DNA of 47,179 bases from a virus (Duplodnaviria; Caudoviricetes). The position numbers were made by a program, and so were the translations under genes. The stretch lies in IMG/VR virus record IMGVR_UViG_3300031701_000001, positions 1 to 47,179 of that record; one strand, 5' to 3'. Below the pieces are notes generated by a model that had not been told where the DNA came from, did not search any database, and saw only the letters and a list, made by a program, of their open reading frames with translations. The number at the start of each line of letters is the position of its first letter. Positions within the stretch are counted from its first letter, which is position 1. This document shows, in pieces, positions 1-47,179 of the stretch.

Positions 1-81
1 TCTCGGATGGGCGTGGTGGCACAGAAGGGGCGATGGTGATGCCACGCTCAGTTAGCATCTCCGGTGTGGCATTGGATAGCC
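1..81. repeat. 81-bp terminal direct repeat, identical to 47099-47179 (circular assembly overlap)
   Basis: tctcggatgggcgtgg...attggatagcc occurs at both ends, and an ORF reads in frame across the junction. Confidence 0.95.
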
Positions 82-157
82 AGTTGCTACCGAAGCGTTC
101 ATCACCGATTGTGAATGAGCCACTGGGTAGCGGGTGGTCGTTGTGTAAGTATTTCAT
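1..157 (-). CDS. 5' part of the tail-fibre assembly chaperone-like gene that continues at 47179..46722 (about 177 aa in total)
   Basis: ATG at 157 reads MKYLHNDHPLPSGSFTIGDERFGSNWLSNATPEMLTERG, in frame (99 nt upstream) with the MLTERG start of the 46722..47156 ORF. Confidence 0.8.
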   Translation of the reverse strand, partial: MKYLHNDHPLPSGSFTIGDERFGSNWLSNATPEMLTERGITIAPSVPPRPSE

Positions 158-166
158 AATAGTTTC

Positions 167-3052
167 CTAGCGGGCCGAAGCGTATTTTAGTGGTTTCTCT
201 GCCATCGCAAGAAATATGTACGAGGATGACGTGGCGTTAATGCCAGCATACGTCCCCTGTATGTTGAATCCGTTGCTCAACAAATCAATATCTACCGACG
301 CAGTTGTGTCCTCGGCGTAGGTTTCATTGGCGTAAAGATTTCCGTCGGCGGGGTTATACGCCGCCGAACGCTTGTTATCTTTGATTACCCAATGACCGCT
401 AGAAGATGGGTTGCCGGTTGACTTTATTAAAATCCACGCTGGCGCAAAATCTAACGCTACAAAGTTGTCCGCACTATTCCCGTTATACAAACCCACCTTT
501 GAATACCCCGCCTTACTGGCAAATAAATACCCCACATACGTGTCAGCACCGCCAAACGAATCAGCGTTCAAATCCTCACCGTTCCCGCTTATGTCGCTGC
601 CGAATGAAACCGAACTGCTGCCGATACTGCTCACCAACGCATCTGACCAACTCGCCTCACCAGCGGTGGTGTTCATAATGAGGTACGTCCCGCTGGTTAA
701 ATCCTTTGTCCAAACAACCCAACTGCCATTGCCCATTCCGTTGGCGGTGCGCGGCTTCGCGATGATTAACTCTGGTGTTACGGTGAGTCCGTGCGAAACG
801 CTTTGAGGGGCAGGTGAAAAGCCGCCACTGTCGTTGCCAGTCCAAGTAACTATGGAGAATCCCGCATCTACATTCTTTGAGCCGGAATCGGATACGCCAG
901 ATTCAGCCGTGAAAGACGTTCCAGCCAGCCAGTTCCAAGCTGCGTAGGTTTGGCTTGCCCCATTAGTGAACCCGCCACCACCGCCACTGTGTTCAACTTG
1001 GAATCCGTCCGAGTCGAAAGAGTTGAAGCGGCCAGATGAAGAACTCTCCGTGGCTGTGGAGCCCGGGTGTAAGTCGTTCAACCCACGGACGGAATCGAGC
1101 AAGTAATGAGACCCGCTTTGCCGTTTCTTAATCCAAACCAAGTCCGGCTGGAACCCTACGCCCGTAATGTTCTGTGTGGTGTTGCCCGTTCCGCTGTATA
1201 GTTTCGTTGAAAAATGCTCCGATGGTTTGGCGATTGTGGGGGTAGGGAGGTTGCCTGTGGAGAGTGCTTTGAAGCCGGTGGGTGGGGTGTGTGCGAAGCC
1301 AGATTGACCGAAGTCGAATAGCCACCCCGCGCCCGAATAGACAATATACGCAGGTGAAAAGTTCTCCGGTGTCAATCCCGTAAAGGCTGTACCCTGTGTT
1401 GTGCCATTTTTATAAAAGGTAAGGTCGCCGCTTCCAGATAAAGCTACGCCAATAACATCATCTGTCGTAAAAGTTGCACCGTATGATGAAGCACCCGTGG
1501 GTACGTTATACTTATTGCCATCCTGCAGGTAAGCGTAAAAATCTGATGAACTGTAAATAACATTTGATACTGTACCTACAATCGGAACCGAAAGGTCAAG
1601 AATGCCAATATAATTTTGGGCCACAGCAGTACAAGTTGCTTCCCAATACCAGTCGCCTGTTGAGGGTATTGCAAAAGTTGAACGGCCACCAGCGGTGTAT
1701 GCACCCGCAGAGTACGAAACTTTTAGATTCCCTTCCGAAAACGTCTGGGCGGATGTAGCGTCTATGGGACTTAACGTGCAGTAATTATCAGTCGGAGTAT
1801 CCTCCACAACATCCGAGGCGGCGAGGTTGGTGGCTGTGAAATTGTTACCTTCCCCGCTGGTGTCTCCCCCGATGCCACCAGCATAGTTGGAATGAATCAG
1901 CAGTTCAGTGTCGGCATCGCTAACGAAAGCTGTGGTGGGGCCAGATGAAGCGGCCCGCGCCGTGCTTGAAACCCTAATCTCGTCGAGATAACCGTTGAAG
2001 GCATAGCTTGCCGAGTGGTTAATCGAGTCGCCAAAAGCTACTGGGTCTGTATCAGTTATGTCTGTCGAGTCCGAGGCTGTGCCAACCGATACGCCATCGC
2101 GGTATAGTGTTATGGTTCCACTACTGCGGACGCATTGATAAAAATACCATTGGTTAGTGCTGGACGCAGATGACTCCACAATTTGTGCTACATAAGGAGG
2201 ACTCCAGAGACCCATATAGAGAACCATCTCATTAGATGCATTGTATTGAAGTACCATTCCGCTACCCCAAACGTAGCCGTGGTCATAGACATTCTGGCTT
2301 GCGCCACTTCCCGTGCGATACGCATAAAATTCTATCGTGAAGTCTCCAGTGCCAAACCGGACGTTTGTGCTGGGGGTTTGGAGCGAGTCTGTCGTACCAT
2401 CAAAATAAATTGAACTGTCTCCAACTTTCTTTTGAGTCTGCGAGTTAACAACATCCCCGTTGGCTGTGATGGTCGAGGCGTTGCTGCTACTGTCGATGAA
2501 TGTGGTGGATGTGGTGCTGTCGGTGAACGGTAGACGAAATCCATTCGTGCCATAAACCCCGACAAACGCCTTTGGTTTCCACTGCCCTGTCGTGGCATCC
2601 TCCTCGGCAAAGCTGGTGGGCGTTAGTGCTGTGCCGTCAATTAGGTAGACATCCGCTAGGTAGCCGTCAAATGTGTCACCCACTTTTGCGTCAGACAGTG
2701 CCGAGGTCGAAACTGTTCCCGTGACTTGAACCCCATTCACATACAGGCCCGAATTGGAAACGCAAATGTGACACCAAGAAGCTGTGTCACGATATACCGC
2801 CGTAGTCGTTAGGCTCGGAGTCACCAACTGGTCGCTGGCATTAAACTGAACCACGGTTCCCAGCAGATTGTTCGTCGCACCCAACTCGCCCCGCTTCACC
2901 CAAACCGAGAATGTCCAAGTCGCGCTACTCGTGTACGTCCGGCTTAAACTCGGAGTATCCCCATCATTAAACCGCAACGACTTCGTCACCACATCGCCCG
3001 CTGCTGCTGCTGCTGCTGCGGCTGGGATTATGCTGTTGCTAAATATCGCCAT
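167..3052 (-). CDS. Large tail fibre/receptor-binding virion protein with LamG/concanavalin-like and SPRY-like domains (961 aa)
   Basis: LamG-type motifs (FTIEFYAY, WYFYQCVRSSGTITLYRDG, FNGYLDEIRVS), an SPRY-like segment (WYWEATC, DVIGVAL, LTFYKNG) and a C-terminal GVGFQPDLVWIK module; G/S/T-rich; lies in the tail operon. Confidence 0.8.
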   Translation of the reverse strand: MAIFSNSIIPAAAAAAAAGDVVTKSLRFNDGDTPSLSRTYTSSATWTFSVWVKRGELGATNNLLGTVVQFNASDQLVTPSLTTTAVYRDTASWCHICVSNSGLYVNGVQVTGTVSTSALSDAKVGDTFDGYLADVYLIDGTALTPTSFAEEDATTGQWKPKAFVGVYGTNGFRLPFTDSTTSTTFIDSSSNASTITANGDVVNSQTQKKVGDSSIYFDGTTDSLQTPSTNVRFGTGDFTIEFYAYRTGSGASQNVYDHGYVWGSGMVLQYNASNEMVLYMGLWSPPYVAQIVESSASSTNQWYFYQCVRSSGTITLYRDGVSVGTASDSTDITDTDPVAFGDSINHSASYAFNGYLDEIRVSSTARAASSGPTTAFVSDADTELLIHSNYAGGIGGDTSGEGNNFTATNLAASDVVEDTPTDNYCTLSPIDATSAQTFSEGNLKVSYSAGAYTAGGRSTFAIPSTGDWYWEATCTAVAQNYIGILDLSVPIVGTVSNVIYSSSDFYAYLQDGNKYNVPTGASSYGATFTTDDVIGVALSGSGDLTFYKNGTTQGTAFTGLTPENFSPAYIVYSGAGWLFDFGQSGFAHTPPTGFKALSTGNLPTPTIAKPSEHFSTKLYSGTGNTTQNITGVGFQPDLVWIKKRQSGSHYLLDSVRGLNDLHPGSTATESSSSGRFNSFDSDGFQVEHSGGGGGFTNGASQTYAAWNWLAGTSFTAESGVSDSGSKNVDAGFSIVTWTGNDSGGFSPAPQSVSHGLTVTPELIIAKPRTANGMGNGSWVVWTKDLTSGTYLIMNTTAGEASWSDALVSSIGSSSVSFGSDISGNGEDLNADSFGGADTYVGYLFASKAGYSKVGLYNGNSADNFVALDFAPAWILIKSTGNPSSSGHWVIKDNKRSAAYNPADGNLYANETYAEDTTASVDIDLLSNGFNIQGTYAGINATSSSYIFLAMAEKPLKYASAR

Positions 3053-3640
3053 TTACGCGAGGGCTTTAGTGGTGGACAGATAGGTGTTAGTACCATCGCA
3101 CAAGTAGCTAATAAGGAACGTGCCAGCCCCGCCTACTGTGGTGAGGAAATCTGAATCAACCTTCGTCGTGCTAGAGGCAGCGAGAGTGTGTGCGTAGGCC
3201 GATCCGTTGATTAGCTTGATAAATCCACTCTGCCCAGCAGTCTCGTTGGTGAAGTCAATCGCCACCGCAGCCGCAGCCGTACAGAAGAAGTTCTGCCCAG
3301 CGTTGAGGTCGAAGCTGCCGTCGTTGTCGGTGACAATGGTGGCACGTTGAGAGCCAGTCCACGTCTGGTCAGCGGTGAGGTCGATGATGCCCGTTGCCCC
3401 TGTCGCGCCTGTGCTGCCTACTGGGATTCCCAGCGCGAACGTAAATATCTTCGCCGTGTCTGGCCCAGTAGGGGTGACGGTGATTGTTGCATTTTGCGAG
3501 GCTCCACTGCCGTCTACCGCCACGTTGCTGGCGTTTGCCGCTGGCGTGCCGAAGCCCGCTGCTGCGCCCGCCGCGCCATCGTTGCCGTTAGTGCCGTCAG
3601 TGCCCGTAATCGCTGTAATTTTACTGCTGTTAAATGCCAT
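3053..3640 (-). CDS. Tail fibre-associated virion protein (195 aa) with short collagen-like stretches
   Basis: GxxGxx runs; shares the GFGTP...DTAKIF module with the 439-aa fibre protein; abuts the next gene. Confidence 0.7.
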   Translation of the reverse strand: MAFNSSKITAITGTDGTNGNDGAAGAAAGFGTPAANASNVAVDGSGASQNATITVTPTGPDTAKIFTFALGIPVGSTGATGATGIIDLTADQTWTGSQRATIVTDNDGSFDLNAGQNFFCTAAAAVAIDFTNETAGQSGFIKLINGSAYAHTLAASSTTKVDSDFLTTVGGAGTFLISYLCDGTNTYLSTTKALA

Positions 3641-3643
3641 AAA

Positions 3644-3964
3644 TTATTCCTCCGCGCCGAAGATGAAGTAGTTCACCTTACTCGCTGTTGTTGATTCGCC
3701 CTTCAGAGTCTCTGCATCAAGCACCGCTACCAAATGGCCGACCGCCCACTCAAATGTTTCATCCGCTTGTAGCGTTACCTTTAGCATCCGGTCAGCCGCC
3801 GCCGTGCCGTTAAAATAAATCGACGCCACTTCGGAGGTGCTGTTGGTGTTGTGTAGCACGACAGTTTTGATTAAACCCGTCACGCTGACGGGGTTGTAGA
3901 TGTTTGCTGGTGCGCCCGATACCGCCAGTTGTCCGCTTGATAATTTTTTGTGTGTAGCTGCCAT
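3644..3964 (-). CDS. Small virion/tail-associated protein (106 aa)
   Basis: Tightly packed in the operon; beta-rich, ending FIFGAEE like small fibre-neighbour proteins. Confidence 0.65.
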   Translation of the reverse strand: MAATHKKLSSGQLAVSGAPANIYNPVSVTGLIKTVVLHNTNSTSEVASIYFNGTAAADRMLKVTLQADETFEWAVGHLVAVLDAETLKGESTTASKVNYFIFGAEE

Positions 3965-3968
3965 AATT

Positions 3969-5288
3969 TTATCCGTACAGCCAAGCTGTCTTGGCGTCTA
4001 TTGTTATGTCTGTGCTGGATGCGCCAGCGTTGTTAACGGCCTCAACCAGTTCACCGATAAAAGTCAACTTCGTCTGGGTCGCCAGCGCAGTCCCGCTTTC
4101 CTCCACGATGTCGTGCCCACCCGTGTTGTCGGCCCAGTCAGTGTGATTGTCCGTGCCGCTTAATTTGACTAGAACTTGGTCAACTGTTCCGCCGCTGGGA
4201 ACGCCGAGGCCGTTGGTTCCGTTGGTTCCGTTGGTTCCGTCTGCACCCCGAAGGTCGCTTGTGGTAAATCCTAAACCATCGTCAGACGCGAACGTGACGA
4301 TTCCAGTACCCGAAGCGTAACCAGTACCGGCCGACTTCCAGCCATCACCATTGGTTCCGTTGGTTCCGTTGGTTCCGTCTGCACCCCGAAGGTCGCTTGT
4401 GCTGAATCCTAAACCATCGTCAGACGCGAACGTGACGATTCCAGTACCCGAAGCGTAACCAGTACCGGCCGACTTCCATCCATCACCATCAGCACCCGCA
4501 GCCCCAGTTGGCCCAGCCACAGTTGAATCAGCACCAGTGGCTCCGGTGTTGCCCTGTGGGCCCTGTACGCCCTGTGCGCCAACATCCCCTCTTGGAATTG
4601 TGAAGGCGAAAACTTTAGCAGTGTCGGTTCCGCTGGATGTAATGCTCGCGCTGCTTCCAGCCGTTCCAGTGCTAACAGTTGGAGTCCCGAATCCAGCAGC
4701 GGTTCCGGTGCTTCCGGTGCTTCCGGTTGCACCAACGTCACCACGCGGAATGGTGAATGCGAATATCTTGGCGATGTCGGTTCCGCTGGAAGCAATGCTT
4801 GCACTCGTTCCCGCTGTTCCGGTTGTGACCGTTGGAGTTCCGAATCCAGCAGCAGTTCCCGTGTTGCCGATGACACCCTGTACGCCAGTGTCTCCTTTAG
4901 GAATTGTGAAATCAAAAGTCGCTGCGCTACTGCTCCCGCTATTCGCTACCGATGCGCTGCTCCCTGCCGCGCCCGTAGTTGTGGTTCCTGCTGCAATCGT
5001 CGCCGCAGTTCCAATGTTGCCCTGCACTCCCTGCGCCCCCGTGGCCCCGGTAACTACGCCGAAGGTGAAAGTCTGAGTAGGATAGGTTCCGGTGACACCA
5101 AGAGTAGGTGTTCCGCCAACCGCTACCTCCGTGGGCGTGGCGAAAGTCCAATCGGGTTGAGCCGCATCTGCGCCAGCGGCTCCGGTGGCTCCGGTGGCTC
5201 CGGTGTAGGTCGTCGGGACAGCCGCAACTTTTGTTGAGCCAGAAAACTTGGCTCCATCATCCGATTGTTTTGAAAGTACTTTGGACAT
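3969..5288 (-). CDS. Collagen-like repeat tail fibre protein (439 aa)
   Basis: Many G-X-Y triplets, 3-4 F(T/A)F(T)IP(R/K)GD modules and a 46-aa tandem duplication. Confidence 0.8.
   Translation of the reverse strand: MSKVLSKQSDDGAKFSGSTKVAAVPTTYTGATGATGAAGADAAQPDWTFATPTEVAVGGTPTLGVTGTYPTQTFTFGVVTGATGAQGVQGNIGTAATIAAGTTTTGAAGSSASVANSGSSSAATFDFTIPKGDTGVQGVIGNTGTAAGFGTPTVTTGTAGTSASIASSGTDIAKIFAFTIPRGDVGATGSTGSTGTAAGFGTPTVSTGTAGSSASITSSGTDTAKVFAFTIPRGDVGAQGVQGPQGNTGATGADSTVAGPTGAAGADGDGWKSAGTGYASGTGIVTFASDDGLGFSTSDLRGADGTNGTNGTNGDGWKSAGTGYASGTGIVTFASDDGLGFTTSDLRGADGTNGTNGTNGLGVPSGGTVDQVLVKLSGTDNHTDWADNTGGHDIVEESGTALATQTKLTFIGELVEAVNNAGASSTDITIDAKTAWLYG
4213..4488. repeat. 138-bp near-perfect in-frame tandem duplication plus (ttggttccg)n 9-mers encoding GTN repeats
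   Basis: gcaccccgaaggtcgcttgt occurs at 4243 and 4381 (offset 138); the protein repeat is DGWKSAGTGYASGTGIVTFASDDGLGFxTSDLRGADGTNGTNGTNG. Confidence 0.9.
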
Positions 5289-5309
5289 GGGGCAGCGTAT
5301 AACCTACGA

Positions 5310-7031
5310 TTGACAAGAGTTATAATCTGCGTTAACGATAAAGTCAAGTTGCGCGACGACAATTATGGACTTTCTTTTAGCTACCCAGTTTCACAACTGG
5401 AGATTGAGCTTTATGCGTTTCGGGAGGGGCTTACCCCCGACGAGGGCGGGTTGGGGCGTTATGAACATTTCAAGAGGGCTGCTGATCTGGTTTGGCCAGA
5501 TTTGATTTGGAACCCTTGGCTGGAGCGGCAGATAGAATCCCTATGTGAAAATCAATGGGTCTCTTGGACGGGGTGCGCTGCAAGTGGAAAGACATATGGC
5601 TCATCGTTGTACGCGATGATCTGGTGGCTTGCTGATCCGCAACACTCATCGGTCATCCTATCATCAACCACTGCCAAGATGATTCGCAAGCGGGCTTGGG
5701 CAAATATCCAGCACCTATGGAGAAGCTCGGAAAGCCAGTTCCCCGGCAACATGGTTGACTCCAAAACTACCCTTCAAGCAGTCAAGGGCGACGATAAGAA
5801 TGCTATCTTTGCTATTGCGGTACTCGATGGATCGACCTCCAAGGCCGTGGCCAACATTCAAGGCATTCACTCCGAGCGCGTTCTAGCCATTATCGATGAA
5901 GCGACTGACACCCCGGAAGCTGCATTTGAGGCTACCTCCAACCTTTCCAAGGGCTGCAAGGAGTTTCAGTTGCTGGCCATTGGTAACCCTCACTCGACAC
6001 TTGACCAACACGGGCGTTTCTCGGAGCCCGTTGTGGGCTGGAATAACGTGGGCGTTGAAACTCAAGAATGGGAAACCGAGCGCGGCGTGTGCATCCGGTT
6101 CGACGGAATGAAGTCCCCCAACCTTGAAGCTGGAACAACTAAGTGGGAATTCTTAATCACGAGAGAGCAAGTGGATGCTGCTATTAAGTATGAAGGCGAA
6201 TCTTCCCCTCGCTTCTGGAAGTACACACGCGGATTTTGGAGCAAGGATGGCGTGGTCAAGACCGTCCTCTCCGAAACCATGTGTCACAAGTATCGGGTGA
6301 CAGACCGCCACGCCTTTGCTTCCAAGGCGATCACTGTGGCCGGGCTCGACCCCGCCTTCGGGGGTGACCGTTGTATTCTGCGCTTTGCCCAATACGGTGA
6401 CTTGGAGGGCGGGCTCAACGGGATTGAGTTTGGCGACATCGTATCCATCAAGATCGATTCGGGTTCATCCGAGCCCATCCACTTCCAGATCGCCAGCCAA
6501 GTCCAAAAGGAGTGTGAGGCGCGAGGCTGCGAGGCAGAACACCTCGCCATCGATGCCACGGGGGAAGGTGGCGGCTTATGCGACATCCTCTCCAAGGAAT
6601 GGAGCGACAAGATCATGCGGGTCGAGTTTGGCGGTAAGGCCAGCGATCTGCCTGTGTCAGATGAAGACTCCCGAACATCATATGAAGCCTATGCCAATCG
6701 GGTTACCGAGCTTTGGTTCTCTGTGAGAGAGTGGGTTATCCGCGAGCAGATCAAGGGGTTTGATCTTGATACCGTAACAGAATTTTGCTCACGAATGTTT
6801 GATGACCAAAAAAGGAAGATCGTGGTAGAGCGCAAAGTGGAGATGAAGGGGCGCACTGGCCAAAGCCCAGATTTAGCAGACGCCGCCGCGCTGATTATCG
6901 AGATGGCCAGAACCCTTGGCGCAGGGAGCTTGAACAATAAGACGAAGACTGATAAAGAGTGGTTGGCTTTATCGTTAAAGTATGACTCCATAAACAACGC
7001 AGAACGCCTATATGCAGAGATTGATGAATAA
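5310..7031 (+). CDS. terL: Terminase large subunit (start uncertain; TTG at 5349 is an alternative)
   Basis: Walker A GCAASGKT, Walker B LAIIDEA, coupling motif IGNP, RNase H-like GLDPAFGGD, IDATGEG and SPDLADA. Confidence 0.92.
   Translation: MTRVIICVNDKVKLRDDNYGLSFSYPVSQLEIELYAFREGLTPDEGGLGRYEHFKRAADLVWPDLIWNPWLERQIESLCENQWVSWTGCAASGKTYGSSLYAMIWWLADPQHSSVILSSTTAKMIRKRAWANIQHLWRSSESQFPGNMVDSKTTLQAVKGDDKNAIFAIAVLDGSTSKAVANIQGIHSERVLAIIDEATDTPEAAFEATSNLSKGCKEFQLLAIGNPHSTLDQHGRFSEPVVGWNNVGVETQEWETERGVCIRFDGMKSPNLEAGTTKWEFLITREQVDAAIKYEGESSPRFWKYTRGFWSKDGVVKTVLSETMCHKYRVTDRHAFASKAITVAGLDPAFGGDRCILRFAQYGDLEGGLNGIEFGDIVSIKIDSGSSEPIHFQIASQVQKECEARGCEAEHLAIDATGEGGGLCDILSKEWSDKIMRVEFGGKASDLPVSDEDSRTSYEAYANRVTELWFSVREWVIREQIKGFDLDTVTEFCSRMFDDQKRKIVVERKVEMKGRTGQSPDLADAAALIIEMARTLGAGSLNNKTKTDKEWLALSLKYDSINNAERLYAEIDE
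5319..5347 (-). promoter_or_regulatory. Putative sigma70 promoter for the leftward tail/virion operon
   Basis: Minus strand TTGACT (5347-5342), 17-nt spacer, TATAAC (5324-5319), about 30 nt upstream of the ATG at 5288. Confidence 0.5.
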
Positions 7032-7596
7032 GCAAGTAACTCCCCACGGAGGGTGGAGGTTTCACGAAAAAGACACTGACACTTTGGTCAAGGGGGCGCA
7101 CTGGAGTGATCTTGTCAGTAAAGTTTTGGCTCATCGCGAGGCGAACCAACTACCCACTGACCCCGGATACGAGGAAGAGATTGAGGCATATATGTGTCAA
7201 GAGGTTGAGGATAGCTGCGAGGAATTGCCCGATCCGCCCAAGGCTGCGATAGGGATTAACGAGATCATTAGCTTCACCAAGATCATGGTCGAGTCGTTCC
7301 TGCGAGGAAACCCAAGAGTGGATACAGAAGAGGCCACCCGCCGAGGGAAAATTTGCTCAGAGTGTCGTGACAACGTGGAGGCTGCTGGATGTCGGCCCTG
7401 TAACAGCAAGGCTATCGCCGCCTTCTTGAAGCGGACGGGTGGCCCTGTGGATACTTTGTATGACGGAAAGCTGAAATCATGCCGCCACTGCGGGTGCTTT
7501 AATGTAGTGCAGATTTGGTTCCCGCTAGAAATTTTAAAAAACAACCAAAGGGCCAAGGTTCAAGAAGCCTTGCCCGAACACTGCTGGAAAAAATAA
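7012..7596 (+). CDS. Cys-rich hypothetical protein between TerL and the portal gene
   Basis: CxxC motifs (CSEC, CRPC, CRHCGC); its stop overlaps the next ATG. Confidence 0.7.
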   Translation: MQRLMNKQVTPHGGWRFHEKDTDTLVKGAHWSDLVSKVLAHREANQLPTDPGYEEEIEAYMCQEVEDSCEELPDPPKAAIGINEIISFTKIMVESFLRGNPRVDTEEATRRGKICSECRDNVEAAGCRPCNSKAIAAFLKRTGGPVDTLYDGKLKSCRHCGCFNVVQIWFPLEILKNNQRAKVQEALPEHCWKK

Positions 7597-9842
7597 TGAA
7601 CGAATTAAAAAATATTACCGAGGCGGGCGCACCCGAATCGCGCATCACCGAAGCCGGGCCTGTGTTGGACATGGTGCGGAACCTCATCAGTGCAGATGAG
7701 AAGAGGGCCAAGGTGAGGTCGCGAGTAAAGGGATTGGTGGACGGGAACGCCCCTTACAACGCAGCCGAACTGAAGCGCACGGGACGGTCTTTCCAGTGTA
7801 ACGTGAATTTTCGGGAATCCGAGGCGTTTCTGGCGATGGCCGCGGCTCCGTTTTATGATGTATTTTCGGAAGTGCCCACCTACTCAACGGTGCGAATCAA
7901 CTACGGGAGTTCTGATGAGTCGGAAAGGTACTCCCGCATTGTCACTGAGGAGTTTGATCGCCTTCAGAAGAAGGACAGTAATTTTGATTATCTGATGCAG
8001 TTGAGTCAGCATGAGATGGTGCTTTACGGAACCGGCCCACTGGTTTTTGAAGACACTACCGACTGGCGGTGTAAGCCCGTAAAATCAGCGGACTTGCTAG
8101 TGCTGGACGGAACCAAGTCTAATGTCAATGACTGGCAGATGGCTGTGGTGAGGTCTACCTACCAAGTCCATGAGTTATTTTCCTTCATAAAGAGCGAAGA
8201 GGCTGCTTCCAAGATGGGTTGGGATGTCACCTCTGCCAAGAAGGCGATCATGGCCGCTGCGCCCAAGGGGGACGGCGGCGGAAGCAATAAAAACTGGGAG
8301 TTCTACCAGCAGGAAATTCGCAACAATGATCTGACGTATTCTGCAAAGTGCAACGTTATTGAAGTTGCCCATTTATTCTACAAGGAATTTCCAACAAAGG
8401 AATTCCCGGAAGGGGCCATCAGCCATTGCATCATTGATGAGCGTGGGGATGGCCGCAAGTTCCTCTTCCGCCAAACCAATCGGTACAAGGCTTGGAGCGA
8501 GTGCGTTCACTGCATGTACTACGATAAGGGGGACGGCACACATCACAGTTGCAAGGGCATCGGCATTAAGTTCTATGCTTCGCTGGAGTTAAAGAACCGC
8601 CTTCGCAACTCCCTTATTGATGCCACGGTGGCGCGGCAATCAATCCATATTACCCCCAACTCGCCCAATGCCTTGAACCGGATGAACATCATTCAAGTGG
8701 GTGCGTACTCATTCATGCCCAGTGATGTCAGTGTAGCCCAGACCAATAATTCTGGAACCTTGGAACCGGCGATGGCTGTGGACAGGGAGCTTGAGGGCTT
8801 AATGCAAGCCAACCTCTCACAGTACCGCCAGCGTCTCGACAAGGGGGGCAACCCAAGAACGGCAACCGAGATTGATGCCATCACCTCGCAACAGTCCACG
8901 CTTGGTAAGACACAGTTGAATCGTTACTACACTCAACTAGACACCTTATTTGCAGAGCGATATCGCAGAGCAAGTAACTCTAACCTTACCCCAGATGTGC
9001 CGGGCGGGGCAGATGCCTTGGCTTTCCAAAAGGCTTGCCGTGATCGGGGTATTCCGGTTGCCGCGCTCAAGAGCGTTGACTATGTGCAAGCCACCCGCAC
9101 CGCAGGGCGTGGATCATCAATGGAGCGCAGGGCAATTATGAATCAACTGATGAACATTTCCGGTATGTTGCCCGAAACTGGGCGACAGAATGTCATCAAG
9201 GATCACATTGCCGCCATGTCTGGCTATCATTCCGTTGAGCGATACTTCCCAGTGCCGCAGCGCGACATCACCATGCAGGAAGAACTGCAAGAGGCAGCGA
9301 TTGAAAACGCCCTCTTCAAGACCGGAGCAAACATTCCTATTTCTGGGGGAGACAGCCACCCCGTACACGCGGCCAGCCATGTACAGGCGGGCGGTGAGGC
9401 TCTTATGGCTATGCAGGAGGGTAAAGGGAGCCCTTCGGAGATTGCAGGGTATCTCTCGGTCATCGTGCAGCACACTTCCGAACACTTAAATGCAATGGCC
9501 AATGACGGCTCCCGAAAAGAGATGGTCAAGGAACTGAGTAAACAGTTGCAACAGTTAAGTGCCGTGGTTCAGCAGCTTGAGCAGCAAGCCGCCCAGCAAG
9601 CCGAGCAGCAACAGGCCGCAGCGGCTGAGATGCAATCGGTTCAAGGCGGTCAAGACTCCAAGGATCAACTCGCCGCAATGCGGATGGAGCGCGATGAGGG
9701 TCGCAAAGATGCCAAGGTTCAGAATGACATGGCCCGAAAGAACGCCAAGACTGAGCAGGACTTACAACTGAAAGACGCCAAGACGGCACAGAAAATGGCA
9801 CTGGAGGATTCAAGAAATGCAAATACCATTGAGCGAGAGTGA
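7596..9842 (+). CDS. Probable portal protein (about 748 aa from ATG 7596)
   Basis: Position after TerL, size, a portal-like RTATEI motif and a Q-rich coiled C-terminus; TAATG overlap with the upstream stop. Confidence 0.7.
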   Translation: MNELKNITEAGAPESRITEAGPVLDMVRNLISADEKRAKVRSRVKGLVDGNAPYNAAELKRTGRSFQCNVNFRESEAFLAMAAAPFYDVFSEVPTYSTVRINYGSSDESERYSRIVTEEFDRLQKKDSNFDYLMQLSQHEMVLYGTGPLVFEDTTDWRCKPVKSADLLVLDGTKSNVNDWQMAVVRSTYQVHELFSFIKSEEAASKMGWDVTSAKKAIMAAAPKGDGGGSNKNWEFYQQEIRNNDLTYSAKCNVIEVAHLFYKEFPTKEFPEGAISHCIIDERGDGRKFLFRQTNRYKAWSECVHCMYYDKGDGTHHSCKGIGIKFYASLELKNRLRNSLIDATVARQSIHITPNSPNALNRMNIIQVGAYSFMPSDVSVAQTNNSGTLEPAMAVDRELEGLMQANLSQYRQRLDKGGNPRTATEIDAITSQQSTLGKTQLNRYYTQLDTLFAERYRRASNSNLTPDVPGGADALAFQKACRDRGIPVAALKSVDYVQATRTAGRGSSMERRAIMNQLMNISGMLPETGRQNVIKDHIAAMSGYHSVERYFPVPQRDITMQEELQEAAIENALFKTGANIPISGGDSHPVHAASHVQAGGEALMAMQEGKGSPSEIAGYLSVIVQHTSEHLNAMANDGSRKEMVKELSKQLQQLSAVVQQLEQQAAQQAEQQQAAAAEMQSVQGGQDSKDQLAAMRMERDEGRKDAKVQNDMARKNAKTEQDLQLKDAKTAQKMALEDSRNANTIERE

Positions 9843-10038
9843 TTTAATTCACATCTGCACCGTACTTCGAGATGACATTATTCTCCGAAAAGCACTTCTG
9901 GAGGATGACCCAAGCTGCAAGGAATCAAAGCGTTGCTTAAAAGAAAGTCAAGCCGCTTTGGTCAAGATTACCGTCCCCGTTCTTAGCCATATTTATGATG
10001 AACCTAGCAACATGGAAAACCAGTTCCACCTTAACTAA
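9817..10038 (+). CDS. Hypothetical protein (73 aa)
   Basis: ATG ORF that overlaps both neighbours and fills the operon gap. Confidence 0.45.
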   Translation: MQIPLSESDLIHICTVLRDDIILRKALLEDDPSCKESKRCLKESQAALVKITVPVLSHIYDEPSNMENQFHLN

Positions 10039-10273
10039 GAAGGCGGACAAGGTCATACAGAACAAGGACTTCCAGCAGATGCTGGAGGTACTGCGAGAAG
10101 AATTACCCACCAACCATGTGCTGCCCTCGATGGGTGCAGATGCTCAAGCGTTTGCTTATGCATATGGAGCAGAGGTGGGTTACCGGCGGTGTATAGGCAC
10201 ACTGCTATCAATGGCAGAGGTGGCGACTCCACAAGAGTCCCCCGAAGCTACGTTTGAAGAACCAACAAAATAG
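9995..10273 (+). CDS. Hypothetical head-module protein (92 aa)
   Basis: Typical small gene between portal and scaffold. Confidence 0.6.
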   Translation: MMNLATWKTSSTLTKKADKVIQNKDFQQMLEVLREELPTNHVLPSMGADAQAFAYAYGAEVGYRRCIGTLLSMAEVATPQESPEATFEEPTK

Positions 10274-10282
10274 ACGACTACT

Positions 10283-11398
10283 ATGGCTAATGAACTAATG
10301 ACAATGGACGGCTTGGACACTCTCACCCTTGAGGGAGTCACAGAGACCGTAGAACCCGTGGCAGAGGAAACTCAGCCCGAACCTAAACCCACACCAGAGC
10401 CCGACAGCGAGACTGAGCCGACCAGCTTCATGGATGCCATGAGCGCGTCCCTTGGGGATGTTGAGAAGGAAAAGTCTGCGGTGGAGGAACCTAAGCCCGT
10501 GGCGGAGGAATCCAAGCCCGTGGCGGAGGAATCCGCAACACCGGAATCGCGATCCAGTAAAGACTTCAAGAAAATCAAGGAGGATCGCGATAACACCCGC
10601 ATGGAACTTGATTCGCTCAAGGAAAAACTGAGTGGGTTGGAAAACTCTGACGTAAACGATGCGCTCAAGTCCGTCAAGGAGGAGCGGGACAGCCTTAGTG
10701 ACCAGCTTCGGCTTGCCGCCATTGAGCGTCACCCCCAGTTCCAGCGCGAATATGAGGCGAAGATTGAAGGGGCGGTAAATCAAGCCAAGAAGCTCGCTCC
10801 AGAGGGGTCGGAAACGCGACTCGCGGAACTAGTAAAAGCAGAGGAGTCACAGCACCGCGCCAACGGCCTAGAAGAGATCATGGTTGAAATGACCACCACC
10901 GAACAAGCCAAGCTCGGAGCATTGCTTGCCCGCGTGGATGAGGTTAGGGGTGATCGCGAGGCCGCATTGTCCGATGCTGATTCGACCTACCAGCGTCTCA
11001 TGGCAACCGAGACTGAACGCCGCGAGGCTCACCTCGCTGACACTAATAAAGTCTTCGACACCGTGGCCAAGAAGGCCAGTGACGGGCTGGAGTTATACCA
11101 GCTACGCGATGGGGACGATGCTTGGAACAGTGAAGTTCAGCAACGTGTGGAAACCGCCCGCAACATCTTCGGCGGTGACAATGACGCTGGGGCTCTGGCA
11201 GAAGCCAGCCTCTGGGCGGCGACTGGGCCGAAGTACCGAGAAATACTTGGGGAAGTGATGGAAGTTAACCGTCGATTGCGTGAGCAACTGAAGGAGCAAA
11301 GCGGAGCCAGCCCGGCAGTGGCCAGTGGTGGCGGTGGCGCAGAATCCAAGGAACAGAAATCATTCGCTGACGCGGTTAACGAATCAATGGGGTTTTAA
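10283..11398 (+). CDS. Probable capsid scaffolding protein (371 aa)
   Basis: Acidic, E/P-rich disordered N-terminus, long coiled coil and position after the portal gene. Confidence 0.6.
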   Translation: MANELMTMDGLDTLTLEGVTETVEPVAEETQPEPKPTPEPDSETEPTSFMDAMSASLGDVEKEKSAVEEPKPVAEESKPVAEESATPESRSSKDFKKIKEDRDNTRMELDSLKEKLSGLENSDVNDALKSVKEERDSLSDQLRLAAIERHPQFQREYEAKIEGAVNQAKKLAPEGSETRLAELVKAEESQHRANGLEEIMVEMTTTEQAKLGALLARVDEVRGDREAALSDADSTYQRLMATETERREAHLADTNKVFDTVAKKASDGLELYQLRDGDDAWNSEVQQRVETARNIFGGDNDAGALAEASLWAATGPKYREILGEVMEVNRRLREQLKEQSGASPAVASGGGGAESKEQKSFADAVNESMGF

Positions 11399-11400
11399 TT

Positions 11401-11532
11401 ATGCCAATCGTAAAATACAAAAATAAAAAAGGTAAGCAAGTGGCCAAGACTCTGCCCTACACCAAGAAGGGCAAGGCGGCAGCGGCAAAACTGGCCAAGG
11501 CCAAAGGGGTTACGATGCGAAAGAAGTACTAA
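11401..11532 (+). CDS. Small highly basic protein (43 aa, not in the ORF track)
   Basis: MPIVKYKNKKGKQVAKTLPYTKKGKAAAAKLAKAKGVTMRKKY*; 14 K and 1 R, no acidic residues; starts 2 nt after the scaffold stop. Confidence 0.7.
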   Translation: MPIVKYKNKKGKQVAKTLPYTKKGKAAAAKLAKAKGVTMRKKY

Positions 11533-11978
11533 CGCAGTAAGTCCCACCGATTGCGATACTCCTCCAGCGCACAAGTCTCCCAGCGATTGGGTTGACTTGG
11601 GTGCTGGTTGGGGGGGAAGAATATCCCGGAGCTTGGGGCATCACCCACTGGGATAATGTAAAAGGACGCCCCCGAAGGGTAGTTAATAACGGCCACAAAA
11701 AAGTCAGCGTCCTTCTTTGTGTATCTCGATGTCGCCTTATGCCCTTTGCGGAAGTAGACTCGGTACGTTCCCGTCTTGGTTGGGGTCGTGATGCTCTTAA
11801 CTTGAAGACGAGCAAGCCGCTTCTTGCTATCGGCGACGAGGTCGTATCCCTCCATATCCCCGAACGGCCAACTCACACTGAACCCGTTATCCAACAACTC
11901 AACCGCAACCCGCAACTCCGCCGTGATCCCCTTTAACTTGCGGGCCGGACGCCCCTGTTTGTTGAGGGGCTTCTCCAT
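11529..11978 (-). CDS. PD-(D/E)XK endonuclease resembling the group I intron-associated PDDEXK_5 family
   Basis: KGITAELRV...GFSVSWPFGD...YDLVAD...RLQVKS motif pattern. Confidence 0.75.
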   Translation of the reverse strand: MEKPLNKQGRPARKLKGITAELRVAVELLDNGFSVSWPFGDMEGYDLVADSKKRLARLQVKSITTPTKTGTYRVYFRKGHKATSRYTKKDADFFVAVINYPSGASFYIIPVGDAPSSGIFFPPNQHPSQPNRWETCALEEYRNRWDLLR

Positions 11979-12184
11979 TATTGCTTCTCAATTTGAAACT
12001 CAATTTCGCTAATATAAAGCCCTAGCTGGCGAATCAGTTCAGTTCCTTCGGGGGTCGAGGTAGCGTGTTCCATTCCAACTTCATTCCGGTTTGCTATCTC
12101 CTCGAAGCCGTTCAGCTTCACGCTCAAGCAACCGCTGTTCACGGCGAGCAGCAGCAGCAGCGATAATACTTTCCACCTTCTCAT
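11978..12184 (-). CDS. Putative lipoprotein, o-spanin candidate
   Basis: Basic N-terminus, hydrophobic core and lipobox-like VNSG-C; overlaps the 3' half of the upstream ORF. Confidence 0.55.
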   Translation of the reverse strand: MRRWKVLSLLLLLAVNSGCLSVKLNGFEEIANRNEVGMEHATSTPEGTELIRQLGLYISEIEFQIEKQ

Positions 12185-12299
12185 CCTTAACCCCCTTTCG
12201 TTGCTGCGCCATTTGTGCAGTGGCGATGTCTCCCAGCCGCTCTAACGCTGCCAGTATTTTAGGCAGGGAGTTGAGAGCGGCTAGGAGCGATGTTAACAT
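12081..12299 (-). CDS. Putative i-spanin-like protein (72 aa)
   Basis: Hydrophobic/amphipathic N-terminus followed by a coiled coil; 104-nt overlap with the lipoprotein gene (Rz/Rz1-like layout). Confidence 0.45.
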   Translation of the reverse strand: MLTSLLAALNSLPKILAALERLGDIATAQMAQQRKGVKDEKVESIIAAAAARREQRLLEREAERLRGDSKPE

Positions 12300-12535
12300 T
12301 ATTTACTCTCTTCGTGGGCAGCTTTCACATTGCTGCGCCCCACGGTGTATCCGAGGGCAGCGAGGAGTGAGCAAGCTACGCCTACCACTTTGTCCCAAGT
12401 GCCAGCACCTTCTGTGGGGTCAACCGCACCAGTGGAAATGATTATCCCCAGCACCACCGCAGAAAGTGCTAGATAAAATTCACTCGTGCGTACTCCGGCT
12501 TTTAAGCCTTCATTAACTTTTTTTGTATTAGCCAT
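12299..12535 (-). CDS. Holin-like membrane protein (78 aa, 2 predicted TM segments)
   Basis: GVRTSEFYLALSAVVLGIIIS and VVGVACSLLAALGYTVGRS hydrophobic segments; charged C-terminus. Confidence 0.6.
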   Translation of the reverse strand: MANTKKVNEGLKAGVRTSEFYLALSAVVLGIIISTGAVDPTEGAGTWDKVVGVACSLLAALGYTVGRSNVKAAHEESK

Positions 12536-12537
12536 AA

Positions 12538-12699
12538 TTAGTCGTCCTTAATCAGTTTAATAATTTTCACCGCCGTCCACACAATAGTTAGTATGAGGGC
12601 GATGAGCTTCAATGCCGCTTCAACGTCGGAGAAGGAGACAACCCCTAAGACCGAGCCGTTAACGGCGTATATCTTTAACCATTCCAGATAGTCTTCCAT
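12538..12699 (-). CDS. Small membrane protein/holin candidate (53 aa from ATG 12699)
   Basis: MEDYLEWLKIYAVNGSVLGVVSFSDVEAALKLIALILTIVWTAVKIIKLIKDD; the longer track start runs through a hairpin. Confidence 0.6.
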   Translation of the reverse strand: MEDYLEWLKIYAVNGSVLGVVSFSDVEAALKLIALILTIVWTAVKIIKLIKDD

Positions 12700-12709
12700 G
12701 TCAGTAAGG

Positions 12710-12743
12710 TGGCGACGCAGCCCCCGAAGGAACTGCGCCGCCA
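12710..12743 (-). terminator. 15-bp stem with a cUUCGg tetraloop just downstream of the MCP gene (terminator/attenuator or mRNA stabiliser)
   Basis: Minus-strand RNA UGGCGGCGCAGUUCC-UUCG-GGGGCUGCGUCGCCA; the G-U pairs and tetraloop fit only this strand; weak U-tail. Confidence 0.7.
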
Positions 12744-12762
12744 TTGACGACGACTAGCTAAA

Positions 12763-14025
12763 CTAGGCCACTACACCGTCACGCTTGAAGATCAGCGTTG
12801 CGCCGTGTTCACCGAACACAGGCTCAAACGCCATCTCATACGTTCCGAAGTGCTTGCCGCGAGCTTCAAGCTCGTCGGGGCAGTCAGTTGAGTACTTGTA
12901 AGCACCCGTAACAAACTTCCAGTCACCCGCGTAGTTCAGCGGACTGAACCCAAGGTTGCCGGGAGTAGTTGCAGGAACCACCAGTTGCTTCATCACGCTG
13001 GGGATCAGCGCAATCGCACCCTCGTACACACCATCACCATCACTGATGTCTTTACCCGTGTAAAGGGGGTTGATCATCGTACCCACACCCGCGTTAGGAA
13101 CAGGGCTCTGGACGGCACGTTCGCTGATGCGATGGTAGCCATTACCAGTTGAGTTGCGTTTCCAGCGCGGGGGGTTAGTGACGACAATGTGACGGAAGTT
13201 CCCGGTCACACGATCCGCGCCAATAGCTTTGAGCAATTCATTGCTCTTGCTGCTTTCACGGTAGTCGGTGCGAACATTAGCATCAGCCTTCAGCAACTTA
13301 TTAGATGCTTCCATACCGATGATCAGCGGGAACACAGGGCCATTTGGCCCCATCTCGACAAACCCATTGGAGTCACCCTCGGTGCTACCGGATTCAATTA
13401 GATTGATTGCTAATTGATCCAAGTGACCGGGGAGTAAGCCAACAGTGTCAGCCAAGACATTCACGCCTCCAGTGGAGTCATGGATTGCCTTACTCGTCAC
13501 CGCAGTGTCTACTAAGGCTTCCGCACCAGCCGCGCCACTGATAGTGACTTGGCGAGCTTTGGTCATGTACTCATTTTGGATTTTGTTTTCCAGAATGCGT
13601 TTGCTGTGTTTGCTGATTTCCTCGACGTAGGCTTGCAAGAAGCGAGCCACGTTGTATTGATACTTGAGGTTGTCTTGAGAAATTTCCGGCCCGGAGATGC
13701 TAATTCTCTCTGGACTGAATGTTTGCTCTGACATGCCCCACTCGACCCCGTTCCAAGTGCGGTCAGCAAGTCCACCGCCCGTAAGCATGTTGACTTCGCC
13801 CGCGACGGAACCGGTGTTTACAATTTTCTCCCAGCCCAACTCATCGTCGGTTGGCAGAGAATTTTCGATGTTAAAAGTGGTCTGAGACAGCCCAGTGCCG
13901 AGAGGGTAGGTTCCCTTCGGAAGAGCGTTCAGCCACACGGATCGGTTGGTTGCCTTGCGGTGGACATCGGTCGCTAACGACTCGCTATTATCCTTGAAGG
14001 CTTGAAAAATAGACCCACAGGCCAT
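12763..14025 (-). CDS. Probable major capsid protein (420 aa)
   Basis: Size, composition, a long structured leader and a strong 3' hairpin; no other MCP candidate in the genome. Confidence 0.65.
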   Translation of the reverse strand: MACGSIFQAFKDNSESLATDVHRKATNRSVWLNALPKGTYPLGTGLSQTTFNIENSLPTDDELGWEKIVNTGSVAGEVNMLTGGGLADRTWNGVEWGMSEQTFSPERISISGPEISQDNLKYQYNVARFLQAYVEEISKHSKRILENKIQNEYMTKARQVTISGAAGAEALVDTAVTSKAIHDSTGGVNVLADTVGLLPGHLDQLAINLIESGSTEGDSNGFVEMGPNGPVFPLIIGMEASNKLLKADANVRTDYRESSKSNELLKAIGADRVTGNFRHIVVTNPPRWKRNSTGNGYHRISERAVQSPVPNAGVGTMINPLYTGKDISDGDGVYEGAIALIPSVMKQLVVPATTPGNLGFSPLNYAGDWKFVTGAYKYSTDCPDELEARGKHFGTYEMAFEPVFGEHGATLIFKRDGVVA

Positions 14026-14070
14026 GATATTTCCCTTTCGTGTTTAAGTTTATTAAACGGAGAAGATGGA

Positions 14071-14165
14071 AGTCATACGTCACCCGACGAAGACAGTCTT
14101 CACCTGTCGTTTCGGGTGGCCGATGCCGAAGTAGGGCCGTGGAGTTCGCCACTCTCCGTATGGCT
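14071..14165 (-). ncRNA. Candidate structured 5' leader RNA of the MCP gene
   Basis: Nested inverted repeats: agtcatacg/cgtatggct, cacccga/tcgggtg, gacag/ctgtc, ggag/ctcc. Confidence 0.4.
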
Positions 14166-14259
14166 TTAATTGTGTAGTGCGGCTTTAGGCACTCCGCGTG
14201 TGCAAATATACTATTACCACACACCACGCCCTCTTGTTAAGCGACTTGATCATAAACCT

Positions 14260-14346
14260 TGTCATGCGCTCGTCATGCGCTGTGAATAAGTTTTTGCCCA
14301 TTCACTTGTTTAAGGACTTGCATTTCGCGCATGACATTGTTATACA
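14260..14346 (+). promoter_or_regulatory. Putative promoter (TTGCAT-17-TATACA) with three GTCATGCGC operator-like boxes
   Basis: GTCATGCGCT at 14261 and 14272; inverted GCGCATGACA at 14327-14336 inside the -35/-10 spacer; directly upstream of an RHH gene. Confidence 0.5.
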
Positions 14347-14356
14347 GTTCGCCGCG

Positions 14357-14548
14357 ATGAGTAGTCTAGTTAAGCAAACGGTAGTATTCAGATGTCCTCC
14401 CCGAATGAAGGCCCAGTTGGCCCAGTTGGCCGAGGACATGGAGGTCACGGTGTCTGATGTAATTCGATTATGCATTCGTGGCGAAATCAATAATTTAAAG
14501 GAGCGTTTTGCAAGGAGAATCGATGAAGATGATAGCCCAGTCAAGTGA
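14357..14548 (+). CDS. Ribbon-helix-helix (CopG/Arc-like) regulator (63 aa from ATG 14357)
   Basis: QTVVFRC beta-strand, MKAQLAQLAEDM helix and VSDVIRLCI helix. Confidence 0.7.
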   Translation: MSSLVKQTVVFRCPPRMKAQLAQLAEDMEVTVSDVIRLCIRGEINNLKERFARRIDEDDSPVK

Positions 14549-15869
14549 GTCAGAAGCGGCGGTGTTGGGTTGTGTTATTCTGGAGCCCTCAATACTTCCC
14601 GAAGTCGGGACGCGGGTAGGAGCCGAAGACTTCTATGATCTGCGCCACCGGAATCTGTACGAGGTGATGCTCGGCATGGAGGCTGATGGAAAAGTTATCG
14701 ACCTTTTGTCCCTTCGGCAGGAGATAACCATGTCGCTTGGCACGATGGAAAAGGTCGGTGGCATGAACTACCTATCCTCGCTCTCAAACCTCATTGCTTC
14801 TGCTGCCCACCTCCCTTACGCGCTTGGTGTCATGGCAGATAAGTCGAGGGTTCGCAAATTTTACGACACGGCCCAATCAGTGCTGAAGGTTATTAATTCT
14901 GGGGGGACGGACGGCGACAAGATCGAGGGTTGCGGACTATCCATCGCTGCTGCCCTCGAAACCAGCGGGGGCGGGGAACTCAACATCAAAGAGGTGGCCA
15001 AGGAGGCAATGAGCCAAATTGAAACCGCCTTTGAGCATGAAGGGGAATGCACTGGCATCCCCACAGGGTTCCCTGCCCTCGACTCCCGCACCACCGGACT
15101 GCATCCGGGCGAACTGGTCATCCTCGCAGCCCGTCCGGGCATGGGCAAAACCAGTCTGGCGATGGGCGTGGCAGAGCATTTAGCCGTGGATGGAGATATT
15201 CCAGTGGGCGTGTTGTCATTGGAAATGAAGTCCACCTCGCTGGTGATGCGCTCCTTCGCCTCGCGAGCAGGGATTGACGGGCGTGACCTCCGCGCTGGCA
15301 AACTTCTGGATACTGACTTTCCCAAACTAAAACGTGCCTTCGTGGAGATCGCCCAGAGCAAGCTGTATCTCGACGACTCGCACGGGATCAATCTTACCGA
15401 GGCATCGGCGCGGATACGCCGCATGGTACGAAAACACGACTGCAAGCTGGTTGTAATTGATTACTTACAGTTGATGCATGCTGGGGGAGACCACTCCGAA
15501 AGCCGAGTCTCCCAAGTCACAAGGATTTCAAATGGCCTCAAGTCTCTGGCCAACCAACTTAGCATCCCCATCCTATGTCTCTCCCAGTTGAACCGCGCCG
15601 TTGAGCATCAAGACCGCCCGCCGCGCCTATCAGATTTACGCGAATCGGGAAGCATCGAGCAGGATGCGGACATGGTTTGGTTTCTTTACCAAGACGACCC
15701 AGAGAGCCAGATCACACGGTTGATTGTGGCTAAGAACCGCAGCGGCCCCACAGGCGAGATTGCCTTGGAGTTCCAGCCCAAATTTACCCGATACATCACC
15801 CCGCGAATCGAGGACGAGGTTCATGTAAAACGTCCAGTTCACCCCGATTTCCATTTAGCAGATGCCTAA
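14523..15869 (+). CDS. dnaB: DnaB-family replicative helicase
   Basis: ESEAAVLG N-domain, TGIPTGF, ILAARPGMGKT, VIDYLQL, LSQLNR, DLRESGSIEQDAD and AKNRSGPTG. Confidence 0.97.
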   Translation: MKMIAQSSESEAAVLGCVILEPSILPEVGTRVGAEDFYDLRHRNLYEVMLGMEADGKVIDLLSLRQEITMSLGTMEKVGGMNYLSSLSNLIASAAHLPYALGVMADKSRVRKFYDTAQSVLKVINSGGTDGDKIEGCGLSIAAALETSGGGELNIKEVAKEAMSQIETAFEHEGECTGIPTGFPALDSRTTGLHPGELVILAARPGMGKTSLAMGVAEHLAVDGDIPVGVLSLEMKSTSLVMRSFASRAGIDGRDLRAGKLLDTDFPKLKRAFVEIAQSKLYLDDSHGINLTEASARIRRMVRKHDCKLVVIDYLQLMHAGGDHSESRVSQVTRISNGLKSLANQLSIPILCLSQLNRAVEHQDRPPRLSDLRESGSIEQDADMVWFLYQDDPESQITRLIVAKNRSGPTGEIALEFQPKFTRYITPRIEDEVHVKRPVHPDFHLADA

Positions 15870-15874
15870 GAAAA

Positions 15875-16252
15875 ATGAAATCACTGAATACGAAAGACTG
15901 TGTGGTCATGCGTATCCGAGACCTCGGACATTGCCCGGCCTTCAAGAACAAGAAGATTATTGCACGGGGTCGTTTGATTACCGCACCGAAGGCACGGAAA
16001 TGGATGGAAGAGGCTACGAAGGCTATGTACTCGCAGTTGTGTTCCTTGTTTCAGACAACCGGAGGCGGGACAACGACGGAGCCTTGGCAACAGTCTGCGA
16101 TTGCATCTCTGCCGTCGGACGATTGCTGGCAGCAGATACCCATGACCACGATTCGGGTAAAAAAGGTTCCCAAGGGTGAGGAAGGCGTGATCGTGATTTT
16201 AAAGAAAATTTCCAATAAGGAAACACAAGACAAACAAACCAATACAAAATAA
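15875..16252 (+). CDS. Hypothetical protein, possibly a RusA-like resolvase
   Basis: PAFKNKK N-terminal motif, a DD pair and a C-terminal beta-strand; replication-module context. Confidence 0.4.
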   Translation: MKSLNTKDCVVMRIRDLGHCPAFKNKKIIARGRLITAPKARKWMEEATKAMYSQLCSLFQTTGGGTTTEPWQQSAIASLPSDDCWQQIPMTTIRVKKVPKGEEGVIVILKKISNKETQDKQTNTK

Positions 16253-16253
16253 T

Positions 16254-16778
16254 ATGGCTAGTAAAACTAAAGAAACAAACATCGGAGGGACAGTGTCCCT
16301 AACCAACGTCAAGCTCAACTACGTTCATCTGGAAGAGATGGATGAAGGAAAATTCGGGGTGCATTGCTCCGACATTTCCGAGGATCAAAAAGCCGAGTTA
16401 GAGGCTATCGGAATCAAGCCCCGTCACGGAAATGATCGGGTAAACAAGCAGGGCGAAAAGCAACCCACTCCAGAGTGGGGCTTCTACATCAATCCTAAAA
16501 CGCAGTATGAGTTCGCAATTGTGGACGGCACTGGCGTTGAACTGAAGAGCGAAACCCGTGCGGCATTAGTCGCTCGGATAGGCGCGGGTAGCACCGCCAA
16601 CGTGGAGGTCAAGTCTGGAGCCTACAATAAGAACGGGAACTCTGGTGTGTCTGCTTATTTGCAGGGCGTCCAGATTGCGAACGAGGAAAGCCTCATTGAG
16701 CCAAGCGGTAAGCACGGCTTCAAGGCCGTAGACGGCGGCTTCGCAGCAGCACCCACCGAAGATAACGTGCCTTACTAA
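16254..16778 (+). CDS. Single-stranded DNA-binding protein (T7 gp2.5/DUF2815-like)
   Basis: IGAGSTANV and GVSAYLQGVQI motifs; acidic-aromatic C-terminal tail TEDNVPY. Confidence 0.75.
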   Translation: MASKTKETNIGGTVSLTNVKLNYVHLEEMDEGKFGVHCSDISEDQKAELEAIGIKPRHGNDRVNKQGEKQPTPEWGFYINPKTQYEFAIVDGTGVELKSETRAALVARIGAGSTANVEVKSGAYNKNGNSGVSAYLQGVQIANEESLIEPSGKHGFKAVDGGFAAAPTEDNVPY

Positions 16779-16783
16779 AATGA

Positions 16784-17077
16784 GTGGACTCACACGGGCT
16801 TAAAAAGCTGCTTGCGGCGATCATTGAGCAAGCGGTCACTGATCGCCGCCAAGCAGCCGCCCGTGGGTTACTCGACGCTGATACTTTGCCCGTAAGGGAA
16901 CTTACAGCGAAGCAATTAGATATATGTGTCAGCCTTAAATATTTTTTTGAGGATGGCGGTTTAGAGTTAGTAGCAAGGGAAGCTGGGTTTAATTTACCCA
17001 TAAAGAAAATCAAGGAGAAAGCAAATGAGCCAATTGGAAGAAAAAGATGTACGTCGAGGAATGCCAAGTGCCAGTGA
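16784..17077 (+). CDS. Hypothetical protein (97 aa)
   Basis: LLAAIIEQAVTD helix common in phage proteins; operon position. Confidence 0.55.
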   Translation: MDSHGLKKLLAAIIEQAVTDRRQAAARGLLDADTLPVRELTAKQLDICVSLKYFFEDGGLELVAREAGFNLPIKKIKEKANEPIGRKRCTSRNAKCQ

Positions 17078-18098
17078 TTTTGGGAGCTTATCAAAGTGCC
17101 CCGGAAAACATCAGTCCCAGAAGGGGCGGAAAGACAAGGAGACATCCCAAGCAGCGAGGGGAACTCTTATTCACGAATTCTTAAACAACCCCAGAGGGAG
17201 TAAAGTCCTAGAGGGAGACGAGGAGGCCATCTCGGTGGCACTGGCCATCCTCTCGGAACGGGACGCCCTACTCAAACGGGCAATGAGTAGCCCCATTCAC
17301 TACTTCAACGAGGAACGCATGTGGTATCGCGGAGACCGTTACAGCGGTGTCCCCGATGTACTTGCGATCAAGGACAACATCGGTTTCATCATCGATTACA
17401 AGACTGGGCCGATTGCCGTCACTCACGCCTCGGAGAACTTGCAGCTAATGGCACTGGCCGTTCTGGCGGATTACACTCACGGGCTGGAAGGTTGCCATGT
17501 CGCCATCATCCAACCGCCGTGCGGGCCACCTCACACTCACTACTACGACAAGGCCGCACTGAAGAAGGCGCGATGTAGGATCACAAGGATTCTACGCGCC
17601 ATCGAGGCCAAGCACCCGCGACTGAAGGCTGGGGAACCTCAGTGCCGTTACTGCTTGGCTAAGATTGATTGCCCAGCCGTCAAGGCCGCGCAGGAAGAAC
17701 TGATGTCGTTATCCACCGTCACCATGCTCACGGGGAACCAGATCAGCAATGCTCTCACGATCCTCCCCGTGGTCGAGGGGCGATGCAAGGCATTGAAGGA
17801 AGAGGCTTCGCGAAGATTGGGAGAAGATGGCGACTCGGTTCCCGGATACGGTCTGGGCAAAACCTCTCGCCGCAGAAAGGTCACGAACACCTACGAGGCT
17901 GGCATGGACATGGTGGACAACGATCTGGTCAGTAATCGTGACCTAACAGCCTGTGCCACGATCAGCTTTTCCAAGCTGGTTGGGGCCGTTAAGGATCACA
18001 CTGGGGTCAATAGGATTGAGGCCCAGTTCATGGCTGAAGAGGCACTGGGCAAGAACCTCGTTTACACAGAAGTGAAGCCGAAGGTGGTGGAGAAATGA
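17025..18098 (+). CDS. Cas4/RecB-like PD-(D/E)XK exonuclease (DUF2800-like)
   Basis: CPG...GTLIHE, GVPDV, IIDYKTG, QLMA and CRYC...CP (Fe-S-type cysteines). Confidence 0.85.
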   Translation: MSQLEEKDVRRGMPSASDFGSLSKCPGKHQSQKGRKDKETSQAARGTLIHEFLNNPRGSKVLEGDEEAISVALAILSERDALLKRAMSSPIHYFNEERMWYRGDRYSGVPDVLAIKDNIGFIIDYKTGPIAVTHASENLQLMALAVLADYTHGLEGCHVAIIQPPCGPPHTHYYDKAALKKARCRITRILRAIEAKHPRLKAGEPQCRYCLAKIDCPAVKAAQEELMSLSTVTMLTGNQISNALTILPVVEGRCKALKEEASRRLGEDGDSVPGYGLGKTSRRRKVTNTYEAGMDMVDNDLVSNRDLTACATISFSKLVGAVKDHTGVNRIEAQFMAEEALGKNLVYTEVKPKVVEK

Positions 18099-18910
18099 AG
18101 CGATTCACTGCTACCGAGAAATGGGACAAACTTTGGTTCCAGAATCTGCCCGGTAAACTGAAATTACTGTGGCTGTACATGGCCGACAAGGCGGACAGTT
18201 GCGGGGTCTGGGAAGTCAACCTTGGGCTGGCCAGTTTCAGCATTGGCGAGGACGTTGGCGAGGACGACTTGAGTGCCTTTGGAGATCGGCTTGAGAAGGT
18301 CGGTGATGACAAGATTTGGATAAAGTCCTTTGTCCGGTTTCAGTACGGCGAAAACCTAAATGAAAAATCGCCGGTTCATAAATCAATTATTAAAAGGCTT
18401 TTAAGGCACGGTATTTACGAGAAGTTATGTATAGCCTACGGTAACCCTAGTCCTACCCTTTCCCTAGCCTTGGATAACCCTAGCGATAGCTTAGAGGAAA
18501 AGGATAAAGAAAAGGATAAAGAAAAGGATAAAGAAAAGGTAAAGGAAAAGGTAAAGGAAAAAGACAAGGCAAAGGTAAAGGATAGGGGTGATTCCATTGA
18601 GAGGATTATGGCCCATTTGAACAAGGTGGCTGGAACCTCGTACTCCACCGCCAAGACCAACATTGAAAACCTCAATGCCCGACTTGGAGAGAAGGGGATA
18701 ACGGAGGAGGGGATCAAGGAGATGATCGACACCAAGGCGGTTGACTGGGCTGAAACCAAGTTCGCCCAGTTCCTTCGCCCGGCCACGCTCTTCGGGCCAT
18801 CAAACTTTGCCAACTATTACGGCCAGCGCAACCTCAAGCGTAATGGTCGCCAAGACCCCAAGCCCAAGGCAGTCGATGCCACTGGGAAAAAAATGGAGGT
18901 CTGGAAATGA
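18095..18910 (+). CDS. Replication initiator/replisome organiser with a phage conserved C-terminal domain
   Basis: N-terminal KW-D-WF..L..KLLWLY motif, (KEKD)n linker and C-terminal HLNKVAG...FLRPATLFG..F.NY. Confidence 0.8.
   Translation: MKRFTATEKWDKLWFQNLPGKLKLLWLYMADKADSCGVWEVNLGLASFSIGEDVGEDDLSAFGDRLEKVGDDKIWIKSFVRFQYGENLNEKSPVHKSIIKRLLRHGIYEKLCIAYGNPSPTLSLALDNPSDSLEEKDKEKDKEKDKEKVKEKVKEKDKAKVKDRGDSIERIMAHLNKVAGTSYSTAKTNIENLNARLGEKGITEEGIKEMIDTKAVDWAETKFAQFLRPATLFGPSNFANYYGQRNLKRNGRQDPKPKAVDATGKKMEVWK
18430..18590. repeat. Iteron-like CCCTAG repeats and 12-bp A-rich tandem repeats inside the initiator gene (putative origin)
   Basis: aaccctag twice plus ccctag/tagcct variants, then gaaaaggataaa x3, gaaaaggtaaag x2 and degenerate copies. 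Confidence 0.55.
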
Positions 18911-18916
18911 ACTTCT

Positions 18917-19015
18917 GCGGGCGCAGACACGCTACTGCTACATTGCGTGTTCACGGGAGCCTCCTTGACTGGGAGCAATGCTTCCAGTTTTCCCTTAACT
19001 CCCAACTGCGCCCGC
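18917..19015 (+). ncRNA. Candidate intergenic three-way-junction RNA/terminator
   Basis: Perfect 10-bp closing stem gcgggcgcag/ctgcgcccgc enclosing acacgc/gcgtgt, gggag/ctccc and actgggagc/gcttccagt. Confidence 0.45.
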
Positions 19016-19031
19016 CTTCAATTTTTTAATT

Positions 19032-19538
19032 ATGGACGACAACACAAAAACAAATATCGCAAATGCCAAAACACGGCTTGCCATGAATGACTTTGCGAAG
19101 AAGTTCCAGATGGCCGTCTTTGAAACTCCGCAAGAGAAGGGGCGAAAGGACGAAGCCTCGTGGGACGGGGGGATCATGGAACACCAACCATCCATGCTGG
19201 AGCTTGCGGGGATCGTGGAGGCCAAGGTTCGCTGGGTGAAGCCAGAGGTCTTGGCTGACGACTGGGACAACGAATGGTTCATGGACGAGTCGAAGGTGGA
19301 AATTAATCGGAAGCTCGCCATGAACTCCAACGTGCCCTTTTTTGGCATGCTGATCTTCGGGGACATTGATGAATATCTTTGGATCGAGATCAGCAATAGG
19401 AAGGGGTGGATACAGTGTCCGATTCGCTACGGCACACAGAAAACCCAAGCCTCAACTGCGGGGGGTCAGAAGATGGCCGACCTCGCCTACATCAAAATGG
19501 ACAACGCAAAACGGTACAAGATTGGAGAGAGCTTATGA
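19032..19538 (+). CDS. Hypothetical protein (168 aa), possibly nuclease-fold
   Basis: ATG ORF; WDG...IVEAK pattern resembles PD-(D/E)XK. Confidence 0.55.
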   Translation: MDDNTKTNIANAKTRLAMNDFAKKFQMAVFETPQEKGRKDEASWDGGIMEHQPSMLELAGIVEAKVRWVKPEVLADDWDNEWFMDESKVEINRKLAMNSNVPFFGMLIFGDIDEYLWIEISNRKGWIQCPIRYGTQKTQASTAGGQKMADLAYIKMDNAKRYKIGESL

Positions 19539-19684
19539 CACCAGATGACACCCCACCTCAATGCGGCTGTACCCCAAGCGGGACGTACATGGAATTGAAC
19601 GACGAGACCAATCGATGGGAGTGCCCGAACTGCTCCCCGCTTGACATGGAGCTTGGGCCAACCCCCGAAGACTTGGAGGAATAA
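19535..19684 (+). CDS. Small zinc-ribbon-like protein (49 aa)
   Basis: CGC...WECPNC; ATGA overlap with the upstream stop. Confidence 0.5.
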   Translation: MTPDDTPPQCGCTPSGTYMELNDETNRWECPNCSPLDMELGPTPEDLEE

Positions 19685-19687
19685 TGC

Positions 19688-19864
19688 ATGGCGAAAAAGC
19701 AGAAGCGGAACGGCAAAGGCTCTGCGCCGAGAGCGAATATTTTAACTACATCAAAGCAGTACGAAAAAAACTACAACGGGATCAACTGGAGTGGCCGACA
19801 AAAAACCAAAACCATACAACAAAGAAGAATGGCAAATGATAGCCCAAAAATTCCTCACAGATAA
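19688..19864 (+). CDS. Small basic hypothetical protein (58 aa, not in the ORF track)
   Basis: MAKKQKRNGKGSAPRANILTTSKQYEKNYNGINWSG...; GKGSxPR motif seen in small phage proteins. Confidence 0.55.
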   Translation: MAKKQKRNGKGSAPRANILTTSKQYEKNYNGINWSGRQKTKTIQQRRMANDSPKIPHR

Positions 19865-19985
19865 GTCCTTGCCCGCCTCTGCCTTAGAGAGCGCGGCAAT
19901 AGCCCTCCGCCGTGATGACCCCACCTTGGCAGAACAATGCCTCACAGAGGCTCCTACGCGCCGCAAATGGCATGCTAGGAAGTGA
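19791..19985 (+). CDS. Hypothetical protein (64 aa)
   Basis: GTG start after GGAG; overlaps its neighbours. Confidence 0.45.
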   Translation: MADKKPKPYNKEEWQMIAQKFLTDKSLPASALESAAIALRRDDPTLAEQCLTEAPTRRKWHARK

Positions 19986-20326
19986 GTATAACCTACGAAA
20001 TACCATTTATGAAAAAACCGACTACAGCTACAGAAGAAACCCTACGCCAATGCCTTGACGATGTTGAGGTGGTTACGGGTGTTAAACCAGACGAAATAAT
20101 GCAACGAACTCGCGGTTACGAAAACGTATGTATCGCCAGATTCTTTATCTACACGATGCTGCGTGAACATGCGAACATGTACTCCTACATTCAGATTGGG
20201 AAAGCAATGGGTCGTCACCACGGCGCGGTGATAAGCGGGATCACCAAGTTGAAGGATCGCTTGACCTACGACAAGCGCGTCATCGCAAAAGCCAAGTTGC
20301 TTCGCCAGAAGGGGTACGCAGTATGA
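19982..20326 (+). CDS. DnaA domain IV-like (Bac_DnaA_C) HTH protein
   Basis: VTGVKPDEIMQRTR...IARFFIYTMLRE...SYIQIGKAMGRHHGAVISGITKL matches the DnaA C-terminal pattern. Confidence 0.75.
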   Translation: MSITYEIPFMKKPTTATEETLRQCLDDVEVVTGVKPDEIMQRTRGYENVCIARFFIYTMLREHANMYSYIQIGKAMGRHHGAVISGITKLKDRLTYDKRVIAKAKLLRQKGYAV

Positions 20327-20586
20327 GAACACCGACACAGATAAGAGACGAAGCAGTACGTTGCTTTAACCAACTTGCCCCAGCCAAGTATGACATCGGG
20401 CAAGCCAAGAGCGAGGTCACTAATAACCTCGATAACCACCCCGACCTAATCGGCGCACTGCGCGAGGAATTACTGGACGCATGGTTCTACCTCGGAAGCC
20501 TCCAGCAACAGGGAGACGATAAGGACTGCCGCATAGATGAACTGGAGAAGGAGATAGAGCGATGGAAGGAGTTGGCCAAACGATGA
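20323..20586 (+). CDS. Hypothetical protein (87 aa)
   Basis: KY..GQ...LREELLDAWFY pattern; ATGA coupling. Confidence 0.6.
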   Translation: MRTPTQIRDEAVRCFNQLAPAKYDIGQAKSEVTNNLDNHPDLIGALREELLDAWFYLGSLQQQGDDKDCRIDELEKEIERWKELAKR

Positions 20587-20747
20587 GCGACTACACCGAT
20601 GAAGACTACGGCCACGATAATTACGATGGTGAGGATGAATCCACTTGCCAGTTTTGCAAAGGGCGTGGCTACCAAACAAGCGAATCAGACGGCAGTGGCC
20701 CAGCCCACGCTTGCCCAGATTGCAGTGAGGAAGATGACGATGAATGA
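20583..20747 (+). CDS. Small acidic protein with DnaJ-type zinc-finger-like CxxCxGxG (54 aa)
   Basis: CQFCKGRG...CPDC; ATGA overlaps at both ends. Confidence 0.55.
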   Translation: MSDYTDEDYGHDNYDGEDESTCQFCKGRGYQTSESDGSGPAHACPDCSEEDDDE

Positions 20748-20962
20748 AGACCGTGATCCACGTTAACCAGCACATCATTAAACGCAACCTCAAGACGGGG
20801 GAACGTAAACCCGTGCTAACCGTGAAGACCTATAAATCAAATGACTATGCACATAGCGTCATGGTCAACGGCCCAAGCACCATCGTGTATCGGCCCGATG
20901 CTCCACTGAGTTGCGGAGCTAGATGCTGGATTGAAACCCAAGCAGAAGTGGAACTGAAATGA
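20744..20962 (+). CDS. Conserved small phage protein (72 aa)
   Basis: IHVNQH.IK.N...P.LTVK...PLSCGAR.WIET motif. Confidence 0.7.
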   Translation: MKTVIHVNQHIIKRNLKTGERKPVLTVKTYKSNDYAHSVMVNGPSTIVYRPDAPLSCGARCWIETQAEVELK

Positions 20963-20973
20963 AAAAGCCCTAA

Positions 20974-21945
20974 TTGAATGTGGATAATACCGAAAACAAA
21001 CTCACCTGTCTCTCCTTGTGCGCCGGGTACGGAGGAATCGAATTGGGACTCCGCCTCGCTGGCGTCGAGTTTGGCCGAGTCGTTTATGTGGAGAGGGAAT
21101 GTTTCGCCGCAGCGAACTTGGTCAACAAGATTGAAGAAGGTCGGCTGGCTCCGGGCGTTGTCCATACGGATGTTAAGACCTTCCCGTACAACAGCTTTCG
21201 AGGATGCTTTGATTACATCTTTGCTGGAATTCCGTGCCAACCGTTTTCACAGGCCGGTTCCCACAAAGCAGACGAAGACCCAAGACACCTCTTCCCGCAC
21301 ATAAAATATGCAGTACGAACTGTTCAACCAAAATTCGTTTTTATCGAGAACGTCCAAGGCATCATTAGCGCAAAACTCAAAGGCGACCAATGGGCCGACC
21401 CCGCAGGAACACCCGTCCTGCTTCATGTCATTAGAGAATTTCAGCGCATCGGTTACGAAAGCGCGTGGGGATTATTCAGTGCGGCTGAAGTTGTCGGAGA
21501 GGATGGAAGAAGATGCCCGCACCAACGCAAACGAGTTTTCCTCCTTGCAAGGAAAGGAAATGAAGTGCCGCCCGTCACTACCGAGGACTGCCGTAGTAGA
21601 GTGTCCCTTGGAGAAATCGGAGAACGGGCATTTAATGAACTGGCCGACACCCGCAGCGAGGGACGTGAAGGGCAAGTCCGGCAAGGGGCGGCAGGAGAGG
21701 AAGGGGCATCCAACCGACACGCTGTCGAATGCCGTAGTGGTATTTGGCCGTCCCGACCCGGAGAGCAACAGCAGGTCTGGGAAACTCAACCCCAACTGGG
21801 TGGAGCATCTTATGTTGGGCAAGACGGGTGCAGGGTGGACGCAACTATCGACCGGGTGGATCGCATCCGGCTCCTCGGCAACGGCGTAGTACCCGCCACT
21901 GCTGCTATCGCGTACCGGACGCTGTTGAAGGAATTAGAACGATGA
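20974..21945 (+). CDS. C5 cytosine DNA methyltransferase, alpha polypeptide (probable GTG start at 20980)
   Basis: Motif I LSLCAGYGG, IV GIPCQPFS, VI ENVQG, VIII PHQRKRVF and X LGNGVVP; no motif IX recognisable in this frame. Confidence 0.9.
   Translation: MNVDNTENKLTCLSLCAGYGGIELGLRLAGVEFGRVVYVERECFAAANLVNKIEEGRLAPGVVHTDVKTFPYNSFRGCFDYIFAGIPCQPFSQAGSHKADEDPRHLFPHIKYAVRTVQPKFVFIENVQGIISAKLKGDQWADPAGTPVLLHVIREFQRIGYESAWGLFSAAEVVGEDGRRCPHQRKRVFLLARKGNEVPPVTTEDCRSRVSLGEIGERAFNELADTRSEGREGQVRQGAAGEEGASNRHAVECRSGIWPSRPGEQQQVWETQPQLGGASYVGQDGCRVDATIDRVDRIRLLGNGVVPATAAIAYRTLLKELER
21308..21889 (+). CDS. Overlapping alternative-frame methyltransferase beta polypeptide (193 aa)
   Basis: WPTPAARDVKG (TRD-type) and KLNPNWVEHLM (motif IX-like), entirely inside the alpha gene. 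Confidence 0.65.
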   Translation: MQYELFNQNSFLSRTSKASLAQNSKATNGPTPQEHPSCFMSLENFSASVTKARGDYSVRLKLSERMEEDARTNANEFSSLQGKEMKCRPSLPRTAVVECPLEKSENGHLMNWPTPAARDVKGKSGKGRQERKGHPTDTLSNAVVVFGRPDPESNSRSGKLNPNWVEHLMLGKTGAGWTQLSTGWIASGSSATA

Positions 21946-22045
21946 AAACCAACTACCCCAAACATCTGCGCCTCGCACTAGACCTATTCTGGTGCGCCTT
22001 GGCGGTGTGGCTGGTGTCGAGGCTTATAACAACATGAACTGCTGA

Positions 22046-22282
22046 GTGGCTAAAAAAGACACAAGAAACGGAGGTACTTCCGAGTGCCCATGCGGGGCCA
22101 CAAACAGCTACACCGGGGGGCATTGCTTTGGTTGTGGCGTGTGGCGACCACAATCAAAGAAAGACATCACCAAGGAGCCAGAGGACATGGTGGTCTGGTT
22201 GAATCACGTTTACGGCTATCGGATACACAGATATCGGCTTTGGGCTGTCCCACAAGAATTAGATGCGGATTCCTTCCCTTGA
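22046..22282 (+). CDS. Small Cys-containing hypothetical protein (78 aa)
   Basis: ECPCG...CFGCG zinc-finger-like pattern. Confidence 0.5.
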   Translation: MAKKDTRNGGTSECPCGATNSYTGGHCFGCGVWRPQSKKDITKEPEDMVVWLNHVYGYRIHRYRLWAVPQELDADSFP

Positions 22283-22451
22283 TCAATAATACCACAGATG
22301 CGCCACCTAACTGCTCTGGGGATTTCGCACCAATTTCCACAGGGCTGTTTTATGGGGGGAAAGTGCGAAATACGGCAATCTCGCATCTGGGAAAACACCC
22401 ATCTACACGAAATCTCTTAACCTCCTACAGCAACCCTGCTAGGGTCACCCT

Positions 22452-22706
22452 ATGCCAAAGCGGTATCCATCTAAGGGCAAGTTACTCAAAGTATACTGGG
22501 ATGACGTAACGGGTCATATCAACTCATACGCCAAGAGAGCCAAGCCAGCCCCAGCCATCTCAGTAGGGTACTTGCACAAGGAATACGAAGACTACATCGT
22601 GATAGCCTCGTCCTACTTCATAGAAGACGTCAAGGATGAGGATGACCGCGAAGGAGACTTCACTGCCCTGCCAAAGGGAATGATCACAAAGATCGAAGTC
22701 CTTTAA
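22452..22706 (+). CDS. Conserved small phage protein (84 aa)
   Basis: LLKVYWDD...SVGYL...LPKGMITKIEVL pattern. Confidence 0.65.
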   Translation: MPKRYPSKGKLLKVYWDDVTGHINSYAKRAKPAPAISVGYLHKEYEDYIVIASSYFIEDVKDEDDREGDFTALPKGMITKIEVL

Positions 22707-23227
22707 GCGGGAACCACAGTCTGCTCCTGCACAACCTCCGCCGCAACACGCTTCATCTGATCCTTGCTAGGTAATGCAGCCAGAACATTAATGTTCACCA
22801 AGGGCTTGTCCTTCGCCTCCTCAATGCCATGAATCTTTCGTAGCTGATCATCCAAGCGTACCCACGCCTCAATCGCAATCCGCATCTCCTTCATGTCACC
22901 TTGCTGCATCGCCACCACCGCAGCTTGGAATAACGTGTAGAGCTTGTCACCGACTGCCTTGGAGCGCGTGATCACCTTGTCCTTCGTATCACAGATTAAC
23001 GCGGTCTCCGAGTTGTCCTCGGCTCGCTTGATAATCTCGTCCCTCACCTCCTCACGCGCCTTGCGCTGTAACTCGTCCCGCTTGAGTAACCAGTTGTCCT
23101 TGGCTGCGCGGTTGCCAAGGTAACGATAGGAGATGCTCTTCCTGCGAGCATAGTCTTTCAAGGATACGTTGGCGCGTAGGAACTCGGACTCAAGCGCATC
23201 CCAATCATGTTTGCGTGTATTTGCCAT
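22703..23227 (-). CDS. Terminase small subunit-like HTH protein (174 aa from ATG 23227)
   Basis: N-terminal DWDALESEF...SLKDYARRKSISYRYLGNRAAKDNW HTH of the TerS type, followed by a helical oligomerisation-like region. Confidence 0.55.
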   Translation of the reverse strand: MANTRKHDWDALESEFLRANVSLKDYARRKSISYRYLGNRAAKDNWLLKRDELQRKAREEVRDEIIKRAEDNSETALICDTKDKVITRSKAVGDKLYTLFQAAVVAMQQGDMKEMRIAIEAWVRLDDQLRKIHGIEEAKDKPLVNINVLAALPSKDQMKRVAAEVVQEQTVVPA

Positions 23228-23272
23228 AACTGTTGGCAGTATAGTGAAAATCCCAAAAAATTCCACACCCAT

Positions 23273-23336
23273 GTATATATATATATACCCCACCCGAAGG
23301 GGGTTCCCCTTGGCATCCTCCACCCCCCCTATATAG
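23273..23336. other. Candidate packaging/genome-end region: (TA)7 palindrome and C/G tracts
   Basis: GTATATATATATATAC at 23273-23288, then C-tracts, GGGGG and CTATATAG, in the divergent gap between the TerS-like gene and the early region. Confidence 0.35.
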
Positions 23337-23485
23337 ACAAAAAAGCATGCTTTTAAGCCTCGCAAACTGACTAGCAATGCCACCCCACCCCACGTTTACA
23401 GTGTTAACAGAGCGCGAGGGACTCAGAGGGACGCAGTGACCGGGGATGGTGGAAACGATGGCGGCGGCGGCGTGGCGAAAGAAAA

Positions 23486-23516
23486 AGGGCCATTCACACG
23501 CCATGCTTACGACATA
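23486..23516 (+). promoter_or_regulatory. Early promoter-like motif, copy 1 (AGGGCCA-N15-TACGACATA)
   Basis: AGGGCCA ttcacacgccatgct TACGACATA; 5 nt to ATG 23522. Confidence 0.8.
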
Positions 23517-23521
23517 GGGGC

Positions 23522-24391
23522 ATGGCGAAAACCCCGTTACAAAAACAACTACTCAAACTCGGCGCACAATGCGTGGCCGATGATCCCGCATGGCGCGATA
23601 CACTTTCCACCATCTCAGCGCGTGGCGGCGATTGGGAAAAGTACTCAATCGCGTTCACTGAATTCATGGAAGACGGTGTGCCGCGCTTTACGATTTTCGC
23701 CAAGGGCAATAGCAAATTGCCATTCTATGCATTCTCTGCCTTGCCAATCATCACATGCCCCGGCTTCGGGGAATGCGGCGATTGGTGTTACTCATTTACG
23801 GCGTGGCGTTATCCCGCCGCCTATTTTCGGCAATTGCAAAACACCGTTTTAATCGTTCGCAAATCGCCCGCGCTTGCGGAGGCTTTCAACGCCTTGCCGC
23901 GCGGCGTGGATTTCCGCCTCTACGTTGACGGCGATTTTGATAGCGCGGCGAGCCTATCCTTTTGGATGGAATTGCTACGCGCCCGGGCCGATATCCGCGC
24001 CTATGGATATTCTAAATCTTGGCCTTTGTTTTTATCTTACGCGAAAAGCCACGCATTCCCGCCCAACTATAAACTCAATCTATCCGGCGGGAGCCGCTAC
24101 GGGGAAGCGTATTTACGCGCCATGAAAGCCCTTACATGCGTCCGTGGCGAATTCGCGGCCTTTACCGTTGCCACCCGTTTTCCAAGCCAACCCTTGGCCG
24201 TCAAAGCTCCGCGCAAGCATGCCGCGCAAGTCGCACAATACCGCCGCGAAGTGAAACGCGCCGCCATCGATGCCGGGCACAAACGGGTGTTCGTTTGCCC
24301 CGGCAAGTGCGGGGAATGCGTTCGCGGCGGAGTCCATGCATGCGGCTCGGCAAAGTTTGACGGCGTCACCGTAGCAATCGGCATTCACTAA
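23522..24391 (+). CDS. Gp88-like Cys-rich phage protein (289 aa)
   Basis: GNSKL, FSALPIITCPGFGECGDWCY, FRLYVDGDF, YGYSKS and C-terminal CPGKCGEC...C. Confidence 0.7.
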   Translation: MAKTPLQKQLLKLGAQCVADDPAWRDTLSTISARGGDWEKYSIAFTEFMEDGVPRFTIFAKGNSKLPFYAFSALPIITCPGFGECGDWCYSFTAWRYPAAYFRQLQNTVLIVRKSPALAEAFNALPRGVDFRLYVDGDFDSAASLSFWMELLRARADIRAYGYSKSWPLFLSYAKSHAFPPNYKLNLSGGSRYGEAYLRAMKALTCVRGEFAAFTVATRFPSQPLAVKAPRKHAAQVAQYRREVKRAAIDAGHKRVFVCPGKCGECVRGGVHACGSAKFDGVTVAIGIH

Positions 24392-24412
24392 AGGAAAAGC
24401 AACCAAAACAAA

Positions 24413-24443
24413 AGGGCCATTGAACCCACAAACCTACGACATA
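24413..24443 (+). promoter_or_regulatory. Early promoter-like motif, copy 2
   Basis: AGGGCCA ttgaacccacaaacc TACGACATA; 8 nt to ATG 24452. Confidence 0.85.
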
Positions 24444-24451
24444 TAAATAAC

Positions 24452-24718
24452 ATGATAACAATCCCGAAAACACTGAACCCAACACCCGCCTTTGAGATTA
24501 TCGACTCAAATAACGGTTACGCAATATACACCGACACGATCCGACACAAGGATGAAGCTGATCCAGCCTCGCAGTTTGTTTTCAAAAAACTGAGCAATGG
24601 AAACTATGCCCACGCGAGTCTGCATTGTGCAGCGTGGGAGGGTGAAATGGAATGCGAACGCTACGGCATGCACAAAATTCCCGCCATTGTGCAGAATTGG
24701 CTTTCGCGGCAAGTCTAG
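24452..24718 (+). CDS. Early hypothetical protein (88 aa)
   Basis: ATG directly after the motif. Confidence 0.7.
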   Translation: MITIPKTLNPTPAFEIIDSNNGYAIYTDTIRHKDEADPASQFVFKKLSNGNYAHASLHCAAWEGEMECERYGMHKIPAIVQNWLSRQV

Positions 24719-24776
24719 CCCTACACTCTGCTTTTCCAATGGGAAGGCGGAATTGTGCGGTTACCTAACAAATAAT

Positions 24777-24807
24777 AGGGCCATTGAACCCAACAACCTA
24801 CGACATA
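24777..24807 (+). promoter_or_regulatory. Early promoter-like motif, copy 3
   Basis: AGGGCCA ttgaacccaacaacc TACGACATA; 5 nt to ATG 24813. Confidence 0.85.
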
Positions 24808-24812
24808 AAACC

Positions 24813-25043
24813 ATGATGATAAATCCAAACAATGATGGCGACCTTGCAACGCTCAACGCCTCGGCGGCGGCGGCAAGGTTAAGCAACGCAAAGCGCAAAG
24901 GCGTTTGCACACATGAACGGCGGCAACATGCCAACCTTAATTTTAGTCCGGGATGGGATCAAGTTGCGGGCGTTCGATGCCTCGACTGTGGGAAAACCGC
25001 GACATGGGCCCAGCTTGAAGAGGATCGCCAAGAGTGGCTGTAA
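24813..25043 (+). CDS. Early hypothetical protein with CxH...CxxC (76 aa)
   Basis: MMINPNNDG...CTHE...CLDCG; the start is defined by the motif (the track start at 24597 is an upstream extension). Confidence 0.7.
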   Translation: MMINPNNDGDLATLNASAAAARLSNAKRKGVCTHERRQHANLNFSPGWDQVAGVRCLDCGKTATWAQLEEDRQEWL

Positions 25044-25050
25044 AAATAAT

Positions 25051-25081
25051 AGGGCCACAAAGGCCACAAACCTACGACATA
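25051..25081 (+). promoter_or_regulatory. Early promoter-like motif, copy 4
   Basis: AGGGCCA caaaggccacaaacc TACGACATA; 5 nt to ATG 25087. Confidence 0.85.
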
Positions 25082-25086
25082 AAACC

Positions 25087-25311
25087 ATGACTGAAATCGA
25101 TATAAACGGAAACACGAAAAGCACCAACGCCCCCGCATTGCGGGCAAAGGTTAAACGCCAACCCAAGCCCGTGCGGCACTCAATCGAACGGCCCTACATG
25201 CGTGTACGGGTTGCCCTGCCAAAAGGCGGCAGCATTACATTTTTTGCCGATGAGGAACTCGGCCTAACAGAATGGCTGGAGACACATGGCGAGTTCGTTT
25301 TTGACCTTTAA
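25087..25311 (+). CDS. Early hypothetical protein (74 aa)
   Basis: MTEIDINGNTK...; the start is defined by the motif. Confidence 0.7.
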   Translation: MTEIDINGNTKSTNAPALRAKVKRQPKPVRHSIERPYMRVRVALPKGGSITFFADEELGLTEWLETHGEFVFDL

Positions 25312-25464
25312 CAGCCCCAACCCGCCCCCGTTCACGCTGTAAACCACGTTTCCATGCAGCAACGGGGCGGGGGAATGGGCATATAAAAACCTTGTCCAAC
25401 GTATGACGCCCGTTATACAAACACAGCTTTACCAGAAAACACAGTAACTAGCAGCAAAAATAAA

Positions 25465-25495
25465 AGGGCCATTGAACCCACAAACCTACGACATA
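25465..25495 (+). promoter_or_regulatory. Early promoter-like motif, copy 5
   Basis: AGGGCCA ttgaacccacaaacc TACGACATA (identical to copy 2); 7 nt to ATG 25503. Confidence 0.85.
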
Positions 25496-25502
25496 AAGAG
25501 AC

Positions 25503-25775
25503 ATGACAAACGATTTCAAACCCAGCGACTTTTACCATGCCGATTACGCGATTGGCTGTGGCGGCACGGAAACCCCGATCACTTGGGGCGGCAAGTCTTA
25601 CCTTTACGTTTGGAACCGGAAGGCCAAGCGGCATGAATACTACGTCCGCCCCGATGACATGTTCATCCCCGATACGGATGCGCCGTGGATCATTTACCAG
25701 CGGTTCCAGCGAACCGATGCCGGGGCGTGGCGGGGGGTTTGTGAAGATGCGCCGTGCTGCGGTTGCTGCGATTGA
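25503..25775 (+). CDS. Early hypothetical protein ending CEDAPCCGCC (90 aa)
   Basis: ATG after the motif; the GxCEDAPCCGCC tail is seen in phage early proteins. Confidence 0.75.
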   Translation: MTNDFKPSDFYHADYAIGCGGTETPITWGGKSYLYVWNRKAKRHEYYVRPDDMFIPDTDAPWIIYQRFQRTDAGAWRGVCEDAPCCGCCD

Positions 25776-25792
25776 GAATTTAGAAAAATAAA

Positions 25793-25823
25793 AGGGCCAG
25801 CGAGGCCAACAACCTACGACATA
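25793..25823 (+). promoter_or_regulatory. Early promoter-like motif, copy 6
   Basis: AGGGCCA gcgaggccaacaacc TACGACATA; 18 nt to ATG 25842. Confidence 0.85.
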
Positions 25824-25841
25824 TAAATAACAAACAAAACC

Positions 25842-26660
25842 ATGAGTACATTCATTAATCATTGTGGAGCCGAGCCAGTCACGCTGGATCAGCTACGAAC
25901 CTTGGCCGACCCCGTGCCATTCACCGAAACCCATTACCCGATCCGCCATGATCACTTCATTGACGAAATGAAACGGGCCATGATCCCCGGCGGCTTTGAG
26001 ATAACCCGCGAGGAATATTCCCTGCGTCAAGACGCCGATGGCGATCACGGGCACGACAACATGTTTGGCATCCTCGAATTCCAAGGCACGGACGATGGCA
26101 TCGCCCATTGTGCTGCCGTGCGTAACAGCGGGACGCAGGATTTCCGAGCCATGCTTGGTTGCGGCGGGCGCGTATTCGTTTGCGACAATCTGATGTTTTC
26201 AGCACAGATCGTAGTGGGCCGAAAACACACGCGATTCATTGAGCGCGATCTGCCGAAGTTGGCCGGGCAAGCGATCCGCAAGATGAGCTTGCAGTTTGAT
26301 TACGGCGATCTCCGCACCAAGGTTTACAGAGAATCCAAGCTGGGCCAAAGATCAGTCAACGATCTAATGATCCGCACCTTGAATGCCGGGGGTATCCCCG
26401 CCAGCCAAATCCCTGCGTGGATCAAGGAATGTGCTAAACCTGCTCACGAGGAGTTCGGGCGGGGCGATGCGTGGTCATTGCTGAATTGCCACACGGAGAT
26501 CGCCAAGCGATGGAACTTCGATGCGATGCAAACCCGCACACAAATTGTGCAGGGCGTCATCGATCAAGGGTTGAACTTGCACGAGCAGATCAAGCCCCTA
26601 CTCGAAAACAAATATGACGCCGAGGAAATTGCCGAAGCGCAGATTGCAGTAACTGCGTAA
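25842..26660 (+). CDS. DUF932-like phage/plasmid protein (272 aa)
   Basis: TETHYPIRH..F, VRNS..., G.RVFVCDNLMF, GRKHT and WSLLN..TE motifs. Confidence 0.75.
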   Translation: MSTFINHCGAEPVTLDQLRTLADPVPFTETHYPIRHDHFIDEMKRAMIPGGFEITREEYSLRQDADGDHGHDNMFGILEFQGTDDGIAHCAAVRNSGTQDFRAMLGCGGRVFVCDNLMFSAQIVVGRKHTRFIERDLPKLAGQAIRKMSLQFDYGDLRTKVYRESKLGQRSVNDLMIRTLNAGGIPASQIPAWIKECAKPAHEEFGRGDAWSLLNCHTEIAKRWNFDAMQTRTQIVQGVIDQGLNLHEQIKPLLENKYDAEEIAEAQIAVTA

Positions 26661-26671
26661 GGCTGTCATGG

Positions 26672-26706
26672 CCCCGCCTCCGAGTTTACTTGGGGGCGGG
26701 GATTTT
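26672..26706 (+). terminator. Putative intrinsic terminator
   Basis: ccccgcctccgag-ttta-cttgggggcgggg followed by atttt, after the DUF932-like stop. Confidence 0.55.
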
Positions 26707-26731
26707 AGAAAAAGGAAACCAGAATGAAATT

Positions 26732-27124
26732 ATGAAACTAATCACACTACTCCTAGCCATGCCATTCGTGGCCCATGCAGCCCCGCACAAAGACCTTGGC
26801 CGCTTCCTTGACGCCCTTCACCGGGTTGAGACCAGCGGCGGCACGGGGCCGATCAAGGGCGACAATGGGCGAAGCCTTGGCCCGCTACAAATCAGCAAGG
26901 CGTATTGGATGGACTCGAAAGCCCCCGGCAAGTACGCAGATTGCGCGGGCCTAGCCTACTCGCAGAAGGTGGCCATCGCTTACTTTGAAAGGTATTGCCC
27001 AGCAGCATTGAATCAAGGCGACTGGGAGAAGCTGGCTCGCATCCATAACGGAGGGCCGCAGGGGCATCGCAGGAAATCGACCTTGGCGCATTGGCGCAAG
27101 GTGAAGAAGGAGATGGGGAAATAA
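26732..27124 (+). CDS. Secreted lysozyme-like (i-type/destabilase-like) peptidoglycan hydrolase (130 aa from ATG 26732)
   Basis: Signal peptide MKLITLLLAMPFVAHA; VETSGG, GDNGRSLGPLQI..YW.D and ARIHNGGP.G motifs. Confidence 0.75.
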   Translation: MKLITLLLAMPFVAHAAPHKDLGRFLDALHRVETSGGTGPIKGDNGRSLGPLQISKAYWMDSKAPGKYADCAGLAYSQKVAIAYFERYCPAALNQGDWEKLARIHNGGPQGHRRKSTLAHWRKVKKEMGK

Positions 27125-27126
27125 TT

Positions 27127-27318
27127 ATGGCACGGGGAAGAAGACCAAAGTTTACAGCCGAAACCGCTGACCGGATCAAGCGACATTGGGAGGAGTCAGA
27201 TCGATCCATGAAAGAGATCGCGGACATGTGGCAATGCGCCCCCGGCACGGTGGATAGAATTATCATGGGCAAATATACCCCCATCGAGGAATGGGAAAAC
27301 TTTAATTACGAAAACTAA
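27127..27318 (+). CDS. Small HTH DNA-binding protein (63 aa)
   Basis: GRRPKFT...SMKEIADMWQCAPGTVDRII. Confidence 0.7.
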   Translation: MARGRRPKFTAETADRIKRHWEESDRSMKEIADMWQCAPGTVDRIIMGKYTPIEEWENFNYEN

Positions 27319-27319
27319 A

Positions 27320-27350
27320 AGGGCCAGCGAGGCCCGAAACATACGACATA
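27320..27350 (+). promoter_or_regulatory. Early promoter-like motif, copy 7
   Basis: AGGGCCA gcgaggcccgaaaca TACGACATA; 8 nt to ATG 27359. Confidence 0.85.
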
Positions 27351-27358
27351 TAAATAGC

Positions 27359-27538
27359 ATGAGTAACTTACAAAACAAAAAAGCGGTGCGCGACCTAGCC
27401 TTGAGCCTTGCCAATGGCGGGCGGGTACGGGTAGCGTCCAGCTTCCACGAGTACATCGACGCCGCGATACGCACGGCGGTTAGCCAGCGTGTGAACCATC
27501 ACGACAACAAAACCGGACGCCGCAAGACGTTGGTGTAG
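27359..27538 (+). CDS. 59-aa histone-fold-like protein (not in the ORF track)
   Basis: MSNLQNKKAVRDLALSLANGGRVRVASSFHEYIDAAIRTAVSQRVNHHDNKTGRRKTLV*; has its own promoter motif; RV[AS] loop, long helix and RKTL end. Confidence 0.6.
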   Translation: MSNLQNKKAVRDLALSLANGGRVRVASSFHEYIDAAIRTAVSQRVNHHDNKTGRRKTLV

Positions 27539-27565
27539 AGGGGAAACATATAAATATATAAAGCT

Positions 27566-27772
27566 ATGAAAACTAAACCCAGAACGATGGATGTCACACC
27601 AAACTATCAGTCCATATTTGAATTGTGTAAGCAATTAGTGCGATCAGAGATGGATAAAGAAAACGGCCAAGACCTAGTCTTGGAGATGCTTGAGTACGGC
27701 CAACGCATGGATGCTGGCAATCAGATGATGCAGAAGAATTTGGCTGCAAAGTACGAGGAGACAACACGATGA
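27566..27772 (+). CDS. Hypothetical protein (68 aa)
   Basis: ATG after an AT-rich leader; coupled to the next gene. Confidence 0.6.
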   Translation: MKTKPRTMDVTPNYQSIFELCKQLVRSEMDKENGQDLVLEMLEYGQRMDAGNQMMQKNLAAKYEETTR

Positions 27773-27957
27773 ATACAAAATACACCATCCCCGATCACTG
27801 GGACACGATTGGTCTTATTACGGGGGAATCAAACGCAATCGCAGAGTATGCGCTGTGGAAGGAGGGTGATTGTGGCGAGTGGCGCGGGGATGAGTTCACG
27901 TTAGCCACCTTTGAGGATTACATTGACAAGCTGAAAGAACAGGAGGCAACACGATGA
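27769..27957 (+). CDS. Hypothetical protein (62 aa) flanked by a 19-bp junction repeat
   Basis: AGGAG RBS and ATGA overlaps at both ends. Confidence 0.6.
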   Translation: MNTKYTIPDHWDTIGLITGESNAIAEYALWKEGDCGEWRGDEFTLATFEDYIDKLKEQEATR

Positions 27958-28352
27958 ATGAATCACGAAGCCGCAGCCTCGCCCAGCTACTAACCATGCC
28001 ATTGGCAGAGCTTGAGGCTATCAAAACCGCGAGCGAGATCGCCATCGCAGCCGCCAAGGAAAAGAGGGAGGCGGCAAGTGAAGCCGTCGCTGCCGCCGAA
28101 TGGCGATTGTCAGATGCTTTGAATGAGGAATCTATCGTAGTCGAGGAGGACGATACGATATGCGTGGCGTATTTCGCCAGAGAAAGGCTCGTTGCCCTCA
28201 AGTATCCAGCGGGATTGCTTGTGGCACTGGAGAAGATCGCGCATGAGTACGAGAACGAGGTTAGCTCGAAAGGTTTGAGCCGCATCGCTATGAACGCAAT
28301 CATGGAGTCGGAGTATATACGAGAAAAAGAAAACGAGGAGACCCCCCAATAA
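27954..28352 (+). CDS. Hypothetical protein (132 aa)
   Basis: AGGAGG RBS and ATGA overlap; helical. Confidence 0.65.
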   Translation: MNESRSRSLAQLLTMPLAELEAIKTASEIAIAAAKEKREAASEAVAAAEWRLSDALNEESIVVEEDDTICVAYFARERLVALKYPAGLLVALEKIAHEYENEVSSKGLSRIAMNAIMESEYIREKENEETPQ

Positions 28353-28357
28353 GAACC

Positions 28358-28591
28358 ATGCCACACATACGCGCTGATGTCCTTGCAACCAAGGGCAATT
28401 GTCAGCAGCTACTCAAGGCTCTCAACGGGCATTGGGTAAATGACTTTGCGGACTCCGAATCCTTTCATAGCATGGCTACCATGCTGGCCAAGGAGACGGG
28501 GGTACTGCGGAACCTAGACAAAGAATCAATCCACCACATAACTAAACTAATAAACGAAACTAAAAAACTATGCCCTCAGAACAATTCTTGA
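28358..28591 (+). CDS. Hypothetical protein (77 aa)
   Basis: Operon continuity. Confidence 0.5.
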   Translation: MPHIRADVLATKGNCQQLLKALNGHWVNDFADSESFHSMATMLAKETGVLRNLDKESIHHITKLINETKKLCPQNNS

Positions 28592-28818
28592 AAACGCACT
28601 GGCATGTGACGAACAAGCCACGCTGGATTAACACCCGTCACATCATATGGTTCACCCCAACTGTCGAACCCGATGCGGGCGCGGATGTGTACTTAACGTG
28701 CGATAATGATGCAACCCATGAGTTCATCGCCGTCAACGAAACCCCCGAAGAACTGATCGACCAGCTTACAGCCCTAATCGACCAGCGGTGTTCCGGTAAC
28801 GATCCTGCACACGATTGA
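28570..28818 (+). CDS. Hypothetical protein (82 aa)
   Basis: WIN..HI...V.ETPEEL pattern (FlbD-like small proteins); converges on the giant gene. Confidence 0.5.
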   Translation: MPSEQFLKTHWHVTNKPRWINTRHIIWFTPTVEPDAGADVYLTCDNDATHEFIAVNETPEELIDQLTALIDQRCSGNDPAHD

Positions 28819-31800
28819 TTCGGGCCACGCCACTTGGAACATTCTTCCTTGCCCAGCGTAGGAAAGCATTCTGCGTGTCGGCCTTGGTTTGCATGCCCAC
28901 TCGGATGGGTTGATTGCTACGCACCACGCTCTTCAAGGATCGCAAGGACATGCCCATCTCCACCAGCGCATCCTTGGCTTCCCGTGCCGCATCAATATCG
29001 CCAGCAAGCAGCGCGTCCTTGAGGTTCACCTTTTTCGTGGTGTACTTGTCATCCGAGAAGATGCCGTTGAACTTGGACTCCACGGAGATACCCGTTTCCT
29101 CGCCAAACCTACGGGCCAAGGTGCGCGTGTAAGAAAGGTCACGCTTCGCAGCCCATAACCCCTCGGCGGGTTTGCCCGTGGCAAGTTCTTCGGCTCGACG
29201 ATACCAGCCGCGACCCAATCCCTCGGTCTGCTTCGCAAGCGGGATGTTCCTAGCCATCTCTACAAATTCCTGCTGGGCTGCTTCGGCAGACATTCCTTTC
29301 TGATACCAGCTACGCCCTGCCCCGATTAAATCGTTGGCGAGGTTGAACAACGGCGGCTTGAACGGGTCTTTCCAGCGACCACCACGGGTGGCTTGCTCCT
29401 TGGCGAGCATCGCGTAGTCACCCCAGAACCCAGTAGCTCCGGTGAACACCATGTTCTTAGTAACTCGCTCCAAAATTTTAGCCAACTTTTCTTCCTCGGC
29501 CTTGTCGATCTCTTCCAAGGATGGATCGCGGCGTTCCTTGTCCGTGAACAGGCCGCTCAACCATTGCAGCAACTCACCGAATAACATGCCACCCGCGAGG
29601 AACCGGATCGCGGGCATTGCTGTGCGATACTTCTTGCCACCCACCTTGGTTCCAAATACCAGTGGCGAGGTCACATTCATAATGATGTCGCGGCCACGTT
29701 GGAATGTCCACCGCTGGAACTGGAGCATCAGCTTGGTGATGCCGCCTTGATTGCCCATGAACAACGGGTGCTGTGCAATCGAGTAAGTGTATTGCTTCTC
29801 GGCCACACTGCGCCGGGCAAACTCTTCCACCAAGGATTGATCGCCAGACAAAAGTAGCTGGGCCTCTTCTTCTGTAAACTTCAATCGCTTCAATGCAGCC
29901 ACGCGCTGTGTCGCCAAGTACTCACCCTTCCGGTTGGCGTAGATGGCGCGGCTGGCCCGTAACCAATTCAAGCTGGCTCCCATTGTCACGCCACGCGCCA
30001 AGCGATCCATTGATTGCTTGAAGTATAATGCTTTGTTGCCAACCTCGCTTATTGCCTTGTCACCTTTGCCCTCGGAGAGACGTTCCTCCATTATCTGCGC
30101 TTGCTGGAAATCCTCCGTGATTGCCCCCATGCCCATCGCTTCCTCGACTAGCTCGGATGACTCAGCCTTCCAGTTGCGTTGGGACACATTCCGTAGCGTC
30201 CTGCCAACGGCCCGTGCCGCTTGCACCAAGGCTCTTCCCCCTTCGGGCAAGGTGGCGCGGAAACCGAACTGCTCATTAGCCAGCATCACGCCGCTTACAA
30301 AGTCACGCACCGCAGTGAAGTAACCCGATAAGTAACTGATACCCGTGATCGATACAGCCCGCTCAAAGAAACGTGATGACTTGGTGGGCGTTTGGCGGCG
30401 GCGGTAGACTGTGTTGGCCACCTCTTTCAAGTAATCCCGTACCGCTTCGTCGTGCCGCGCTGCCTTTATGGCCGCGCCAAATGCGTCTGCTGATTTATTT
30501 GTGGTCTGGCTAAACGCCCAGACTTGGGCTGCGCGGTTACTGAATTGCAGCAGGAACTGCAAGTAACCGTCCACGCTGGTATCATAAAATTCCTTGGGCA
30601 TCCGTAAGCCACGGGCGCGTTCCACGTTGGCCATGAACTCGCCGCCCTGCATCTCAGCCCCGCTGATCATGCCAGCCAAGTACTCCTCGGCAGCAGCGTC
30701 ACTCTCCAGCCCGTCCCGCACCAGCGCGTCCTTCAAACTTTGATACAAGGCTGGGTCGCGGCTGGGTTCATTGATCACATCGAGAACCCTCTGGGATAGG
30801 CGGCGGGGATAATGCAAACGCCCCATGTTCTTCAGTGGCCTCCATTTACCCTTGCCTTCTTGCACTTGGATACCCAGTTCATCCGATAACCCGCCCGTCA
30901 TCTCCGCAGTATCCTCGACCACGCGAATGAGGTTGATCGCGTTTCCATTGGTCATGTTGGTTAAGTGATCCGCTGCCCGCGCACGAGCATCGCGAGCCTC
31001 GCGCTTGATGATCACGCTCAAGGCCCGCTCAAGACGATTGTACTCTGTCCAATCCGGTTGCTCTGCCCCTTGGTTGCGTTGCTTGATTTTCCTCATCTGG
31101 GTCAAGAGGGTATGCACTGCTTGCGTTGACCCGTAGTCCTCCCGAATCTCAAAGTATTTCCCAGCTTCCTCGTGAGCTTCCTTGATCTCGGTACTGGTCA
31201 GCGGCTTCTCCCAGTTTCGCATCCCCGCGAACAGCTTGCCTTGGTACTCGCCCTTCTTGATCTCGTACTGGTACACGCGCTTGGCTAACTTGCTCAAGCC
31301 AATGTCTTCCAGTGTGTCCACTACCGAAAGCCAGTCACCTTTTATGAGCCTTAAAGCCTTCGCCCCAAGCCCACCGAAACTTACGCTGACTGGATCGCCA
31401 TTGTCACCCGCAGTTATCACGGCATCGATCTGTTCCTTGGTTGCAAACTTTGCAGCGTCCTCCTCTGACATGGTAGACCCTTCCAACGGATCGTAGGCGT
31501 AGGTGGCATTCAACTCATGGTTCTTGTCAACCATGCCCTGCTCAATGTCGATGGACTGGAAGACGATGCTGCTGGTCTTCTCGGTGATAGTGGTGTTACG
31601 CACTTGCTCATTCACCAGATCAGCGATGGGCTTGAAGATTTCTGCGTGGGCGGTGTTTTGGTCTCCGGTCACATCGCTGAAATCCATAGTGATGCCACCT
31701 CCAACACTCCCTTTGTGAACCACCGCATACGCACTCTGAATTGAAATCTTGCGCTTAAACATTCTAAGAAGGTCGGACTGCGAGACGATGTCACCGTGAA

Positions 31801-34800
31801 AAACGGTTGCTCCAAGCCCGGAACCACCCACGGCATTGGTTAACTGCTTGCCGCTTCTTTTGTCTGCTAAATATAATAGAGCATACTCGCCTTCTTTCTT
31901 TTTAATTCCAGAAAAGTCACGTTCTCTTTGCTTCACCTCCACCCATTCTGGGAATTCATACATGCTCTCGGCATGCTGCGCGGCTTCCTCCATCACAATG
32001 CTTTGAGCAGCTTTCTTTGTCTTGTGCGTAGAGGGCGTGTAGCTCCCCTCGCTGGGGTCAGCTACAATCAACTCAAAGCCCTCTTGATGGGACAGCACTG
32101 TATCGGTTAACGCTCCGCTGCCACCCGCTTTCTTCGCATACTTCTTAAACTTTTTCGGGATGATCTGGTCGTACAACATGTAAGCCCAGTCCATCTGGCT
32201 GACTTCTTTTTCGAGGGTGTAGGAGGCTTCGGGGGTAAGTAAAAAATTTTCCAGATTTGATTTGAAGGTGCGCGAGCTTCCCGACGGTATCGTGGCCAAC
32301 ACTGCCTCATGCTGCTCATCTGCCGCGCTCGCTGCTTCTTCAGCACCCTTTTTACCAATCAACTTGGCCAGCTTGGATTTGGTTACGTCAGTATGGTAAC
32401 CCGGAAGACGAATTTCCTCTCTATTCCCACCCGAATCATCCTCTTCCTTCCCAAAGTAGCGTACCGTATAAGTCCATTGCCGCACCCCATCCACCACCTT
32501 CTTCTGGTCGCGAGATATTTTCAACGACTTAACAGGGATATCAAGTTTGGAATATCGCTTGGCTGTCTCGGTTCCGTTCATCCAAGATACCTTGGAGTAA
32601 CCGTTTTCAATTGCCCACCGAAGCATACGTTTCACAGCCAGATCGTTATGCCGTGCTTTCATGGTTGGCTCTGGGGTCAGCCTATTCCCGCCACCACTGT
32701 CTTCGGCATCTGAAATCTTCTGCTCAAGGCGCATCACTATGTTGTTATAGTTGTGATACAGCTTGTTTGCTAATTGCTTGGAGCGGACACGCGCGTTGCG
32801 ATTCTTGTCTCGATCAGCCAACGCTTTGTCAAATTCAGCATCGGTCATATCCCCCATCGTTTTTTCATCCCGCTTCAAACGATATTTTTGGGTGCGATCC
32901 CGGAGAGCTTTGTAGTGCTTTAGATCAGCCTTCCACTTGGCCAGTTCTTCCGCCGTGAACCCCATCCCCTCGCCCAATGCATTCCGATAATCCTTCGCCC
33001 AGTCAGACTGCAATTCTTCGATGAACAAAATCTTGTTGCCGTTCTCGTCTACCCGATCATCAAACCTCACATGTACTACCACGTTCATGTCCCGCCAGTG
33101 GCTGGACTGGTACTTGACGGGGGCATCAGCGTCACCCATCATCGTGGGGTTCAAAGGCACGGTCAATCGCATCTCGCGATATGTACCCGGCTCGTAGCCC
33201 TTCAGCACCAAGTCACCTTGGCCGTAAGTTTCCCACCTTGTCTCGCTGCCCTCGGCTACTACCTCGTCTACTGTGACTTGGTTCATGCGGATGAAGGCCG
33301 CAACGTCTTCCTTGTGAACTTGGCCGGGCTTTAGGTTCTCATGGTCAGAAACTGCCAGCCTCCACTCTCTGTCATAGGCTTGCGTGTTCAGTTCCTCTTC
33401 CAACCCAAGGATATCAATCTCGTCCTGCGTGACACCGGGGGACTTCTTCAGCTTGGCAAGCAACTGATCCGGTGTCCAAACGTCTTGAGGTAATCGCTCG
33501 GTAACCGCAATCATCTTGCTGAAGAATCCTGCGTTGCCAGTATGGCTAACATCGAGATCACCCGCCATTGGATCAAAGGCGAATTGCTTGGTGCTGTCTG
33601 GTCGCCGCCGCCCACGCCGTGCTTCTTCAATCCGCTTATTTTCAAGCGATTCGCGGGTATCAATGTGAGTAAGCTCAACATTTTCGGGGCGTTCCATCAA
33701 CGTACTCGTAGCACTCTGCACTCGTGCAAGGACGGTCACATCGTTATAGCTAATCCCCAAAAGCGTAGCGATGTGACGCTTGAGCGTGTCCCACAAACTA
33801 TTCAAGCGGCCCATCGACGGGTAAAATGAGTTTCTCTGTTCCGCTGGGTCAGCAATGTCACTCATCTTGATGGACTGTAGAAATTTTTGAAACTTTCTGT
33901 CGGACATTGCTTCAGCCATCATTTCGTGAACGTCAGCCAACCCGTAATAATACTGGTTTGATGAGTATCCTACTCGCGAGTCCTTTGCGCCTTTGTAGAA
34001 ACTTTCGGGCTGATTGGATAATCTGTGGTGAATCAGATTCAACTCGACCACCGCAATCTCAGACTCGCTGGGTTTTCCTCCCTTGGTGAAGTCGTCAATA
34101 ACGGCTGCAACCCATTCTGAATTTAAGCCCCTCTCACGTTGGTTGAGCCAGAAATTCTCACCCCCTAAACGGTCGGCTGACCTTTTCACCACGTCATCGT
34201 GGGCGCGTGATGTTTTCCCGTGGACAATTTCGTGAATCGTGGTGGTGGTGTACTCTTTGATTTGGGCACTCATTCTAATCGAGTCTTTCAACTCTCCCGT
34301 TTCTTGAACGACATCTGGTTTCCATGCGCTTGTTTTTGAGAAGTCATCAAGAACGTGTTCAATCGGTATATCTGGGGTAGTCCCTTTGAGAACTTGCTCA
34401 CTCATCACCTTCTCAAGCTCGTTTCCATTGGCTATGATGTATTCCAGATTGCCGTGTGCCGTTGGTGGAGCATCGAATAACCCTTTTAGGAATTCGGGAG
34501 AGTTTGATACTCCCTCGTTTAAGGCTAGGGCGCGGTCTATTCTGGCAGCTTCCGCTGACTCGGCTGGGGTGGGATTATCCAGTTCTGACTCAAGTGGAGG
34601 TGACTCAACTGGGGCTGACTCAACTGGGGCGAATTCACGAACGGACTTATCATACTCAAGGTATTCCTTGGAGGTTTTCGGATGCATTGGATCAAAGGCG
34701 AATTGCTTGGACTCTGACCGGACATCCCCAAAACTTCGCCAATCTTTTCTGCTGCTAGTCTCGGACTCCATTACCGTGGAGGAAGAATCCATAACCCTAC

Positions 34801-37800
34801 TAAGAACATTAGCTTCCTCTATGTTAAGGCCAAGCACATCAGCTACGGCTTGCTTGAATCTGCTCCATAGATTTGCCGTCCCGCTTACGCCTCCCTCGCG
34901 CTGCACACCCCCCTTAAAGTTATCAAGCCCTAGCTCAGAGACTTTGATGCCCTTCAAGTAGTTCCTAAACGTGGGGTTAGACCACGCTTCAGCAATCATC
35001 TCATCAAGATTTGTTGCCCCGTATAAATCTTTCCTCTTGAAGTCATCCCGCAGCAGCAGCCTGTTGTACATCCAATGAAGTTCCGCCGCCGCCAGTTCTT
35101 CGCGGGAGACGGGGTCTTCGCGGAAAGATGCCTCTTTGCCCGCCTTCTCCGAAATGACCTCAAGCCACTCGCTAGTATTGTCATAGGTTCTTGCCCTTTC
35201 ACCGCCGTGATCCTCAAACAGCCCAAGCCGATCCATAGAATCTTGAACGACATTGCTAATTTTCCGTATGGCCTTCGCGTGTGCTGCTTCGTGAAGAGTT
35301 ACTCCGGTTAAACTTGGAGACTCACGAGATACTTCAATGGAATGCCTCCGCGTACTGTATGCTCCCCACGTTTTCGACGCACTGCCCGCCATTTGTGAGT
35401 TAAGATTGGGCTTAAATGAAAGCGCAGCGGCCTCGGTGGTTCCTTTCATCAGCCCTTCAGCCAGTGTTCTTGCCTCGGCAGACGGGCTTTCTTTGGCTAT
35501 AACCTCCAGTGCTTCGTTGTCAGTTTTACTCTGTGAAATTCTTTCATCGACCGCCGGGGTTGTCTCTATGGTATACGCATCTGCTCTGCCAGAAGTCTCA
35601 GCCTCTGCTGCCATTGGATCAAAGGCGTATTGCCTAGTACCATCGCCAACATCCCCCCTTGCTCGATCAAGGTCTCGCTTGATAACTGGGATCACCTTCT
35701 CCACGGGAGCCAACTCTCGCGTCAAGGCATCTACGATGTAGACCTCCCCATCCTTGCCCTTCAGCACATTCTGGTGATGCAGATCGCCATGCACAAAGGA
35801 TCGGTTTCCGATCACCGAGACCGCTCGCTTGACATCATCACCGATCATTACCTCAACTCCTGTGGGGGGCATCAGTTCTAGATTGCGGGTGCGGAGGTGC
35901 TTGGCAAGGTCATCGGGTGATGTGTCAACTGCATTAACATAGCGTTGCTTCGTTACAATGCCGCTCTCTACCACGCCAACAATCTCGGTGAAGACAAAGC
36001 CCCCATGATTGTTCTCTGCCCGCAGCCTCTCGGAAAACTGAAGGAAACTCTGGTTCTTATGGAGACTGTACCCCTCCAAATAGCCCGATTGATCGGCGCG
36101 GAAGTGACCCACCGGAGCCGCTTTGCCAATCCCTCCATCGGGCAGCAAGTTTACGATCTTGTACACCGCCATATTATCAATATCGAGGTACACCTCCGCC
36201 TCAGAGCCTTTATCGTGGTACTTGTATTCCCCCTCCAGCTTGGAGCGGGAAAGGAGCCGCAACTCGCGGCGAAGATTCTTGATGAGAGGGGCAGCTTTAT
36301 CGACTGCGACATCTTCAGTGGGGTGAAGCAGCGCGTCGAGTGTGAATACAGACGCTTCGTCTGGGGTTAGACCGAGACCAAGCCCGATTTCCTCAGACGC
36401 TCTAAAGATGCCTTGTGAGATTGCCGCCGCTCTTCTTCGGACATTATCGGAGAAGTCGGCCCCGTGGGCGGGTAACCTCTCGCCTCCCAAAGTTGTTTTA
36501 ATCGGGCTTGAATTTCTGGGGGGTAGGATTCCAGACTGGGCTTTGGTGAATTGGTCGCGCTTAAAGGCATTGGCGTTACTGTACTCCGACATTTCGCTTT
36601 CGTCAAGGGGATCAAAGGCCCATTGAGCGTGGTCTTTCGTCCCCGACTTCTCTGACATTCTCTTCTTGAACTCTTTGTTGGCGTTCTCTAATAAGACACG
36701 GTATTTCTTTCTAGTGATCCCTAGGTCTGTGTAAGATTCTACACCAGTCATCCCCTTCATCGTGTTTCTCAGAACGGCGGCTTGATCTGCGTCCATCTCA
36801 CTCAGCACCTCTTCCATCCTCTCGGCGCGTTGCTCAAGAGACAACACCTCATCTGGAGTGACGGCCCCCGTGTCTTGCATCACATCGCCAACCGTGCCGC
36901 CATCTTCCCCTACCTCCTTTTGCATCGAGGTGGCATCCGCGAGATTCGTCCTCACCCCAGTTGCGCCTATGCCTTCTTTGGAGCGAGTGAAATCAATTGC
37001 TAGAAGCCCTGCTCGTCGGCCAAGGGCACTGGCTAATTGCTTGTCCGACATGGCATCGAATTGCCCAGCAGCCGCTTGTTTAAGTAATGCATCCTCTACA
37101 AAAATCCGAGCCGCATCCCTCTGGTTGGCGGGCAGCTTATTAACTGCGCGGCCAGCAGCAGCCATGATCCGTTCAGCAACTGCTTCCGCATCGCGCCCAT
37201 CGATTTGCTCTTGCACCAGTGCCGCTGCATCAGCCTTAGCCTTCTCGGTAATTTCAGCCCGCGCCTTCTTTGCCGCTTCGTCCCGTGCTTCTGCGTCCGC
37301 CTCGGACTTCGCGGTTCTTGCATCTGCCCGTTCCGTTGCTGCCTCGGCCCCTGCTTTCTCAGTGGTTGGCTTTGCTGCCTTCTTCTTCGCGGGCTTAACC
37401 TCTGCTGCCTCCGCTGCTTCCGCTGCTTCCGCTGCTTCCGCTGCTTCCGCTGCTTCGTCTGCCGCCTCGGCCATTGCATCCTCGTCCAAGGCTGCTTCTT
37501 CCGCTGCCTCTGCTGCCTCCTCCTCCTTCTTCGCGGGCTTAACCTCCTCCGCTGCTTTCACCTCGGTCTTGGCCACCTCGGTCTTGGCTACTTCGGTCTC
37601 GGCCACCTCGGCCCCCTTGCCCTTCTGGGTCTTGAGGAACTTCTCGACTGCCTTGATCTCCTTCGCGATGCGCGGGTTGATTAACGTGCCCGTAGTCTTC
37701 TTGAAGAACCGGATGATGGAGTTGAGAGCTTTAGTTAGGTAACTATCGTTCTTCGGTTGCCATCCTTCCGTTGTCTTACCCGTAGCAATGCGCTGCCACG

Positions 37801-39829
37801 AATACCTAATAAATTCCTCGGCCAATTGCGCTTCGCTCTCTTGTTCCCCCCGCTTCTTGCGAATCTTGAGAATCTTGGTGCGCTCTTTCTCCGTCATCTC
37901 ACTCCACACACCCTCCAATTTCTCCTCGCGGAAAGATGTCCAAGCAGCCGTGTCGGATGGATCGCCTCCCGCTGCCAGAAAATCTGCGAACATTGCACGG
38001 TCACGGGCAACATGTCGGCCCTCTTCGTCTACGGCCCTCGCGATGTAGTCGGGGCGACGAGCAACAGCATTGTTGTCCTTCGTAAGGAAGTCCAAGTCCA
38101 CCTCGATTACCCCGCTACCCCTGTCTTCGGGCCTAACAAAAATGCCACCGCCACCTCGGTTAGTCTTGATGCTCAATGTCCCAGACTCCAGCCCCAGCCG
38201 CTCTTCCACTTCCTTCACCGCCTTGACTACCGGAGTCATCACTGCACTGGACTGCTCGTCAGCTAACGAGGCATCAGTGACATCAATGGTAACACCGTCA
38301 CGCTTGATTACCTTGGGCTTGGTGCGGGCGGGCATTGTGGGAAGGTCGGGATCGGAGCGATCAGTGACGGCATAGTTTCCTTCCTCATCAAGAATCTCGA
38401 TAGTCTCGCGGCCCGGTTTATCTAGTCGTGACTGCGACTCAACCCCCGCTGCGGAGTCTTCCATTGCTTCGGCTGCTGGCCCTTGAGGGAATGCGTCCTT
38501 GGCCAAGACTCCAGTCATATCAAAGACAATCTCTTCCCGAAGGAGTTTGGCCTTTTTCTCTAATACTTCTGCGGTTTCTGGAGAATTATTTTCTCTCGCT
38601 TCTTTTGCATGCTTCTCAAGTTCCGCTGCTCGCTGCGCCTTGCGCTGAACACTGGCAACCGAGGAATGAACCCCCCCGAAAAGAGCCCCCACCAAGCCGC
38701 CAACCAACGCAGCTTCCCCTAGTCCATGTCTTACGTCTCTTAGCTCATCGTACTTGGCTAGATGTGCAGCGGTAAGGTTGAGCAAGAGTGTCTGTCCAGC
38801 TTCTTGCGTGGCCTCTGATGCCGCTGCCCCAGCCACATTACCAAGGTAAGAGCCAGCGATATCTCCCCATCTACCCTTTGAAGCCCTATCCATTCTCGCA
38901 AGTAATTTTGAACTTGCGCCCCCCGCGCCGAATGCCTCAGTAAGTCCACCCACTGCATTAATGCCGAACGCAAGCCACAGCTTGTTAAGTTCTTCTGGCG
39001 TTGGTTCTCGGCCCTCGTCCGCTGCCTTCTTGTAAACATGGTAACGGGCATCCTCCCAGCCACCAACGCCGTTAACTGCTGCGCCAAGTGGGGCGACACC
39101 CTTCCACCGATACATTGCCGCCAAGGCTTGCTGCTCTGCTATTCCTCCCTCGGCAAACTTGGCTGCAATTTCTTTCGTCTTGAGTGCGCCGATCTTTTCA
39201 AGCTCCTTCAACGTGGCTCCAGAGACCGGGCCACCGTGGGCTAACCCCCTTGTTGCATCTGTCTTGGCTGCTTGTTTGGCCAGAGCTTTCTTGCCAGTAG
39301 CTAGTACTGAGGCTTTTGTTGCAGCCTTAAACGGTGCAGCAAGAAGCCCACCTCCAGCCATGAACCCTAGACCAGAGCCAATTCCGCTTGCAGCCTTGTC
39401 AGCCCAAAATTCCCCCTCGTATTCTGGGTTTCTCCACTCATCTGGGAAAATCGCTTTCCCCATCTCATCAAAGCCAACACCTATTTGGTAAAGAGGGTTA
39501 TAAGTGAGCGGTGTGTCCAAGGGTTCCCCCGCAATCCCGCCAAGAGTTTTATCTATCGCGAATTTCCCAACAAGACCGCCAGCCTTAAACAAGTCGGCCA
39601 CTGCGGTGCTGACGAAAGTTTGGCCAAGGCCAACAACAGCAGTGCTAAATCGCCCTCGTTCTAACCGCGCAAAACGCTTTTCCCTCGCCGCCCTTTCCCT
39701 CTCATCCATGTGGGATACATCTCGACCCATTGTCCCCGAAGGGCTGGCGTAAAGGTACGAAATATTATCTTCCTCTTCGTAAACCTCCTCCAACGAAAGT
39801 GGTTGCTTGTCTTGTTCTGTGACCTCCAT
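28766..39829 (-). CDS. Giant polyvalent virion/ejection protein (3687 aa): sigma-like, kinase-like, two zincin peptidase and other modules
   Basis: Uninterrupted 11-kb ORF with an AGGAG RBS; last gene of the podovirus-like tail/ejection operon; HExxH twice, HGDLHxxN, ECF-like regions 2 and 4, five AFDP-type motifs. Confidence 0.9.
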   Translation of the reverse strand: MEVTEQDKQPLSLEEVYEEEDNISYLYASPSGTMGRDVSHMDERERAAREKRFARLERGRFSTAVVGLGQTFVSTAVADLFKAGGLVGKFAIDKTLGGIAGEPLDTPLTYNPLYQIGVGFDEMGKAIFPDEWRNPEYEGEFWADKAASGIGSGLGFMAGGGLLAAPFKAATKASVLATGKKALAKQAAKTDATRGLAHGGPVSGATLKELEKIGALKTKEIAAKFAEGGIAEQQALAAMYRWKGVAPLGAAVNGVGGWEDARYHVYKKAADEGREPTPEELNKLWLAFGINAVGGLTEAFGAGGASSKLLARMDRASKGRWGDIAGSYLGNVAGAAASEATQEAGQTLLLNLTAAHLAKYDELRDVRHGLGEAALVGGLVGALFGGVHSSVASVQRKAQRAAELEKHAKEARENNSPETAEVLEKKAKLLREEIVFDMTGVLAKDAFPQGPAAEAMEDSAAGVESQSRLDKPGRETIEILDEEGNYAVTDRSDPDLPTMPARTKPKVIKRDGVTIDVTDASLADEQSSAVMTPVVKAVKEVEERLGLESGTLSIKTNRGGGGIFVRPEDRGSGVIEVDLDFLTKDNNAVARRPDYIARAVDEEGRHVARDRAMFADFLAAGGDPSDTAAWTSFREEKLEGVWSEMTEKERTKILKIRKKRGEQESEAQLAEEFIRYSWQRIATGKTTEGWQPKNDSYLTKALNSIIRFFKKTTGTLINPRIAKEIKAVEKFLKTQKGKGAEVAETEVAKTEVAKTEVKAAEEVKPAKKEEEAAEAAEEAALDEDAMAEAADEAAEAAEAAEAAEAAEAAEVKPAKKKAAKPTTEKAGAEAATERADARTAKSEADAEARDEAAKKARAEITEKAKADAAALVQEQIDGRDAEAVAERIMAAAGRAVNKLPANQRDAARIFVEDALLKQAAAGQFDAMSDKQLASALGRRAGLLAIDFTRSKEGIGATGVRTNLADATSMQKEVGEDGGTVGDVMQDTGAVTPDEVLSLEQRAERMEEVLSEMDADQAAVLRNTMKGMTGVESYTDLGITRKKYRVLLENANKEFKKRMSEKSGTKDHAQWAFDPLDESEMSEYSNANAFKRDQFTKAQSGILPPRNSSPIKTTLGGERLPAHGADFSDNVRRRAAAISQGIFRASEEIGLGLGLTPDEASVFTLDALLHPTEDVAVDKAAPLIKNLRRELRLLSRSKLEGEYKYHDKGSEAEVYLDIDNMAVYKIVNLLPDGGIGKAAPVGHFRADQSGYLEGYSLHKNQSFLQFSERLRAENNHGGFVFTEIVGVVESGIVTKQRYVNAVDTSPDDLAKHLRTRNLELMPPTGVEVMIGDDVKRAVSVIGNRSFVHGDLHHQNVLKGKDGEVYIVDALTRELAPVEKVIPVIKRDLDRARGDVGDGTRQYAFDPMAAEAETSGRADAYTIETTPAVDERISQSKTDNEALEVIAKESPSAEARTLAEGLMKGTTEAAALSFKPNLNSQMAGSASKTWGAYSTRRHSIEVSRESPSLTGVTLHEAAHAKAIRKISNVVQDSMDRLGLFEDHGGERARTYDNTSEWLEVISEKAGKEASFREDPVSREELAAAELHWMYNRLLLRDDFKRKDLYGATNLDEMIAEAWSNPTFRNYLKGIKVSELGLDNFKGGVQREGGVSGTANLWSRFKQAVADVLGLNIEEANVLSRVMDSSSTVMESETSSRKDWRSFGDVRSESKQFAFDPMHPKTSKEYLEYDKSVREFAPVESAPVESPPLESELDNPTPAESAEAARIDRALALNEGVSNSPEFLKGLFDAPPTAHGNLEYIIANGNELEKVMSEQVLKGTTPDIPIEHVLDDFSKTSAWKPDVVQETGELKDSIRMSAQIKEYTTTTIHEIVHGKTSRAHDDVVKRSADRLGGENFWLNQRERGLNSEWVAAVIDDFTKGGKPSESEIAVVELNLIHHRLSNQPESFYKGAKDSRVGYSSNQYYYGLADVHEMMAEAMSDRKFQKFLQSIKMSDIADPAEQRNSFYPSMGRLNSLWDTLKRHIATLLGISYNDVTVLARVQSATSTLMERPENVELTHIDTRESLENKRIEEARRGRRRPDSTKQFAFDPMAGDLDVSHTGNAGFFSKMIAVTERLPQDVWTPDQLLAKLKKSPGVTQDEIDILGLEEELNTQAYDREWRLAVSDHENLKPGQVHKEDVAAFIRMNQVTVDEVVAEGSETRWETYGQGDLVLKGYEPGTYREMRLTVPLNPTMMGDADAPVKYQSSHWRDMNVVVHVRFDDRVDENGNKILFIEELQSDWAKDYRNALGEGMGFTAEELAKWKADLKHYKALRDRTQKYRLKRDEKTMGDMTDAEFDKALADRDKNRNARVRSKQLANKLYHNYNNIVMRLEQKISDAEDSGGGNRLTPEPTMKARHNDLAVKRMLRWAIENGYSKVSWMNGTETAKRYSKLDIPVKSLKISRDQKKVVDGVRQWTYTVRYFGKEEDDSGGNREEIRLPGYHTDVTKSKLAKLIGKKGAEEAASAADEQHEAVLATIPSGSSRTFKSNLENFLLTPEASYTLEKEVSQMDWAYMLYDQIIPKKFKKYAKKAGGSGALTDTVLSHQEGFELIVADPSEGSYTPSTHKTKKAAQSIVMEEAAQHAESMYEFPEWVEVKQRERDFSGIKKKEGEYALLYLADKRSGKQLTNAVGGSGLGATVFHGDIVSQSDLLRMFKRKISIQSAYAVVHKGSVGGGITMDFSDVTGDQNTAHAEIFKPIADLVNEQVRNTTITEKTSSIVFQSIDIEQGMVDKNHELNATYAYDPLEGSTMSEEDAAKFATKEQIDAVITAGDNGDPVSVSFGGLGAKALRLIKGDWLSVVDTLEDIGLSKLAKRVYQYEIKKGEYQGKLFAGMRNWEKPLTSTEIKEAHEEAGKYFEIREDYGSTQAVHTLLTQMRKIKQRNQGAEQPDWTEYNRLERALSVIIKREARDARARAADHLTNMTNGNAINLIRVVEDTAEMTGGLSDELGIQVQEGKGKWRPLKNMGRLHYPRRLSQRVLDVINEPSRDPALYQSLKDALVRDGLESDAAAEEYLAGMISGAEMQGGEFMANVERARGLRMPKEFYDTSVDGYLQFLLQFSNRAAQVWAFSQTTNKSADAFGAAIKAARHDEAVRDYLKEVANTVYRRRQTPTKSSRFFERAVSITGISYLSGYFTAVRDFVSGVMLANEQFGFRATLPEGGRALVQAARAVGRTLRNVSQRNWKAESSELVEEAMGMGAITEDFQQAQIMEERLSEGKGDKAISEVGNKALYFKQSMDRLARGVTMGASLNWLRASRAIYANRKGEYLATQRVAALKRLKFTEEEAQLLLSGDQSLVEEFARRSVAEKQYTYSIAQHPLFMGNQGGITKLMLQFQRWTFQRGRDIIMNVTSPLVFGTKVGGKKYRTAMPAIRFLAGGMLFGELLQWLSGLFTDKERRDPSLEEIDKAEEEKLAKILERVTKNMVFTGATGFWGDYAMLAKEQATRGGRWKDPFKPPLFNLANDLIGAGRSWYQKGMSAEAAQQEFVEMARNIPLAKQTEGLGRGWYRRAEELATGKPAEGLWAAKRDLSYTRTLARRFGEETGISVESKFNGIFSDDKYTTKKVNLKDALLAGDIDAAREAKDALVEMGMSLRSLKSVVRSNQPIRVGMQTKADTQNAFLRWARKNVPSGVARINRVQDRYRNTAGRLGL
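37380..37610. repeat. Low-complexity E/A/K linker repeats in the giant gene
   Basis: (gctgcttcc)n encoding EAA repeats; cttcttcgcgggcttaacctc (EVKPAKK) twice; TEVAK repeats. Confidence 0.8.
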
Positions 39830-39838
39830 AATTTTCTC

Positions 39839-41506
39839 CTACCAATCCCAATCTTCACCCGTTTCAATTTTCGTAAGTTTACTCGCCTTGCCGGGGTTCC
39901 TCTCTCCTTTGAACATTTTACTAGTAAGTATCCAAATTCGATCTTTCTCTAAGTCTTCAACTATGGCTGGATAAGTCCATAGATGTATTTGTTCACCAGT
40001 GGTATCCCTGCTCCAATATATTCTCCCAATGTTTTCCTTCTTCTCGACTTCTTCCCACTGCGGTATCCCCTCTTCTTCATATACACTGTGACCCTTCTCC
40101 TCTAATTTATCTCTTAGGGAGTTTCTGGTTTTCTCTTTGTCTGGGCTAAACCCAAAATCCGCGCCCCTCCTATCATACGCGCCCCATCTATCATGCCCCA
40201 GTTTTGCCTTAAATGGCTCCGCAGTGTCGCCATCAGTCCCGTACTCCTTTGCATTCTTATTAACCCAGTCAACATCTCCTTCGCCATAAAACAGAGTGAA
40301 GGCATAATTGTATGCGTTCAAGACATCCCCATCCGTAAGCTCTTTTCCGGTTTCACTTGCGCCGGGAGTAAAGGAGTACACTTGAGACATGGCCTCCTCG
40401 CCAGTTACCCCCGTGCCACGCGCATTTCCGTACCGAGCCCTAACTGTCGCTTGTGCCAATTTTTCGAGGTCATCAGCGGGGGTGGCAGCGTGAGCGGGAT
40501 CAGCCCTCAGATTCTTAATCTCGTATGAAACATCTTTATTGAATTGAGAAGCGGAAGGCTTGCCGCCATCACTGCCTCGCGATGATGCCGGGTTAACGTA
40601 AACATTCACTGTCTTACCCTCGCTGTCGGTGGACTGATACAACTCAAGACCCCTCTCCTCTGCCGCTTGCCTTCTTATGGCATTGCCGTAGGTAACCTCG
40701 TCAATGATGCCGTTGGCTGAAGTGTAATCACCTTGGTTTACATTCATCGCACCCGGAGAACCAGCGTGTCGGGCAACTATGTCGGCAGTGTATGCGTTTG
40801 CTGCTTTAGTAAACTTAGCAGGGTCATTTATGTCTGATTCAGCAAGGTGTCCCTTACCCATAAGGAACAATTTTTGGGCATCCGATTGTTGCTTAATCTT
40901 AAAGGCCAAGCCCTTTGTCCGTTGCTCCTCTTTGTTGCCTACCGCATTAGAATAATGTGTATTGTACCTAGCGAGGTTATCACCAGAGAGCCCCGTGCTG
41001 TCTATTGCTTTCAAGTCTGAAAGACTTCTATTTGGGTCAGCAATTATCTGATTTATCAGATTAATCTTCTCCGAGAAAATCGGTGCTTCGCCATCTTGCC
41101 TAATCCTTTCCTCAAGAGTACTCTTGTTGATCTGCGTTTGTACCCTCGACGCACTCAACCTCGCAATGCCGTTCAACTGATCCAACTCATGCTTGTCCTC
41201 GTTCAAGATCAGTTGTTGCGCTGCGGCTTGGTTGCTCAACGAAAGGTTCTGATTTCTTTTTTGCGCCTCAATCATTTGAAGCGGATGCATGTCTGCCTTT
41301 TGCGCCATGTTCTGCATCTGCGTCTGGAGGTTCATCGCTGTCTGCGCACCCGACTGGGCCAAGCGTTGTTGTGCCTCAACAGATCGACTGGTCTCCGATT
41401 GCCGCGCCAGACTGGTGCGATCCTGCGAGGCCCGCTCTTGTTCTGCCGCCAGCCATGTCTTCTGCGGATCGGGTGCGATGTATCTTGGTGCAATTAAGTT
41501 AGCCAT
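39839..41506 (-). CDS. Probable internal virion/ejection protein (555 aa)
   Basis: Q-rich helical N-terminus; position just before the giant gene. Confidence 0.6.
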   Translation of the reverse strand: MANLIAPRYIAPDPQKTWLAAEQERASQDRTSLARQSETSRSVEAQQRLAQSGAQTAMNLQTQMQNMAQKADMHPLQMIEAQKRNQNLSLSNQAAAQQLILNEDKHELDQLNGIARLSASRVQTQINKSTLEERIRQDGEAPIFSEKINLINQIIADPNRSLSDLKAIDSTGLSGDNLARYNTHYSNAVGNKEEQRTKGLAFKIKQQSDAQKLFLMGKGHLAESDINDPAKFTKAANAYTADIVARHAGSPGAMNVNQGDYTSANGIIDEVTYGNAIRRQAAEERGLELYQSTDSEGKTVNVYVNPASSRGSDGGKPSASQFNKDVSYEIKNLRADPAHAATPADDLEKLAQATVRARYGNARGTGVTGEEAMSQVYSFTPGASETGKELTDGDVLNAYNYAFTLFYGEGDVDWVNKNAKEYGTDGDTAEPFKAKLGHDRWGAYDRRGADFGFSPDKEKTRNSLRDKLEEKGHSVYEEEGIPQWEEVEKKENIGRIYWSRDTTGEQIHLWTYPAIVEDLEKDRIWILTSKMFKGERNPGKASKLTKIETGEDWDW

Positions 41507-41527
41507 AATTTTAGTTCCTATGAGTCC

Positions 41528-42421
41528 TTATGCGTAAGCCTGTCCTGCTGGTAATGTTTGTAAATCCGTTGTTCCCAATGGGGGCGCGGGAGGATTATTT
41601 TTCCATTTCGGCAACTGGGTTTGGCGCGACAAATTGCGCGAAGAACCTTGGGATGCGTAGTTCGGGGAGGAGTAACCGCCCCTGTCTTGAAACTGTGTGT
41701 AGCCCTGCTGCCCACCGAACAGCATTGCGTTTCTAACTGGATTCAGCGGCCCTACTAGCTGCGGCCCTACGGGTTGCCCGATGCCAGCAATGTTAGCCCG
41801 CTGCTGCTCATCCCATGCCGCCCGTGCTGCGGGGTTAGGCATGCTTGCCGCCTCAGAATTCCACGAGGCAATCTGGGCGGAAAAATCTGCATTACGTTGG
41901 TTGGCTGAGATTGTGTTGTTAGCCGAGGAGAACGAGTCACCAATGTAACCCAAGCTGGCTTGCCGCTCTGCCCCAAATGCATTCATTACCGTGGGGGCAA
42001 GGGATGATAGGGTCTGCACCCCCTGCTGTTGCACCCCGTAAGTATTCAGCCCGTAATTAGCCAACTCACCAAACCCAGAGAACTGACTGCCGGGCATACC
42101 CATATCAATGCCTCGACTTGCTGCACGGTTAGCCAGTTGCTTCTCAAAGTCCGCGCCCATTTCTCCCTTCGCCCATGTCTTGCCCATGTCAATCGCCGTG
42201 CCTATGCCCTCACTGAAGCCGGGGAAATACTTCTCCACCGCGCTCATCAATGCATCGGTACTCTTGCCCAGAAGTTGCCCCCCTAGCTCGGTAGCCTTGG
42301 GCATGATCTCTTCGTCCGTCTTGCCCTTGTCCTTTTGGGTCTGGGCAATGTCGATGGACGTATCATCCAGTGGCTTCTTTGGGCTTCCGAATGTAGCCTC
42401 GTAGTCGGTATGTTTAGGCAT
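41528..42421 (-). CDS. Probable DNA ejection/pilot protein (297 aa)
   Basis: G/Q/A-rich with an AASRG...G motif; first of three ejection-type genes. Confidence 0.55.
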   Translation of the reverse strand: MPKHTDYEATFGSPKKPLDDTSIDIAQTQKDKGKTDEEIMPKATELGGQLLGKSTDALMSAVEKYFPGFSEGIGTAIDMGKTWAKGEMGADFEKQLANRAASRGIDMGMPGSQFSGFGELANYGLNTYGVQQQGVQTLSSLAPTVMNAFGAERQASLGYIGDSFSSANNTISANQRNADFSAQIASWNSEAASMPNPAARAAWDEQQRANIAGIGQPVGPQLVGPLNPVRNAMLFGGQQGYTQFQDRGGYSSPNYASQGSSRNLSRQTQLPKWKNNPPAPPLGTTDLQTLPAGQAYA

Positions 42422-42436
42422 AATATGTTTCTCCTG

Positions 42437-43411
42437 CTATTGAAAGTTTGGTACGGATGCACCCCCAAAAGTGTTGTTGTTAATGAACCTCGGAATCGCA
42501 ACCACCCCGTCTCCCATGTAATGTTGTAGCTGGTCGTTCAGTAACTGGATTGCTTGGGCTTCGTAATCCACCGCTTCCCGAATGTTATTGGTCTCCTCTT
42601 TGCGGAGGGCCATCACCATCAGCTTCAATGCCGACTCAAAATTAATGTACAACCAATCATTGTCATTCACCGCCGGAACAAACCGCAGTTTGCCCACCAC
42701 TGTCACCGTCACGGTGCTGGTATCGGTTAGACCGGGAATGAGGCTGCGACGATAAGTGGGGCGGGCCTCAGTTGGCTCGTACTCAGCAATGGCTCGATCT
42801 GTGCTGTCCGTAGTGTCATGTTCCTTGAGCAGAACATTGTAGTTTGTCTTATCGCGGATCACTCCGCTCAATGCGCTGAACTTACTGTTAGTGGTCACAC
42901 TGCTGCTGCTGGCAACTAACGTCACCTTCTCCCCATCAATATGATTGCTGCCATCCACCGTCCTAATCCAATCCCCGCTCTCATCGTAGCCTTGCAGGAT
43001 CATCGTCTTGCCAGCGTCGGTGTCACTTGTAGTTACGACCTTCAGCTTCTTATCCAGTCCGTCAATGTCACTGAAGGATACCGCTTCTGCTCGGTCAATG
43101 AGGGTCATCTGGTCGCCGTCCGCGCTGTCAAGAAGACCGGGGCCGCTCTCAAGGAACTCGTACCATTCATTCCGAACAATTGCTGGGGAGTCCCCCACTG
43201 CCACCGCCTCAACGGTCTCTAGCTGGCGGGGCCATGTGATTGTTCCATTGCTTGATGTGACCGCGTAGCGGACATAGGTTCCGGGCCACTTGCCCTTGTA
43301 AACCAGCCGCTCCTGCGCCTCGTTGACGTACTTAATGACGCGGCTATCGGCAGCGGGCAATGACAGCACCTTCGCCATCCCTTCCTTGATGTCTCCGTAA
43401 GTCAGTTTCAT
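42437..43411 (-). CDS. Probable tail adaptor/tubular protein A-like (324 aa)
   Basis: N-terminal YVNEAQERL helix typical of head-tail adaptors; tail operon. Confidence 0.5.
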   Translation of the reverse strand: MKLTYGDIKEGMAKVLSLPAADSRVIKYVNEAQERLVYKGKWPGTYVRYAVTSSNGTITWPRQLETVEAVAVGDSPAIVRNEWYEFLESGPGLLDSADGDQMTLIDRAEAVSFSDIDGLDKKLKVVTTSDTDAGKTMILQGYDESGDWIRTVDGSNHIDGEKVTLVASSSSVTTNSKFSALSGVIRDKTNYNVLLKEHDTTDSTDRAIAEYEPTEARPTYRRSLIPGLTDTSTVTVTVVGKLRFVPAVNDNDWLYINFESALKLMVMALRKEETNNIREAVDYEAQAIQLLNDQLQHYMGDGVVAIPRFINNNTFGGASVPNFQ

Positions 43412-44145
43412 TATGTTTTAATGATGTAGTTGGCTACCACTTGGTAAGGTTGCATATTGTTCATGGCCGTAGCACCACCAACATCGTAGTGGCTCGCGTT
43501 GCCGAAGGATGGAACATTGGCGGTATAGTTCCAGTTGCTGTAATTATCAACAGTGCTAAAAGACATGTTCTTCACATACTTGCCATCTGGCATCTCATCA
43601 AACGTCAGCGTATGCAACTCCTCGCCACCTGTGTTGCCCGCTGCGTCGTTGCTTGCCATCCGTGCTGCTGTGCCGTCCGCTGCCACGGCCACGCGCCCTC
43701 GCATATCGGGCAGCTTAAAGTTTAGCGTGGCATCCGTTGCCGCTCCGTAGGTCGTGCCGAGCAATGCGTTTAGCCGAACGTAGGTTAGCTTCGCCACATC
43801 GCTGCCATCGCACAGCAGCCACCCGTCCGGTGCGCTGGCTCCAGCGTAGGGGTTCAACGTCCCAACCGGAGTCGTGCTGAAACTCTGCCACGCGCTGTTG
43901 CAAGTATCGTAGTAGTACCAACCTAACGGGCGTGAATCGCTGTCCAGCTTCATCCATAGCTTGTCTTGGTCGCCGCTGCTGACAGTTGCGCCAACGGTAA
44001 ACGCTGCGCCCAGATGGTTGATGGTGGTCTTGGCCGCGAACTCCGCGTGGGTAGCTTGTAGCGAGGTGTGGCAGAACCCGCTCGTTAACGTCTCTGCCGC
44101 GATGGCGTATGTGGCTCCGTTCGTGATGGTTGTACAAGTTGGCAT
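43411..44145 (-). CDS. Tail collar-domain protein (244 aa)
   Basis: PVGTLNPYAGASAPDGWLLCDG...FKLPDMRGRV...NMQPY...YIIK. Confidence 0.85.
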   Translation of the reverse strand: MPTCTTITNGATYAIAAETLTSGFCHTSLQATHAEFAAKTTINHLGAAFTVGATVSSGDQDKLWMKLDSDSRPLGWYYYDTCNSAWQSFSTTPVGTLNPYAGASAPDGWLLCDGSDVAKLTYVRLNALLGTTYGAATDATLNFKLPDMRGRVAVAADGTAARMASNDAAGNTGGEELHTLTFDEMPDGKYVKNMSFSTVDNYSNWNYTANVPSFGNASHYDVGGATAMNNMQPYQVVANYIIKT

Positions 44146-44151
44146 AATTAT

Positions 44152-45990
44152 TTATTGGTTGGTAGCACTGCTGGTTCCGCCGAGGCAATCACAGGCGATG
44201 GCCTTGGCTGCGCTGTCTATGTTTACATCTGCATAAGGTTCTTCTTGTGTCTCCAGCGCGTTAATGCGGAACATCTTTAATCGCGCATGGCCCTTCCACT
44301 TCACGCGGGCGGCAAACTCCCACCCGTAATTCATTCGCTTACCCGCCGCCGGTTCCTCGGTGTCCGGTGGCCGACCTATCCTCATCCGAGGCCGGTACTG
44401 CTTCTGGTAATCCACCAGCGATTCACAATCACTCGCTTGGTACTCCGCAATAACGTGCCAATCCTGCCAATCAATCCAGCACGGGTACTGGTCGGGATGA
44501 AAGTCGCAATGGAAATCCACTCGACCTCCGCTTACCTCGTCCACCCACATATCCGCGCTGGCCAGTTCCTTGGCTGCGCCAACTTGCCCAAAGTCAAAGC
44601 TGGGCAACTCAATCTCGCTGCTAATCTTCTGGTACACCGCATCACCGCCGCTGTAATCCTTGTCCTCGATATGGTCGCCATCATTCTTTAGCTCCCAAAT
44701 CTCCATCGCCTCGCTCTCGTTACGGACGAAGGCAAAGCATCGCTCCACCTCGCTGAACCGACCCTTGGCCAGTTGGTAAATATCAAACCCAGTTAACGCT
44801 GACGGACTACCTCGTTCCACTTCCAGCTTCCAAAATCCGTCATAGGCTGCTGGGGCTTTTCCGCTCAACCCACTTATCAAATCGAAATCTAGCACAGTTA
44901 ACCCCTTGTACGCCACCCCCGTGGCAGCTTTGTAATTATCCATGCTGGTAAGGAGATAGCGGTTGTTGAAAAGCACCCCGCTCTGGTAGGGCAAGTAAGC
45001 TGGACTATCGTACTTCAGTATCCGCACCATCTCTCTGCTGATAGGGGTGTTGCCTTGCTGTGAAAAGTCGCGTACCGCTTGGATGAGACTACGGATGCCG
45101 TCGCGGCTTCTGAATAAACAATCGCCATTCACTAGCTCAGTGCTGTGCTGACTGCTGCTGCCATTGTTAATCAGCACCACCCGCTGAATCGGGTCAGTCA
45201 AAGCGTACCAATCGTTTCTGTCTGCCGGTACGTTCACGCTGAAGGCGGCGTCACTGGTGAACACCATCAACTCGCCTACCCCCAACGCGGTATTCGGAGC
45301 CGCCACGAATCGCATCGCCGTGATGTCGCCGCTACCTACGCTCACCGTGAATGAGCCGCCACCAGCGAGTAGCGTGTTCTCTGTAAATTTAAGTATGCCA
45401 GTTGTGCCGCCAAGGATGTCGCCCGCTACAAAGTTGCGCCCCTGCGCTACCCATAGCCGTCCGTTGCCATACGCCATCGGCCCTGTGCCGACTGGGACGC
45501 GGTTCGCCGTTGCGCTGGAGGCTTGTGGCCACGTTCCCGTGGCAGTTGCGCTGTATATATAAGGGGAGTTGGTTCCGTCTTGGATGATGAGGTACTCATC
45601 CGCTTGAATCATGTGTACCCGTTCGCGGGTGGCTGAAACCGTAACGCCGCCCGTTATGTCTGCCACTGTCCAGTTGATGCCGCTGACGGGCGGGGTGAGC
45701 TTGTAAACATTACCGCCCGCTACAACAATCATGTGCGCGGCTGTGTTGCTTTCCTCGTAGTAGCCGCTGCCTTGGAACTTCGCCGCCAGCATCGCTGTTG
45801 CGGCGGCACTGGTTGCTAAAGGAATCCGCTCAAAGCTGGGGCGCGTCTTGGCGTACCCACCACGGAATGTCACGTTCTGTGCATAGGCTACTTGAGTCTT
45901 GGGCAGGAGCGCAGGGCTGCGACCAGAATCCATGCCGCCACTCAACGCCATCACGCCGTCGCTCATTCGTCCTTGTTCGCGTATTGCCAT
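44152..45990 (-). CDS. Probable tail nozzle/stabilisation (tubular B, P22 gp10-like) protein (612 aa)
   Basis: GGMDS...AQNVTFRGG N-terminus; beta-propeller-like composition; podovirus tail context. Confidence 0.6.
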   Translation of the reverse strand: MAIREQGRMSDGVMALSGGMDSGRSPALLPKTQVAYAQNVTFRGGYAKTRPSFERIPLATSAAATAMLAAKFQGSGYYEESNTAAHMIVVAGGNVYKLTPPVSGINWTVADITGGVTVSATRERVHMIQADEYLIIQDGTNSPYIYSATATGTWPQASSATANRVPVGTGPMAYGNGRLWVAQGRNFVAGDILGGTTGILKFTENTLLAGGGSFTVSVGSGDITAMRFVAAPNTALGVGELMVFTSDAAFSVNVPADRNDWYALTDPIQRVVLINNGSSSQHSTELVNGDCLFRSRDGIRSLIQAVRDFSQQGNTPISREMVRILKYDSPAYLPYQSGVLFNNRYLLTSMDNYKAATGVAYKGLTVLDFDLISGLSGKAPAAYDGFWKLEVERGSPSALTGFDIYQLAKGRFSEVERCFAFVRNESEAMEIWELKNDGDHIEDKDYSGGDAVYQKISSEIELPSFDFGQVGAAKELASADMWVDEVSGGRVDFHCDFHPDQYPCWIDWQDWHVIAEYQASDCESLVDYQKQYRPRMRIGRPPDTEEPAAGKRMNYGWEFAARVKWKGHARLKMFRINALETQEEPYADVNIDSAAKAIACDCLGGTSSATNQ

Positions 45991-45991
45991 T

Positions 45992-46711
45992 TTAGTCGTG
46001 CTTAATAATGTGGTTGAAAATTGCGTAGGGCTGGAGGTTGCTGTGACTGTTTCCGCTGCCCGTTAATGCGTTAGACATAGAAACGCCCATCGCGCTCGTG
46101 TTAGTGGTGGCAGTGATGCTTGATGCGTTAATAAAGCCCCGTTGCCAGCCGCCGTTTCCAGAATATGTGGTTAAAGTATTACCTATAACATAGTTGGCAT
46201 AAAGCTGGGAAGCGTGAGACAATGTTGTTGTAGCCGAGCCGGTCAAGGACGCCGTGTTTATGTGGCGATGACTGGGCATCTGAGCCTCTGACAGTGTTAC
46301 CCCTTCCGCACCACCATCGTTGCCTAGCGCATTGGCGGTGGTCAGCCGCCCTGCTCCACCGTCTGCTCCGGTGATAACTCTACCTCTCAAGTCCGGCAGC
46401 TTAAATTGTCCACTGGCCGCGCTGCCCCATGTGGCAAGAATCAGCGCGTACAGCGTCGGGTAAGTCAATTGACTTACTTCTGCGCCGTCACAAAGCAACC
46501 ACCCCGATGGCGCAGACCCGCCAGCAAACGGGTTCACTACGCCAATCGGAATGATTGGGGCAGTCGTAACCAAGTCCGCAATCTCTTTCGCTGCATGGCC
46601 ATACTGTTGCCCCATGAGTTTAGTTCCGTCTACATAGGTCTGGCTCTGGGACGGGCCTAATCCACCCACCCCAGTGCTGGCATCCTTATAGACTGTACGG
46701 CGTTCGCTCAT
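45992..46711 (-). CDS. Tail collar-domain protein (239 aa)
   Basis: PIGVVNPFAGGSAPSGWLLCDG...FKLPDLRGRV...HSNLQPY...HIIK. Confidence 0.85.
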   Translation of the reverse strand: MSERRTVYKDASTGVGGLGPSQSQTYVDGTKLMGQQYGHAAKEIADLVTTAPIIPIGVVNPFAGGSAPSGWLLCDGAEVSQLTYPTLYALILATWGSAASGQFKLPDLRGRVITGADGGAGRLTTANALGNDGGAEGVTLSEAQMPSHRHINTASLTGSATTTLSHASQLYANYVIGNTLTTYSGNGGWQRGFINASSITATTNTSAMGVSMSNALTGSGNSHSNLQPYAIFNHIIKHD

Positions 46712-46721
46712 TGTCTCTGCT

Positions 46722-47179
46722 CTACCCCTTGTCGGCCTCTAAATTCTCCAACTTCGCAGCCTCAACCTCCGCAGCCCGCCGAGCTTCTTCGGCTAACTCG
46801 TCGGGGTTGCGCGGCCAGTTCGCCGTAATCGCGGCCAGTGAATCAACGCTGGTGGATTCCTCAATCTGTCCGCACTGACGGTTGGATTCTTCACGCACAG
46901 CCGTTCGATAATCTGTCCACTGCGGCAGTAAACCCACGCCTGTCTCCGCTTGCTTAACAACCATATAGTCTGACTGCGCCAGCATTGAATGTGCCGCACG
47001 ATTGGCGTCGCTCGCCATACCGCGCTTCAGCATATCTAAATTCTTCGGCGTCACCGTCCAGCTATTACCGTCCAGCGTAATATAATAAAACTTCTCGCTC
47101 TCGGATGGGCGTGGTGGCACAGAAGGGGCGATGGTGATGCCACGCTCAGTTAGCATCTCCGGTGTGGCATTGGATAGCC
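46722..47179 (-). CDS. 3' part of a tail-fibre assembly chaperone-like protein (starts at 157 across the junction)
   Basis: LAQSDYMV...WTDYRTAVR...WP motif typical of tail assembly chaperones. Confidence 0.7.
   Translation of the reverse strand, partial: LSNATPEMLTERGITIAPSVPPRPSESEKFYYITLDGNSWTVTPKNLDMLKRGMASDANRAAHSMLAQSDYMVVKQAETGVGLLPQWTDYRTAVREESNRQCGQIEESTSVDSLAAITANWPRNPDELAEEARRAAEVEAAKLENLEADKG
47099..47179. repeat. 81-bp terminal direct repeat, identical to 1-81
   Basis: Direct sequence identity. Confidence 0.95.

Follow-up and report, generated by a model that had tools for sequence, protein, structure and literature searches.

A candidate virion-delivered sigma factor within a giant phage protein, and its promoter-like array

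We propose that an uncultured tailed phage (Duplodnaviria; Caudoviricetes; IMG/VR record IMGVR_UViG_3300031701_000001) carries a sigma factor inside a giant ejection-type protein and that this injected sigma fires an early gene cluster on host core RNA polymerase, a reading that we consider rather probable. The whole 47,179-nucleotide stretch analysed is referred to here as the window. The original prediction had argued for an injected sigma on the basis of an ECF-like domain in a 3687-aa protein and seven alternative-sigma-like promoters before early genes; the domain models as a sigma factor and the sites are present in exactly that number. Together with an ejection-type N-terminus and three pairings of module and array among related phages, these observations partly support that reading.

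A predicted sigma module in a giant protein

The tail/ejection run of genes ends with its largest member, which encodes the giant, a 3687-aa polyvalent protein that is likely ejected (28766..39829; this gene, the features within it, and the two genes just upstream are on the minus strand). The gene sits after tail-collar genes and a weak match to an SU10 adaptor, and the N- and C-terminal frame of its product is common to five homologues. The N-terminal domain (aa 1-440; 38510..39829) resembles the injection domain of N4-like virion RNA polymerases through a weak match to profile phrog_2206 (profile positions 225-457, E = 7e-4), and 4 of 7 aligned relatives match the profile (best E = 3.7e-7). 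The region matched is the non-catalytic start of the polymerase profile, and searches of Pfam, NCBIfam and PHROGs with segments covering the whole protein found no single-subunit RNA polymerase domain. There follow a domain kept in homologues (aa 476-736; 37622..38404), which may be a zincin to judge from a degenerate EEGRH motif at aa 602, and an Ala/Glu/Lys-rich linker (aa ~740-878; 37196..37612) whose length differs among homologues.

Residues ~880-1066 model as a sigma2 domain with predicted core-binding and -10 recognition functions (aa 880-951; 36977..37192), a sigma3.2 finger-like stretch (aa ~963-987; 36869..36943), and a sigma4 helix-turn-helix domain predicted to recognize the -35 element (aa 997-1062; 36644..36841). 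Based on this model, we predict that the module has a complete bacterial sigma factor fold. Its sequence scores are weak and under curated cut-offs, with no match in Pfam and a best NCBIfam match, TIGR02937, of 21.2 bits against a cut-off of 42.9. The finger is matched by profile comparison (profile A2 against SigA 257-316, E = 0.001) and by NCBIfam RpoD_Cterm (E = 1e-4). As in the sigma-70 family, a sigma2 helical domain is present with a sigma4 helix-turn-helix C-terminal to it, the two being joined by a low-confidence linker with the 3.2-like finger. At ~190 aa, without sigma1.1 and globular sigma3, the module most resembles the ECF (group 4) sigmas SigL, CnrH, SigW, and RpoE, its best structural matches, which share its compact sigma2 plus sigma4 arrangement. 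ECF sigmas are free-standing proteins with a neighbouring anti-sigma and an autoregulated promoter. Unlike them, this module is embedded within the 3687-aa frame, keeps a primary-sigma-like 3.2 finger, and scores under the ECF family cut-offs; no copy of the array motif described below lies upstream of the giant's operon.

Beyond the sigma module, the giant contains a polyvalent-type kinase (35660..36232; Pfam Kinase-PolyVal, E = 0.0015, under the cut-off) and two zincin-like metallopeptidases. The first of these (HEAAH at aa 1513, EMIAE at aa 1610; 34970..35392) has no profile match, and the second (HEIVH at aa 1866, EMMAE at aa 1969; 33890..34342) has a weak match to phrog_37402 (E = 1e-4). 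No Pfam metallopeptidase hit was obtained anywhere in the giant, and both assignments are by motif, an HEXXH helix with a downstream Glu helix as defined after parts of PMC5512222. In the relative G009, whose terminase is 78% identical to that of the window, the module following the sigma is a Kinase-PolyVal-type kinase above the Pfam cut-off, and the giant of a further relative, G011, carries an ART-PolyVal domain above cut-off; modules thus vary between relatives. The conserved C-terminal domain (aa 2778-3687; 28769..31498) is 49-54% identical to that of the homologues, 41% to that of G009, and 28-29% to those of G010 and G011. Because of the weak match to an N4-like injection domain and the kinase and zincin modules that follow the sigma, we read the giant as a putative polyvalent ejection-type protein. 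The two genes just upstream (555 and 297 aa; 39839..42421) had no family match in profile searches. Given their position and the three-protein ejection set described in part of PMC13434306, they likely encode smaller ejection proteins.

The original prediction had pointed to an AFDP border immediately after the sigma domain and a long flexible linker before it, implying release of the sigma at AFDP. Both the border (36608..36619) and the linker are present, but release at this motif is unsupported. Further AFDP borders (35615-35626, 34688-34699, 33569-33580) and one AYDP border (31487-31498) occur in the giant, and a 26-nt DNA repeat (family D15) is common to three of these A[FY]DP borders at 88-100% identity; the AFDP motifs may be recombination joints. 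The sigma module could work while tethered on its long linker, as does the N4 polymerase, or the zincin domains could excise it at AFDP; we consider such cleavage no more likely than a module that stays tethered or is cut late. In the N4 virion RNA polymerase, as outlined in PMC13434306, a low-complexity linker of ~100 residues separates a membrane-associating N-terminal domain from the polymerase. The order in the giant is alike, with sigma in place of polymerase, and N4 provides a precedent for uncut, tethered cargo.

A bipartite array before small genes

The motif AGGGCCA-N15-TACGACAT occurs in exactly seven copies in the window, compared to 0.10 expected, and each lies on the plus strand 6-19 nt before an ATG. 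Site 1 (23486..23515) precedes a Gp88-family gene (PF17338, E = 2.5e-18) and is divergent from a putative terminase small subunit gene. Sites 2 to 5 each precede a small gene: 24413..24442 (ATG 24452, 88 aa), 24777..24806 (ATG 24813, 76 aa), 25051..25080 (ATG 25087, 74 aa), and 25465..25494 (ATG 25503, 90 aa). Site 6 (25793..25822) precedes a 272-aa gene (ATG 25842) followed by destabilase-type lysozyme and HTH genes, and site 7 (27320..27349) precedes a 59-aa gene (ATG 27359) followed by small genes to 28818. A sigma-70 scan of 19 kb, which returned 11 sites where 14 were expected, placed no plus-strand site inside 23486-28766. Separately, we noted by eye a sigma70-like site near 14318-14346, in the replication operon, that the scan did not flag.

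Alternatively, the array could have no connection with the sigma module and be an operator, an RNA element or a cassette-recombination repeat. On the reverse strand, five of the seven copies are scored as hairpins resembling terminators, six of the seven ATGs are only 6-9 nt downstream, and in two relatives (G002 and G003) palindromic arrays occupy the same genomic slot, indicating that arrays can arise there without a detected sigma. Nevertheless, we regard such a non-promoter role as very improbable, given that both blocks are invariant at a fixed distance of 15 nt across a spacer of varying sequence, that the site lacks palindromic symmetry and is preceded by an A-rich flank, and that the two-block design recurs in relatives G009 and G006.

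Under the injected-sigma reading, the giant would be packaged and ejected with the DNA, as its N-terminal likeness to the N4 polymerase and its gene position suggest. The sigma module would then associate with the core RNA polymerase of the host and recruit it to the seven sites. Sigma4 would presumably read GGGCCA and sigma2 TACGAC, and the host alpha subunit may use the A-rich flank as an UP element. The resulting mRNAs would be near-leaderless, and the cluster would presumably be early, likely being fired before any phage protein is made.

It is also conceivable, if unlikely, that the module is the array's cognate sigma but acts in the producing cell, where the whole giant, or a piece removed from it before packaging, would turn on the cluster at mid or late infection. 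Middle and late genes are the targets of known phage sigmas (part of PMC8948821), and P1 DdrB is processed before packaging (part of PMC5512222). One gene of the cluster encodes a destabilase whose start resembles a signal peptide, and the sigma70-like site of the replication operon could allow infection to begin without the module. Against this, the cluster looks early, with small genes and a Gp88-family gene, and there is no advantage in placing a sigma inside an ejection-type protein if it is needed only late. We also count as an early sign a gene in G009 that may be ArdC-like anti-restriction.

Sigma modules and arrays in related phages

The sigma module is kept in 5 of 5 homologous giants, sigma4 and the 3.2 finger included, and for three of these its detection did not depend on the profile (E = 1e-103, 9e-67, and 2e-35). 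The G009 module is homologous to that of the window (hhalign 94%, E = 1.4e-7, 170 columns) and passes the Pfam Sigma70_ECF cut-off. In the same slot as the window array, G009 carries an array of its own, TGAGCA-N14-AACGAAT, with seven sites within two mismatches and five exact matches to a 16-base pattern. The 3.5 kb available from a third phage, G006, contains two copies of CCCCGCACGAAA-N8-GACGAATA, each preceding an ATG. The sigma modules of G009 and G006 diverge from that of the window, and the upstream elements of the three arrays differ, with ACGA common in the downstream element. Each of the three phages combines a module of its own with a bipartite array of its own.

The original prediction had proposed checking whether domain and motif vary together, and had held that retention of the motif in relatives without the domain would count against it. 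Sigma and array covary in part: the three pairs fit, but the complete genome G015 has a module and no detectable array. The sigma promoters of phage 7-11 were likewise overlooked by motif finders (part of PMC8948821). The window motif is not kept in the relatives without a detected sigma (G002, G003, and G011), the sigma searches used here being ones that miss known cases. Exchange can be finer than the whole module. Giants P0081 and P0084 are 93% identical overall and 98% over sigma4, and identity drops to 26-52% over aa 801-950 (sigma2 plus linker), suggesting that sigma2 was exchanged as a unit. Relative to G006, P0081 has sigma4 in common but a different sigma2.

These comparisons bear on the idea that a host alternative sigma reads the array, the injected module being a decoy that sequesters core polymerase and so dampens transcription of the host, or serving a few other promoters. 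The array site is shaped like an ordinary ECF promoter, Bacillus sigmaX having CGAC at -10, and G015 has the module without an array. However, a different upstream element goes with a different module in the three related phages, and a decoy needs sigma2 only, yet sigma4 and the finger are kept in all five homologues. We therefore give this idea little credence and favor the module as the array's own injected sigma.

Known systems and early transcription

Like the giant, phage-type polyvalent proteins (Iyer et al. 2017, PMC5512222) are described in part of that source as very large, multidomain, and encoded among virion genes, with zincin-like metallopeptidase motifs, a Kinase-PolyVal-like domain, and varying modules; their delivery with the DNA was proposed. 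The giant has sigma, kinase and zincin-like modules in one polypeptide beside virion genes. Transcription cargoes in the corresponding part of PMC5512222 are N4-like RNA polymerases and ADP-ribosyltransferases, whereas here the cargo would be a sigma, a word with no hits in the main text of that source. The N4/Schitoviridae gp50 (part of PMC13434306) is of similar size and has a vRNAP-profile N-terminus, a low-complexity linker, a transcription module, and a zincin motif further on; once injected, it serves early promoters. Unlike gp50, the giant has no detected polymerase domain, its cargo being a sigma module of ~190 aa that would depend on the host core enzyme. The early promoters of N4 are hairpins, unlike the bipartite sites here.

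Phage sigmas that redirect host core to phage-specific promoters are known from phiEco32 (gp36) and 7-11 (gp47), the latter reading the bipartite GTAAtg-(16)-aCTA, and related phages differ in both sigma and consensus (part of PMC8948821). Unlike the giant's module, these sigmas are free-standing, have genes of their own and are produced in the course of infection to transcribe middle and late genes, and the early genes use host sigma70 (part of PMC8948821). T4 Alt, as covered in part of PMC5512222, is packaged, injected, and turns host RNA polymerase towards phage DNA, as proposed here; it modifies the polymerase chemically and, unlike a sigma module, supplies no promoter specificity subunit. 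We found no injected-sigma system for early transcription in the literature searched.

Phages are known to start transcription with a host sigma, an injected polymerase, or chemical alteration of the host polymerase. If our reading is true, early transcription here would differ from that based on host-sigma promoters, on virion polymerases, or on modification of the Alt type. Supplying a sigma with the DNA would achieve phage-specific early transcription without prior translation at much lower cost, and anti-defence genes could be expressed immediately. Because the sequences of three putative natural pairs of sigma and promoter are specified (those of the window, G009, and G006), in vitro assays of specificity need neither host nor phage, and the pairs could serve as orthogonal promoter systems. 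For the family, we incline slightly towards the view that these podovirus-like phages start infection with a virion-delivered sigma in the N4 polymerase slot, which would form a phage-specific holoenzyme on entry and would diversify together with its private array, even through exchange of sigma2 alone between near-identical phages.

The array and its gene cluster

The window is a complete 47 kb phage genome from a circularly assembled record, with an exact 81-nt repeat at its ends (1-81 and 47099-47179) and genes for terminase, DnaB, exonuclease and tail fibres. Among annotated GenBank phages, its capsid and portal recover no relative and its terminase only distant ones. In three related virus records the capsid is only 38-40% identical to that of the window despite terminase identities of 66-76% (G006 4855-6096, G011 7121-8299, G024 15565-16764), and we therefore read two capsid types as having been swapped within this phage group.

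The motif AGGGCCA-N15-TACGACAT occurs exactly seven times in the window, all within 23486-27349 and in + orientation (100 shuffled controls: mean 0.10, maximum 1). The original prediction of a promoter-like array describes a real feature. Both blocks are invariant and the sequence of the spacer between them is variable across the seven sites; 7-9 of the 12 bases directly upstream are A, and an ATG follows 6-19 nt downstream. With this arrangement, it is very improbable that the array is a non-promoter element. An eighth copy with two mismatches lies within the exonuclease gene (17522-17551) and has neither an A-rich flank nor an ORF start.

The cluster behind the array begins back to back with a putative terminase small subunit gene, and at its far side it meets the giant gene (28766..39829, - strand), running into the 3' end of that gene. 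It encodes Gp88-family, destabilase and HTH proteins, the rest being small unknowns, and a sigma-70 scan found zero + strand sites inside it. Such clusters include a cell-wall hydrolase-like gene in the window (26690-27124), G006 (40664-41074), G009 (near 24990) and G015 (6815-7177). This is a destabilase in the window and G006 (61% identical) and, judged by motifs alone, presumably SleB-like in G009 and RlpA-like in G015. Elsewhere in the window, TTGCAT-N17-TATACA is found within 14318-14548, ahead of a small ribbon-helix-helix gene (PF01402, E 0.001) that heads the DnaB operon; in several relatives, not in the window, this slot holds what we take to be an integrase-like gene.

The giant carrier protein

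Searches with the 3687-aa giant found five homologous giants (P0081-P0085). The module (aa ~880-1066), for which a sigma fold is predicted, is present in all five, each time with a border of the A[FY][DN]P type after it; of cleavage there is no sign. Common to the homologues are the N-terminus, a degenerate zincin-like domain and the kinase. The full C-terminal domain is shared by all but P0082, which is truncated, and the modules lying between borders vary. Because three AFDP borders of the window giant carry a common 26-nt DNA repeat, modules may be exchanged by recombination at these borders. P0081 and P0084 are 93% identical overall, yet 26-52% across aa 801-950, a difference confined to sigma2 and its linker; P0083 differs elsewhere, in the kinase and following module. 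Such an exchange of sigma2 and its linker would be expected if promoter specificity is under variation. The G011 giant, which keeps the shared C-terminal domain and has no sigma or kinase match, contains an ART-PolyVal domain above cut-off (L167:11661-12950), possibly an Alt-like alternative cargo.

The window giant carries the HEXXH plus Glu motif in complete form twice, a polyvalent-protein hallmark according to PMC5512222. Its N-terminus matches phrog_2206, a virion RNA polymerase profile (positions 225-457, E 7e-4), as do those of four of seven relatives (best E 3.7e-7). According to PMC13434306, the N4 virion RNA polymerase has a membrane-associating domain, a ~100-residue low-complexity linker and then the polymerase, and is thought to remain tethered post-ejection. 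The window giant has this domain order, but with sigma in the polymerase's position. Mainly from the phrog_2206 match and this N4-like order, both indirect evidence, we infer that the giant is probably injected with the DNA; that the same sigma acts later, inside the producing cell, seems to us unlikely. We would class the giant among polyvalent proteins of the ejection type, its cargo being the predicted sigma module.

Covariation of sigma modules and arrays

Twenty related virus records were fetched whole (4 from earlier searches and 16 of 34 searched), and 11 encode a giant of the window kind. The sigma module was tool-detected in six of these (G006, G009, G015, G022, G028, G029), and the G012 giant is sigma-like on inspection by eye alone. 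No sigma was detected in the G002, G003, G010 and G011 giants, weak absences because every profile used misses known modules.

Three of the six module-bearing records have at least 3 kb of small-gene region, and module and bipartite array are paired in two of them. G009, whose module is homologous to the window's and above the Pfam Sigma70_ECF cut-off, has seven sites of TGAGCA-N14-AACGAAT. G006 has two copies, spotted by eye in a truncated region, of CCCCGCACGAAA-N8-GACGAATA. G015, a complete genome with the module, has no array above background. Counting the window, each of the three phages whose giant has sigma followed by kinase, together with the shared C-terminal domain, carries a bipartite array. 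The proposed co-occurrence holds in part. G002 and G003, whose giants show no sigma, carry palindromic arrays before small genes (G002: TCTTAAGAC-N4-GTCTTAAGA, 13 sites, 14833-22305 and 34606; G003: TCTTAAGTC-N4-GACTTAAGA, 9 sites, 21746-28181 and 36114). It is unlikely that a host sigma factor reads the window array and the module is a decoy. G011 has no array within 5.2 kb, the terminase-proximal part being absent from the record, and just 1.1 kb of small-gene region is present in G010.

Other repeats were seen in these records. A third, weaker G006 copy with identical spacing lies upstream of the DnaB gene (position 2734, - strand), and in G009 short tandem repeats with CTAACACCGAGGCGATG lie directly upstream of two promoter-like sites (L147:3120-3200 and 4130-4220). 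Two distant relatives without the giant gene have clustered motifs: AATCC-N2-CGCGC x5 (G019 20893-22985) and CCGCG-N-GAGCG x6 (G020 23188-26763). Free-standing frames of 91-109 aa with weak sigma4-like matches occur in the distant relatives G017 (32000-32098), G018 (43832-43945), G019 (23924-24022) and G021 (43836-43934).

Proposed mechanism and known systems

The sigma and array observation of the original prediction is a real feature, and we think it probable that the sigma module of the ejected giant, with host core, transcribes the cluster without prior translation. The giant would be packaged and ejected, and its module would bind host core; sigma4 would read GGGCCA and sigma2 would open TACGAC, so that cluster transcripts with short leaders would arise ahead of any translation. 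Under this mechanism, delivery would work like that of the N4 virion RNA polymerase and chemistry like that of phiEco32 gp36 and 7-11 gp47 (PMC8948821), the window system belonging to neither group. In PMC7824862, phage sigmas are dealt with as separate genes. The word "sigma" has no occurrence in the main text of PMC5512222, whose supplements might list such architectures, and the literature searched (titles and abstract openings, with few subscription papers covered) held no description of a virion-carried sigma. This case contributes a full, predicted two-domain module together with named candidate cognate motifs in three related genomes.

Follow-up and report, generated by a model that had tools for sequence, protein, structure and literature searches.

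Does a short peptide that recurs five times in one giant phage protein mark the sites at which the protein is cut into separate effectors? The gene of this protein is the last one of the tail/internal-virion block in the window, the whole 47,179-nucleotide stretch of viral DNA that was analysed; it comes after tail-collar and SU10-adaptor-like genes, and the terminase lies in the window too; Table 1 gives the modules and tags of the protein. The N-terminus weakly resembles the phrog_2206 virion RNA polymerase (E 5.6e-4), and we infer that the product is an ejected virion protein, which would be packaged and injected. Sigma-like and kinase-like modules, three zincin-like domains and an IEELQSDW module in one polypeptide, domains in common with described polyvalent proteins (the IEELQSDW module and, in homologues, Kinase-PolyVal) and the location among phage virion genes place it with the polyvalent proteins. 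A Pfam scan of the whole protein gave nothing useful, none of the LPD Pfam models matched it, and no relatives were found in a single-sequence search of viral contigs or in annotated/cultured phage records. The processing of polyvalent proteins by such zincins was predicted by Iyer et al. 2017 (PMC5512222), a prediction that gave neither sites nor an assigned enzyme; the part of that paper drawn on here names no junction motif or cleavage site.

The original prediction described five Asp-Pro motifs dividing the protein into modules and read them as cleavage sites. The nucleotide and residue positions of these motifs, hereafter called tags, were all correct, and their spacings of 331, 309, 373 and 694 aa were reproduced. 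The protein contains 14 DP dipeptides, and [FYW]DP occurs only at the five tags; across all six frames, the window matches [FYW]A[FY]DP nowhere else. When the protein was shuffled 2000 times, [FYW]A[FY]DP[LM] appeared 0.0005 times on average and at most once, and a de novo motif search ranked the tag as the top repeated motif of the protein. The five-fold repetition is far beyond chance. In an AlphaFold model running from the sigma-like module through tag 1 and the kinase-like module to tag 2 (four sequences, mean pLDDT 43), tag 1 comes directly after the confident sigma domain, while the placing of tag 2 is uninformative. The flanks of the tags reach only the 52nd-89th percentile of a composition-based disorder proxy.

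Table 1. Modules and tags of the giant protein, with positions in the window
Feature	Position	Strand	Remarks
Giant polyvalent protein gene	28766..39829	(-)	3687-aa ORF of an uncultured phage
Conserved N-terminal scaffold, aa 1-500	38330..39829	(-)	Rich in Gly and Ala, with a single hydrophobic stretch around aa 369
EExxH...E zincin-like domain, aa 505-745	37595..38317	(-)	Candidate tag reader; present in 7/7 long homologues; invariant E602, E603, H606 (38012-38026) and E672 (37814-37816)
ECF sigma-factor-like module, about aa 880-1062	36644..37192	(-)	Assigned by Foldseek
Tag 1, QWAFDPL, aa 1069-1075	36605..36625	(-)	After the last confidently folded sigma helix
Kinase-like module	35633..36604	(-)	Kinase-PolyVal E 0.0013, under cut-off; homologous module in P0001-4 and P0007
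Tag 2, QYAFDPM, aa 1400-1406	35612..35632	(-)	Homology to P0001-4 stops here; DNA 88% identical to the 26-nt repeat
HExxH peptidase-like module 1	34706..35611	(-)	HEAAH at 35279-35293; swappable cargo
Tag 3, QFAFDPM, aa 1709-1715	34685..34705	(-)	Inside 26-nt repeat copy 34685-34710
HExxH peptidase-like module 2	33587..34684	(-)	HEIVH at 34220-34234
Tag 4, QFAFDPM, aa 2082-2088	33566..33586	(-)	Inside 26-nt repeat copy 33566-33591
IEELQSDW module	31505..33565	(-)	Widespread in polyvalent proteins; no Pfam match
Tag 5, TYAYDPL, aa 2776-2782	31484..31504	(-)	Homology to P0001-3 and P0007 starts here
Conserved C-terminal module	28766..31483	(-)	43-54% identical in P0001-P0007

Among the module labels proposed earlier, the sigma-like one was borne out at the level of fold, with a Foldseek match to ECF sigma L (E 3e-4) and sigma factors dominating the match list; homologue P0005 gave a Sigma70_ECF match (E 5e-4). 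The kinase-like label is weak in this protein, the Kinase-PolyVal model exceeding its cut-off in homologues P0005 and P0009. Both HExxH peptidase modules are present and are paralogues, 26% identical. The IEELQSDW module is found in 103 giant proteins, of which many also carry ART-PolyVal, LPD or ddrB-ParB Pfams, and the C-terminal module recurs in P0010, P0011 and P0086, whose tags are different. The third zincin-like domain, with its EExxH motif, did not figure in the prediction.

A related tag was found at equivalent joints in all seven long homologues, the middle modules being swapped. The view that the motifs separate modules was also upheld; the joints match one module gain or loss and limits of homology in relatives. 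WAF[DN]PLD is retained at tag 1 in L001 and L006, and a single module distinguishes P0005 from P0006, the crossover lying inside the tag. As judged from these comparisons, the tag marks where relatives gained or lost modules; the exact mapping of one module gain or loss to the tag, together with the near-identity of the window tags as DNA, is new. In relatives the tags lie between modules and go together with the EExxH domain.

No zincin-like motif other than that of the EExxH domain is common to the seven long homologues. Its four acidic/His residues are invariant across 8 aligned sequences (20-88% identity to the query), and each of the eight has EExxH in place of HExxH. The AF2 model (pLDDT 85) best matches zincins, with modest scores: the best 13 VIA rows were all zinc peptidases (Z 5.3-6.6), aligned up to the EExxH helix, and the best Foldseek E was 0.011. 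At the sequence level, an hhalign comparison between the EExxH profile and the seven HExxH clusters was weak (probability ≤ 5%), a profile search of solved sequences returned no match under E 0.65, and the ESM neighbours of the domain appear to be shared with HExxH module 1. The invariant E672 lies on a later helix of the model and is a candidate third ligand of the gluzincin type. Zinc would be bound by E602, H606 and E672, with E603 as the base. We put at an even chance the reading that the tag is a lineage-specific mark of module joints, likely a cleavage signal, that is probably read by the protein's own EExxH zincin-like domain. Cleavage at the tags would release modules, among them the sigma-like and kinase-like ones, either while the protein is being injected or afterwards. 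That the cut would fall before one of the aromatic residues of the tag is a guess based on the cleavage preferences of zincins.

The relation of tags to zincins was then followed in other polyvalent proteins. Because the tags recovered by a de novo motif finder were clear in fewer than half of 112 proteins, anchored tests were used instead, with anchor patterns that were checked against the sequences. The test compared the ends of two unrelated modules in each of 34 dereplicated polyvalent proteins: residues that follow the anchored aromatic match within a protein (0 of 20,000 permutations), and those upstream of it show no such agreement (p 0.15). The tags thus change in step within a polyvalent protein. 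Furthermore, one zincin clade, which spans 10 of the 36 C-terminal scaffold clusters, pairs with an F/Y-Q tag in 17 of 18 proteins (Fisher p 4e-11), and another pairs with FSP[KR] in 4 of 4. After phylogenetic correction the link was not significant (p 0.125), with five independent pairs, 3.8 the same way and none opposite. Linkage can account for some of this association: in 15 of the 18 F/Y-Q cases the scored tag is followed by the zincin at a distance of 27-38 aa.

Some of these observations would also suit a tag that is never cut, serving as a docking motif: each module would be gripped at its tag for packaging, unfolding or translocation, whether by a catalytically dead EExxH domain, by the ejection channel or by a chaperone. 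The EExxH site is a substituted one, and zincins with substituted sites, described as inactive in the portion of a survey drawn on here (PMC3650047), exist. Agreement of tags within a protein suits any shared reader, and 29 of 91 tagged proteins contribute no domain to the seven HExxH clusters. In addition, the zincin-bearing vRNAP of N4 is packaged unprocessed (PMC5512222), has been purified full-length (PMC13492108) and, remaining whole, is modelled as beads on a string (PMC13434306). We nevertheless regard docking as unlikely, since the putative general base E603 and the candidate third ligand E672 are invariant and the tag class tracks the peptidase clade.

Cutting of the tag by another protease, be it the HExxH pair, a host protease acting once the protein is injected or a phage protease not recognised as such, appears improbable. 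Two intact HExxH...E modules are at hand in the protein, and tags occur where a cis zincin was not detected, P0010 and P0011 having tags and neither HExxH nor EExxH. However, both HExxH modules, proposed earlier as possible cutters, are missing from the 7 of 7 homologues that retain the tags, which speaks against them as a general cutter; no separate protease was found among the 30 other ORFs scanned, and none of the window's other reading frames contains the motif.

The near-identity of the window tags as DNA, which the original prediction did not record, raises the reading, slightly less probable again, that the tag is mainly a recombination joint for in-frame module exchange and the peptide its by-product. 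A 26-nt perfect repeat flanks the HExxH paralogues despite their divergence, the silent codons of the window copies agree at 38 of 47 positions (null 19.4; 0/20,000), and those of the L006 tags at 33 of 48 (p 0.005). A second phage has runs of 17-19 nucleotides identical to this one at joints that are not equivalent, the P0005/P0006 crossover falls in the tag, and genes for a Gp2.5-like annealing protein and an exonuclease are present in this phage. Against this, the peptide is retained with silent codons at chance in L001 (6 of 17 the same) and in the junction tags of 10 other genes (56 of 109). The junction lists for these genes were picked by eye, as the DNA set gave only 2 clean pairs of anchored tags. 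Persistence of the peptide in spite of divergent silent codons means that selection acts on it; the coupling to the peptidase clade is also left unexplained by DNA homology. A site-specific recombination cassette system was ruled out, as the DNA word of the tag gave 11 single, unrelated, chance-level matches in viral contigs, no site-specific recombinase was found among the 30 ORFs scanned, and L001 lacks the DNA identity. With cleavage by the EExxH domain as the preferred reading, every joint must encode the same peptide, and therefore the tags are in addition short stretches of DNA homology, where in-frame gain and loss of modules is likely. The tag thus likely doubles as a recombination joint. 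More broadly, we suggest tentatively that polyvalent proteins may be true polyproteins with a protease code, in which each lineage would pair its own cis zincin (here the atypical EExxH) with its own tag, and in which the tag, being also a DNA crossover, would let new effector modules arrive in frame and already marked for release.

Asp-Pro cleavage, whether by acid lability or self-processing of the FrpC type, is very improbable: Asp-Pro is present in all five window tags and is the dipeptide of the FrpC/RTX module, but FrpC requires a Ca-binding module (residues 415-591; PMC7078468, in the part drawn on here) after the Pro, and no such module is present here, no EF-hand-like D-x-[DN]-x-[DN]-G was found within 180 aa of any of the five sites, the segments downstream are mutually unrelated save the two paralogous peptidases, and the equivalent tags of other polyvalent proteins lack DP. 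Asp-Pro chemistry is dispensable because the Asp is replaced in 7 of the 21 family tags (Asp 14, Ala 5, Asn 2). Of the earlier proposal, what stands is that the tags are the best candidates for processing sites at module joints; neither the FrpC chemistry nor the HExxH pair as general cutter does.

Other identities of the tag were considered. Beta-clamp-binding motifs are of the QL[SD]LF type, with an invariant Gln and a terminal Leu/Phe; such a motif was ruled out, Gln being found in only 12 of the 21 family tags and Pro following. A resemblance between the tag DNA and the complement of the 16S rRNA tail was set aside, since the tag DNA has no GGAGG in front of it.

Five exact positions follow from the tag, and the comparison favours one candidate enzyme over two, so that the prediction of self-processing becomes testable with short recombinant fragments. 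If it is true, bacteriophages would use virus-style polyprotein processing with lineage-specific protease/tag pairs, the tags of thousands of unannotated giant proteins could reveal the module boundaries, and orthogonal protease-tag pairs could serve as reagents.

Recombination at conserved motifs is known from tail-fibre genes. As in the polyvalent proteins of Iyer et al. 2017, the present one is a giant multi-enzyme protein in a virion gene block, with predicted self-processing, a kinase-like module and zincin-like domains, and with ART-PolyVal and Kinase-PolyVal modules in homologues, whereas the part of that account drawn on here describes HExxH and HExxxH variants and not EExxH (PMC5512222). 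It also resembles the vRNAP gp50 of N4, an ejected protein of about 3500 aa with linker-joined domains and an HExxH domain, to which the weak N-terminal match points; unlike gp50, it has no RNA polymerase module, and gp50 is reported intact, with no repeated tag mentioned in the portions of those reports used here (PMC13434306, PMC13492108). The analogy with polymorphic-toxin cassettes comes from the account of polyvalent proteins (PMC5512222). Like tail-fibre and toxin-cassette recombination, the exchange seen here combines a short conserved boundary with in-frame module swaps, but the peptide outlasts DNA identity and tracks the peptidase clade.

The only ORF longer than 1,000 aa in the window encodes the polyvalent protein, and the five tags [QT]-[WYF]-A-[FY]-D-P-[LM] were found in it exactly where they had been predicted. 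This protein contains 14 DP dipeptides, and [FYW]DP occurs only in the five tags. The pattern [FYW]A[FY]DP in six frames of the window also returned these five only, and the mean occurrence of the tag motif in 2,000 shuffled sequences was 0.0005. The tags are a real feature. The giant gene is the last in a group of tail-collar, adaptor-like and unannotated genes, and a terminase gene is present elsewhere in the window; the protein is therefore taken for an internal virion protein of a phage, presumably packaged and injected. The two giant-protein modules tested matched no annotated phage record.

Coordinates of the features (window, except L006, a locus of a relative)
Feature	Position (nt)	Strand	Residues (aa)	Remark
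Giant gene	28766-39829	minus	3687	
EExxH domain			505-745	
Linker repeats	37392-37611			9-nt and 15-nt tandem repeats giving an Ala/Glu/Lys-rich linker between EExxH and sigma-like domains
ECF-sigma-like domain	36644-37192	minus		
Tag 1			starts at 1069	
Tag 2			starts at 1400	
Tag 3			starts at 1709	
Tag 4			starts at 2082	
Tag 5			starts at 2776	
ORF, may be the major capsid gene	12763-14025	minus	420	No Pfam or PHROGs match; strand opposite to preceding terminase and portal-sized genes
C5 cytosine methylase gene	20974-21945	plus		
ORF overlapping the methylase gene	21308-21889	plus	193	Different frame
L006 giant gene	8532-15533 and 15579-17429			Interrupted by a stop within the C-terminal module, either genuine or a sequencing error

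With the C-terminal module as query, 2,182 candidates were scored and seven long homologues (P0001-P0007) were obtained. The BLAST blocks against the window protein end at tag 2 (aa 1406-1408) in P0001-P0004 and restart at tag 5 (aa 2776-2777) in P0001-P0003 and P0007. In the intervening stretch the relatives have different modules, with a related tag at each joint. The motif scan in homologues agreed with the original prediction that the tags divide the protein into modules. Three related tags each were found in P0001-P0005, two in P0006 and five in P0007, which has one further look-alike inside a domain. P0005 and P0006 are near-identical around one module that only P0005 has, and P0006, in its place, has the left flank of one tag continuing directly into the right flank of the following tag. 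Judged from these alignments, the tags are true module joints. Structure prediction contributed little to this reading, as the model of aa 860-1440 was poor (pLDDT 43) and placed only tag 1 of the five usably. Its confident part is the ECF-sigma-like domain (Foldseek E 3e-4), ending just before tag 1. This family-conserved domain lies directly after the EExxH domain in a presumed injected protein and could retarget the RNA polymerase of the host when the phage enters; the word "sigma" is absent from the main text of Iyer et al (2017). About 1,400 extra residues are present in P0004 at the linker region between the EExxH and sigma-like domains.

The two HExxH modules, which are paralogues with 26% identity, had been suggested as the possible tag cutters. 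Both are absent from 7/7 homologues that retain tags, so they behave as cargo and do not suit a role as general cutters. The EExxH domain, overlooked in the original prediction, is kept in all seven, and E602, E603, H606 and E672 are invariant across eight aligned sequences. Its predicted fold is confident (pLDDT 85), and the best 13 matches in a VIA search of 48,161 chains were all zinc peptidases (at Z of only 5.3-6.6), several of whose alignments extend up to the EExxH helix. Foldseek gave M1 aminopeptidases at best (E 0.011), and in ESM Atlas feature searches the domain and HExxH module 1 led to apparently the same neighbour clusters. The domain has no HExxH, as Glu replaces the first His; in a survey, this change is reported as enriched among substituted zincin sites, and such proteins are described as inactive (PMC3650047). 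From its model, the EExxH domain looks like a zincin and is a putative peptidase. By title, the six papers found for "EExxH" all concerned metal transporters.

A search with the IEELQSDW module returned 103 giant proteins, which dereplicated to 91 clusters. Anchors could be set at the ends of two unrelated modules, IEELQSDW in 85 proteins and an ART-type tail in 49, using patterns that were checked against the sequences. In 34 independent proteins with both anchors, the residues after the anchored aromatic change in concert, agreeing far more within than between proteins (0/20,000 permutations). For the four residues preceding the aromatic no such excess was seen (p = 0.15), and agreement 8-14 residues past it was borderline (p = 0.048). 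Where other proteins have DIR[FY]S, P0005 and P0007 have the family tag. At the sequence level, the window tag represents one form of a feature general to polyvalent proteins. Furthermore, tag type co-occurs with zincin type. One HExxH clade is accompanied by an F/Y-Q tag in 17/18 proteins, with nine Q tags lacking the clade (Fisher p = 4e-11; 91 dereplicated tagged proteins), and another subgroup has the FSP[KR] tag in 4/4. Of 36 C-terminal scaffold clusters, 10 contain the F/Y-Q pairing, and four mixed clusters each have the matching zincin in their Q-tag member. Against this link, however, the zincin lies 27-38 aa after the scored tag in 15/18, only five independent pairs have support in the module tree (3.8 concordant, 0 discordant, p = 0.125), and none of the seven clustered HExxH groups is represented in 29/91 proteins. 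P0010 and P0011, which have the window's C-terminal module, carry a different Glu...Tyr tag with neither HExxH nor EExxH; in P0086, with the same module, the EExxH is divergent and the tag is TRETE. A [VLF]-x-E-x4-Y tag class was noticed at joints of giant proteins (P0010, P0011, L059, others); 6/9 E-class proteins are without HExxH, and some with these tags have RadC/JAB domains. The IEELQSDW module is also found in stand-alone ORFs of 600-1600 aa, some truncated by locus ends (L073, L078, L080, L082, L011, L016, L019, L063, others). There its end is often followed by F/Y-x-x-GG-x-V, or by a short hydrophobic segment rich in Gly and Ala plus an acidic tail, which may be a signal for packaging or processing.

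Polyvalent proteins were defined, and their self-processing by zincins predicted, by Iyer et al (2017; PMC5512222), in which no named junction motif was found, though the supplements might give one. The same authors cite processing of P1 DdrB and an unprocessed N4 vRNAP, and two structures from 2026 (PMC13434306, PMC13492108) show N4 vRNAP intact. A paper on crAss-like phages speculates that a zincin cleaves fused proteins (10.1101/2020.03.07.982082), and the phi24B polyvalent protein was found in virions (preprint, 10.64898/2026.04.10.717836). No description of such tags was found in the literature searched, which lay mostly outside subscription journals. The tags turn the 2017 prediction into exact, testable sites, and the comparison shifts it to the atypical EExxH domain. 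The most likely reading, to which we give an even chance, is that the EExxH domain would cut the tags of its own protein in cis, and that the cut modules would be freed during or after injection; we infer the binding, catalysis, scissile bond and timing. It is rather unlikely that the tag is a docking motif that stays uncut. Cutting by a different protease is improbable. Among the other ORFs scanned (30 with Pfam, 17 with PHROGs), neither a protease nor a recombinase was detected.

At the DNA level, GCCTTTGATCC was found exactly in four tag copies of the window, and a run of 26 bases is the same in copies 3 and 4, although the modules preceding them are only 26% identical. Against a null based on the codon usage of the gene concerned and on the following base, the same codon was used at identical residues in 38/47 comparisons for window tags (null 19.4; 0/20,000) and in 33/48 for L006 (p = 0.005). 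It was at chance level in L001 (6/17) and in 10 other polyvalent genes with joints chosen by eye (56/109), and was 3/4 in L002, from four comparisons only. Window and L006 tags have common 17-19-nt runs at non-equivalent joints, and the window encodes a Gp2.5-like annealing protein and an exonuclease. The tag DNA word is not a widespread site, as it gave only 11 single, unrelated matches. That the tag is mainly a DNA-level joint is quite improbable; the simplest reading of the sequences is that selection would maintain the peptide, and recent recombinational module gains at the tag would copy its DNA. This adds a possible DNA-level role to the 2017 self-processing prediction.

FrpC-type Asp-Pro cleavage, the chemistry first envisaged, is very hard to sustain and was discarded, as Asp is replaced in 7 of 21 tags from six family proteins (Asp 14, Ala 5, Asn 2), the segments downstream of the tags, apart from the two peptidase paralogues, are unrelated to one another, and none of the window DP sites has an EF-hand-like motif within 180 aa. 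FrpC is reported to require a Ca-binding module (residues 415-591; PMC7078468). Ala and Pro were constant in the 21 tags, both being part of the search pattern.

Follow-up and report, generated by a model that had tools for sequence, protein, structure and literature searches.

A predicted ECF-like sigma module in a giant phage protein and private two-box motifs before likely early genes

To our knowledge, two ways of starting phage transcription have been described, one by promoters of host type and the other by an RNA polymerase packaged in the virion. The locus analysed here raises the question of whether a virion could also bring in a sigma factor. A preliminary description of this DNA had placed an apparently complete ECF-like sigma factor inside a giant protein and had guessed at a new promoter specificity. 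The window, that is, the whole stretch of 47,179 nucleotides that was analysed, was identified as a complete phage genome of 47,098 bp, its ends being an exact repeat of 81 nt, and is called phage A below.

The giant protein and its relatives

Phage A encodes a terminase large subunit (phrog_2 match, E 2e-16), and Pfam detected a DnaB helicase, proteins with collar domains and one that resembles the SU10 adaptor. The matches in the virion block were to Collar (E 1e-18) and SU10_adaptor (E 5e-4), and the gene order of this block is the same as in relatives. The giant gene is the last of the tail/internal-virion block and follows the 297- and 555-aa genes. Judging from position, the products of these two genes are probably internal virion proteins, and the 612-aa product is probably a tail protein. 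Phage A is a terminase-portal phage, and the giant gene closes a virion block of podovirus type. No cultured relative of phage A was found; tblastn with the sigma module gave no match among 50,697 GenBank phage records, and the best GenBank phage matches of the terminase were under 33% identity. The terminase did not lead to a host assignment, as the two MAG contigs at 57-58% identity name different phyla. The features of the block and of the giant are as follows.

39839..45990 (-), virion block upstream of the giant: 612-aa, collar-domain, SU10 adaptor-like, 297-aa and 555-aa proteins
28766..39829 (-), giant 3,687-aa polyvalent, ejection-type protein, named from its position and C-terminal resemblance
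37595..38317 (-), zincin-like EExxH domain, candidate autoprotease, labelled from the motif
37190..37594 (-), low-complexity Ala/Glu/Lys tether from the EExxH domain to the sigma module, from sequence
36974..37189 (-), sigma2-like three-helix domain (aa 881-952), predicted to bind core polymerase and read the -10 element
36857..36973 (-), region 3.2-like acidic linker (aa 953-991), from a profile match to SigA; pLDDT<50
36644..36856 (-), sigma4-like HTH domain (aa 992-1062), predicted -35 reader
36608..36622 (-), WAFDP boundary motif 1 (aa 1070), directly after the sigma module, candidate cleavage site
35630..36607 (-), second module, kinase-like (Kinase-PolyVal PF18762, E 1.3e-3, under cut-off)
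35615-35629 (-), boundary motif copy (aa 1401), candidate cleavage site
34688-34702 (-), boundary motif copy (aa 1710), candidate cleavage site
33569-33583 (-), boundary motif copy (aa 2083), candidate cleavage site
31487-31501 (-), boundary motif copy (aa 2777), candidate cleavage site

Only two proteins among 1.84 billion representatives matched the module, and both are giants in which it occupies the same position. These are P0002, the 2,581-aa giant of phage D, and P0003 (with P0004), the giant of phage B at locus L009. A fourth copy of the module was found in phage C (L007/L010/G001), again at the same place in the giant. The sigma-bearing set amounts to three independent genomes, with B represented by 21.8 kb. 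Two further giants, G003 and G006, have the same C-terminal domain and the EExxH motif, with no sigma match. Three related sequences, G015, G016 and G019, have neither a giant nor a sigma match. As controls for the promoter analysis these differ in coverage, with 5.2 kb of the early region for G003, none of it for G006 and no giant altogether for the other three.

Word-index homologue searches returned no match and were uninformative, since relatives do exist. Of six weak loci with the same score (L001-L006), L001 was rejected as a tape-measure-like ORF sharing a short word. The sigma alignment matched 0 of 5 and 0 of 27 terminase-related records, in searches run with no positive control. Since the alignment search took in 32 of the 80 retained loci, and the G001 module, although known, escaped TIGR02937 as well, more divergent sigma modules may exist.

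Giants A-D have a common layout, namely a Gly-rich N-terminus (Gly-zipper, E 0.03), the EExxH domain, a low-complexity tether, the sigma module and the kinase-like module, then middle modules that vary, and a C-terminal domain. The tethers of B, C and D are shorter than that of A. The C-terminal domain is 51-56% identical among the four giants, and that of giant A has 51-53% identity to those of B, C and D. The C-terminal 910 aa of giant A also resembles Uroviricota clusters, one set of which has LPD39 in 28% of its members; no LPD Pfam family was found above cut-off in giant A. Module boundaries are marked by [WFYH]A[FY][DN]P, with five copies in A, six in B and three each in C and D, the first of them after the sigma module. 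The motif [DS]EExxH is present in all six giants. In giant A, EExxH lies at aa 601-602 and HExxH at aa 1513 and 1866, and the EExxH domain shares 22% identity over 244 aa with that of G003 (pairwise E 6e-5). An ART-PolyVal match was obtained in giant B (E 6e-4, under cut-off). Several unrelated enzyme domains, including a zincin-like peptidase, are found in one chain, as in polyvalent proteins, the matches being under cut-off. Finally, no RNA polymerase match was found in giant A with Pfam, PHROG or NCBIfam, nor any of the scanned catalytic motifs; a highly diverged polymerase fold may lie in its unassigned modules.

Sequence and predicted fold of the sigma module

All the peptides on which the preliminary description relied are present, in order, in the ORF 28766-39829(-), and 36655-37180 corresponds to aa 884-1059 of the 3,687-aa giant. 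At the sequence level, Pfam assigned no family to the module, Sigma70_r2 and Sigma70_r4 included. Ten NCBIfam sigma models matched it, all under cut-off (best E 1e-4) and over the linker and region 4 only. Module A scored 21.7 bits with TIGR02937 for a cut-off of 42.9, and was the only match of this model in the phage A genome; three of the four aligned module copies matched it at E<=0.05. Sigma factors made up 9 of the 11 rows obtained by phmmer against PDB sequences (E 0.1-2.6), and ESM Atlas features gave 0.97 to sigma-70 clusters. A three-sequence profile matched SigA region 3.2-4.1 (residues 260-316, E 5.8e-4). The sigma2 profile matched no sigma factor among PDB sequences, only myosin light chains at E>0.1. 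Sequence comparison alone lends weak support to a sigma factor; taken with the predicted structures below, the agreement is more than chance. In sequence, the linker is similar to the finger formed by region 3.2 in primary sigmas, and no folded sigma3 is predicted. Because the module stays below the Pfam and TIGR02937 cut-offs, it is better described as a divergent structural homologue than as a member of a curated ECF family.

The AlphaFold2 model of the module (mean pLDDT 71) has two helical domains with a low-confidence linker between them. The helices span residues 16-31, 36-55 and 64-87 of the model, then, after the low-confidence stretch 89-126, residues 127-145, 149-159, 164-171 and 175-197. 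In a Foldseek search of the PDB, all 44 matches listed were sigma-factor entries, over 170-230 columns, led by the ECF factors SigL, SigH and SigE. The best was Mycobacterium tuberculosis SigL (E 3.3e-3, probability 1.00), and neither PDB nor BFVD gave a match at E<=1e-3. Most of the BFVD matches with names were phage sigma factors. Superposition of the sigma4 domain on SigL gave 1.5 A for 74 residues, with Z 10.4. The sigma2 domain was modelled with a pLDDT of 90.5 when folded alone, and a search against 48,161 chains by a method other than Foldseek placed sigma chains in all nine best rows. Its best match was the N-terminal domain of SigE (Z 7.8, 2.9 A over 74 residues), and sigma70 1sig had Z 7.5. 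For a helical domain, such a Z is of middling strength; with these models, we take both sigma2 and sigma4 to be real at the level of the predicted fold. When sigma2 (alignment A4) was modelled together with residues 250-320 of E. coli beta', the score was 0.24 for a mark of 0.32, with no folded controls, and this value speaks neither for nor against the module.

The claim of a complete ECF-like sigma factor inside the giant is therefore backed, for both order and size, by structure prediction and fold searches. The lone HTH that the preliminary description had named as the contrary outcome was not what was obtained, as both a sigma2-like and a sigma4-like fold are predicted. The predicted structure has sigma2, linker and sigma4 in the order of an ECF factor, without a folded sigma3, and this order is kept in the four copies. 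Most copies of the module are only 21-33% identical to one another. The HTH is 100% identical in C and D, 41% identical between B and C, and 24% identical between A and the others. By its anatomy and genomic context, the module would work like an ECF factor, with a putative sigma activity.

Private two-box motifs and a natural sigma2 swap

In phage A, an A-tract followed by GGGCCA, 15 variable bases and TACGAC leads seven small genes at 23.5-27.5 kb (+). The ATG lies 8-11 nt, and once 21 nt, from the motif. The copies are listed below.

23487..23513 (+), candidate promoter, ATG 8 nt downstream; 289-aa GP88-family gene
24414..24440 (+), candidate promoter, ATG 11 nt downstream; 88 aa
24778..24804 (+), candidate promoter, ATG 8 nt downstream; 76 aa
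25052..25078 (+), candidate promoter, ATG 8 nt downstream; 74 aa
25466..25492 (+), candidate promoter, ATG 10 nt downstream; 90 aa
25794..25820 (+), candidate promoter, ATG 21 nt downstream; 272-aa gene, the B and C orthologues of which are each preceded by the motif of that phage
27321..27347 (+), candidate promoter, ATG 11 nt downstream; 59 aa
17523..17549 (+), eighth exact copy, in the replication block and without A-tract; it lies within a PD-(D/E)XK nuclease gene, ahead of the gene for the replication initiator

These eight exact copies compare with 0.007 expected genome-wide, and none was found before the capsid or tail genes of A. The phage B motif, ACCGAC-N12-TCCGAA, was found in ten copies with both boxes (up to one mismatch). 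Its downstream box precedes an ATG in 13 copies, a fourteenth match, at 13736, having been removed as no ATG follows. Phage C has six copies and one variant of CCCCGCAC-N12-GACGAA, as well as a one-mismatch copy in the replication block. The motifs are private: the A pattern occurs 0 times in B and once in C, the B pattern is absent from A and C, and the C pattern is absent from all eight other sequences. Similarly, the A motif with its flanks had no match in viral_contigs. The spacers vary, the boxes and spacing are constant, and the downstream boxes of A, B and C have a CGA core in common. Moreover, one orthologous gene (45-65% identity) is led by three different motifs in the three phages. 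These phage-specific motifs give direct genomic support to the guess of a new promoter specificity, which is strengthened by them.

The largest count of an ATG-proximal dyad was 7 in A, 9 in B and 6 in C, each reached in 0 of 400 shuffles. The same count in sigma-less sequences was 2 in G003 (5.2 kb), G016 and G019, and 3 in G015 (reached in 7 of 400 shuffles). A four-copy dyad in G005, whose giant lies outside the sequence examined, was reached in 0 of 400 shuffles; it comes from an A-rich leader and reads as a ribosome-binding leader. A host-type TTGACT-N17-TAGTCT stands at the head of the early region in each of G015, G016 and G019. The early region of phage A has no TTGAC-N17-19-TANNNT, and a scan of its 13.5-29 kb with the sigma70 consensus gave 8 sites against 11.7 expected. 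That of phage C also has a host-type TTGACA-N17-TACATT. An SD-like word was found for none of the seven motif-led genes of A, against four of its six other early genes. Five of the seven copies in A score as terminator-like hairpins on the opposite strand, and inspection of the B and C copies revealed no such hairpin.

The upstream boxes follow sigma4 identity: A, B and C each have a different one, and C and D share theirs. The latter pair provides a natural swap: giants C and D are 93% identical overall, and only 31-33% identical in sigma2 and 42% in the linker. Marine runs X2-X4 carry the D-type giant, as cover drops, or the contig skips, across L010 6467-6934 (aa 797-952), and all nine decoded non-synonymous variants match D (15 codons decoded). 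The linkage of the D-type giant to the promoters in these runs rests on depth, with no spanning contig. At one wild-variant site, L010 17261-17301, five changes were found in all three runs and none in either box, which supports selection on the boxes and the link of sigma4 to the -35 box. An unchanged upstream box and a new downstream box had been predicted to accompany the D-type sigma2; the new downstream box was not borne out, GACGAA being kept at the one site tested, so that a simple sigma2/-10 covariation is not supported. Overall, two-box motifs with fixed spacing, as candidate targets of the module, follow its presence and the sigma4 type, and the sigma2 swap left the downstream box unchanged at that site. 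The swap may concern the fit to the host polymerase or host sensing. In the much deeper population of runs X3 and X4, indels were also observed inside the downstream box at two sites.

A proposed ejected specificity factor and its alternatives

We think it probable that an ejected ECF-like sigma factor re-aims the host polymerase at the early genes of the phage. The giant would be carried by the virion and ejected together with the genome, like N4 vRNAP and phi24B gp47, and the sigma module would capture the host core RNA polymerase without new protein synthesis. Transcription would start at the GGGCCA-N15-TACGAC sites before the likely early genes. Sigma4 would read the upstream box, since its helices and the boxes both differ among A, B and C and are identical in C and D, and sigma2 would open the CGA-core box common to all. 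Starts a few bases before the ATG would give nearly leaderless mRNAs. The EExxH domain may cut at the AF[DN]P motifs, and this cleavage would free the kinase and peptidase modules, after which the first module, which bears the Gly-zipper, would end in the sigma, held by a flexible tether.

The sigma could also work on these promoters only after new synthesis of the giant, in the middle or late phase or on induction and not from the virion, in which case the motif-led genes would not be the first expressed. This would agree with described free-standing phage sigmas, which serve middle and late genes (PMC4331800), and with the host-type promoter of phage C in the same region, and the packaging of the giant is itself deduced here. 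We consider this course of events unlikely: in every relative the giant gene comes last in the virion block, the small genes led by the motifs begin at the head of their block, at the place of the host-type promoter of sigma-less relatives, and the capsid and tail genes of A lack the motif. A decoy or inhibitor of core polymerase or of a host anti-sigma is hardly more probable. In that case either a host ECF sigma or a small regulator of the phage would recognise the repeats, or these would be recombination or antisense-terminator cassettes. The unchanged downstream box after the sigma2 swap, at one site, fits such a role, as do the CGA core, readable in all boxes by one host factor, the hairpins in five of the seven phage A copies, and small HTH-like genes in the region, including 27127-27318, which we take to be such a gene. 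However, the upstream boxes are phage-specific and track sigma4 in step with the HTH identities, the boxes and spacing are fixed while the spacers vary, the hairpins have no counterpart in B and C, and sigma-less relatives are without the motif.

It appears very improbable that the module is only the decayed remnant of a sigma, or a helical bundle of other origin with an HTH, and has no role in initiation. The module is below all family cut-offs, most phage copies share as little as 21-33% identity, and the ECF signature residues of regions 2.2-2.3 are not evident; yet both domains and the 3.2-like linker occur in order in all four copies, the models are confident, and the module co-occurs with private two-box motifs. 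The favoured reading, an ejected sigma factor, can be widened, and in this joint form we hold it to be possible but rather doubtful. The virion would inject a complete sigma as part of an ejection polyprotein that cleaves itself, and the sigma would stay tethered to the first module, inserted in the membrane. Host polymerase would be loaded at the entry pore, and transcription from the row of private promoters would help to draw the phage DNA into the cell. The upstream box would diverge along with sigma4, keeping the promoters of each phage private, and sigma2 would be swapped as a cassette to fit the polymerase of new hosts or to evade host sensing. This would make a third route to first-minute transcription.

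Among known systems, the module is like ECF (group 4) sigmas such as M. tuberculosis SigL, SigH and SigE in its predicted sigma2, short linker and sigma4 (~180 aa), and in its candidate two-box targets with a CGA-core downstream box. This core is also found in some ECF -10 boxes, for example those of Bacillus subtilis SigX and SigW. Unlike ECF sigmas, it lies inside a 2,500-3,700-aa virion-block protein, stays below family cut-offs and has a linker closer to SigA region 3.2, and no anti-sigma partner was identified. T4 gp55 and SPO1 gp28 are free-standing phage sigma factors. Others are encoded by group 2 jumbo phages (PMC7824862) and by phiEco32 and 7-11, whose sigma uses the host core and a few well-conserved private promoters (PMC4331800). 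As described, free-standing sigmas have genes of their own, which host promoters express once the phage has entered, and serve middle and late genes, whereas the module is part of a likely ejected protein and the motifs lead the early block.

A parallel in layout is N4 vRNAP, a beads-on-a-string giant of ~3,500 aa that is ejected with two smaller ejection proteins and carries out early transcription from private promoters (PMC13434306); phage A has the same three-gene layout (297, 555 and 3,687 aa). Thermus phage P23-45 has a virion RNA polymerase fused to the tape measure (10.1101/2022.12.01.518664). In contrast to these enzymes and the virion polymerases of crAss-like phages, no polymerase motif was found in giant A, and a specificity factor alone would be delivered, with the host enzyme borrowed. 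The zincin-like motifs, the kinase-like module and the ART-PolyVal match in B recall polyvalent proteins, for which autoproteolysis was proposed (Iyer et al. 2017, PMC5512222). The word "sigma" does not occur in the main text of that paper, the FTP supplements of which may list such a domain. The phi24B protein gp47 was detected in virions and proposed to be an ejection protein (10.64898/2026.04.10.717836). No paper on a virion-borne sigma factor was found in a search of the literature outside subscription journals.

New here are the private two-box motifs before likely early genes in three sigma-bearing phages. Both halves are known for these phages, the 180-aa module and its candidate promoter, along with a natural sigma2 swap. 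If the reading holds, new orthogonal sigma/promoter pairs would be at hand, as would a way to spot hidden sigma modules in giant virion proteins that HMM libraries miss. A packaged sigma would then be a cheap third way to start phage transcription, independent of the sigma state of the host, as in starved cells, and of protein synthesis.

Modules and boundary motifs of the giant virion-block proteins

The modules of the giant proteins of phages A-D are set apart by a repeated boundary motif, AF[DN]P, three copies of which are nearly identical at the DNA level. The copies in the phage A giant, in window coordinates, are:

36608-36622 (-), AF[DN]P
35615-35629 (-), AF[DN]P
34688-34702 (-), AF[DN]P
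33569-33583 (-), AF[DN]P
31487-31501 (-), AF[DN]P

In the giant of G003, a relative without a sigma match, four copies of LRS[GA] (aa 1262, 1496, 1685 and 1974) are found in place of AF[DN]P. Both motifs are candidate cleavage sites that would vary along with the EExxH domain. A match to TTGAC-N-TANNNT was also observed just past the first boundary motif in three giants (window 36578-36606; phage B locus L009, 6165; phage C locus L010, 7152), where it is probably imposed by conserved residues.

The giants of phages C and D are 97-100% identical except for sigma2 and the linker, which are exchanged in a cassette-like manner (L010 6467-6934), and both alleles were present in the marine sequencing run X3. 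The phage B giant, which includes an ART-PolyVal-like module, is broken into frames of 2,333 and 564 aa in L009 (2960-11857) and is intact in another assembly (P0004, 2,965 aa).

Possible promoter variants and neighboring genes

In the stretches L010 12961-12984, 15155-15157 and 17262, runs X3 and X4 contain a much deeper population, with indels within the downstream box at two sites. A CCGAT-type box ahead of an ATG, read from one loose end of this population, is possibly a further promoter type. At L010 17320-17510 in phage C, a stretch without any ORF of at least 60 aa, a possible small RNA, is headed by a promoter of the host type together with a phage-type site in variant form.

Ahead of the first candidate promoter in phages A and B, an AT run alternates with G/C runs (window 23250-23480; L009 20870-20960). 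The gene on their other side is, we presume, terminase-small-subunit-like, and the runs themselves may mark a physical end of the genome or a site of packaging. A 193-aa ORF (window 21308-21889), for which a Pfam search gave no match, is nested in a different frame of a 323-aa ORF on the same strand (20974-21945), whose motifs we take to be cytosine-methyltransferase-like. Only a short gap (window 14025-14264) is found where relatives carry, between the capsid-like and DnaB genes, an ORF of 375-384 aa, a size that would suit an integrase:

3106-4248, G001 (phage C)
10307-11434, G005 (further relative)
31780-32934, G006 (relative with a giant without a sigma match)

Early-region repeats and host-type promoters in relatives

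In the early region of G005 (17890-20900), the palindrome TTATCCGGTTACCGGATA is repeated together with close variants, a family that appears operator-like. In the sigma-less, giant-less relatives too, the ATG lies ~9-12 nt past the -10 box of host-type promoters:

23743, G015, host-type promoter
9811, G016, host-type promoter
35445, G019, host-type promoter

This short distance suggests that transcripts in the host group of these phages may be nearly leaderless.
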